DNA of 53,104 nt, counting the filler, from Sphacelaria rigidula (lineage: Eukaryota), in the NCBI GenBank assembly GCA_964200075.2. It is 4 parts of 4 records of this genome, joined end to end, with 100 filler letters (N's around TTAATTAATTAA, not from the genome) between each part and the next. Parts side by side here need not be neighbours in the genome. Positions count along the whole stretch, not along the records: positions 26,605 to 39,804 come from CAXNAA020003070.1; 3 more parts are not named here. One strand, given 5' to 3'. The notes below the pieces were generated by a model. That model did not search any database, was not told the origin of the DNA, and saw only the letters and a program-made list of their open reading frames with translations. A program made the translations under genes and the position numbers. Shown in pieces: positions 1-53,104 of the stretch (the stretch's first letter is position 1; every line of letters starts with the position of its first letter).

Positions 1-369
1 CATGGGGCCAGTTACCCCTTCAGTGACCATGGGGCCAGTTACCCCTTAAGTGATCATGGGGCCAGTTACCCCTTCAGTGACCGTGGGGCCAGTTACCCCT
101 TGAACGATCATGGGGCCAGTTACCCCAGTAGTTACTATGGGCCAGTTACCCCCCAAGTGATCATGGGGCCAGTTACCCCTTTCACTGACCGTGGGGCCAG
201 TTACCCCAGTAGCGACGGTGGGGCCAGTTACCCCATTTCTGACTACGGGGCCAGTGACCCCTTCAGTGAACACGACGACAAGTATTCCACCAGTGATCGT
301 AGGATCAGTTCCCACCTCAGTGAACACACGGCCAGTTACCCTTCCCGCGAACCAGGGGCCAGTTACCCC
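1..369 (+). repeat. 27-bp coding minisatellite (core GGGGCCAGTTACCCC) encoding HGASYPFSD-like 9-aa repeats
   Basis: About 10 consecutive units such as CATGGGGCCAGTTACCCCTTCAGTGAC from position 1, then degenerate copies to ~369. Frame +1 is open throughout. Confidence 0.95.
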
Positions 370-852
370 GCTGCTAATCCCTCAACGGATCAAGGAGCCA
401 GATGTTCCGCGTCCGGTGTCCGACAGAAAACAGTTATAACATGTGTTGGTTTTCAGTCTAGCGGGTCGGCGGCGGTGCCGCCTCCCAACGGTGAAGATGA
501 GGCGGGACAGTCTGACGCTGAACTAGTAGCACTATGGTACTCAGAAAAAGGAGAGTTGGAAAAAACAGGTATCACAGCCAAGAAAAAAGAAGACATTCTG
601 TACAGACTCGCAAATATCTGCACGCGCATCACAGGAAAACATGGTGGACACATTGGGGATGTCGCGAGGTCTATCGGGGGAACGCTAGTCACGCCGCCGG
701 TAGACCCGCACGAGATCAGGAAGTATTTCGGGGAGAACGAGGGTTTCCCGCAGACAGACGAACTCGTTACTATCGTAGCCACAGGTGTCCCCGTCGGCGC
801 GACAGTCACTGCATCCTCCACACAAGAGAACCTCGACTGCGCACTACAGTAC
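1..852 (+). mobile_element. Truncated ORF fragment, probably from a tyrosine-recombinase (DIRS/Ngaro-like) retrotransposon, upstream of RT
   Basis: The frame is open from the contig start. The segment GFPQTDELVTIVATGVPV...NLDCALQY resembles, from memory, the pre-RT region (FP..D.L..I...GVPV...L...L.YGNH) of algal DIRS/Ngaro pol. Similarity stops at ~852, and no RT or YR motif is present. Confidence 0.45.
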
Positions 853-3112
853 TACGTATACAAGAGGAAGTCATCGCCAGCCTCGGAGTTCCTTCGGCAT
901 CAGGACGGCAGTTTCCCCCGTAGGTCCCTGACCACTCTAGCGATACGCCTTCCTTACACATTCGGCTATTCCAAAACAGCCGTGTCGTATCGAATATCGA
1001 TACTCGGTACGTATCGTGTCGTTTTCGGAATATCGATGAAAATATCGGTATCGGCGGTTGTGGTTCGATATTCTCAGAATATCTATCGAACTTAAATCTC
1101 GGTCCGATATGCAACTATTGCCTACTGCGACTTGCGCATTATTACTGCAAGACAAAGTTTAGAAATCTCCCTGGTATGGATTGTTTCAGCCGGCTTGCGC
1201 GCCATAGCGTCTGCGTTACCATGCAGCTCCGCTCGAGATATAGTCAGGCATTATAGCGGCAAAGACGGGCTTTTTTTCCTGCGTGCACTACGCAGGAGGG
1301 CAAACGCATGCTCAGCTGCAACACCGACCGCTGTACAAGATGTGGCGGAGCGAGGGGTGGTACACCGCGTACACACAGACAGCAAGCCGTAACCATACAA
1401 TCATATAGTCATACATGTACGCTGTAAGCAAGTGTGATTTGAAATCCGTGCGCGAGGGGTGGGGCCGGAATGTAGAGAATCCTGCACAACTTCGCCGTTT
1501 ACTACCGGGACGCCATCTCTGTTCAGCGGCAATCGTTGGCGATGTGTGCTGTGAGGAGTCTCGTGCGTGATGGTGCTTTTTACACCTCCGCACACCGCCC
1601 GTCAAGCGAGCTCTTGATGCTGGAAGTGCCCACCGCTTTTCCCGTGATGATCTCCACGCTTGGTCTGAGACAATGGAAACTGTGGAATATGACAGTAACT
1701 ACTAGAAGGTACATGTTCTCCCACACCAATCCCTCCATATTATTGAAAAGGAATAACATTGCTCGTTTCTCTCATCTGATTGAAGAAAGGTCGCCGGATT
1801 TTGGATTTTGGTGTATTTAAGGACTGTGAGTGGTCGAGAAACCTTTCCGCTCATAATTCCTGCCCCCCATTTGTGGGCCCAGTGCCGTTATAATACTCTA
1901 CCCTTTTGAGTACCTTAAGTACAGAACGTTTTTCAAAATATCCCGCAATTGGGTTTACTCTACTCGATCTACCCTTGAAATCATGCACTTTAATAGGATG
2001 AATCAAGAAGCCTTCGCTGCTCTTTTTCGAGATCCTGTAAGCAACCCTGTGGAGAGGTACCCCCAATTTGAAAATTCCAAATTATTTTGTTACAGAATCT
2101 ATGAATTTATTTATTTGGAGACGCTATTCGAAATTATTCCGCGTTTTGCCCGACTTCAAATTGGGCAATCGGGCAAAAAGAATAATTATTTCGGACAACA
2201 GAGTAAGCTATTCGAAAGAGATTCTTTTTTTGCCAGTTAAATTTTGCCCAGTTAAATTGGGCAAAAAGAAAGGATCTATTTGAACCGCTTACTTTGCTAC
2301 ACAAATCATGTACACCTGTACGGGATTGTGGGGCATGAAGCTGTTCAAAATAAATCTTTTTTTTGCCCAATTAATAGGTGGTTGAGCAAAAAAGGGATTA
2401 ATTCTGAACAGCTTACTCTGCTCCACAAATCCTAAACACACTGGCAGATTTGGAATATATAGAGGGGAAGAAGCTCGGAATAAATCCTCACCTTGCCCGC
2501 TGATTCATCCGGAAATTGGCAAAAAGATAACTTATTGCGAACAGCCTCAACTGTGCAAGTTCCGCACACTGCACCGTAATCAGCGGATGGAATCCGAGAT
2601 GCAGCAAAAATTGTTGAAAATCATTCATCCTCTCGGCCCCCAATTTATATATCAGTTGGGCGAATTGTCAACAGCGTTTGCTGACTGCAGATCTCAAACA
2701 CTGCTTACGAGTGTATGTCCACACGCCTGAGCTTAAAAACGCTTTGGGCGCGGATGCTACAATCAGGGTGTATACCTTACCTTGCGCATGTATACAGATA
2801 GTTCATCAAAACCCCGTTGTCCAATGTCAACCAATAAGACAACCCAAATGATGTTTTTGGAAAAAATCACTCAGTCAATCATGCTTTTGTTCATGCAGAT
2901 TTTTGCTTGATATTTATTAGGAGCACAAAAATATCCGGGCCGACATTGATGAATCAAAGGTGGTCCAATGTTAATCTTCATCTTCTCGCACATCCGAACA
3001 GACTCGCGAGGTCAACACCTACCACCGCCATATCTCGACCGTTTTTTTCTGCCAGTACCGTGCCCATGCTGTAAGGTGGAGCATACTGTATGTGCGTTAT
3101 AAACACTGTTAT

Positions 3113-4497
3113 GGGCGCGCCTGACCCCCCGAAATGAGCCAAGAAAGTGTCACCGACCAAAAGCACGAACAGACCGACTTTTGCGGCTTATCCTGCCTCT
3201 TAGGGCAAAATGCGCGTTACGTCATCGGAAGAGAAGGACATAAATCCAAAATTCACATCGAGAAAATGAGGAATGCATTCTGAACTCAGAATCCCAACAT
3301 CGCCGTATGTGGCGTCACAACGTACCCAAACTGCCGACGAAAAACCGGCGCAATGGCATGGCGTGTATAGAAACCAAAACGGAAACAATGGTTGGAGCAA
3401 AAACGAATGGGCCATGAAAACAAAGCCAACTGCAAGGGTAGTCTATTTGGATCATGCATTCTGGTTGCAAGATTAATTGATGCCAATTCGGCAGATTACC
3501 TGCTCTCGCCGTCCAAGGGTTAACCCCGTGTTGCGTTGTAGCCAACGTGTCTACTTGCGAGCACTCGCAGAGACGCACGTAGAACGTAAAATACTACACA
3601 TGAGTGTTGGCGAATCATGTCGGGCGAAAACGTTAACATTGCGCAGTCGCTTCCAAGGGGTCCGCAAAACCAGGACGGTGCACCGGCAGGAGGAGCAGGG
3701 GCACGTCCCCGTGAGATTCCCATATATATGTAGTACGGGTGGTTTCCCATACTTGACACCAAGTAAGATCAAAAACCAAAGTGCGCTACTCTTTCCGCCG
3801 ACACGAGCGGCGCACAGACAGGGGCATGTGTCTCGCAGACACAGCTTATGGGGGGTCAGTCGACGGTTCAACTTGTACACCTCTCCAACATTCCAGACAT
3901 GCAATGTATCAATCATCTGCACTATGTTGCCACTGTCGTCCGTACCACTATCAAGAGTGATTCATGGGTGTAATCTATTCCGAGGCAATTGGACTGGGGT
4001 GAGATTTTCGCATGTCGTGAAAACCGGCGAGGGTTGGAGGCGCTGGTTTGCGATCATAGCCCAAATGGTTGCCCCATTACTCATCGCCAAGGCCATCGAT
4101 TGGGATGCGATTTTTTGCACCATCTGCGCCAACACGACAGCTACAAATCACGTGGTCGATTTTTTCATCTCATCGGGATCCAAGTTTTATTACAAATTAA
4201 GCGGAAAAAACATGTTTTTTTTTGCGATTTTCTCGATCACCATGACTGCTTTGGTTCCACAATGTTTCCAGATTGTAGCTTGGACAAATACACGCCGGTG
4301 AGTAGCCGAGGCACGCCGTGGTTCGTAGCCTGGGACAACGATAATGGGAAATCGTCGAGTAGAAACCCCACTCGGATCACAAGTGCTGTGGGGGATTTTA
4401 CGGCGTGCATAATCAAGGGATGAACGAGATCTCCGGTCTGTTCGTGCTTTTGGTCGGTGACACTTTTTTGGCTCACTTTAAGGGGTCAGGCGCACCC
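3113..4497. mobile_element. Non-autonomous DNA transposon remnant with ~64-bp TIRs flanked by AT dinucleotides (PHIS/ISL2EU-like)
   Basis: 3113-3176 (GGGCGCGCCTGACCCC...GTGTCACCGACCAAAAGCACGAACAGACCG) is the near reverse complement of 4434-4497. AT lies at 3111-3112 and 4498-4499. No intact transposase was recognised inside. Confidence 0.7.
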
Positions 4498-4546
4498 ATA
4501 ACTGTACAGCATATCAACAACAATGAACAGTGCACAGGGTGACGAA

Positions 4547-4715
4547 ACCCTGTGAAGCGTACTGTGCGGCGCGAAAAAATACCCTACAGCCAAATCCCCG
4601 CGAGAAACACTGCACAGTTTCCCTTGAACCCTGTGAAGCGTCCTGTGTGGCGAAAAAAACACCCCACAGCCAAATCCCCGCGAGAAACACTGCACAGCCC
4701 CCCTGAACCCTGTAG
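4547..4715 (+). repeat. ~80-bp tandem repeat, about 2 copies
   Basis: ACCCTGT begins at 4547, 4628 and 4707. ACAGCCAAATCCCCGCGAGAAACACTGCACAG occurs twice. Confidence 0.9.
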
Positions 4716-4940
4716 ACGTGCCCCACAGGGTGCTATCTGTCCACGTGTGCACGACTGAACCACATCACACCTCCACAACACAGCCCGAGGAAACACGCAC
4801 AGACACCCACAGCTCAAGAGCACCCTGGCGCTACTCGTAGCCCTTCCTGATGCATACGCGTGCTATTTGCTTCACGGCAATCCGTCAAGTGTTTGTTGGC
4901 AGAGGGTGCCGCCCGTATTTGTGTCGTAACAAACTCGCTC

Positions 4941-5381
4941 AAACACGGGATCTTACAAATTGGGGATGGATCTTTTATTGGGAATGAGAAACCCGGAGAG
5001 TAAAATCTTCGTATCCACACCAAATCTTCGAAATATGGTTCCATTTCTACACCTACTGATAGCTATTGACAACTACTACACGCCATAGAAAATTGGGTTT
5101 CGATCACCGAAATGTTGGGGCCCTAGGTGAAAAAACAGTCGGAACCGTTTTGGCGTCCGTTCGGACACCCGAAGTCCCCAAAAATGGTTTTTCACCTAGG
5201 ACCCCAACATTTCGATGATCGACATCGAAATTTCTATGCCGTGTAGCAATTGTCAAACGCTATCAGTAGGTGAATCATGGAACCATATTTCGAAAGTTTG
5301 GTGTGGATACGAAGATTTTAATTAGCCGGGTTTCTCATCCCCAATAAAAGATCCATCCCCAATTTGTAAGATCCCGTGTTT
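4941..5381. mobile_element. Foldback/MITE-like element with ~195-bp inverted arms and a ~50-bp spacer
   Basis: AAACACGGGATCTTACAAATTGGGGATGGATCTTTTATTGGG at 4941 is mirrored by CCCAATAAAAGATCCATCCCCAATTTGTAAGATCCCGTGTTT ending at 5381. The inner arm ends are CCTAGGTGAAAAA and TTTTTCACCTAGG. Confidence 0.9.
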
Positions 5382-5444
5382 CAAGATTACGTCGTTGACC
5401 GGTTGTGTGTGTGTGTATGGGCGTGCCTTAGAACGTGTCTCAGG

Positions 5445-5623
5445 CCGTGTCTTAGCACATCAGTTTTCGATTGAAAAAGTGCGGCGGAAACAAAAACCTT
5501 GATCTGATAGGTCGTGATTTCAACTATCTTACAAATTAACGATGGTTGAAGTTACGACCTATCAGACCGGGATTTTTGCTTTCCACCGCACAATTTCGAT
5601 TGAACACTGGTGTGCTACAGGGC
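5445..5623. repeat. ~180-bp self-complementary hairpin unit, copy A
   Basis: Homologous to 6301-6480 and 6481-6669. Arms ...GTGCGGCGGAAACAAAAA...CTGATAGGTCGT and ACGACCTATCAG...TTTTTGCTTTCCACCGCAC. Confidence 0.85.
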
Positions 5624-6300
5624 CAACTCTAATGAGAGCCGTTCAAAAGTCCTGTCGAAAACTACCTTTCGGGCCCTTGTCCGTCGATTTACGCTCGAAA
5701 AGAGGGCTTGGTGGATGCTGACGCCTTGGAATGAGTTGCTCTATTAGTTGAGACCGTCCCAGGCCCAGGGCAACTCTGCATTTCCCGCTGGCCGCACTTT
5801 TGTTTTCGACCAAATTAGGCCAAGCACGAATTTTCAGAAAAAAACGGTCAGGTGCAATGCAGCTTTGCCAGTTATTTGGAAGTGCTGACGTTATGTCTGT
5901 GCGGTATCGCTGTACTTCACCGTACCGCAAGGTACTGTATGGTTCTGCATTGCACTGTCTGCACTGCACTGTCGGCACGGCACTGTCTCTACTCTATACT
6001 GCACACCACTACAGTGTCCTGTTGTGCACCGTAATGCAGTGAAGTACCGCAAGTGCAGGGAAGCGTAGTGTACGGTACGGCACGGTGCTACAAGGCGCTG
6101 TACAACACAGACTCGCTACTGTTGTTATACAGTCAGTGCTGTGCTAACCTGTACATTTTCGAAGTGGGCGCTGGTCGATCGCACCTTTGGCGGGCCAACC
6201 TGCGGCCAATTACCGCAACAAAAAATCCACATCAAGCCACCACATCATGTCTTCCACTCTGCCTCTATAATGCGAAAAAATATTCTTCGAAACTCCCTCC

Positions 6301-6669
6301 GGGCGTGTCTTCGCATATTGGTTTTCGATCGAAAAAGTGTGTTGGAAAACAAAAATCCCGATTTGATAGATCGTGATTTCAACCATCGTCGATAATTTTG
6401 AAGATGGTTGAAATCACGATCTATCATATGGGGATTTTTGTTTTCCACCGCACTTTTTCGATCGAAAAATGATCTGCTGAGGGCCTGTCTTAGCACATGA
6501 GTTTCCGATCGAAAATGTGCGGTGGAAAACAAAAATCCCGATCTGATATGCCGTAATTCCAACCATCGTCGAAAATTTTGAAGATGGTTTAAATCACAGC
6601 CTATCAGATCGGGATTTTTGTTTTCCACCGCACAATTCCGATCGAAAACTCATGTGCTAAGACATGCCC
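6301..6669. repeat. Two tandem ~180-190-bp hairpin units, copies B and C
   Basis: In copy C, GGGCCTGTCTTAGCACATGAGTTTCCGATCG at 6481 pairs with CGATCGAAAACTCATGTGCTAAGACATGCCC ending at 6669. Copy B has the same architecture. Confidence 0.92.
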
Positions 6670-6684
6670 TAACACCGACTCTAA

Positions 6685-7100
6685 TGGGAGCCGTTTAGAT
6701 TTTATTTTTCAAACATTTTGAACAGGTGATCACAAAAGCGACCATTATGGAACAAAATCGTCAAGATTTAGACCCCCAGAATTCTGAACGGACCCGAAAA
6801 ATTGCAAAATTTTGGCCAAGCGCTCGGAATTGGGGGACGATTTCAAACGCTTGAGAGCCCGTTTAAAAGTCGTCACAAGAAGTAAAATGGGACATGTCAT
6901 GTTTTGTTGTACAACACACGCAGGCGCCTCTCTCACGTGCTGCACCTGTCACTGCACAATCGTGTATTTAAACCTTGCCAAACCTGTCTGTTCTATACTG
7001 GATTACCTGAGCTGCTGTACTAATATTGTATTCCGAACAACTGCAGTTGGCAGGCAGTGCTGTCTTGCCGAACTTGAAAATGCAATGCTGTTCACACGAA
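6685..7100 (+). mobile_element. Dispersed repeat family starting ATG(A/G)GAGCCGTT(C/T)A, probable non-autonomous DNA element
   Basis: Colinear similarity to 43855-44260, including TTTTGGCCA.GCGCTC, GGACATGT.ATGTTTT, CTGAGCTGCTGT and AACTGCAGT.GGCA.GCAG.GCTGTCTT. Confidence 0.75.
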
Positions 7101-8799
7101 GTTGTAGAAGTCACGTGGATATCCATGGGCGCACAGCTGGTTTCCATCGCCAGCAGTAGCCACGCTGGCTTCAATCCCATCACCAGCAGTAGCCACGCGT
7201 GGGAGGCACACTCGACGTGCACAGCTCCCACAGAGAGATGCGCACAGCTATATCTCCCAGCACTTCGCCGAGTGAGTAAGCATGGACCCATCGGCGGGTA
7301 GTACGGACTAGCGCTTTCAAACACCATGGCTATCACGCGCAGGGTGAGTGGGCGTTGCCGCACGATAGAAACGCGGATCGTCTCTCGCACGAGGAAAAGC
7401 AGCAACAGCAGCAGCAGTGGCAGTGTTGGCACCGGCTGATTTAGATCCGCCCCTTAAAAAGAGGGCTAGGCGGATATCGACGCCTTGGAATGACTTGCTC
7501 TACTCATTGAGACCGTTCTAGGGCAACTTTGCATTTCCCGCTCGCCGTACTTTTGTTTTTTGCCGAACACGGATTGTACAGAGCGAGCGTCGTAGTGGAA
7601 GCGCATCACTCGCGGTTGGGTCTCACGTGATTTGGCTTCAAGGAGCCCACCAAGGCACAGCAATCAAGAATACTGTACATAGCTCCAACAGTGAGGTCGA
7701 ACATGCAATATTCGTGCTGAAGTATAGATCGACGAGGTAGCTTGTGGTAGATACTCTAGGAGCATGCAGCAACAGTCGCCGCGTGACAATTTACTGAGGA
7801 TGCCCTTAGGGCATTGGTCATCCGTTCGCGCAAATGTCGCAACAAACAAGTCGACATATTACAAAGAAGGAAGAAAACCACAACCCATGGCATTTTCCTG
7901 AGGGAGTCCTTTCTGTATCGATCACCCCTTTGCGCAAATGTTGGGTCGATAAAAAAGAGATTTGGGGTAGTCTAGTTATCCAGCAGTTCACTAGAGCCGC
8001 CCGTACGGTATCGGTAGGTTTTTCGTGAATCTCGGAGAGACAGGAACAAAGAAAAGAACAATGCGAAAGAGAGACGAGGAAAGGGTGGCCGAGATGCCCA
8101 CAGCTATCAGAGATTATCTGTAACGGGTACGCAAAATATGGATTGGTACGATGAGGGAGGAGAGCAACAACGCCGTCGCTTGCCTCAATATATTTCTATC
8201 CGAACGGAAACAGAAGGTGTGGACTTGCGGGAATGTTCGCAGTTTGTGATATCCCTCGATAAAGTACTCACGTGTTTCACCAGCGCGTCAATTTCGGGTG
8301 GGTCGTGGAACGTAAAAACTGACACTGGGGAGTGTCCACAAGATATCGCACGGCGGGCTAGGACGGTTGGTCGCACCAACTATCGAACCGGAAGAACGAC
8401 CGGTTCCAATGCGGATGGGTCGCTTCGTCACGGTACAACATGATTGCTTGAAACAGTCATTAGAACGAATGCAATACAATTCCAGAATTATGTCAATCAA
8501 GCATCCAACATACAAACACGTCCAACTCTAGTAAAAATTGTACCTCCAGCATGCAACGGAACACGTAGCCAAGGTGATTCCAAGACGGGGAAAGTCGGCA
8601 CTGACACAACCATACGCAACTCAATCGTACAAACGGGAGGGCGATCGGACTGAATACACATACATTTTTCGAGGAATACGACTGATTTACTCGCGAGAAA
8701 AAAGTATACGAAGGGGAGGGGACACCATGCGGGGCGGGAGACTGAACAACGCCACACCGAGGGAGAAAAAAAAGGCATAAGAATCATGACCTTACTTCC

Positions 8800-10800
8800 A
8801 TGAGTTGCCCGTAGGGCGGAATATGGCGTCGTCCATGTTGCCGTCATCATGGCGCTGTAAACACCAGGACCCGCGGCAGGAGACGGCGCTTCGGTGTAAT
8901 AAGCATCGTTTAAGTTGATTTCACGGGGGTCGGGGTCGTCGAGGAAGCGGATGGAGTAGCAGTTGTCGGAGTCGGGGTCTGGTAAGTTGAACTCGCTCAA
9001 CCACCAGCGGGAATCCAGCGCCTTGTTCCAGGAGTACGGACTCTTCGGTAGACGTTCCCTGCGGGGATAAAAAGAGTATCGCGCACGCGAAACCAGGCTA
9101 TAGCCTGCCATGACGAATCGCGCCGAATGCTCTTGTAGCTCCTGTGCTGCCGCGCCCTTCCGCATAGAGCTGTATCTTCGGTTCAACGGACGGTGTTGCG
9201 CGACATCGCCTACCAACTTCAGCAAGATTTGTCTGCTAAATACCGCAGATCAGCTTACCTTTTCCCATGTGACCCGCTTCAACCCCTTCCAGTGTGGCTG
9301 GTACATCACCGCTATGTCACCGCCACGACCTCGGACCAGGTTATATCCGCTAAGATGATCACCAGTCATTCGATGGGTGCGTTGACATGTTCGGTCATAA
9401 CATGAAAAGGCGGTGACTTGATGTGCCTGGTCAGGGCGTACTGGCTGAGTCCCAACGGCAGCTTCTCAGACATGGCAGTTGTATCATGCGGCGTGGTGCA
9501 AGGTTTACAGCGCACGTCATACACACGAATTTAAAGTGGAGGCCCGGCCTCCTCCGTGGGAAAATGAAGATGAAACACGTTTCTCCTCCATGGGGTTATC
9601 ATCCGGTGCTGTAGCGCTGGGTCCACCACCTGGAAGTTTCCACGGCCCGGTACAATTCAGGGACAGTTTGGCCTTCAACACCTTGTCCAGCGAACGGTTC
9701 CACATTGATGTACACCCGCACCCATGCACGTACCTCCCAGATTGAGCGCCTATGCATCACCGCATCTAACGTGGCATGTGCGTTTTTTGCTTGTGCCAGG
9801 TTGATTTGGTTTCGCTCACGAACCAAATCGTTAACCAATCGCAGTCGATGGCTCAAAAGATCGTAATACCCCGTGATACTCCGATCCAATCTCTGATATA
9901 TGCCCGCCGGTGTTTCGGCGTTCGAATACGGTTAACGTCAACCGTTGTATGTGACGGGTGTGATATTCGCTTGGTGCAAGGCCTACAGTGGTGTGAACCG
10001 AGTTGTTGAAGTTCATCTGAACAAAGGCAGGTGCAAGAATTCTAGTTTGTCTGTCGTTCTTGAGTGACGGCTGGCCGCATTTTTGCCATCGTACGGTTGA
10101 CAAGTTCCGTCCCGCCGTTCGCGTTTGGGTATTACGAACTCGTGAAAAGTCGATGAGAGCCCAGTAGCTGACCGACCGCGGCAGAACGTTTGCCAGAGAA
10201 CTGCTGATCTTTGTCGGACAACAGTCTCCTTGGGACACCCCACTGCGGCATATACTCGTACACAAGCGTGTTAGCGGTGCCGTGAACCAGCAAACATGAC
10301 GCCGTGTCGAATGAATCTATCCGTCGATGTCAGCAATGATCCGAAATTTTCCCAAGGTAGTTTCAGCGGGCCCGTTGGGGAGCGGCATGGAGATGACTGA
10401 CCGACGCACAGTCCGTCGAGACGTATTGCGTGCCTGACAAATCAAATAACGGCGTACCCACCAAAGTACACATTGGTCGATATCTATCCACCGATAGAAA
10501 CGCTCAATGACCTGGGCCGTCCGAATTGCACCCAGGTGTGTCGAGGCACTGGGATGATGCTCGTCTAGGACCCATGATCGCATCAACATAGGCACATGAA
10601 TGCGAAGGGGTTCGTCACATAGCAGTCTAGCGTATCGACTGGTGGATCGGTCTGTCGTTCGGACCAACGTGGGCTTGCGGCATCAAGAGGACAATGCCGT
10701 CATGTCCGTGTGAAGTTCGTGCTTGCGAGCCAGCCCAACAACTTCACCCTGACCGGTTGATGCTCTGTGGAACGACGGAATCTTGTTAGCCAACTCTCAC
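8800..10800 (-). mobile_element. Heavily decayed Ty3/Gypsy 3' half (integrase, chromodomain, PWWP/Tudor-like tail), related to the element in contig 3
   Basis: Fragments LLCDEPLRIHVPMLMRSWVL...ERFYRW...CQARNTSRRT, KAKLSLNCTGPWK, KSPPFHV, RGRGGDIAVMYQPHWKGLKRVTWE and WNKALDSRWWL...YSIRFLDDP are colinear with 29753-31720. Many stops and frameshifts. Confidence 0.9.
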
Positions 10801-11298
10801 ATGAAGCTCGTGCGCTGTTTGGGGTGTGAATCGCTCACAGAACATCTGTAGGAGAACAGAAAATGTGTCCCTGCTCTTCCTGATGGAAAGATCAAGCTAG
10901 CCAGCCGGTCTCAAGACAATAGCAGAAGCAGAGAATTCCTTCTCTGCACTTGTGCTCCGCAGCTCTTCGTAGGTCAAATAGGGTTTTCGCCCGAAAGAGC
11001 GTACTGGGGATTTCAAGTGTTGAATCGGTTTCATTATTTTTCCAAGTGGAAATGATGTCGGTTCCAGATGTTCGCAGTCAAGGGGTGAAAGCCGCCAAGT
11101 GGTGTGGCGTGTGGAGTTCGTGAAAATATGAAATGGTGCTGACTTTTGACAGTTCATTGCCGAGCTTTGATCCGGCAAAGAGACGGAGTACACCGATGCG
11201 TGGCGTACCGTGATCTAAGTGTGGCCTTCCGGTGCAACCGCGTGTTTCTACCGTTGAACCGATTCCGGCGCCAAAAAAACATGTGCTTCGTGCACAAC

Positions 11299-11950
11299 TG
11301 TGCGGCCAATAGTAATATCCCCAAGTTCAGACAGCCCGTTCTGTGTCATGTGGGTACTTTCGAAGACAAAAGGCAGTTCCTCCACAGGTTCCAATGTTTT
11401 TCAGCTGTGTGCCTCTGCGCGCATGACTTATCCACCAAGAGACTGCAGCTCGGCTGGCTGCATGGAGACGCAGGGGACACAGATGCGGGGGCTGCTGTGG
11501 AACGAGGGCGCCTTGCCTGTCTCACCACGTGTTTCTATCGTTTGAACGATTCAATACTTACTGCGCCAGAAAAAGAGTGTGTGCATCCCGTGCAATCGTG
11601 CGGCCAAGTGTAACCGCCCAAAGTTCAGACAACCCGTGTATCGGAGAGTGCAGGGGTTTTGTGGTATGTGGATATATTCAAAGATACAGAAGCAGTTCAG
11701 CACGTTATACTATTTTCAAGCTGTGTGCCTTTGCGTGCATGACTTGTCCATAACGAGGCTGCAGCTGCTCTTGCTGCACAGAGACGCAGAGGATAACGAT
11801 GAGCGGGCTGCTGTGATACAAGTGCGCCCTGCCTGTGCAATCACGTATTTCTATCGTTTGAACAATCCTTGTACAAGGAAATGTGCTCTCCGCACAACCT
11901 TGCGGCCCACTATTATGTCTCTAGTTCAGACAGTTGGGTGTATCGGACTG
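11299..11950 (+). repeat. Diverged ~300-bp tandem repeat, about 2.2 copies
   Basis: TGCGGCC...AGTTCAGACA recurs at ~11301, ~11599 and ~11901. Shared blocks include GCTGTGTGCCT, GCATGACTT, CTGCAGCT and TTTCTATCGTTTGAAC. Confidence 0.85.
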
Positions 11951-13203
11951 GTGTGGGGTTCTGTCGGGTTCATGTGCTGAATCGGCGTCATCTCCACTTG
12001 AATAGTGAACGCGAGACCCAGGTTGACCACCCTGGCGGTCAAGGGGTTACAAGCACTTGAAGATAAAAGTATCAGCTCACGCTGTGTCAGCGGTGTGGCG
12101 GTTTATGTTGCCTGGACAGGTTTTGGAGCCTAACACTATGCTGAAGCGCTGCACGATGTAGTACGGTTAATGACAGGGCTGTCTTCTCTTCCCCCTGCCC
12201 CCCGTGCTCCTTCCCTTCGTTCTATAAGTATTAACAAGAATCACATCACGCCAAACGTCTGGAGAGGGTGACCTCTTCCTGCCAGCACTACCGTAAAGTA
12301 AGCGTCATACCGCCAAGGATGGGCACCTGGATCTTGCGTTCATTTTGAAAGTAAAATATATCACAATGTCACATCAAATCCACCCGGGGGGTAACACTTG
12401 CCCTATGGTATCCCAATCAACGAGTCGAGTTTCTGTCGTAGCGGACGGGTGCGTACAGACGACACATCCCCAACACGGCGGTACCGACATACTCAACACA
12501 ACCAAGATGAGAGCAAGATACAGTCGCGATGGTGTCGTCTGTTCGTCTACACGCCACGCGCTCCAGCGGCTGCGCTTTTTTTCAGGGAAAGTTGTCGGCG
12601 TTCATTACATATCAACACATGCAGGTAGGGAGACAAGGTTACTCCGACTCAGACCTCTCGCCCGACGTTTTCCGTAGCCCCCTCTGGCCTGTGGTTTATT
12701 TTCATTTGATTTTACTGAGGCCGGTAGGGTTGAGTGTGAGACTCTTGCGAGTGGTCCACTTTCCCTAACCAATGCTCCTCGGCGACATGTACGATTCGTG
12801 CCAAAGGTGTTACATTGGGTGCTTTATATCCCAGTGTCATGACTCATGACCTCCTCGTCACGGCACGTCACGCGCTCACATCATACACCGGACGATGACT
12901 GAAATTTGAGGTGTTAGGGATGCGCTCTGAAATGATTGAAAAAAGAGAATATAGCCCCCTCTCTGTCAGCGGTGAGGAGATGTCTACAACCTCCGGTTAA
13001 GCCTCAACTCACGAACGTCCCATCAAAATGATGCAGTCTAAACTCGAGTGAAGACATACCAGAAAAACGGAATAAGAGATGAGTTGTCCATGATCGGAAA
13101 AATGCCGTCAAACAGCCCGGGCATTTTTCAGAGGCTATCATGCCCCCCCCCCCCCCCCCCCCCCCCCCCACTGACAACTGACTCTCCGCGCGCGCCCGAA
13201 GCT

Positions 13204-13303
13204 NNNNNNNNNNNNNNNNNNNNNNNNNNNNNNNNNNNNNNNNNNNNTTAATTAATTAANNNNNNNNNNNNNNNNNNNNNNNNNNNNNNNNNNNNNNNNN
13301 NNN
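13204..13303. other. Artificial contig linker N44-TTAATTAATTAA-N44
   Basis: Exactly 100 bp, with a six-frame stop cassette at 13248-13259. Confidence 0.98.
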
Positions 13304-13442
13304 CCATATTACCGTGCCCGCCGAATTTGTTGTGCGGCTCCCCCCCCCTTTGCGCCCCTCCTTCAAAACACACAATCCCCCCCCCCCCCCCCCCCTCTAT
13401 CGTAGCATGGCTCCCAGGGGATGCTACACTACCTCTTCATAC

Positions 13443-13562
13443 CTCGACGAGTTTGGACGTGATGTACATGAAGCCGAGGTCGGTCTTCAGCACCTCCGCT
13501 ACCCCGGGCTTCTGCACCTTAATCACCACATCTTCGCCCGTCTTCAGCTTGGCCTCGTACAC
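13443..13562 (-). CDS. ABC1K9: ABC1/UbiB atypical kinase, exon 6 (last visible; the gene runs off the contig)
   Basis: cag|...|gtatga, 120 nt, phase 0-0. VYEAKLKTGEDVVIKVQKPGVAEVLKTDLGFMYITSKLVE contains the ABC1 VxxKVQxPG lysine motif. Confidence 0.93.
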
Positions 13563-14973
13563 CTGTTACGCGTGCATCGAGAATATCCCGGGCAAACGTT
13601 CATTGGATGAAAACAACTGGGCTGCGAGAGATCGTGCTGATCAAATGTTGGATCATGACCATGTGTCAGTCGTGTATCCCACGGGGGAGATGGATGGATG
13701 GAGTGACGATCTCTTTGAGACTATGGATTTGCCCCGGGGAAAGAGAGAGATGAACAGGAAAATGAAAAGTGATGATAATCATAGCTCGACAGGCCTACTT
13801 ACCAGCCCCGAGGCTGTCCGCCTCGAACTGCTGTCATTGTCCATCGCTGCCCACGTCATTGTCATACTTCCTACTGGGTGCGCGTACCCCTTCCAGCAAG
13901 TCCTGTTCAAACTACTATCTACGACACGTATGACACGTCCCGTAAACTCCGTCAGAGCAAGAGGCTATTACCCATACATTCAAGCCCTGGGTAGGGTAGA
14001 GCGTACCCGCTGTCCGCGGGCCCCTCTCCCAACAACAACAACGCCAAGGGAAGAATGATGGCATAAATAACTAGGATCGTCGTCGCTGACCGCACTGTGC
14101 CTATTACAGCATGGAATCATGAAATATACCTCAGGGTCACCTCCTCTCTGATTGCGGATTTGACACACCAATTTCTGTATGTTCCTGAGGTGCTAATACT
14201 ACTCGTCGACGAAAAAAATAGACAAAAAATGTATCAAACGCACGAGTGAAAGCATATCGAGAAGGTCCACCAACTAACTGCTCATGCACAATCACGTGGG
14301 CACCAAGACATTCCGCTTTCTGTGTCGGCCGATTATTTCATTTCACTAGGGCCAGCTAGGGTCGGCGATCCAACAGGAGAGCATCGCGCGAGAACAATAA
14401 CCTGACTATGTTATCTCCATGCTCTGGAAAGGTGCTCATCTGTGTCCACGAACGGTATGCCGTTTCGTACTTGTGTGACTTGGTCTTCCTGCACCGATGC
14501 CCCTGTAGAGAATATCGCATTCAAACGGCCATTATATCTTGTAAACTGTGAGTTCAACAGCTACACGTTGGTACCTACCCGGGTACCTTAAGAAGTGATG
14601 GCACCACTTACCCATTCCACGCAAGCATGACGAAATATGTAAAATTATGTGATGATGAACATGCGCGGGATGAAGCATTTTTCGGAACGTTCTTCCGGCA
14701 CCGTGACGTCTGCAATCACGTATTCGAACACTTGACATGAAATGAAAACTGCAAAGGTTTCTTCCGGTATTTGACGGTATAAGGCTTCTACACCGAACTC
14801 TTCGTACATGCTCCGCGACGAAAATTATCACTTCAGTAAGATGGAATTCTTCGTGGATAATAACTGGTAGAACAGACATACGAAGCAAGTGGTACGTGCA
14901 AAACTACAAGCTTAGTCCTTTCCTCACTCATTGCTATGTTTCATCGAGCGTCACAAGAGAGATATATCAGCAC

Positions 14974-15074
14974 CTGAGCTATGGAAGCGGAAGCCAATGG
15001 TCGCGTGTTGATGGACGAGAAAACCTCCGTGACTCGCTTGCCGAGGTCCTGCTCGATGATCGGTCGCATAGTGC
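14974..15074 (-). CDS. ABC1K9: ABC1/UbiB kinase exon 5
   Basis: ggcag|...|gtgctg, 101 nt, phase 1-0. TMRPIIEQDLGKRVTEVFSSINTRPLASASIAQ contains the UbiB-family Ala-rich loop ASASIAQ. Confidence 0.93.
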
Positions 15075-16424
15075 CTGCCATGTGTGTGCACGAACAGCTC
15101 AGGACATTTTTGTCCCGACTATCGCCATGCTCCAGGGGAAATACAAGTGATATACCACATGTAACCTCCTTTGGGTGCTTCCACTGTAGCGTCTGGTCAC
15201 TCATGGGCATTTCGGGACCACCATTCGAGTGAAGAGAACTGCTACACATCGTTGCGACGGGAAAAAAAACGGTGATTTCGGGTTCGCCTTGCCCATCTTG
15301 CGAAAATAAACAGACTCCAGTTGGTGGGAAAATAAGCCCCCTCAACAAGCTAAAAAGCCTAATGTTTCAAGTAACAGGACCCGTAAAACCGCAGTACAAC
15401 AATACCAGAATTTCTTTGGAGCACTCGAGTTGAAAGACAGACGACTCGTGCCAGTTAGGAGGACAAGGGCGAGAGTCATCATCTGGAGAAGCCTCCCGTA
15501 AAAAGCGTGTACTATCTTGTTTACCGCTTCTTTGTTCGTCTTAAAATGATTCAACAAAGTTCACCTACGCGCCAGCGGAAAGCGGCGGTGGTCATGTTCC
15601 ATTGTTACCGCGGTTACTCGGGTTTGAGGCTTCACGTACAATCCTCCGAAATGACCAGTACAATTACCATTCACTGCCGAACGATTGGGTATGGATATCT
15701 CTCTGCATTCACTATTTGTATTCCTGTTCTTTCAACCCTGATTTCCCTTTATCGGGCTTAGTCAGTCCGTCGCCTGAACCGACTCTTCATCCCTGTCTCG
15801 GTACCCGTGTATCATTTTGTTGTCGACAATGGGATCACCACCTCCGCACCCCATCGACTCTCGTCGATTTTTCATTGCTACTCGCGTCCCAACGCTTTCA
15901 ACGACGGAAGCCAGACTTTGCTCAAAAAGACACCATCTGTCGCGAGATACGAACCCGCGACATTCCACCTTAACTAGCTCTTGGTGTACCATTTTCATTT
16001 AGCAACACCAGGATGCGGCGACTGTGCCGACAGAAAACAGGGAGGTGCCAGTCCTGATTCAATTTTCATGATATTTGACTTGAAGATGAGAGTCTTGTTG
16101 CGAAGATAGCGATGCCGCTCAGCACCACAACTCAAAACACAAGCCGCAGGTAACACCGTCTAAGACCTCCAGATGTTGAGTTTGGGGGTCGATAATATCA
16201 CAGTAATTTCCCTGGAGCACCACGCGGTAACAGTAAAAACGATACTGTACTTGACAGTATATACGAACTCTGGGTGGTTCTTGGGACCCGAAAACTCATC
16301 ACTCGAGGGTGGTATTTGGTGCGACGGTGAGGGGGGCGGTGCTCTACCATGTACCCTTTGACAGTAATGTAGACACCGACGTGGTGCAAAAAAGAGGCAA
16401 ACCTTCATCACCCGGGAGTATTTC

Positions 16425-16545
16425 ACGTGTTTTACAGGGGTGTTATACTACGTATCGATGACGTACACCATGAACTAGGGTAGTACGTGTTGTACACGTG
16501 GTGCTATACTACGTATGGGTGATATACACCATGAACTAGGGTAGT
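16425..16545 (+). repeat. ~60-bp tandem duplication in an intron, next to the exon 4 donor
   Basis: ACGTGTT...TATACTACGTAT...TACACCATGAACTAGGGTAGT occurs twice. Confidence 0.85.
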
Positions 16546-16553
16546 GCACTCAC

Positions 16554-16650
16554 TCCATGGAACGGCCTCCGTCTTGTCCAAGCACTTCTGGAATTCCTTC
16601 ACATACTCGGGGGGGAAAAGAGTCGGACTGCTCGCCACGAACTGACCGAC
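16554..16650 (-). CDS. ABC1K9: ABC1/UbiB kinase exon 4
   Basis: tgcag|...|gtgagt, 97 nt, phase 0-1. VGQFVASSPTLFPPEYVKEFQKCLDKTEAVPW completes the KxGQ motif with exon 3. Confidence 0.93.
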
Positions 16651-18674
16651 CTGCACAAGTTTAAAGAGAGCGAGACGCACGGATCGACACCATGATCGGG
16701 CAAAGACGGCCGTGTGTGTGTTCATGAGTAGGCCGAAATATACCAACACTCTCTCCAGTCCCTCTCGTACGTGTGCTGTGTAATGATTAAGGGATGTTGC
16801 CACATGCCTCGGAGAATATGCTGCACTCCTGTTCATGATGTTAGTTTCCTAATTTTCCATCCAAGTCGTTATTTTCGAACACGCACTCGGCTGCGGGTAT
16901 CTTTTTAAAGGGGAGACAGGATGCATCGGAATCTACGGCGCTGCTGAGCGCCAAATGTATCATTGAAAAACATTTTTTGCGGAAATATCCGCACAAACCT
17001 ACCTGCCCAACTCCCAGAGACGGTCATCAGACATTAGCTCGTGTCAACACACCGATATTATCCTCCGTCAACTATCATATTCGGGTCAAATTTGTGCTCA
17101 ATAAGTAGGATTTCAGGAGATAACGGTTGATATATACATAGCTGAAGAGATACATCAGTGTTGTCGTTCACAGTAGCCACCACTTACACAGAAAAATGAA
17201 CCCTATCGGAACCTTGCAGACAAAATCTTCATTCTCACTTGAACCCTCTGGGAAAGGCAGACATTGAAACAAGGAACGGGTCGTTCACGAAAATACTTTT
17301 CACCTTCGTGCTGTTGGGGCAATACGGGGGGGAAGCCGGTAGTCGTGGGGAGGGGGTGTTATTACCAATATTCTTGTCCAAGAATATATTTCTGCGGCTG
17401 TAGCGCAACTAATAGCTCGAAACTACAAATTTTGATGTTGGATAATTGTTCACAACGATGGGGACTGGTGTGACCAAACGAATGTATCGAAGAGCCAGAG
17501 CCTGAGGCTGTGTATTCGTAGGATTCCCACAAGACCGGTTAGCCCTCAAGCCATGCCAAATTTCCGTTGCAATATTTCTATCATCGACATCTAGTTTCGG
17601 GTGCTCATATCTCTCCATCGTTTCACCTTTTGGTATTGGACGTTCACGACGAGAAGTGATGGTAGTCGAAGACTTGGATGTTCATTTTCACCCGACATCA
17701 ACCGTGTAAATAGTTACTACGATATTGAGTATTATATCAAGCCAATTTCGGCGCCTGATATGCATTCCTACCAATAATACACCTTTTTGTGGTGGAAGGC
17801 ATCCGTGGACACCCAGACAATCGAGCGTTCAACCTTCGAGCGTGACGTCATGTTTGCAACGACATGCCGCTTCACAGCCCCCGCGAAAATGAGGTGTGTG
17901 TATGTGGGGGGGGGGGGGAGATGATGTTCGAGTGGGACAGGAGTCATACTGAAATCACCTGTATCGTACATGAACCATTTACTTGTTGAACTGGGTCACA
18001 AATCGATGTTTAGTACTACCATAGAATTGAGTAACGGTTTGTCACGTACGTCAACACATTTGCCCAGTTTTCCAGGGCAGCCGCCGGCTTGTGTACGAGG
18101 GCATTGCCTCGTGACTAGATGGAGCAAAGTCTACAGCAGTAGAGTTCAAATACAGTGGACTGTCGTCTGGTGTGGGCCGGTGGCTAGCGACAAGGGGGGC
18201 TTGTGTGTAGATAGTGTTCCATGCAAGTGAATTATACGCCCTTGTCCGATAGTTTGTACCGGCGTGGTACAGCAGCAAAAAATATCCCGATATACTGAGT
18301 ACCGTGGTCGTTCTAGCTGAACCTGCTGTAGTTTGCGCCTTAGGAGTCAAAATACGTCGACGCGGCACCCCCATAGTACGTATATGCAGTGTAGGGTGCT
18401 ACGTTATACCTATATAGGGTCATATGCTGCATGTTGACGGGAGTGCTTCTGATAGTCCCGTGTACTGGTGGAATTTGAAGAAATTTTCGCGATAAATTCG
18501 TGTTCACACCTGCAGGCGCTAGACTAGAGCGTTACTGAAATCATTATCCATTGAGCAATAACCTATTCATTGTACTTCTTTTTTTTCAACTCTTCACTTT
18601 TTTTTCCTGGTCTACTCTGTCTGTTTTACCCTTCATGCCGTCTTCACTTTTCTTCAGCGAGTTTTCGTTTTGGT

Positions 18675-18751
18675 TTGTTTCGAGTACGTCCATCACGTCA
18701 ACACGGCTGGATCCCTGGGGTATTCAGTGAAAGTGTGACAATCAATCAAAA
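18675..18751 (+). mobile_element. 3' tail of a non-LTR element (SINE/LINE-like) ending in CAAT repeats
   Basis: CACGGCTGGATCCCTGGGG...CAATCAATCAA is shared with 23110-23190. Confidence 0.55.
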
Positions 18752-19058
18752 TCCACCATATCAAAGCTGGTGAGCGGTGAGGCGGTAATAGTTGGTGCCT
18801 AGTACCAACAAATACGACTCGATCCGGTATTCTGCGTCGGCTTGATACTCCGGTACCAGCACACTGTTGTTTCTGTTGTTGTTGTTGTTGTCTTCACATT
18901 AAAAATCGTTCCGATATCTGCGCGGTACATTCATACTGGGTAACTGATGCGAACGCCTTCTGTGATCACAGGCTAGCAAAAAAACAAAAAAACAACATAG
19001 ACCCAAAGTACACTACCCTAGTTAGTGAGGCGTCCAAGCATACCGCATTCCTTGTCAC

Positions 19059-19203
19059 CTTGATGTAGGTGGCACCCATTCGTTCGCACAGTTTCCGTAA
19101 TGCCGAGGGGGGAGTTCCTTTCAGCGCGTCAACCGCTCCGGTGCCCTTGCGCATCCCGCCGAGCACATCCGTCGCCACATCTACCGCGGTCGATACAGTT
19201 GCC
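19059..19203 (-). CDS. ABC1K9: ABC1/UbiB kinase exon 3
   Basis: ttatcag|...|gtgaca, 145 nt, phase 2-0. Ends ...PPSALRKLCERMGATYIK, matching LRKLFERMGATYIKLGQF recalled for the plant At5g05200/ABC1K9 clade. Confidence 0.92.
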
Positions 19204-19755
19204 CTGATAATAGGGAGCGTCCATCCATTGATACAGCATGTATGGACACGGGCAAACACCGCGTGCTGTTGAGAATGTCGTAGAAACTGCTTGCCATTCC
19301 CGACTCGCGTAGCATTCCAAAATGGCTGTCGTGTGGAATTTCTTTGGCCGGCCATTTCAAATTTTCCACCTGACTGCGTATGTACAGGGAGTAACTGAAA
19401 AACAAGAAAATAAGCATGAACAATACAACCTTGCAACAGAACCGCGAACTCATTCTTATTCCTCAGAAGTTACGATCTCGCCCAACGTATCCACCGTCGC
19501 CACATCCGGCCCGGCCGACAGGGTCTGCGTCGAGCACGGCGACCAATCAAGCAGCCGATTAAAAATATAACGCTGGAGCAGAACAACACTGTTGCAGTTA
19601 GTGACAATGTCTTCAGGGTATCGAAATTGTGTACGCGATTCTGCGCTGCTACTGCTCTGGCATGTTCGGGCGGGTTCTACGGTCAAAGCAGGAGCGAGGC
19701 GCCGCACCTCGTATGTATTGCCTCAGGAATTTCGTCCCTTCTGAAATCTGCTTAC

Positions 19756-19846
19756 CGTGCTGCTTGGGTGGACCGCAAAGCACCCGTTCGCAGTCCTGTG
19801 TCCGCGATGACCCCCGCCGCCACGTCCAAGAAAGCTATGCCGTCAT
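19756..19846 (-). CDS. ABC1K9: ABC1/UbiB kinase exon 2
   Basis: cgtag|...|gtaagc, 91 nt, phase 1-2, which exactly bridges exons 1 and 3. Reads DDGIAFLDVAAGVIADTGLRTGALRSTQAAR. Confidence 0.85.
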
Positions 19847-20104
19847 CTACGCGGACGAACGGCGGTCGAAATGCAAGGGTTCGGCAGACAGAGGGGGTGC
19901 CGCAGAGGGTTTTCTTGATCGAACGAGCACTGAAGAAACACTGATTTTTTCGTGTTGCCGGTATCCTTGTTGATATTTTGTGTTGGCGTCGACTCTGGAA
20001 GTTCCAATTGTCATAACTCACTGTAGTGTCTATAACTGTTGTACAAACATGTGCAGTGGTAAAGGGGTGCACCACCCCCCGTGAGATAGATCGTTGAGAA
20101 ATAG

Positions 20105-20365
20105 CCACGTTCAGGTATACCTGAGCACTTTCGGTATGTTTTCAGGTGCACCCACACAGCAATGTAAATTATCTGAAGAATAACTAGACCATCAGCCGAG
20201 AAGACAAGATACCTGATCACGGGTGAAAACGCAGCAAGTATACTCGAAATTGTCTTTATTTCCAACAGCAAAAGTTGAAACTCCAACAGTATCTGAACTG
20301 GCAAGCGACAAGCACCACAACTTCGCTCTTCGCCTGTGAACGGAATCCGTAAATGCACAGAGTCG
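20105..20365 (+). repeat. Diverged repeat, inverted homolog of 22570-22833
   Basis: Colinear blocks CACGTTCA.GTATACCTG, TTTTCAGGT, GCAATGT.AATTA, ATACC.GATCACGG.TGAA, GCAGCA.GT.TACTCGAA and TGAAACTCCA. Confidence 0.75.
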
Positions 20366-22569
20366 CCTGCCCCCCCTTTTACCGCGTATGGTCTGTGCTC
20401 CGCAAGTGCGACAAGTACGGAATTCCACCGTACAACTTTGAACAGTGAACCCTCCCGACGCAAAGAGGCAGCAGATTCAGCTCTGCACCTCGCGCGTTCT
20501 TTCCTTCGCAATACCAACAGCCGCTTTCGCTACAGCAAGATTGTCCCGGACGTTTCCCTTTCGTAGACTGCGAAAAACATTCTACTGCCTCGTCGTTCTC
20601 AACCTGCGATCTGACTGGACTCAGAACAAGATGGGTTTACATGAACGACCCTCATGGATTAGCGATTACCTGTGCAGTGTCACAAACACCGCACTGAAAC
20701 TGTATTGCATTGGTGGTGGAACTGTGAAGTCTGTTCGTGCCGTGACGTGACAGTCGGCCAATGATAATCACCGACAAACGGCAGAATCACGCATGCATAT
20801 CACGCGTATTACGCGCATCGTACACATCACAAGTGGTACACGCAACATACCCCCCGTACGGAATTCAGCACGGCAAACTACACCAGCACGGGTCACGAGG
20901 TAGTACAGTAGTTGAGCGGGGACCAAGTGTTGACGCCCTGAGGAATAAAACTTTCTGATACGCAGGTACATTCATGCGTGCGGTTATGCGATTTGATGGT
21001 CGCCGTTGGCCAACTGGGCACGCCACGGGACAGACAGCCCACTTGAGGTGACGATAGCCCTGTTTCTCATTCTTTTCCTGTGCCAACGTTCAAAGTTAAA
21101 GACCAGTACAACATTTTTCAGATGGACATGGCGCGATATGACCAATGACTCGTATATATTGCACGGCTGGCTTCGGCCCTCTCAATATCAAGGTTTTCGC
21201 TCACAGAAGACGAGCCACGTGTTGAAAAGGTACAGACAGCTCTCCAGAGGTGTGGTCGAGGGTTTGGCACGGTGAAATTTTTATCCGCTTTGTTGTGATG
21301 GCGCCGGTCATTGAGATATACCCAACACCTATACTTTTAGCATAATTCAGTGCCAAGAGCGCATTTTCGAGTCAATAAAAGGTCTCTAGTGTTGAATCTT
21401 CGATCAGGGGTCAGCGTGTACAGCGCAAGGAGTCGTGCTTCATCTTTCCTCGCTCCTGACGAGAGTTTTTGTACCAAAATTTCCATGCTCGCACGTTTGA
21501 GCGAACACAGACGCATCAATTGCGAGTAGAAATATGGATCAACCTAAACATGCCGTGTCCAGAAGATTACCAAAAGTAACAAATCTCCCAAAATCTTCCG
21601 ATGAGGAAAACAACGATTTTTTATTTCGTGACACACGCCATCATAACAGCCCCAGCGCGAATCTTCGTATTTCTTTTTGCACTCGATAACACCAACAGCA
21701 TGTGTTTCAGTAAATCAAAGCTTTGCGTGTGATGATTCATTTAAGGAGAACCTGCTTCGTCCACGTTTTACTCGATACTGCTTCTCGTCTTGGGAACCGC
21801 ACATCGGGATATCTCAGGTAAACTGTGAATGCTTTTACGTCCGTTTCCTGCCATTGATATACATTGGGCTGCACGCCATTATTTCACTTGTTGACGCCAT
21901 GGCCTTGTTTGACGATGGCACAGCAATACTCGCCAGGTCAACGAGTGCTCTCTGAGGCATGCTCCTGCATGCCGTGAGTGCCACATCACCACAGAAGAGA
22001 AACACAGAGGGTGACGCTTGTGTAAGCTACAGGGCTGTGTCTTGTTGTGTTCATGTATGCCGGTGCGGAGGAGGGCAGCATCATAACACGCGCCGCTGAG
22101 CATTCGTACTTTGCACGAGTGTGTGGCATTCTTTCCCCATCCTTCGATTTTGTCGGTGGAGGTCATGACGGCGAAAATACAGGAAAAAGAACATTAATAT
22201 ACGCGGGAACAAACTAAACGGGGTCATGGCGATCCCCAACGGTGCCATCACCAGGACAGTACGGTGAAGTGCAGCACCGCACAGTTTGGGAGTGCCATTG
22301 TCTCATTATGCAGATCGCAGTCAGACCGGAGATGGGGAGCAGAGGCAGCGGAATACTTGTTCATATCCGAGAAAGACACACGCGGGACAAGATGCTGCAG
22401 CAGCAAACGGCTCTTGGTATTTGCCGAGGACGACGCGTGAGAGCAGAGATCTCAACCTGCCGCCTCTTCACGTCCGCGGGGTTTGTTATCCACAGTGGTG
22501 GGTCAAATTTGCGTAGCTTCTACGCTTGCGTAGTATGGACCGTGCGCAGCAGAGAGGCAAAACAAACAC

Positions 22570-22833
22570 CTCTCTGCGTAAACAGGTCGTCTACAGCCGT
22601 CGAGCGAAATTCCGATGCTTGCCGCTCGCCACTTTGAGGTCCAACTGGAGTTTCAGGTACAGCTATAGTGAAATGTAGGCAACATTCGAGTACACCTGCT
22701 GCTCCTTCAGCCGTGATCGGGTATGTGGTCTCATCTATACCGACCAGATGGCTGTACTTGGGGTAATTCACATTGCACCGGAGCTGTACCTGAAAATGAC
22801 CAAAAAGCGCCCCCAGGTATACTTGAACGTGAC
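22570..22833 (-). repeat. Diverged repeat, inverted homolog of 20105-20365
   Basis: The reverse complement aligns by eye with 20105-20365. Confidence 0.75.
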
Positions 22834-23109
22834 CTTCCTATACCTTCATCAACGTCGATTTCCTCGAACACTTGCACGGTACCGCAGGCACACCTGTAAT
22901 ATGAGAAAGCACTCGCTGAGGTATGCCTGTGGATATGTTCTCTGTTCAACCTTAGATTCTACTCTACTCGTCGAGGAAGTTGGGGGCGAAAAAGTGATCA
23001 TACCGCGATAATACGGGGAATGTATATATTTCTGGTTTTCTTGGTAGTCTACTCTGTTGTTTTGCTCTACCATTTCTGTTTTCTTTTTTCTTCCGCGAGT
23101 GTTTCAGTT

Positions 23110-23190
23110 TTGTTGTCTCGGGTACATCTATCGTGTGACCACGGCTGGATCCCTGGGGGGTCGGTTAAAGTAGGATAATCAATCAATCGT
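23110..23190 (+). mobile_element. Second copy of the non-LTR-like 3' tail
   Basis: CACGGCTGGATCCCTGGGG...AATCAATCAATC, as at 18675-18751. Confidence 0.55.
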
Positions 23191-23306
23191 GATTATCCAA
23201 AATTCGGTGCCTGCGGGGAACACGGTTCGTAACTAGATCTGCGGGCCACCACGAACGGTAAGTGCAGAGGTAAAAGAAAGAAGAGGTGCTGGAGTATAGA
23301 ACTCAC

Positions 23307-23583
23307 CAGCAATTTCTTTCAGTGTTCTCTGTCGCCCCTCCTCGCGTTCCTTTGCAGTCTCCTGTGATGCCCCGGTACTAGCGCGCAAAGCTAGTGACAC
23401 CTTAGCTCTACACGTTGAGCGGAGTCCGTATGATGTTGCAGATGGCGATGCTGGTACCGCGGGTGCTGCTACTGGTACAAACGCAGATGCAATTGTTGAG
23501 GGTAACACGTTGCTAGTCAGAAACATGAGCACTGCTGTCGAGACGATCATTTTCGACATCACCAATACTGAGGTGTTCCGCAT
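23307..23583 (-). CDS. ABC1K9: ABC1/UbiB kinase exon 1 with bipartite plastid-targeting presequence
   Basis: ATG at 23583, although a downstream Met is possible. A hydrophobic stretch is followed by ASA-FVP (ASAFAP-type motif) and a Ser/Ala/Arg-rich transit peptide. Donor G|gtgagt, phase 1. The six exons total 831 nt = 277 aa in frame. Confidence 0.85.
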
Positions 23584-24042
23584 CCTTCTATCGTCTTGGC
23601 GGGCTGTGAACTGTCATGACACGCCACAGCTATGAGGTGAAGGAGGGCAGTCAGTGCTACAAATACGCCACCTGACACGATTCAACTTTTCAAATCTAGT
23701 TACGCCGCATTTTTGGAGCATGGGAAATAGTCATTTTCCTCTCTTCATTGAGTCGTGATTCAAGCGTAATAAGTCCCCTTTACTGATGTTTCTGACTCCG
23801 CGGCTTCTATGCCAGTCGGTAATTGACAAAAATCATATCATGCTACTTTATCCGTGCCGAGTTCATGTTGTGGGGGATTCTGACGACCTACATCGATGAC
23901 CGTGGATCTGCAAAATTACTCAAATGTGACGTTGAAAACAAAATAAATAGCAGAACACCTCAGCCACCATGCAGCAGTACAATCTTCGCTGTACGATACC
24001 GCGGTGTGAAATACGCTGCTCGGTGGTTGACGAACACATATA
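23584..24042. promoter_or_regulatory. Putative bidirectional promoter region between two divergent plastid-protein genes
   Basis: 459 bp lie between the divergent ATGs at 23583 (-) and 24043 (+). No specific motif was identified. Confidence 0.5.
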
Positions 24043-24273
24043 ATGTCGCCTCTACTGTGCGCAGCATCTCTTCTTCTTCTCGGGAACTACGCGGCCGATG
24101 CGTTCACCATGTCAATTCGTCCCAGCAATCAGCATGTGCAGCAACCTTCTACCAGTAAAACCTCGTTACAGAGGGGGGAGTTTCTGAATCAGGTTGCGCG
24201 GGGGGCGGCGGCGGCAGCGGTAGCTGGCGGGCTCGGCGCCGCACCACTGCCTGCTTTTGCTGCTGCAAGTGAG
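24043..24273 (+). CDS. First exon of a predicted thylakoid-lumen protein (tripartite presequence; mature part not identified)
   Basis: MSPLLCAASLLLLGNYAADA-F is a signal peptide plus Phe, followed by a Ser/Gln-rich transit region, SLQRGEFL, an Ala/Gly hydrophobic stretch and PAFA (AxA cleavage site). GT donors at 24269 or 24274. Confidence 0.75.
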
Positions 24274-24939
24274 GTCATTTGTGCTTATCTATTTTGTCAT
24301 TCGTTGCCGGATCACAGTGTTGATCTTGTGTAGGGTTCCTTGGAAGCTGTTCTGTCTCACAAAGCGATGTTCATGTTTCATGTTGACATCACTTCGTGTT
24401 GGAACAAAAAATAAGTACATACGTATATTGGTACAATACTTTGGCCGTTCGGCCGCGTCTTTCGAGTGAGGAAGCGACTGGGAATGCCTTGCTCCACTGT
24501 CTGAGATTACTCCGACAAACTTTGGCGCTTCGGTCAAGCAACGTGTAACTTTGGGTGAAGCCTTCCCACTTTACGATTCATGCAATTTGGGGAATCGGGA
24601 AGGCGTGTACGTTTTTTTCACAAAATGTTGGATTGTGTGTATCTATTGGGTGTGTGTGTTTTGTGTCATGATATCTATTGTAATGTTGTGGACGCATGTC
24701 TACACTTTTCGGTGTAGGTACGCGCATCAGCCGAGGTCACACAGGAAGAGGGTCAACACGGGTGTTTTTATTTTAAGGATTCCACATTCCTTCTGCGGTG
24801 CTTGCCTTATTTTTTTTCATCGCGGGAGGTTTTCAGCGGTCCCTTGCCCTCGTCGACCGTCAAGTCGAATTTCGTGCACCCACGACATGGTAAATGTTTA
24901 CTGTAGGGCATGATGTAAGAAGAAATACCAGATAAAAGA

Positions 24940-25024
24940 GTGTGACTCCAGCGAGATTCAAACCTGGATAATCTCAACCGTCAGAAGGTTCCAAGGTGAC
25001 CAACTGAGCCACCGAGGCGACCGG
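24940..25024 (-). mobile_element. tRNA-derived SINE head or tRNA-like pseudogene
   Basis: The minus strand reads GTCGCCTCGG-TGGCTCAGTTGG (A box)...GGTTTGAATCT (degenerate B box). It does not give a convincing cloverleaf. Confidence 0.65.
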
Positions 25025-26504
25025 CCACTAGCAACTGCGCGCACCAAAAATCGCCGATGTCTGCCGGATTCCTTTTCCTTTTGGGGAGGAGATCAAGCCA
25101 TCCCGAAGTGGCATTATTTGCCTGGCCCTTTTTTTTATGCGAAGAATGTCGCCGACAGATCCAAATAATCACATTTCATCGTCTTTTTGCAACCATACGA
25201 AATGCTATGAGGATCCAATCTGCGAGAGTTGAAAACAAGCCCATCAAAGCAGTGACTACTGTACCGTACATGTCCCATATTTCAACAAGTTACAGTGATC
25301 ACTTGAAAGTGAGTATTTGGTAGCACTGCTGCCAGCGACGGCGAAACCACCCTGTGTCTCCACCCACCTTGCCTGGCACTGCAACGCAGCGAAGTCGCGC
25401 TTTTTGCTTGGTTCTGGCACCCGGAGAGTGTTGATCGAATAGTTCACTACAGCAACGCCGGCAGGTGCGGTAGCCAAGCAAAGAGTGAAAGAAGTGGGGG
25501 TGCTGGAGAGAGCAATTCCACCCGGTCACATCCGTACGTATGTCCTTCAACACGCGAAGAGCGGTGGAAAACCCTCACACGTGTACACAACTGAAACGCC
25601 ACACGTCAAGCGCGTCACTACTTTACCGTAGATCTTTATATGGTGGATTTTCTCATACAAACCTCCACTTCACACGAACACCCCCCTCAACTGGGCTATC
25701 TACACGCAGATTCTCCAGAACAATCTGGAGGAAAATTCAGTTTTCTAATAATCAACTTCCCTCTGTCATACACTACACGCAGATGCCCAGAAACAGTCAC
25801 GAAGAAAATTTCAGCCATCCGAGAAACATCTCCCCTCCTTCACACATAATATCAAGTAGACATATTCCACTATAAAAATCGCACCTGGTCCCGATCCGCA
25901 ATAGTGATCAAGCAACTCAAGCGTACGCTCAAAACCTCGTGAGCATCTCCAAGGTTCTACCGTTCATCCCGAAGATGAAAATATATATTTCACGCAAAAA
26001 CACATCTTACACGCACGGATCATGTGCCAACAGATATTGCAGCCCGCCACGCCGGCCTAGGAAAATGGATGCCATGCAGGAAAGCACCGTACAAACCTAT
26101 GCCCCACAAAGTAGCGTAGGTGGTTCAAATCCAACAAGCACATATTTACATCATGTGAACATTACCTCAGACGCATTGTGTTAACGTAGAGGACAGGCAT
26201 ACGAACAATTTTGAAGCCCGCACATCTTTTCTCCCGAAACATCTCTTTCGGAACAGAATTCATACTGCGCTGTCTACTGTACTCGGCATCGAACTCCTAC
26301 AAAAAAAGAAATATTCCAACAGTATTGTCCATCAATATCCCCCCCCCCCTCTTTAGGTTGGGTTAGACACCCATGAGGCGGTGTAAAAGCTGTAGCTGTC
26401 TCTGGATGTAGCGATACCACGAAATAAAGCAACTTATTGTAGGCTGTCATCCAAATGCAAGATAATCAAAAGGCTCCGGGCCGAACAATCTTGGCAGGAT
26501 GCAG

Positions 26505-26604
26505 NNNNNNNNNNNNNNNNNNNNNNNNNNNNNNNNNNNNNNNNNNNNTTAATTAATTAANNNNNNNNNNNNNNNNNNNNNNNNNNNNNNNNNNNNNNNN
26601 NNNN
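26505..26604. other. Artificial contig linker N44-TTAATTAATTAA-N44
   Basis: Identical 100-bp structure; cassette at 26549-26560. Confidence 0.98.
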
Positions 26605-26769
26605 CAGGCAAGACGAAGAGACGACGGAAACTCTCCGCAGCTTGGTGTTTCGGGACATGGTGGGGGAAGATACTTTCGCGCTGTGTTACTCTTTCGTATC
26701 TTCCCTGCAAGAGAGAAATGCGACTTCAGCTCCATTTTAGTGTTGAACCCCAAAATTTAAAATCGGCTG

Positions 26770-28598
26770 TTATATGATGACGTTTTGGGTGAGGTTTGCG
26801 GACAACACAACACAATCATCGCCGTTCCAGTAATATTCGCCCGTTCACAATCCCCGTTTGAGATCAAGGCGTATTTGATGACATTCTGGTTGAGTTTGGC
26901 GTACTAAACAACACGATACTCGCTGTTTCAGGAACGATTCGCTTCTCCACAATCTCCGAGTTCAGGTCTAGGCGTATATGAGAACGTCATGGGTGAATTT
27001 GGCGGACGTATCACGACGATATTCGCTGTTTCAGGGAATATTCGCCTGTCCGCAATCCCCCCTCTTGAGGTCCAGGGGTATATGATTAGGTTGTTGGTGA
27101 GTTTTGCGTACTTAACACCACGATGTTCGCTGTTCCAGGAAGTTTTCGCCCGTCCGAAATCTGCCATTCGAGGTCCGGGCGTATACGATCATGTTCTGGG
27201 CAAGTTTGGCGGACTTATCACGACGATATCCGCTGTTTCAGGATATGTTTGCCTGTCCAAAATCCCCCGTTCGAGGTCCAGAGGCATACGATGAGGTTCC
27301 CGGTGAGGTTTGCGGACTAAAGACGACGATATTCGCTGTTCCACGAAATATTCGCCTGGTCAAACGTTCCACTTCGTAGTCCAGGCGCACATGATAACGT
27401 TCTGAGTAAGGTGTTACGCACTGAACTACACGATACTCGCTGTTCCATATAATATTCATCTGTCCAACTATTCCCAAGTTAGGGCTCAGGCGTATATGAG
27501 AACGTTCTGCGGGATGGTTGCAGGCTTAACACCACGATATCCGCTTTTCTACGAAATATTCGCCGGTCCCATATAACAATGTTTTCGCGAGATTGAGAGT
27601 AGAGGATACGATTGAGAGGGAAAAACGGTCGATTAGTGAATGAACCTTATCAGTTCCGAAATGCTCCCGAACGACGCTCGATAGCTTGTCACTGAGGCCC
27701 TCGATATCCCTGAGTAGGATATCGACGTGTGGCTGCAAGCACACGCTAGTGATGGAGGTGAAGAGTACCAGACACGGAATGAAAAATTGGCTAAGTTAAA
27801 GCCGATGGTTCAAGGCACTCTCAATCAGCGCTCTACTCTCAATCTCACGAATACGATGTTATATGTCTAATACGAGGTATGGGCGTATATCATCACGTTC
27901 TGGGTGAGTATACCGAACTCAACACCACGATGCCCGCTGTTCCACGAAATATTCACACATCCAGAATCCCCTGTTCGAGGTTCAGGCGTATATGATAACG
28001 TTATAGCTGAGGGTTTCGGACTCAACAACACGATACTCGCTGTTCCAGGATATATTCGCCTGTCCAAATATCCTCATGTTGAGGTCCAGGCGTATATGAT
28101 CATGTTTCGGGTGAGGTTTGCGGGCTGAACAACACGATACTCGCTGTTCCAGGAAATCTTCTCTTTCTCAAAATGTCCGAATTGATGTTTAGGTGCATAT
28201 AAGACCGTTTTGGGTGAGTTTGGCGGACTTGTCACGACGATATTCGCTGTTTCAGGAAAATTTCGCCTGTCCAAAATGTCCAACATGAGGTACGGGCGTA
28301 CGTGAGAACATTCAGGGTGAGTTTATCGGATTAGAAGCCACGAAATTCGCTGTTCCAGGAATGTTCGGACCTCTTGAATCCCCCGTTTGAGGTCCAGGCG
28401 TGTAGGATAATGTTCTGGGTAAGTTTATCGAAGTACTGTAAACACCACGATATTCGCTATTTCACGAAATATTCACACACCCAGAACCCCCTGTTTTAGG
28501 TCAAGGCGTATATGAGAACGTTCTGGGTGAGGTTTCGGACTCAACAACACGATACTCGCTGTTCCAGGATATATCCACCTGTCCAAAACCTGCCATGT
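26770..28598 (+). repeat. Satellite array with ~104-bp monomer, about 15 diverged copies
   Basis: CACGATA(C/T)TCGCTGTT(C/T)CA-like anchors recur at ~26809, 26912, 27015, 27118, 27221, 27324, 27429, 27533, then 27925, 28029, 28133, 28236, 28339, 28445 and 28548. Confidence 0.95.
27574..27861. mobile_element. 288-bp MITE with ~45-bp TIRs and a TA target duplication, inserted in a satellite monomer
   Basis: Left end TAACAATGTTTTCGCGAGATTGAGAGTAGAG; right end CTCTACTCTCAATCTCACGAATACGATGTTA. TA lies at 27572-27573 and 27862-27863, and removal restores a normal monomer. Confidence 0.85.
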
Positions 28599-28607
28599 GG
28601 GGTATAG

Positions 28608-28984
28608 TGTTATAGTGTTAGGCGGGATGCACTCTCTTGTGCAGCCGGCCAAGTCAGATGCCTGTTGATCTCCTGACAGGGGTCAGGTTTTGTCCGAAAT
28701 CAGGTCACACTACAATAGTTTCACGCAGTAAGCTGTACCCACTTGATACAAAAGACTCTTGTTCACTCGTATTCGGTATCGCTCCTTTCAATGCTCTCTC
28801 AGCTGCTCTCCGGCTATAGCAATGGCTTAACAATCGGCTCCACCCGAGCGAGTACCGCGGAGAGGGCTCAAGGACCCGTGCCTGTACATTTTTTTCAGTC
28901 TCACATTTTGCCTAGTCAAGCTTGATCAGACCCGCAACTATAGAATCCCAGATTTGATCCTAGACGCCTCCTAGCTTCATGACA
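28608..28984 (-). repeat. Candidate 3' LTR (TG...CA on minus strand)
   Basis: The minus strand begins TGTCATG at 28984 after a short GGGCGAG tract and ends ...TAACA at 28608 or 28616, next to the satellite. No second copy is present in the contig. Confidence 0.4.
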
Positions 28985-29752
28985 CTCGCCCAACAAGAGG
29001 AACCTCTATTACAGTTGCGATGAGAAATCTCGAAAAGCAACGAAAATCGAGTTTTTTCTCCAAGTCAAGTCATGAGCAACAAGGAAGGCGACTCAATGCT
29101 ATTAAAGCACTCGGCCATAGTGGCTAAAAGAAGTAAGGTACACCCCACACGACGAGCGCAACATCCACTCCGTTGCCCGATCCTCCCACACCTCAAACAA
29201 GGTAAGCGGAATCTGCTACCGAAAAGCGCAAGTGCGCTTAAAGACGCAGGAGCACACAATGCTGCTGCGGGCTAGCGAGCTCAACAGACAAACGTAAAAA
29301 TGCTTCGGCGTGCTAGCCAAAAAAATGAGGCAAAAGGGAAATCATACCAGGGGTACAACGTCTATGTGGGTACCAAAGCCAACCGTCAAAAGGTGCATCA
29401 CACGCGGCGAGCACGTGGCGGCTGAGGAAAGCAAGGGAATGAGCAAGACTGCAAGCGGTCCAGCGTCAGTCATACAAATTGACAGCCAAAATGCAAAAAG
29501 CTCCAGTAGCCGGGGATGGAGATGCGCCAGGCAAGGTCCAGTCGTGGTCAGACGTTGGGCGCTGAGGAAGCTCCGGTTGCAAGGTGTTGAAGGAGTCGGC
29601 GGGCGGCCTGGTGTGTCCTGAGTGGTTGGAGAAGGGATATATATATATATATATGTGTGTATATATATATATCTAAAAGACAGCGACAGAGGGAAAGAAG
29701 AAAAGAAAACGGAAAAACGTCGAGGAGGTGAAGGGAAGAGGGTTGTGTAAGT

Positions 29753-31720
29753 TCAAAGCGGTGCGTTGATATCGTGTGTGCGGTCGATCTTATGTTGAAT
29801 TCCACGACGTAGGCCTTTAGACTTGTGTCGCTGGAGAAACCAAGATCCTCGTTGTGCGGATGGACTGGTGGTATAGAGCTCTGGGCGGAGCTTGAGCTGC
29901 ACGGGTTCAGGGTCACCGATGAAGCGCACGATGTATGTGTCAGGCGCGATGAGGTCTGTGGAGTGGGGCTGGCCTAGCCACCAGAGGTTGTCGCTTCCTT
30001 TGTACCACAAGTAGGCGCCTTTGGGGAGGACTTCCTGTTTCGCGCGGATATTTTCTTCCCAATGTTTGGTGGTTACATATTAATAGCCGTCAGCGACAGA
30101 GCGTAAACCTTTGTCACAGCGAAGTTCACTTGCTGCTGCGCCGCGGAGCATGTTGCGATATTTCTTGTTGTTAGCAAGGTGTTGCTGCTGAGGTTGTGTC
30201 CAGTACAGGAGAATAGCTCGGCGGTGCAACTGAAGGTCGGATTCGCGTTCCCAAGACGCTCTCCGGAGGCCTTGCCAGTGGGTTTTGTACATGACAGCAA
30301 TCTTACCGCCTCGACCGCGAGTGATCTGGTGACCAGAAATGTGGGACACGGCGAGACGAAGGGGTTGTTCCGTCACATCGCCGGTAATAACGTGATAAGG
30401 CGGTGATTTGGTCAAATAGCTGTTGAGTACGTACTGCGTAAGACCGGCAGGCAGATATTTGGGCATGTCTCTAGTGTCATGCGGATTGATGCAAGGTTTA
30501 CAACGGTGCACAGAGATGCGAGATTTGGCGTCATATCCTTGAAGATCGCGAGGAAGATCGAAATAAAGGAGTTTGTTACCGACAGGTTTGCCATCGGGTG
30601 AAGCTGGCGAGGGCCCTACGATCAGAATCTTGAATGGTCCTGTCAAGTTGAGGGATAGTTTAGTCTTCAAAACTGTCTCGTTGGCAGCTCTGTCAGAGTC
30701 TTGACGAATGGTTGACAAACTGTTGTAAACCTAGACCCAATCGCCAACCTTCCAAGTAGGTCGTTTGTGCATAAGATTGTAGAGATCATGATTAGATCTC
30801 CAAAGGCTCGAGGCGTTGATAGCGTGTTGTTCACGCACGAGAGTGAAAGCTTTGCGCTGGCGTGCACACGCCAGGTAATGGTAGGATATCTGATCCTGAT
30901 TCAAGCCTTGGTGGCCATCGAAGGTGTGTCTCTCAAACACGGTGATGGGCAAAGGCGGGTAACGGCCGAGATGTAACTCGTTCGGAGAAAGGCCGGTAGC
31001 AGCGTTGACGGAGTTGTTATAAGACAACATGACGTGTGAGAGATGGAGATTCCAATCGTTTTGTCAATCGTTGACTACCATACACAGCATCTGGGCCATG
31101 GTGTGATTAACTCTTTCAGTACCACCGTTACCATCAGGGTGGTAAGCGCTTGTGGCTATCTTTCGAATGCCCAGGAGCGTATACAGTTCGTCCGAGAGAT
31201 CGGAGCAAAATTGCTGACCATTGTCGGAGAGAAGCCGTTTCGGGCAACCATAGTGCTTGATAGAGTCATGAACTAGGATATTAGCTGTGCCCACTGCGGT
31301 GAAGTCTCCAGCGGTGACTGCGTACATGGCTGCGTGATGGCTGAAGCGGTCGGTAAAGAGTAAGATATAGGTGTTGCCACGGTCAGTGGGCGGTAAAGGA
31401 CCAAAATAGTCGAAAGACACGAGGCGACCAGGAGCGTTGGGAAGTGCCATCGAAAGAACTCGCCAACGTGTTGTCTGTCGTGAGGTTTTGCGAGCTTGAC
31501 ACTTAAAGCAGCGCCGAATCCAGAAGCGGGTGGACACTTCCATACCTATCCACCAGTAGAAACGTTCGAGTAAAGCTAATGTGCGCGTGACACCAAGGAG
31601 GCAAGACAGGTCAGTGTGGCAGCCTTTCATTACCCACGGTCGCATCAAAAATGGGACATATATCAGAGTGGGTTCATCGTCGAGTAGGCGTGTATGGCGT
31701 CCAGTGGACGCGGGTGAAGT
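29753..31720 (-). pseudogene. Integrase (Zn-binding remnant, DDE core), chromodomain and C-terminal PWWP/Tudor-like module
   Basis: CH...CFKCQARK; VSFDYFGP, LLSDNGQQF and TERVN (D,D,E); LAVSHISGHQ...VMYKTHWQGLRRASWERESDL; GAYLWYKGSDNLWWLG...YIVRFIGD. Interrupted by stops near 31064, 30731 and 30080. Confidence 0.9.
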
Positions 31721-32599
31721 TACACCCTGCTGGGGCGTAGGACGGCGGACAAGCAATTCGATTCCGTCATCAGTTGTGAAGATAGTAGCTTTACGTGCGA
31801 GTTCGTACACCTCAGCGGCGTTTGGTGGTGGCAGTGTGCCAATCGGGGCCAATACATTGGCCGGGATAGGAGCAGGGCAGCCTGCACGGAGGTACCGCAT
31901 GGTTGCGCGGCATAATGGTTCAGCTTGTTGTTCACGAGCCCAATCAAGATGGGAGTAACTGGCGAGAAATTCGTGCAGTTGGCCTTCCGCCGGGGAGCCG
32001 ACCAGACATGGTGGCTCAGGGAGCGGTGGAACAGGCGACGGAGGGAAGGTGCCAACGTCGATGTGAACATCGGAAGCATCAGAAGGGGTGGGCACTGACG
32101 GGGTCGCGGCGGGCGGCGATGTCGCAGCAGTGTACCCCAGAGATCGCGCTCGGCGCTTGTTGTGAGAACTGCGCGTGGCGGAGGTTGTCAAGGCTCGTGG
32201 TGCGATGTTGCGGGGAGCCGTCGCTACGCTGCTTGCAGGAGCAGTAGGTGCTGTCGGTGGCGGTGGGGCGCGGGGAGGGTTAGCGCGGGCGGCAGACCGA
32301 GAGCGCGTGTTGTCGGAAATGCGAGGGACAGCTGAAGGTGGCGAAACTGTAAGTTTTGCACGAGGATTGATAGTACGGAAATCGGCGAAATCGGCGTCGA
32401 TAGGTTGTAGCCTATTCAAGACTGCATCATACGGTAGGGGGCGGAGGCCACCCATGTGCATATCCGTCGCTGGGCAATGAAGGTCAAGGGCGTAAATGGG
32501 CGTTGAGAAACGCCGGATAGGATACACGCCGGGTTCATCGGGTTCAGTTACTCGACAAGTGGGACTGAAATCCACAGCCGTTGGAGGAAGGGGCAAGCG

Positions 32600-33900
32600 G
32601 GAGAGAAGGTCAGCATTCCCGTTGGTTTTGTCAGGGCGGGTTTGACAGTATACTGATAAGCTGTCAGGAACTCCAACCAGCGTTGCACACGCGGGTTACC
32701 TTCGCCAACTTTGGCGAGTTGTTCAAATGCTCCGTGATCCGTGTAGATTTGGAAAGGCACATGGAACAAATATTGTCGAAGGCGCGTTATGGCCCAAGCG
32801 ATGACTCCGCCTTCCAGCTCCAGTGGACTCCAGTTGGCCTCGTTTGGAAGGGTGGCGCGACTGATATAGAGGATGGATTGAATAGAGCCATCGTGCTGAG
32901 GCTGATTAAGGACCGCGCCGAGCCCGTCGGTGCTCGCGTCTGTATGTAGTTGAAAGAGGCGAGAGCCGTCTTGTACGGCATCCCAGTCCGGGAAACAAAG
33001 GTCCGTTTTTTCGGTGAGCGTTTTCAGCAAGTCGCGCACGATAGCTTCCATATCTGTGGTGAAGACAAACGCGGCGCCTTTTTTTAGCAAGTGCGTAATG
33101 GGGCGAATCCGTTTGGACAGGTTAGGCAAAAATTTGCGATAGTAGGACAGTCCACCCAACAATGAGTGAAGCCGAGTAATGTTCGTGGGCATCGGCAATT
33201 CAGTCATTGCTCTGACTTTGTTGGTTTCGGAGTGTAGACCCGCCGGTGAAATTGAGCGTCCCAGAAAATCCAGTTCAGTCGCGCCAAGGCGAGCTTTGGA
33301 TGGAGACAGTTTCAAATTGTGCTTCCGTAGGAACTCTCGCAAGGTGCGCACATGCGCAAGAGGGGAGGCATCGAATGCGATAGCGTCGTCCAAGTACATG
33401 ATGACGTGTTCGAGATTCTCTGTAACGCGTTGCATTAAGCGTTGAAAACAACCTGGTGCAGTGGCGGCACCTTGTGGCATACGGAGCCATTCGTAGAGCC
33501 TAGAAGATGTACAGAACGCTGTCAGTGGGACTGTATCAGGGTGAAGCGTTCTGGAAAAATCCAGAAGCGAGGTCGAAGGTACTGAATATTTTTCCTTCGC
33601 CTAGAGAGTCGAAGACTTCATCTATGCGAGGAATGGGAAGTTTTCCCACTACAGTGACGCGATTTAGCCGTTGATAATTCACGGTGATGCGCACGTTTCC
33701 ATCCTTTTCGGGGACTACCACTAGCGGTGAGGCCCACGGAGAAGAGGAGTGTTGGATTAATCCGGCACCTAAGTACGCATCAAAAATGGCGTTAACGTTT
33801 TTGGTAAGGATGGGGTTCGTCCGATATGGCCGAAACGAGATTGTCAAAATGCCAGGTTGAAGGGTGATTTCAAAGGGCAGCGTTTTGCAATGCCCCAGAT
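32600..33900 (-). pseudogene. Reverse transcriptase and RNase H of the Gypsy element
   Basis: SSSPWASPLVVV, RITVNYQRLN, FDLASGFFQ, MPQG, MYLDD and LHTDASTDGLGAVL. Frameshift at ~33545. Confidence 0.95.
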
Positions 33901-34599
33901 CCGTTTTGGATCGAGAAAATCTGTCTTGGTACTCCAGTAAAACATCGCTCAATTCTTTGATTACAGCGGGTTCCCAACCGGGTCTATGTAGATCAAAGTT
34001 GATGTCACGTAGATGGGATGGGGGTTGATCCCACATGTGCAAGAAACTTGTCCGAGATTCGGGCGATAGGCGTTGCAGCACTTCAGCAGGAGGTTCGGAC
34101 GTTGACGATGCAGGGTCCACGGTGTGGATACGTGATGGAGGCGAAGAGGTTACGTTGAAGGAAGGCTCATCGACGCAATTGACAGAACCGACTGTCAGAG
34201 GCGCCGAGTTGGGCATAGAGGGTTCAGTGGCACATATCTCAAGTGGAATGTGCATTAGGGGAGCAGCAGCAATACCCAAAACATCTCCGGGTTCCAAGTT
34301 AGCGTGACCCGTGAGCGGCAAAAGTTGTTTCCCTGGGGAGACAAAGTGTTCTGTGCCGGCAGGCGCACCAACCTGGGGAAGCATTTCAGCGAGGTAGTGT
34401 CCCGTAAGGGCAGGCATGCCATTTCGGCGAGCTAAGGCAACTTCTAGCAGTTGAGGATCATCGGAGAGGATAACACCAGCAGTACCATCGTATCGGAGGT
34501 GGTAAGCAGCTCCGGTAGCTCGTTCATTTGTTTGATGGGCCAAGGCGCCGTGAAGAGTACCGAAATGTTCAAGGTTGAGTTCTCCACGAGGCGCAGACT

Positions 34600-34960
34600 G
34601 TGACGAGAATGGTAATGGTGTGCGGTAGGTGCGCTGATCAAACCGCATGTATTTATCTCGGCCCATGAGTGAGGCGTGAGCCATGGGGCTGTCGGGGACA
34701 ATATATACCCAGACTGCAAGGCTGGCAGAACGAGTTTTGTTGTGAAATAATTGTACACTGAGACGAACTGATATTCGTGTGGCCAAAGGTGCGGTGGGAT
34801 CACCAAAACCGCCCCATACTCGAGGTTTGATGGTGATTTTGCAAGCTGCTGAAGCAGCGCCAATCTGTTTCATATGTTCCTACATTGATTCGCGAATAAA
34901 TGTTTGCGCGCTGCCGCTGCCTAACAAAGAGATGCATTTGGCAGTCGTGGTTGCGTATGG
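34600..34960 (-). pseudogene. Aspartic protease region with the catalytic Asp lost
   Basis: CISLLGSGSAQTFI where LLDSGS is expected, followed by a stop at 34880. Confidence 0.65.
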
Positions 34961-35992
34961 TCCGCAATGGAGCGCTACGCGAGTAGTAAAAGTGGCAGGA
35001 TTAACAGACACTTTAACGACGACAAGATCCGGACCATGTTCAGCCAGGGTGTGTTGATCGGAATTAGTAGTGCTGACGGCGAAAACGGACGGCGGTTGAT
35101 CCGCCGGGGGGTCAACTTTCTCACCAGAAAGTTTGGTGGATGATGTGTAGTCCCCAGAGTGAGCACAGCTCGGCTGGTCATTAGCAATTTCATATACGAC
35201 CGTGTTGGGAAGGCAGGGATCAACGTCTAAAGTAGACCCGTCTTGTTCAGTGTAATCCGCAGAAGAGGTAGAACTATCCGAAATATCTGATTTGGATTCT
35301 TCTAGGACGCTTGACAAATTCATCGAGCTCAAAGCCGTCGTATTTTGAAGAGATTGAGGTCGAGATTTTCCACTCGAGGGAGATGTACGTGTTGATGCGC
35401 GCGCTTCAGTGGGGGCATGTTCATGGGGCTTCCTCTCTCGCCGTGACAAAGGGCGGGGAACTTCCAAAGTGTTTGGGGAAAACCCAACTGCGTCCAGTTG
35501 AGTGGATGGGGTCAGCATCGGGGCATGCTCGGGCGAAGCTTGTGGACTGTCCGCTGGCAAGCTTGGCTGAAGAGTCATAGCCGAAGGTATAGTAGGATGG
35601 TTTATGTGGGAACCATTCAGGGGTAGCTTCGCATGGTGCAATGAACGCGAAGACTGAACTCGTTCGACCTGGGTGGGTGTTACCTGGTCCGAAGCGTGCC
35701 TGTGCCTTAGAGACGGGCGGTTGGTGTTCCCACACCTCAGACTTACGCTCAGTTCCGGAGGACCAAGTCCAGAGCCGAGGGTAGGGCTAAGTTGTGAGTC
35801 AACGCAACTTTTACGCTGTGTACGAAGAGGTGAAAACGGGGGTCGATGTGAGCGGCCGTCATTAGAACTTCTGCAAAGTGCCGGGGAGGTTGAGCGAGAA
35901 AGTTGGGTCACGCGTTCCGCGGTTGGTGTTGAAGTATTCTTCGTGTGTGCTGTCGGCGGCGCCGAAGACGTAAAAACGCCGGCGTCGGCATG

Positions 35993-38900
35993 TCATGGAT
36001 CGGTACGATCAGTCATAAAGGAACTAGGGTTTCTGGCGTTGGGGTTCGAGTGATTGTGATTCGGCCCCGTGCCCTGGTGTCTATCGGCGGAATTCCGGTG
36101 ACGGTGAGAAGAATTCTCTTTTCGGGATTTCCGGGAGCTAGAGTTATCGTAGTTGTTGGGACGACTTTCGCGATTCGAGCGAGTGTTGTCGCGGTTGTTG
36201 AAAGGGCAGCGAGAATGACGGTTGGATGTGCGGTATTCACGCATGCGTCTCTGCCATCGGCGCCATGCTGGCTCATCGTCCTGCAGCTCAGAGTTCATGA
36301 GGTAGAGAGAGTTGATACAAGGACGAGTACAATCGCGCATACTTTGCCCCTGGGTGTTACAATTGATGCCACTATTTGCGTGGCGGCTGAAGGCCTCGTC
36401 TCTGGCAGCAGACGAGAAGAGGGGGTTCCACAGATGTGGGTCATCTGTAGTAAATGCAGACGTAGATACAGTGTAGACATCATCCCAAGTCTCGGCGGAG
36501 GACGGCCATCCGTCAAAACTGGCGCTGAACGGATCTCTCTTGTTTGCAACGCTCATAACGGAGCCGACCACGGAGGCGGGTACCCACGAGGAACGAAGCG
36601 AAGTGTGAGACCGGTTACGGGACCCTGAAGGGGTCGAAGAAGGCGCAGAAGCAGACTGGGAACGAGCTGAAGCAAACTTATCGCCGCGAATGGCCGGCGT
36701 CAAATTATTTTCTTGATGAACAAACGCACTCCACATTGCATCCACAGAGGGAAAAGACACTTCGCGGTGGGCTAAAGCACCTGGAAACAGCGACGGCATC
36801 AGTGTTGGGAACTGCTCGGAAACACTATTGCTCACATACGATTGACACATGGCGCCTAATGGGCCAGTCTGGCGACCTACTCCCATAGTACTGGAAACGA
36901 GAAGCTTGAATTTTCGGAGGTAGTCTGCGAAGGAGACATCAGTTGCGACGCCAAAATAACTAAGTCGTTGGATAGCACTCCCTTGAGTGCTGCGATCGAA
37001 GTAGCCGGTAAAGCGGCGTTCCAGACCACGGAGTAGATTCGGTCCTGACTTCCCCGGGGCGCGGTCCGCATCCATAGCGGCCATGAAACCATCAAGGACT
37101 TGTGTCAAAGTAGCGGCAGTGTCGGGCGAGCGGCGGTTGATGGCGCGGTGCAGAGCTTTGTGGAAAGGAGTCTGCCAACCATCAACCCAGTCGGAATTTT
37201 CGAAACGTTGAGCACCCGTAGAGTCTGCTGGGTGAAGGATTTTCTGAAGAGTGCGGCGTATAGAGATGATGAGAGCAGAGGTAAATTGTCCCGAGTCTTC
37301 GTTATCTGCTGCAGGCATGGATTTCACATGCCAAAGTTTTTTCACGTCCATTTGGATGTATTCTCTCTGGATGGCGGCGGTGCGGGCGGATTCCGCTCGA
37401 GCGGCGGCTGCTGCTGCACTAGCAGTGGCTTGCTCTCGCTCGGCGGCAGCGGCAGCCAGAGTACGAGCCGAAGTGGAAGATATCGGTTTATCCGAGTTGT
37501 CGTCCGAAAGGCCTAAGATCTGGCGCGAAACATCTGCTAAACGCGGTGTAGCGCCACTTAGGGTGGCAGAAGTCGACGCAGGCGAATTTGTGGCGGACCG
37601 AATCCTGGGTTTGGTAGAAGAAGAGCTCGACGAGCCGCTACTCTAGTGTGTCTTGGCCAAACCGGTGGTGGGGCGGTTCACACGGGGTGGTGGGGTCCTC
37701 CCAGAGGAGGAGCTTAATCCTCCGTGGTGGTTGTGAGAATCACCGCGACGATTGCGCTCAGGGTCGGCAACATCATGTCTGTGGCGTCTGCGGCGAGAAG
37801 TCACCGGGGTCCAGTCGTCATCAACGTGGGCTATGGAGAATTTGGAGGCGGCGCGCAACACGTCGAAGAGCTCCACAATGGACAGTTCGTAAGAGGTGTG
37901 GGTTTGTTCGATATGGCGGAATAACTGGCCAATGGCGATCGAAAGGGGGACCATCGGAAGGACAGGCCCCGTCATAGTCCAAGTAGGAAGCTACGGCGCT
38001 TTCAAGCGGTCGGGCGAGCGCTAGCCAAGTGCCGCGAGAGCTTTGCAAAGGATTCGAGGGGGTGTACTTGCCCGTAAGAGTCTGCACAGAAAGCGTGAAC
38101 CAGGGATGTCATCTAGGTGGATGGAGAAGCGGCGCGATATGGCACTGGTGTCGGGGCGGGCTGTCGAAGTAGGGGGGGGTGGGGGTGGCGGGCGGTGGGA
38201 GCGAGGAGCGGCTACGGCGTGAGAGGCGCGTGAGCGCTCCCCCTCTAGTTCACGGGGAGGAGCATGATACTCCTCGGTGGAAGATGTAGACGCCGCTGCA
38301 TCCGTGTTGCGTTGCCGATTGACAGCATCATTCATCATGGCTGGCGCGTAGTCAGCATACTCACGGATGAGTTGTTCATGGGCAGTGCGGCCATGGTCCA
38401 TGAAAATATGCGGGAGCGGCCCGAATGGACGGTGCTCCGTACCCAACTGTGGGCGGTCCTGCTGCGACGAAGGCGCAGGGTTGGACGGCACGACAGTAGA
38501 TGGAAGGGGGGTTGAGGCGGCACGAGGGGCTCCGGAGCCAGTATGGTTGCCGCTATCGCCGTCAGTGTCGGCGACGGTGGCGGCAGCGGGAGCTGGGGCC
38601 GGGGAAGCAAAAGCTGTGGGTTTGGGGGGCGCAGTGGTGGGCGGGGATGCGGGGTTGTTCACAAGTGTTTATACTGTGCGCTGTAAATCGGCAAGTTGTC
38701 GCCGCAAGGAACGGATGACTGCCGTGTCAGAGCGTGAAGAGCGATCGCGTGTGGGTCGAGCACGGCGACTGCGATGGCGTGAGTCATAGGGCGGTTGGTC
38801 GCTGGAGTGCGCAATCGACGATTCCTCTGCAGAAGGAAGATCTGAAAAAACGTCCCTCATGGCGTTGGCGTGCACCGTAACATCATTACGTGGGGAGCGC

Positions 38901-39487
38901 CGACGTGAAGAAACCCTTGAGGCAGTAGAAGTACAGGAGGAACGAGAGGTATGTCTCGAATTGTCGTCACGCGTGGTCATCCGTCGAGCGGGGGTGGTTA
39001 TGTCGTGTCGGGGCGAAGGCGGGCGTGGCGGTGTGGGTGAAAGCCGAGGTTCGGTGGGAGTGGGAGTGGGCGCGGTTGGGTGGGGCTGGGCACTGTGGGC
39101 TGCTTGCATGTCGGCGAAAGCCGAAGGAGAGCGGAGCAAGGTATTACATAGAACTTGCAGTGCTGTGGCGATACTAACGTCTGGCACAGGGGTTGGTTCC
39201 CGATTGATGCCAGAAGCAGCCGCTGGGGCCGAAGACGGGTGTCCTGAGTTGGGCAAAGCAGAAGTCAAAACATTTGTCAACAAATCATGATCAGCCGGGG
39301 CACGATAAGTAGCCGCGGATGATGACAAAGTGTGTGCCGGCAGTGCAGCGCGGGCAGTAGTGCCAGCAGTCGGGGGTCCGGACGTGGGTGCCACCTGCAA
39401 GACGGAACGGTCTTGGACTGAAGCTTGCACGACGATATCCGCGCTGGCAGTAGAGTCAGAGGGTGGTGTAGAGACCACGGGTGCCAC
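35993..39487 (-). pseudogene. Long fragmented gag-like region with a degenerate CCHC knuckle
   Basis: ORFs 38669-39487, 38021-38662, 37643-37975 and 35993-37351. GINCNTQGQSMRDC matches CX2CX4HX4C with C>G and H>Q. Confidence 0.7.
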
Positions 39488-39489
39488 CA
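39475..39489 (-). other. Candidate primer-binding site TGGTGGCACCCGTGG
   Basis: The plus strand CCACGGGTGCCACCA looks like a tRNA 3' end with CCA and sits at the 5' limit of the gag-like ORFs. Confidence 0.5.
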
Positions 39490-39804
39490 GCAGTTTCAGT
39501 CAAACAGTCTCTTTAGCTCAAGTTCTCTGACATGAGAAGCATACTACAGCACCGCAAATTACATCTGATCAGCAGCCACCTGCAGACACACTCACCGCCA
39601 TCATCACGTTTCATCCCCATGATTGTCATGTAACATTCTGGCTCCACCCACAAAACCAAAACCCATCACTGCGCGGATACTGCACTGAAGTCCCGGGAAC
39701 CAAAAACATCCTACAAATCGAGAAAATCTCCGTGGTAGCACCCGATTTCGGGCAGTACTCACGTTTGGGACATGTGCCCCCGATGAATCTTCTTTACCCC
39801 TTCT

Positions 39805-39904
39805 NNNNNNNNNNNNNNNNNNNNNNNNNNNNNNNNNNNNNNNNNNNNTTAATTAATTAANNNNNNNNNNNNNNNNNNNNNNNNNNNNNNNNNNNNNNNN
39901 NNNN
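39805..39904. other. Artificial contig linker N44-TTAATTAATTAA-N44
   Basis: Identical 100-bp structure; cassette at 39849-39860. Confidence 0.98.
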
Positions 39905-40828
39905 GGGGGGCGGGCGGGGCGGGGGGGGGCTGGTCGCCCGGTGCCCGCCGCGCGGGGGTGGGGGGGGGGGTGGGTGGGGGGGGGGGGGGGGGGGGGGGGG
40001 GGAGGGTGATATCAGGGGAAACGACGGTTTCGGTCAGCGCTGTAAGCTTACGGTGTTGGTAAAATACGCTGAAGAAGAATCTACGCGATTGAGGGGCATT
40101 ATGCCAAGAAAAAGTCACCGGACACAATCGCTGAAAGTGTGGCGAAAACACTGTATTGGGCTTGAACCTTGCATCATAGTACAACCTCATTTTATAGATT
40201 TGTCTGTCACAGGAAGATATGGGGTAAGTAAAGGCAAAGCGTTTCGGAGGAATTAACATGACTGTGAATCCCCACCCCCACCACCACCCCGCGCGCCCTC
40301 ACTTCTAGCATCAACGAGCATTATGTAACTTCAGAATCTTACAGGTGTCGAGTTTCCAATCTATGGGCTGTGTAGGCTGGGCGGTGCTTGGTTCGTATCG
40401 CCAGTTTTTTACACGAATCACGGCAGCGTCTGGTTTGACATCGGACACCTTGTCTACGAAAAGGAGCATTATCGAAGCGGTCAGAGGGGTATAGTTACCC
40501 CCGCGCATAGATTTTCAGCACTACCATATTCACGTGAAGCTTGTACTAGCCTCATCTACGGTCGCTGTACTGTACTGAACTGGTACAACGTAAATACGCT
40601 CTACGCTACACGGGTATACACGGTGAAAGCGTGAAAGCGCAGAGCGGCCGACCGTTGAAATAACCAACCGACACATATTCCTCCGCATCTAACTTTTTCA
40701 GTAGAGACGTGTCCATTTCAGACGTCCTGATCAACCTGTCCCTGGGCATCCAGACCTCCCCGAAAGGGGTGGGCCTTTGACCCACTTCATTTCTAGACTT
40801 TCTTCAACGTACTTCAACTCTTGGAAAT

Positions 40829-42373
40829 ATGTACATTGGCGCTTGGACAGAGTATCGCCTGTCACTTGAGAAGCAGCAGCACCATCACCAGACAAGATTA
40901 GGACGAGACGGTCAGCAACAGCAAACCCCACGGAGGCCGAATTCCACACAACACCCCAATCATGCGGTCATCCCATCGATATCTTGCGGTCGTACAGGTG
41001 GAGCGCCGGGGATTTACCACCCGTCTCTCGTGGGTAAGGGCGGGGAAGGAATTTTCAATCTTCCCGATCGAGAGAGCTTCCGTAAGACATTAGAATCAGC
41101 GCTTTCATCAAACCTCCCGGCCGACGATGCGGAGCATATCACTCAAGCCCTCGAGCCTTTGTTGGAGCGCTTGCCCACTATTCGTACACCGTCGCGGTGC
41201 CGGAGAGCACCGACGTCAATACAGCGTAGACGAAGTTGTCGAGACGGTCATAGGCGCCGCTTTCGCCGTCTCAACGCAAATGGCAGAGATGAAGGCATGA
41301 AATCCGCCAGGCTTGCGTCTTCGTCTGATGGTACGGGCTCTGCGAGATCGAGTTTCTCGTCTGCGAGTGCACCAACAAAAGCAGCGGCCCAGTGGATGCC
41401 AGTATTTTCAACGACGAACAGTCGTGCATCCAGTTCTTCCTGCAATAGGAAGAACAGGAGGAAGATTCCGACGGTACCCCAACTTCCATACATCGATCAT
41501 CATGCCTGTGATGCTCTGAGAGTTATCGCTGTGAACGGTACAAGTTCGGCTTCATCAAGGGAATGTCGAGACTCGGCTACTGGAGCAGCAACAAAGATGG
41601 AACGAGCGGGCGACAGAAATCCTCAATCCCAGGAAAACGATGACGGTCGACATCCATGCGCCAGTTGCAACACCAACGCGAGGGGGACACATGTCACTGC
41701 GAGTGTTCTCCCCCTACAGAAGCCACCCCACGCTTCAGAACGATTCCTCGGTGGTGGGTATGACGGCTGTAAAGCCGCCGCGCTTGTGCGACTAGCGAAG
41801 AATCGAGACCCGGCAGGAATAAAGGCAGACTTCCAGCAATTTTGGAGCTGGAGAACGAACAGCGACCAATGGCCAAAGCGGAGGACCCCGACGGTGACAG
41901 TGCCAACCGGAGATTGGGGTAATGAAGAATGCGTAACTAATCTCAAGTACAGTGATCATCCTATGTCGGCTGTAGTAGCGGGTGCTGCAGAGTCAGTTGG
42001 GGAACGATCGCGGGCTGCATGGGGTGGAGGAGCTCTTTCGAAGGTGAAGATGTTGGCGAGGATGAAGGACGTGTACATGTCCAAGAACACGACGGACATC
42101 AGCAGCAGCAGCAGCAGCAGTAGTAACAGCGGCGGCGGCAGCAACAACAGCAATTGCGATAGCAACAACAGCGAACAGCATCAGCATGTACGAGGGGGTG
42201 GTGACGGGGGAGGAGAAAAAGAACATAAACGAAATAGCAGCGCGGGTAGTTCTCCGCCCGATGGGGAGCGGCTTGTTGCAGTGCCGGATCTGGAGCTGAC
42301 GGAAAGCAGGATTCGTTTGATCGACAAATACTTCGGAGGTGGTGATCGGCGACGGCAGTCCTTCCAAGACAAG
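40829..42373 (+). CDS. Hypothetical low-complexity protein, large first exon
   Basis: 526-codon ORF from ATG 40829 (MYIGAWTEYRLSLE...) with in-frame poly-Ser/Gly/Asn tracts. Phase-0 donors AAG|gtggat (42374) or GAA|gtacaa (42389). Confidence 0.7.
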
Positions 42374-42520
42374 GTGGATGCATCGGAAGTACAAAGCATT
42401 CGGTGCTAACTGTGGATGTGTTCAATATCTAGCCGCGACTTCACATTCCAACGACAACACGCCACATTCAGCTATTGTAAATATTATGCTGTATTCCCGC
42501 AACCTTCCATCGATCCGCAG

Positions 42521-42589
42521 AGACACTCATGCGGAGTGTATGCCGGAGATTTTGCACCACCATGCCCCCGCAAATGCCGTCGACAACCG
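42521..42589 (+). CDS. Possible small internal exon of the same gene
   Basis: ccgcag|69 nt, phase 0-0, stop-free|gtaact. Reads RHSCGVYAGDFAPPCPRKCRRQP. Confidence 0.35.
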
Positions 42590-42861
42590 GTAACTCTCCC
42601 CCTTCGGCGCTTCCTCCATTTGGCTATTCTTGGTTTTGTCGTCGACCCTTCCGGAGTACAACATCCCGGTGTTTTTTGGCCGTATATGAAGTCTTGATAT
42701 ATGTGTAAGGCTTCATCAACTGTAATAACCACCCGTGACAGTTCTCCCCATTTTTGACGTTCTCCTGTTCATCGCTCCTCTGTCTCCTGTCACTTCCCTG
42801 AGGGTGTCCAAATGCCACTATACACAACTTGGCACTTCCTGCTTGCTTTATGGGTTCGCAG

Positions 42862-43401
42862 GATGCGTCGAACGGGGGTACATCTCGTCTTTGCGCAGGC
42901 AGCTCTACTGCCACAAGGCCGCCCGCCTTTCCCGGCATACATACGGACAGTAGCACCCTCAATCACGACACGGCATCCAGTACGCGAGAAGTCGGCGTCG
43001 GGATTCAATCGTTGGAATCGTCGCTTTCCACGAAGCGTGCAGCCAATGATATCGAGGTGAATGACTCATCAGGCCAACCGGTGTACAGTCAAGATGGATC
43101 ACTTGACCCAGAACTTCAGCTAGAGGAACTCCCTCAGAGGTGCAAACTTGGTAGTATCAGTAGAAGTAACGACAAAACGTTGGCGGAAGGACGTTCACAT
43201 GAAGACGCGGGGGCTGTGTGTAAGTTGGAAGTACAGCGTGCAGTACCGTTAGACCCCCCAAAAAGTACCTCATCGCACGATGAAATCGTAGCACAGTGTG
43301 ACGAAGAAGTGCCTGGAAGTGGCGGGGCTTGTGGAACCCTGGAGGATCTTGTGTGGTGGACAAGACAGCTTGATTTCGAAGCCGCTGTGGCCGGTTTTTG
43401 A
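42862..43401 (+). CDS. Probable terminal exon of the hypothetical protein
   Basis: Acceptor ttcgcag| is phase 0 and compatible with the upstream donor. 179 codons ending LEDLVWWTRQLDFEAAVAGF-stop. Confidence 0.6.
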   Translation, partial: DASNGGTSRLCAGSSTATRPPAFPGIHTDSSTLNHDTASSTREVGVGIQSLESSLSTKRAANDIEVNDSSGQPVYSQDGSLDPELQLEELPQRCKLGSISRSNDKTLAEGRSHEDAGAVCKLEVQRAVPLDPPKSTSSHDEIVAQCDEEVPGSGGACGTLEDLVWWTRQLDFEAAVAGF

Positions 43402-43854
43402 TGCTCTTGTCTGAAGGTCATTAGTGTTCGGCGACTCGTGCACTTTGAAGTTCCGCAGGTTAAAACTTGATGAGTTGTTTGTCACTTCCGCATTATATCT
43501 CGTTGATTTTGAGTGAGTTCGTGCATCTCGTATCCGTACAAGTTGGGCGGGCTAAGGGTCGTACTCCTTTTTCTAGATGGCCACGTCTTCTTAACAGGAA
43601 CGAGTCATGGCAAGCTAAGTATGTCGTTGTGAATGGCTAGTGAAGGCGGCTACGTGTAGCCATCCAGTCTAGGAACTGCCCAGTTGGTGTTGCGAAATTG
43701 GCGCCGTGTTCGCAAACTGTCGTATCATGTTTAGAATTGCTCTGTTGAAAGTTTGTAATGACTCAGTCATCGACGAGTGTTGTGCCAATCCCGAGTTGGT
43801 TTGTTTTTGCTATTTCGCAGTAAAAAAAATTAGAATAACACTTGGACGAATCCT

Positions 43855-45840
43855 TATGAGAGCCGTTCAGATTTTTTTTTTAATGTAAGCGGGTAATAAC
43901 AAGAACCACTTTTATCGAACAAAACCGCGACTCCCTTGAACAAAAGTGAGCCCCAAAACTTTGAATGGGTCCCATGTTTTGGCCAGGCGCTCATTATGGG
44001 AAGACGATTCTGAACGCTTGAGGATCTGTTCAAAGTTTGGCACAAGAGGTGAAATATAGGACATGTAATGTTTTTCTATACAACAGCACATACTCACTGC
44101 CCTCTCAATACGCTACACCTGCCACTACACTGTCGTGTGTATAGACCTTGCAATGGCTGTCTCGTCTCTGCTGGAATCGTCTGAGCTGCTGTGCTGATAT
44201 TATGTTCCCGAATAACTGCAGTCGGCACGCAGCGCTGTCTTCTCGAAGTTTGAAATGCTCTAGAGTATGTGTTTGTTGGACGTTGTATCTTTCGCAACGA
44301 ACAAGGTCGTTGGTGCGCAGACCCAGCATTGCTGTCCTGTAGCTGACACGGTAGTGTAGTGCGTTGGAGCCCTGCAAAGATGGTTTGATCTGCGCTAAGG
44401 AGTGCGTGAAGTGCTGTACTGTTTTTCGTGTGCTGGTTGGTACACAAGTCTAGACACTGCCGACAGCGCCTCCACCACGGTGTGTTGGATGCGCTGCGTC
44501 GTCTGTGAAACCGACAATATGATCCGTGCTCACATTCATTTTTTTTTTTGCTGTAGTTGTCGTTGTACTGACTGTAGTTCGTTTAAACCCTACGAACACG
44601 ATTTGATCTGCGCTGGAAATTGCCCAAGATGCTGTAATGCTGCTGATCCGGTCTGTACAGAACTGGGGCGGGGATAAAATGCTCTGGACACGAAGTTGGA
44701 AAAGTCACATGATGGCTGTACATTCGTCATATCTTCTTTAGATGCTGTCGTACAGGGGCACAATTCCTAGGTCACGCCAACTACAATATATATATGTATA
44801 TATGCAACTCCGACTTTGTGCCAAGAAAGTTTTTTCTGTCTCCGTTCAGAATCGCGACAAGCAAGAAAATGGCGATAAAGTCGTTGGAATATATTTATTT
44901 GAACGGTTCCCACAACGATTGTTCATACAGCAACTCTTATTGGACCCCTTCAAAACTAAAGTTTGCACCCCATTTTGAACAGCTTTCTGAAATACCAATT
45001 CTCACGGAACAAAATCAAAGACGATTTTGAACGAAAGTGATTCCTACGATTTTGAATTTTGGTCAGCGGATGAGTTCTGATCACAATCAGCATCCAATTT
45101 TTGAACGCCCGAACATCGGGCAGCCGTTCGAAAGCGGATGGAAAACTAAACTGTGGGACACGTCATATTTTACCGTACCGCAGCACAAACACACCCACGC
45201 CCTTCCTCATGTGCTGTAGCTGATACTGTACTGTGGTGTGTTCAAACTTGCAGAGACCGTGTGATCTCCGCTGGGATTGTCTGAGCTGCTGTGCTGTTGT
45301 GTTCTGCTCGACGAAATAATTGCAGTCGGCGCGCAGTGCTATCTTTTCAACGTTGAAAATGCTTTCGCAACGAACAGGACGCTTCATGTCCAAATCTATC
45401 ATTCCTGTGCTTCAGTTGACACTGGAGCGTGGGGCGTTTGAACCGTGCGAAGATGGCTTGATCTGCGCTGGGGATTGCCCGAACTGCTGTGCCGTTGTTG
45501 TGTCCCGGGTGGTAGAAACGTGTAGTCAGCAAGCAGTGCTATCTACACACTGTGGTCCAAAGCGTCATGGTGTGTTGGAGATCCGCCTCATGTATAACGA
45601 AGGAGGCGCTGCCCACACCCATCGTTTCTACGCTGTAGATGTCGCTAAACTGTAGCGCGTTTGAACCCTACGAACACAGTTTGGTCTGTGTTGGAGATTA
45701 CCTGAGTACTGTGCTGCTGTTGTGTTGCGGTCGGTACAGGATTGGAGTGGGAGCGTGCTGTCTGTACAGAGTTGAAAAGGTCACGTAATGGCTGCGCCGT
45801 CGTTGTGTCTCGTTTGGGTGCTGTTGTAAAGCTCACAAAA
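43855..45840 (+). mobile_element. Dispersed repeat of the 6685-7100 family, internally duplicated with sub-repeats
   Basis: Begins ATGAGAGCCGTTCA. ~44060-44720 is paralleled by ~45155-45800, and T(T/G)GATCTGCGCT-like and GCTGCTGTGC-like motifs recur. Confidence 0.75.
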
Positions 45841-47674
45841 TTATTTGCCCACACAGAGATGCATCGATCGGCGCGAGGTTCGCACTGAGCTGAGATAAGC
45901 TTTTGATAGTCAATCGATCAACAGTTGACCCATGTCAATAAAATGAAACAGCTTAAGCTATTTCAGGTGACAGATACCCAATATCCTATCGGAGCTTGGG
46001 AATCCTTCTTCCCTGAATTTGCTCAAAACGTTCCGAGTGTGTAACACCCGAGGCAAAAAGAAAAGCGGAGGACGTCTCTCTCCGTCCTTCTCCGTGATTC
46101 ACCGTCACCCCGAAATTTAGGTATAGTCGAAACCCTATGTATGATGCAAGTTCGTATGCAGAGCGATCTTGATGCAAATATCACCACGCACGGCTCGCCT
46201 TTTCAATTTGGGACCTGAACATTCGCGACTCGAAATTTAAAAAAAACACGGTTGGTCGGAAAGTTTCGGTCACTATTATGCAAACCACGGGTAATTTTTC
46301 AAAGACCCAACACGAAAAGATGAGCTGTGCAAGGCGATATCGGCCAATCCTTCAGCTCGCGACCGGCCCAACTTGTACAACGGTTCGATAGCAGAACAGG
46401 TTCTTACGTTAGAATCACCGAACGGATACAGTACAATGCATCGCGTCCCTGACGCTTGGTGAACATATTCGCTGAGCGCAATTCGTTCTATTGTACTGGT
46501 GGAACGTTACGGGGAGGAGAGCGCTCCCCTACCGGCCTCTCCATACCGCATCTGTTCAACAGATTATGCTAGATGTCTCAATACATTGTTCTTATGCGTA
46601 TACGGGGTGCCACGTTGTCCACTGCGACTCCCGCAAAGCCGCCATATAACATAGAATGCTGAGAACTCGCCATGCCCCCCAATGCCCCGCCGTTCGCACG
46701 ATAGAAGTCGTCTCAAATCGACCACCTTTCCCATCACGAAGCGCGATTTCTGTGCCTCAGGCAGCGTGTACTTGGACGCGATGTCGGACAGAAGGGCTGC
46801 CCTCAACACATCAGAAACGGCCACGCCGAAAAAGGCGGTAGCGAGCGGAAGTACTCTCGAAGCCAGGAGGCAGCGATTTCTTGCCCACGCACGTCGGATC
46901 TACGCGGCTTGAAGCTTCTGTAGATGAACCCCCAGAGGACACTGCATACGGGAAAAAATACAACAACAATAGGGACAGCCACAGCACCGCTCGTACCCAC
47001 AGAAGCACCACGCCAAGTACATTACATTACATTTTTTGCTGGTGCAAAGTCGACGCGTCTGCGTCGATCAATCGTCTGCTTTTGTCTAACGAATCTTCTC
47101 CACTCCGACGGCTCTCCGAGCCTCAGTGAATGTTTCTTTTTTGCTGTCCCAGAACGTCTCTCCCAAGTTGTGTTTATGGATCGCCGTCTGTAACTCGAAA
47201 ATGGGGTGCGACAGGCGCGGAAACTGTGCGCACAGCTGAGAGAAACAAGCACGTGAACATACGCAGTCGGCAGGGAAGAGGGTAAGGCAGTATGCAAGAT
47301 GGCCGGCAAAATGCAGAAAGCTGAGGAAGGGGGGTGGCGCTGACCTCCTTGATATCGTCATACTGCAGATCTGCCACATGCCCATCCCTCACGTATTTGA
47401 GCCCTGCTTCTACTTGTGACCCGCGTTAATACTCTCCGCATGCCTCCTGAAGTCCGAATGGCCACCTGCGGCCCGGATCTTCTGAGGTCAGCCATATGTT
47501 TCTCTTCTTTATTATTTATCCCTGTTTCTGCTTGTATCGCGTTTTCTGAGTTTCAATCTGGGTCTATTTTGTTTTTTTTGTCTTTTTTGCTAGCCTGTGA
47601 CCGCGGAAGGCGTCCGCATCAGATGCCGAGTACGAATGTACCGCGCAGGTATCGGAACGGTTTTTAATGTGAAG

Positions 47675-47682
47675 ACAACATC

Positions 47683-47752
<70 letters not shown>

Positions 47753-47755
47753 GCA
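47675..47755 (+). repeat. (CAA)n microsatellite
   Basis: More than 20 uninterrupted CAA units. Confidence 0.98.
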
Positions 47756-48214
47756 ATATTGAGGGGTCGCGGGGAGGGGAGGGGAAACGGGTATAGAGTG
47801 GGGCGCGGTCAGTTATCAAATATACTTTACGGGCAGTACCTGTACCACCTCGCCATCGGCACTTCTATTTGCAAGTATTCCTTATGCAGTAAGACACGGA
47901 GCGCGTTGCCTCTTTGAGTGTGTGCGACGCAATCGGTACTTTCCGTGCAAGGAGCCCATCCAGCTTGGGCTACGTCTGATGCAAAGAATACGTTTTGTCG
48001 ACAACTGGTGATTGTGTGGCACCAGGAGGACCGGCTGTGGTTCATTGACCGTACAAATAAATTCCATACCTCCAGAACTTCATACGTCTCCGTGACTGCT
48101 ACCAAAAGTAAATTTGAGTTGGTTGACATTGTATCCTCCCAGTCAGTCGCTCTGTCCCCTCTGCGACCGAACTCAAACGGCGTTCCAGCATAGGTGATGG
48201 TTGTAGGGACTCAC

Positions 48215-48340
48215 CTTATCGAACTGATGGAAGTCGATTTTGGTGCCGCTCTTGGCGACTTTCGTGAACCCCCTCTTAGCTTTTCCGATGTAGTTGCCGG
48301 GCACTCCTGACTCGTACTGTGTCACCGCAATCGCCAGCTT
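48215..48340 (-). CDS. Candidate isolated exon of an unidentified gene or pseudogene
   Basis: gtgtgcag|126 nt, phase 0-0, stop-free|gtgagt. Reads KLAIAVTQYESGVPGNYIGKAKRGFTKVAKSGTKIDFHQFDK. Confidence 0.45.
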
Positions 48341-48780
48341 CTGCACACGACGACACGACAAGACACGCAACGTCCTATTGGCTCAGAAGAGCGTCGTTTG
48401 CTTCATGAGCGTTCTCCATCTTCCGAACGAGCTACAATTTTAGCAGTTTTGCGGACACGGGGTATCTGGTTGATCGCAGGGGAGATCGACTGACAGTGAG
48501 CTTGATGGGTCATGTTTCAAGGACGACCTCTCAGCGAGACCCTGCGAAGACTGCGGAGACATCGATCGACTAAATTTGTGTTCGGCGTTAGCGGAAGTTC
48601 TCTTTCCTCGAAATGTTCTGCTTAGAGCGAGAATCGCCAACGTGACCCCCGCTTCCCGGTAAAAACCTGGCTGTGAGACACGGCAATTCTAAGCAGGTAC
48701 ACATTGGCAATTATCTTGTACAGGGAGCCTTGAGCAGTGCAAAGCCGGTGAAACCGTTGCTTCTCTCCCCCACCGAAAAA

Positions 48781-48855
48781 CGTCTCGAAAGGGATGCGTG
48801 GTCAATGGTCAAATGACTAAGGCAAGCAGCAAATGAGTACGCCCCCCCGCCCCCC
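48781..48855 (+). repeat. ~75-bp repeat with an inverted copy at 52875-52950
   Basis: CGTCTCGAAAGGGATG.GTG.TCAATGGTCAAATGACTAAGGCAAGCA.CAA.T.AGTACGCCCCCC matches the reverse complement of 52875-52950. Confidence 0.9.
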
Positions 48856-49562
48856 CTTCCCCCCCCTACTCGGTACGACGGCGTAGCCTCAAGGGATCAG
48901 CTCATCTCTCCCCCTGTACATTTCTGGTGGTATGTGTAACCGAGCGTTGCACCAGCGCGCGCGAGGCCCACCTTTCGACGTATATCGACAACGGTTCTTT
49001 GCTACTCGTATATCCTCGTATTCAACGACAGATATCGGATCCTGCGTGAAGAAATAGTATCTGCAGGGCTTCGAAACCAAGACATAGATCTAAATGGGCC
49101 CTTAATATACTGTACCACCTCGATCACCGGGGCGTGGGAGCCTGGGCGAATTAGGAAAACTCGGAGTATCTCGTCGTCTGGTACGGCAAGGGTAAATGAT
49201 GTGAATTGTCTGAAGTATTGCGGTGTAAGCATTTATGGAGTGCCTGTTTCCCCTTCGTAATAATAAGAACACCTTGAGATGTCCAGCACTTCTTAACAGC
49301 ACTGGGCATGTTCCAAAATACGCCAGGTGTTTGCCATGTACATAATTTTGGCAAGAACCTAGACGCCCTGTTCTCGAACAACGGGGGTACTCTGCTAGCC
49401 TCCTCCCCTGCCCCGCTACAGGCACCTTCGTCTGTGGGACATGTCCAGCCCTCCCAGCTTTTGTGCCAAGATACTCTGCTCCTTTTCTTCTCTTTCCTTC
49501 TGTGTCTTTGCTCGTTCTTGCTCAATCCACACCTGCCGATAGCCGATCGCAAAATTATTGCT

Positions 49563-49590
49563 GTTGTTGTTGTTGTTGTTGTTGTTACTA

Positions 49591-49647
<57 letters not shown>
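49563..49647 (+). repeat. Compound (GTT)n(ATT)n microsatellite
   Basis: Directly visible in the sequence. Confidence 0.98.
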
Positions 49648-52435
49648 GTTCATCACACACAACAAACCTCGTGCATTATACGTACAGGTGTAGCTTTATC
49701 TCAACCTCTTCGCATTGTGCTCATCCAAGAAGAAAAATCTTTTTCCCCGTACGCGCGACTAGGGGTGCATTTCGGAAGGATCGACGGGACAGAGACCAGG
49801 GTATAGCGAGAGTCACCCTTTCCCACTCTGGTGTACAATTTCTCGCCCCGGCACACCATTTTCTGTGATATGTCAGATATCGCTTGCTCACCCAGTATAC
49901 TCTCTGGTCTATCTAGTACAGAATTGCTGCAGCGGAGAAAATGAACCGGCTGCACACGCATTCCGGCACTCCGTGTGCCTCGACAAATGTGCCTGTTCTC
50001 TGTCAGAGTGAGATAATGGCAAGTGGAGAAGGCATCGTCCCTTCTTTGGACGATTCGAACCTTGGACCTCTTCTTCATTGCTGCAAGATGCTGTTAACGC
50101 TTCCGAATCTGTGATCAGCACCTATGGTTGGACTGGCAACTATGTCTGATTACACATTCACGAAAGGTGCACACGTATGGTTACTCCCCCTCTAGACTTT
50201 CTGTTCGACGCAGTCCTTCTCAAGATACATACTGTGCATATTTCCACGCACAGTGCTGCCCTCATCCAGAGTCGGCGACTGAGATTTCGTGTTCGAACAG
50301 TGAGGTCTTCAGATCGCTGGGCCGCAACCTGCCTCCGTGGCCTCGCTTTTTGCACCGCCTCCTTCTATCAAGCCCTGACAGATGTCTGCGAGTTTTCCTC
50401 TCTCGGGACCGGCGCTAATTCTTACCCTGGGTTCCTTTTCACGTTTTTGTCGGGTCTCGGTCTACTGTATATTTATTTTGTCCCTCCCTTCTCAACGTTT
50501 TTTTACGCAAGCGTATCTTTGCGACCGCTAGTGGACTCGTAGCGGATCAGTTAACGTGCAACAACTGATCGATCGAAATTGCGAACACGGTCAGATAGCC
50601 GTTACTATTGCAGCGAACCGTGCGGACTCTCGAGGTTTGCCAAAAACAAAACGCGTAGAGGAAGAGCCCCTGTTTAACGCCAATTCTTCACATTGGCGGT
50701 GTCATGCTGCAGTTTCCTACACATCTCGCGGCCGAAGAATGAAACACATTCACATTTATCGGTGGCGCCAGCGCTCGGTCGTGGGAAAAGGGTAAAATCT
50801 AAAGAGTGGCTAGATCGCTTCGGCCATGCCTCAAGAATACGTCGTCGAGGCTCCGAGTGATCAACCGTCGTTACTTTGAGGAGAGTGGCTCTCCTTGTCG
50901 GTGCCAAGTTTAAGCTAATCCTCTCTGCAAACTTCGTATGATTTCACCTCTCCAAGCCCTCTTCTCTCCGTCCCTGGGGGGCGTCCCCGGCCGAGCTATG
51001 AGGAAAACGTACAAGATAACTTCACCCAGCTACCGTTTGGAATAGATTTTTGTGGACACTACGTACAGCATAGCCCTACGGCCAGTCTCCTCGGTATGGC
51101 GAACAGTCAGCGCACCTCGACCTCCCGCGCTTTGTCGAGGAACCCCATCCGCGCCATCGCTAGCCGCTCCATCTGATGAACTCGAAAATCACAATCAGGA
51201 GTTCGGAGGGAATCGGGAATCGTGGAAGCAGCCCACACACGAGAGAAGAGGAAGCCATCAAATACTGGTCACCGAAACACGCGTGGGTTGTCCTATGGTT
51301 GCAATGTTCAACAATGTGAATGTTTGTAGTCGTGGGAGTAACCATACTGTAGCATCTGGCATACTATCTGTTGCGAGCGTAGCAGGTCTGAGCGGCGGCG
51401 AGTACCGAGGGGCACTCGAAAAAGGCAGCAATACTGGACATACGTGAACAACTTTATCCGACTCTACTTGGCCTGCTCGCTCGCTGTTGGTTTTCTGTCG
51501 GTCAGTTTAGTAGAGGGTCATGCCACGGTAGGATCGCACACTTGGGCCCAAATGTTTCTCATTGAGGAGCTCCTAAAGTTGAGAGGTACATACTAAGAAT
51601 ACGGATTAGAACGTTCCCGTTTTCAAGTTCATCCACGATATCCGAAGCCGTTGAAATACAGTGGGTTCCACAGTTGTAAGGCCGCCCCCGTACATGGAGG
51701 AAAATCCGGCCTTATCGCCATTTTCGGCCAGCATGGCCACGTAACGTGTTAAGGCTGGATCGGTCTTAAGCCGTATGATACAGGGTAAAGCCGATCCCGG
51801 TCTTAAACCGCGCACGTCCAGCATGTGGCCGGATCGGCCCCGATCCATACCAAGATGAACGTGTTTTGACAGCCATGGGGTCCTCGGACACGTAGTTTAT
51901 GGGTTGAGGGACAGAATACGAAATAATGCGGTCCCAACTGCTGTGTGTCTCATAACTTTGATTAACAGCCGCCTGATAGCGACCGTTGTGAGAATCTGCG
52001 CAAAACCACCAACATTGAATGGCAAGTCAAAGCCCAGCCAATGCACGCCCCGTATGTGGAGACTTGTTTGTGCAGAGCACTCGATTTTGTTTGTTTTCAA
52101 GACACAAGAAAAGGGCGCAGGCAAACGACCCTTCAGCGCTCTCTGCACGATCACGCCGTGTCTAAAGTTGCCAGTTTCGCCAAATCAAGAAGGAACGCAC
52201 CGGCACATAAGTATCCGCCCCCCGTATTACAATTCCGTACTGCACATACCACCTGCAAACCTCCCATCAACTGCGGCCGAAGGTATGGATACCCGTCTAC
52301 ACTTCTCGTTTTGTTCGAGTGACCGCCGGTCTGCAGGTGGACTTGGGACCCGGCTGTAGCGGTGGATGGGGTACCGTGGCCGGCGGGGCGGCACGATTCA
52401 AGGCCGCAATGACCCTCAAGAGAAGCACAGCAATC

Positions 52436-52809
52436 AACAGTCGATCACCGAAATTGAGGATGGAGCTTTTGATTGAGGATGAGAACCCGCACAATTAAAA
52501 TCTTCATATCCGCGCCAAATCATCGAAAGATGGTCCCATTCCTTCATCAACTAGTAGTTATTGACAACTCCTACACGCCCTACAAATTTGGATCCTGATG
52601 ACCGACATGTTGGGGTCCAAGGTGAAGAACCGTTTTGGGGGGATTTAGGTGATCCGATCGGATCGCCGAAATTCCCCAATATTGGTTTTCCGCCTAGGGC
52701 CTCAACATTTCGGTTATCGACATCCAAATTTGCTTGGCGTGTAGTAGTTGTCGATAGCTACTAGTAAGTGAAGGAATTGAACCATATTTCGACGATTTGG
52801 TGTGGATAG
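52436..52809. mobile_element. Second, diverged and right-truncated copy of the 4941-5381 foldback element
   Basis: Colinear with 4941-5310: AAATTG.GGATGGA.CTTTT, AAAATCTTC.TATCC, ATTGACAACT.CTACACGCC, ATGTTGGGG, CAACATTTCG and AACCATATTTCGA..TTTGGTGTGGATA. Confidence 0.85.
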
Positions 52810-52874
52810 CAAGGGCGCCCAGAACAAATCCCAGACCCTATGCCCCTTCTTTGAATCCTGGATTTTTTCGGAGT

Positions 52875-52950
52875 GGGGGGGGGGGGGGGCGTACTAAATT
52901 GTTGCTTGCCTTAGTCATTTGACCATTGATCACTCATCCCTTTCGAGACG
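52875..52950 (-). repeat. Inverted copy of 48781-48855
   Basis: Reverse-complement match seen directly. Confidence 0.9.
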
Positions 52951-53104
52951 GAGCACCGGGGGTGGGGGGGGGTGTACTCATGATCATGCATGCCATAGTC
53001 ATAAGGCCATTGACCTCGCATCCCTCCAAAGCCGGGATGGAGCACGCCGGGTTTGCGCCGGATCAGCCTCGCGCTCAGACCACCAAGCGCGAAGCGCCGT
53101 GGTG

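Follow-up and report, generated by a model that had tools for sequence, protein, structure and literature searches.

The Gypsy pol locus and its defects

The window is the whole stretch of DNA that was analysed, 53,104 nucleotides of Sphacelaria rigidula (assembly GCA_964200075.2), and consists of four contigs with blocks of N between them. It carries a copy of a Ty3/Gypsy (Metaviridae) pol with the domain order of that family, i.e. reverse transcriptase, RNase H, H2C2 zinc domain and rve core, all found by Pfam on the minus strand (Table 1). The contig that holds this copy ends at position 39804, which is inside the element or just beyond it. A pair of direct repeats of the LTR type was not found in positions 27000-43000, where the search gave 103-bp satellite families only. 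Part of the stretch (share 0.07-0.32) is contained in seven sequencing runs from three studies, one of them labelled an algae metagenome; none of the seven is an RNA run.

Table 1. Positions of the integrase tail modules and associated pol features in the window.
Feature	Position	Strand	Basis
Diverged second integrase tail (contig 1): chromodomain, linker, barrel	8869..9687	-	tblastn, 32% identity, E 8e-38
Terminal stop codon of pol, TGA	29753..29755	-	Translation; equivalent ends in relatives
Conserved C-terminal tail after the barrel, probably disordered	29777..29830	-	Column frequencies, low pLDDT
Predicted Tudor-like SH3-fold barrel (second module)	29831..30028	-	Models, fold searches, PDB profile, conservation, pN well below pS
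Conserved helical linker	30044..30166	-	Model, conservation, dN/dS
In-frame TAA at the linker/barrel boundary	30080..30082	-	Translation; sense codon in relatives
Chromodomain-fold module (three strands and C-terminal helix), degenerate cage	30197..30349	-	Sub-cutoff Pfam match, model, Foldseek
GPY/F-type region downstream of the integrase core, reading G-P-F	30614..30652	-	Read off the translation
Integrase zinc-binding domain (H2C2) and rve core	31136..31648	-	Pfam PF17921 E 2.7e-10, PF00665 E 1e-7
Partial reverse transcriptase and RNase H, shifted frame	32548..33600	-	Pfam RVT_1 4.4e-14, RT_RNaseH 4.3e-27

Beyond the integrase core the translated sequence displays a G-P-F region, which we take to be of the GPY/F type, and then two peptide blocks at approximately 30233-30355 and 29888-30028. 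The original prediction placed the two blocks in one frame, interrupted by a TAA, and this is correct. Both share a single minus-strand frame that ends at the TGA, and the TAA is the sole stop codon between them.

The window copy is dead. In addition to the TAA, premature stop codons are present in the pol frame at 30731-30733, 31064-31066, 34880-34882 and 35993-35995, and further upstream at 37643-37645, 37991-37993, 38021-38023 and 38669-38671. The reading frame changes near 33560 and near 32643. With nine premature stops and two frameshifts the copy cannot work. It has also lost residues that are near-invariant in its relatives; the G-S-W-C-L-Q strand lacks its Cys, for example, and the D-D-P loop its first Asp.

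A second copy in the window and uninterrupted relatives

The integrase tail on contig 1 aligns with the tail of the window copy over 292 columns and has an integrase zinc domain upstream of it (10317-10682). It has a sense codon where the window copy has the TAA, and its barrel is inside an open frame of 250 aa (8497-9249). The pattern W-x-K, W-W-L, Y-x-I-R-F-x-D-D-P is retained. Read-through and motif retention in this copy are thus as originally described.

A phmmer search of 1.84 billion representative sequences with the tail gives 451 proteins at E<=1e-3, of which 160 reach E<=1e-10 and six reach E<=1e-30; by these scores the similarity among relatives is far beyond chance. The chromodomain and the second module are uninterrupted in 14 of 155 relatives. 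P0155 (779 aa) has H2C2, rve, chromodomain and module, all in a single frame. The metagenomes were scanned for module loci with a 10-row alignment, and two loci, L001 and L002, display reverse transcriptase, RNase H, integrase and the whole tail unbroken. The L001 open reading frame is 2386 aa and open at its 3′ end; that of L002 is 1636 aa and reaches a stop codon. Intact copies that stop right after the chromodomain were named in the original prediction as a finding that would count against it. The 14 uninterrupted relatives speak for the longer form, but in 63/155 the chromodomain is present and the module is absent or incomplete. The majority of these stop inside the linker and are fragment-like, and a shorter natural form may be among them.

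Relatives P0005, P0006, P0045, P0060 and P0080 terminate at the equivalent place, 2-10 residues past the last aligned residue. The module is also found at the end of two other protein architectures (P0045/P0060 and P0080) and therefore behaves as an independent domain. The N-terminal region of P0045/P0060 has a weak similarity to the gag-like region upstream in the window (BLASTP E 0.043; profile domain E 0.17), too weak to establish homology, which centres on an L-R-A-A...D-W motif. The ESM Atlas gave no usable match to the N-terminal part of P0060.

Selection on the tail was analysed in five sequences, a set without L004, which is almost the same as L003, and without the frameshifted L006. 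For the module, pN is 0.21-0.38 and pS is 0.66-0.98 across all ten pairs. As dS is saturated in six of the ten pairs, the ratio is available for four pairs only, and in these dN/dS is 0.15-0.32. It is therefore not near 1, the value that would have spoken against the segment in the original prediction. The chromodomain is similar (0.14-0.29, five of ten pairs computable) and the linker gives 0.16-0.25 where computable. These ratios indicate that the module is under purifying selection. The relatives also have a C-terminal tail motif of the R-G..R-N..D..S-R type beyond the barrel; G, R, D, S and R occur at column frequencies of 0.79-0.86, and the pLDDT of the tail is 47-60. Judged from the alignments, the second block is a genuine conserved domain that is read through in intact relatives.

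The chromodomain module

The first block was originally described as a chromodomain. This holds for its fold but not for its Pfam score or its cage. The Pfam Chromo family (PF00385) matches the window copy at 14.1 bits (E 0.047), which misses the gathering threshold of 25.1 bits, and the best relatives, at 17.1-17.9 bits, are likewise under it. The AlphaFold2 model displays strands at residues 17-27, 33-41 and 48-51 and a helix at 52-67, with pLDDT 88-95, i.e. a three-stranded antiparallel sheet with a packed C-terminal helix. Foldseek matches the module to Swi6 (E 0.027) and to CBX7, MPP8 and Polycomb (TMt 0.64-0.72), with probabilities of 0.99-1.0. By model and fold search a chromodomain-fold module is present. 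It is followed by linker helices at P0001 residues 78-95 and 110-118, and the pLDDT for both domains together is 83.7.

At the three positions of the alignment that we presume to form the chromodomain cage, only the central one is aromatic, a Trp in 0.89 of rows. By motif register the first position carries Leu in 0.66, Val in 0.11 and Ile in 0.08 of rows, and by alignment to MPP8 the third is Leu (0.72 of rows). The plant 'group II' chromodomains have a comparable incomplete aromatic cage.

The second module

The second module is predicted to form a five-strand SH3-like barrel of about 60 residues, a common fold class. The strands are at P0002 residues 22-27, 33-41, 48-53, 60-63 and 80-84; pLDDT is 86-94 in the core and 80.5 for the module modelled alone. 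The best Foldseek matches are the Tudor domains of PHF1/PHF19 (E 0.058-0.10, rmsd 2.1-2.9 over 41-47 columns), together with Spindlin, and the first 12 listed rows are all methyl-lysine readers of these three kinds. VIA-align gives Spindlin1 (Z 6.7, 67 aligned), Spindlin-4 (Z 6.1), the RDM15 Tudor (Z 5.8, 57/58 residues, rmsd 2.3) and PHF1 (Z 5.1-5.3), and the Tudor domains of PHF20L1 and TDRD3 are also among the best fold neighbours. Foldseek returned no match at E<=0.001 and VIA-align none at Z>=8. Against viral structures (BFVD), Foldseek again returned none at E<=0.001 and listed only uncharacterised phage and giant-virus proteins; the retroviral integrase C-terminal domain is absent from these matches.

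Sequence profiles point in the same direction. In a profile search of all PDB sequences, the 12 matches at E<=10 are all PHF19/PHF1 Tudor domains or MPP8/Swi6 chromodomains, and with a profile of the module all three matches are PHF19. The PHF19 Tudor domain is top among 177,635 PDB sequences, yet the match is weak (E 0.048-0.19; PDB profile E-values overall up to 1.8). Pfam gives no match in the module of the window copy at E<=1, and in 35 members only sub-threshold matches to SH3, Agenet and PWWP families (best E 0.0054), Agenet being found in three members with a best E of 0.0083. The best ESM Atlas match to the module is an unnamed cluster (0.89); Tudor/Agenet clusters follow at 0.81-0.83 and are leads only. 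The module is a conserved domain family that is not recognised by Pfam.

In the alignment with PHF19, four positions are presumed to be those of the Tudor cage. In W-W, the second Trp is opposite Y of PHF19, and in R-F the Phe is opposite F of PHF19; the remaining two positions are Ala/Gly and Pro, and an Asp is conserved. A beta-barrel with an aromatic cage had been proposed as a check on the second block. An SH3-type barrel is indeed predicted, but by alignment only about half of the Tudor cage is kept. Taken together, the models and profiles suggest that the second module is a Tudor-like SH3-type barrel, with nearest neighbours of the Tudor type at weak scores.

Possible function and alternative readings

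The reading that we favour, with a probability of about 0.6, is that the locus is the 3′ end of a degenerate Ty3/Gypsy pol and that the integrase of this lineage carries a two-module cassette which tethers it to chromatin when the element is active. The order on the integrase is core, GPY/F region, chromodomain-fold module, helical linker, a Tudor-like SH3 barrel of ~65 aa and a short Arg-rich tail. In active elements the cassette would tether the complex of integrase and cDNA to chromatin and thereby bias integration, a mechanism modelled on the chromodomains of chromoviruses and on the host LEDGF PWWP domain for HIV. The barrel is probably the likelier ligand-binding part, since the cage of the chromodomain has a single aromatic position. 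Of the two-reader module originally proposed, the two small, conserved Royal/SH3-type beta modules stand. That there are two readers, and that they read histones, is what we infer, because the chromodomain is sub-cutoff with one of three cage positions aromatic and, by alignment, roughly half of a Tudor cage is retained in the barrel. A more specific version is tentative, with the odds somewhat against it: the cage-poor chromodomain and the Tudor-like barrel, joined by the linker, would form a self-encoded bipartite cassette that reads one or more brown-algal marks, and the barrel, having spread to P0045/P0060 and P0080, would be an undescribed mobile targeting module.

The barrel could instead be a generic SH3-type interaction domain. 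Its partner might be nucleic acid (DNA or RNA), a chromatin protein of the host or the acidic patch of the nucleosome (perhaps contacted via the conserved Arg-rich tail), or the barrel might serve integrase multimerisation. This reading is unlikely, but it has several points in its favour. Top VIA-align rows include the non-Tudor SH3-type barrels of relaxase TraI (Z 6.6) and Hfq (Z 4.8), and with the myosin VI N-terminal domain (Z 5.1) such non-reader barrels reach Z scores equal to those of the readers. The myosin SH3 family is the commonest sub-threshold Pfam match (9/35 members), the cage is incomplete by alignment, and the conserved G/R/D/S/R tail after the barrel has low pLDDT. On the other side, the PDB profile matches of the module are all PHF19/PHF1 Tudor, the leading Foldseek rows are PHF1, PHF19 and Spindlin readers, and the module adjoins a chromodomain at the site of Gypsy integrases that is used for targeting domains.

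The original prediction fitted the second block to the PWWP pattern, and a true PWWP domain would read H3K36 methylation together with DNA. The W-W pair that opens strand 2 and the Y-x-V-R-F of strand 3 do look PWWP-like; Foldseek lists PWWP domains of DNMT3A/3B 36th and 39th (E 0.22-0.24), and that of Shuguo has a Z of 4.8. This identity is nevertheless very improbable and was rejected. Pfam PWWP (PF00855) does not match the window copy and, among 35 members, matches a single one (E 0.12). Both prolines of the motif are replaced, giving L-W-W-L (motif positions at 0.68-0.85 of rows, flanking Leu at 0.68 and 0.81). A helical bundle after the barrel is a defining PWWP feature, and here the model beyond strand 80-84 has low-confidence coil and one four-residue helix. 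Tudor also outscores PWWP in both sequence and structure searches. Scarcely credible is the reading of the stretch after the TAA as untranslated 3′ sequence, with a likeness that is due to chance or is a read-through artefact. The TAA does precede the module in the window copy and Pfam is silent there, but read-through is seen in hundreds of relatives, pN is much lower than pS, the position of the stop codon after the module is conserved and the barrel model is confident. The uninterrupted relatives and the low pN contradict it.

Chromatin tethering by the cassette, if correct, would have a particular setting in brown algae, which according to the published account lack H3K9 and H3K27 methylation and in which H3K79me2 and H4K20me3 accompany repeats (PMC12477816). 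The likely hosts are brown algae, in which the usual heterochromatin marks are reported missing, and this makes the ligand of the cassette amenable to direct testing. Among natural systems, reader domains fused to an integrase are the clearest cases of self-encoded integration targeting. An integrase with a tandem of two Royal-family folds would show that retrotransposons are able to assemble multivalent readers, like those of host chromatin regulators. This bears on the choice of sites by brown-algal transposable elements, among them the centromeric Gypsy elements with chromodomains that were described in 2024-2025.

Comparison with known systems

PHF1/PHF19 and Spindlin give the best profile and fold matches of the barrel, all below significance. 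The module has in common with PHF19 a D-G-L-aromatic-aromatic-L-G-K-I strand 2 and a hydrophobic-x-F-acidic-D strand 3. It differs from PHF1/PHF19 and Spindlin in an extra strand, a conserved tail and two non-aromatic residues at the presumed cage positions. Those proteins are host regulators, whereas the module is set in a retrotransposon integrase. HIV-1 integrase is tethered by the PWWP domain of host LEDGF/p75. The cassette would resemble this in that a reader of the Royal family brings integrase to marked chromatin; in HIV, however, the reader is a host protein, while here a reader-type fold, not a PWWP, is inside the integrase polypeptide.

Chromoviruses are Ty3/Gypsy elements with a chromodomain at the integrase C-terminal end, e.g. 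MAGGY and Tf1, as described by Gao et al. (2008). Like these, the present lineage has a chromodomain-fold module after the integrase GPY/F region, with a presumed role in integration targeting; unlike these, it has a second barrel after the chromodomain, and one of three cage positions is aromatic. Brown-algal Gypsy lineages with chromodomains are placed outside the chromovirus and Chronos clades in the published descriptions (PMC12477816, PMC11541908).

In Ectocarpus, a NADAR-bearing Gypsy lineage is described with 'putative C-terminal chromodomains', e.g. Gypsy-12_Ec32 and Gypsy-14_Ec32 (PMC12477816). Relatives L001 and L002 likewise carry NADAR, and a weak chromodomain after the integrase (Pfam). 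In the window copy neither Pfam nor tblastn finds NADAR; the tblastn query was the L001 polyprotein, residues 1-475 of which are unmatched. As the window copy is decayed, NADAR may have been lost by decay. The lineage differs, compared by description, in that the published text gives it the chromodomain only and no further Tudor-like domain (PMC12477816). Gypsy-10_Ec32, also of Ectocarpus and ~11.5 kb, is described with a 'C-terminal TUDOR domain' as the first transposable element reported with a Tudor domain (PMC12477816, 2025). It has in common with the present lineage a Tudor-type domain that ends a brown-algal Gypsy Pol, but by its description it is a separate lineage without a chromodomain. 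A chromodomain and Tudor-like tandem on a Gypsy integrase was not found described in the literature searched. Judged by the published descriptions, a Tudor domain on a brown-algal Gypsy integrase and the chromodomains of the NADAR lineage are known since 2025 (PMC12477816).

The contig-3 pol copy and its surroundings

Contig 3 carries a Ty3/Gypsy pol, read in one minus-strand frame in which Pfam finds the enzymatic domains from reverse transcriptase to the rve core. The copy is dead and inactive, with nine premature stops and two frame changes, near positions 33560 and 32643. The original prediction had the chromodomain-like peptide and a second block in the same frame with a TAA between them, and translation confirms this. 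A truncated and more diverged copy is found in contig 1, where the tail aligns with that of contig 3 at 32% identity (E-value = 8e-38). It was said to read through the TAA position; a sense codon is indeed present there, and the pattern is kept in an open 250-aa frame.

Upstream of the protease and reverse transcriptase the pol frame is mostly open over some 1460 codons, interrupted by six stops, and its product is rich in Ser, Pro, Ala and Arg. Pfam assigns nothing to this segment, and residues 1–475 of the metagenome locus L001, which span gag and NADAR, do not match it. It faintly resembles the N-terminal region of two integrase-free proteins, P0045 and P0060 (E-value = 0.043), a similarity that is unproven. 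A TA-rich microsatellite is located some 80 bp past the pol stop. It is followed by a stretch that is purine-rich on the plus strand, i.e. pyrimidine-rich on the sense strand of the element, so that its orientation is the opposite of that expected for a polypurine tract. Tandem arrays of an approximately 103-bp repeat lie 1.1 kb past the 3′ end of pol, in families of 5–10 copies each that are 60%–83% alike.

Elsewhere in the window, contig 1 begins with an open frame that opens with many 9–10-residue peptide repeats of the type H-G-A-S-Y-P-x-S-D and has no Pfam family. Two other long open frames show no Pfam family at E ≤ 5.

Positions of features in the window
Feature	Position	Strand	Remarks
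N blocks joining the four contigs	13204–13303, 26505–26604, 39805–39904
pol frame, contig 3	~39500–29753	-
Reverse transcriptase	contig 3	-	Pfam E 4.4e-14
RNase H	contig 3	-	after reverse transcriptase; Pfam E 4.3e-27
Integrase zinc domain	contig 3	-	after RNase H; Pfam E 2.7e-10
rve core	contig 3	-	after zinc domain; Pfam E 1e-7
G-P-F motif	30626–30643	-	precedes chromodomain-like peptide
Chromodomain	30197–30349	-
In-frame TAA	30080–30082	-	between the two peptides
Barrel	29831–30028	-
Barrel strands	module residues 22–27, 33–41, 48–53, 60–63, 80–84		AlphaFold2 model
Arg-rich motif	29777–29830	-	after barrel
TGA closing the frame	29753–29755	-	after second peptide
Open frame upstream of protease/RT	35108–39499	-
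~103-bp repeat arrays	27003–28607
TA-rich microsatellite	29632–29672
Repeat-bearing open frame	1–1095	+
Long open frame	40781–42409	+	542 aa
Long open frame	13252–14058	+	268 aa

Conservation of the two-module tail

The tail, translated with X at the TAA (P0001), was searched against 1.84 billion representatives and gave 451 proteins at E ≤ 1e-3, 160 of them at E ≤ 1e-10. Coverage of the chromodomain and of the second module was scored in 155 relatives. Both are present in one uninterrupted protein in 14, the module without the chromodomain in 55, the chromodomain without the whole module in 63, and neither is fully covered in 23. Most of the 63 stop within the linker and are fragment-like, and a shorter natural form without the full module may be among them. 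The 779-aa P0155 has the order integrase zinc domain, rve, chromodomain, module, stop. A metagenome scan gave 333 pattern matches, of which six were confirmed as relatives. L001 is a single open frame of 2386 aa with an open 3′ end and L002 is a 1636-aa frame with a stop just past the module; both hold reverse transcriptase, RNase H and integrase.

Codons were compared among L001, L002, L003, L005 and the window copy (n = 5), leaving out the near-duplicate L004 and the frameshifted L006. In the module, pN is 0.21–0.38 and pS 0.66–0.98 in all 10 pairs, and dN/dS is 0.15–0.32 in the four pairs with unsaturated dS. The chromodomain has a dN/dS of 0.14–0.29 (5 of 10 pairs). Over 159 rows, column frequencies put the conservation of the module on a par with that of the chromodomain: the strand-2 Trp pair is found in 0.85 and 0.80 of rows, each position of R-F-L-D-D-P-G-P in 0.74–0.88, and the later W-C-L-Q..H in 0.82–0.89. 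The integrase tail consists of two modules, conserved and under selection.

The Arg-rich motif that follows the barrel, in the window and in relatives, has low predicted order, and its residues G, R, D, S and R are kept in 0.79–0.86 of rows. Speculatively, it might serve as a short linear motif, e.g. a nucleosome-binding anchor.

Predicted fold of the modules

Pfam assigns no family to the window's module. With 35 members searched singly all matches are sub-threshold, i.e. myosin SH3 in 9, Agenet in 3, and four further families in one each, besides a PWWP match discussed below. A profile of 138 tails run against all PDB sequences gave 12 at E ≤ 10, a uniform list with none significant: PHF19 Tudor (3 sequences, E 0.048–0.058), PHF1 Tudor (5, E 1.4–1.8), MPP8 chromodomain (3, E 0.86–0.94) and Swi6 chromodomain (1, E 0.92). 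With a module-only profile all three sequences found are PHF19, again below significance.

AlphaFold2 models have a mean pLDDT of 83.7 for the two domains (pTM 0.65) and 80.5 for the module alone, and contain a sheet of three strands with a helix, two helices in the linker, and a barrel. Foldseek matches the first module to chromodomains (Swi6, E 0.027; CBX7, MPP8 and Polycomb, TMt 0.64–0.72) and the second to PHF1/PHF19 Tudor domains (E 0.058–0.10) and also Spindlin; neither module has a match at E ≤ 0.001. With VIA-align, 48,161 representatives gave Spindlin-4 (Z 6.1), the RDM15 Tudor (Z 5.8, 57 of 58 residues, rmsd 2.3) and PHF20L1 (Z 5.1), and Foldseek's top 995 chains gave Spindlin1 (Z 6.7), with Z ≥ 5 in 65 chains. 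No chain in either search reached Z 8.

The predicted fold of the second module is read as a small barrel of the Royal family or SH3 type to which Tudor-type domains are closest; Tudor membership is not proven. Alternatively, it may be a generic SH3-type domain for interactions or for binding nucleic acid, and the TraI SH3-type domain is among the VIA-align neighbours of the 48,161 representatives (Z 6.6). The original prediction named a PWWP/Tudor-like module and compared it with the PWWP pattern. A PWWP is found in that search at Z 4.8, but one of the 35 members matches PWWP in Pfam (E 0.12), DNMT3A/3B PWWP domains come no higher than Foldseek ranks 36 and 39, and Tudor-type neighbours are closer in both profile and fold searches; a true PWWP is rejected. 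The prediction of two readers is partly supported, for the conserved, selected two-module tail; histone reading by the modules is putative, and the PWWP identity falls away. On the evidence gathered, the outcomes that would have spoken against it were not seen: the module is modelled as a barrel with Royal/SH3-type neighbours, its dN/dS is not near 1 in the pairs with unsaturated dS, and intact copies that end after the chromodomain did not turn up.

Cage positions were read from the cage-forming residues of MPP8 and PHF19. In the alignment to MPP8 the central chromodomain Trp is kept in 0.89 of rows and the third aromatic position is Leu in 0.72; by motif register the first is Leu (0.66), Val (0.11) or Ile (0.08). 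When the module is aligned with PHF19, the latter Trp of W-W is opposite Tyr and the Phe of R-F opposite Phe, and both share the Asp that comes next. At the remaining two cage positions the module has Ala/Gly and Pro.

Relatives within and outside integrases

The L001 polyprotein matches the window copy from residue 476 to the end at 44%–57% identity, with 55% over 738 columns for integrase plus tail. Pfam places NADAR near the Pol N-terminus of L001 (E 1.9e-45) and L002 (E 1.8e-52); the window copy gave no NADAR match by Pfam or by alignment with the L001 polyprotein. L001:190–7347 and L002:1382–2998 agree with a lineage reported in Ectocarpus in the accessible text of PMC12477816. One match of the tail search, P0029, comes from the gene models of the brown alga Nemacystus decipiens, and one sequencing run containing part of the stretch is labelled algae metagenome; a brown alga or a relative of one is thus the probable host.

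The Tudor-like module is also C-terminal in proteins without integrase (P0045, P0154, P0060, P0080). P0045 and P0060 show homology along their full length (29% identity, E 5e-62): each has a coiled-coil-like part at its N-terminus, continues with an Arg/Ser-rich stretch and ends in the module, whose start falls on the same G-Y..L-V junction in both. In P0080 the chromodomain and module come after an N-terminal part that is unrelated. The N-terminal parts of P0045, P0060 and P0080 have no Pfam family. These proteins may be host genes, gag-like proteins or stable deletion derivatives.

Possible function and comparison with known systems

By analogy with chromoviruses and with LEDGF and HIV, the two-module tail may tether the integration complex to chromatin. 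Specificity would come from the barrel, or from both modules acting as a pair.

According to the accessible text of PMC12477816, Ectocarpus has four Gypsy lineages, three with "putative C-terminal chromodomains", one of which always has NADAR (e.g. Gypsy-12_Ec32). Gypsy-10_Ec32 has a C-terminal Tudor domain and is called the first TE with one. According to the same text, Ectocarpus lacks H3K9 and H3K27 methylation, and repeats are accompanied by H3K79me2 and H4K20me3. The accessible text of this paper and of the sources below describes no integrase on which a Tudor-type domain comes after a chromodomain. In a survey of TE-reader fusions, Chromo and PHD predominate in the text available (preprint 10.1101/2021.11.30.470311). 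Centromeric ECR elements are described, in the accessible parts of PMC11541908 and preprint 10.64898/2025.12.07.692804, with a three-aromatic chromodomain. Integrase-reader fusions are known as a kind, and the two-module tail is a variant of them.
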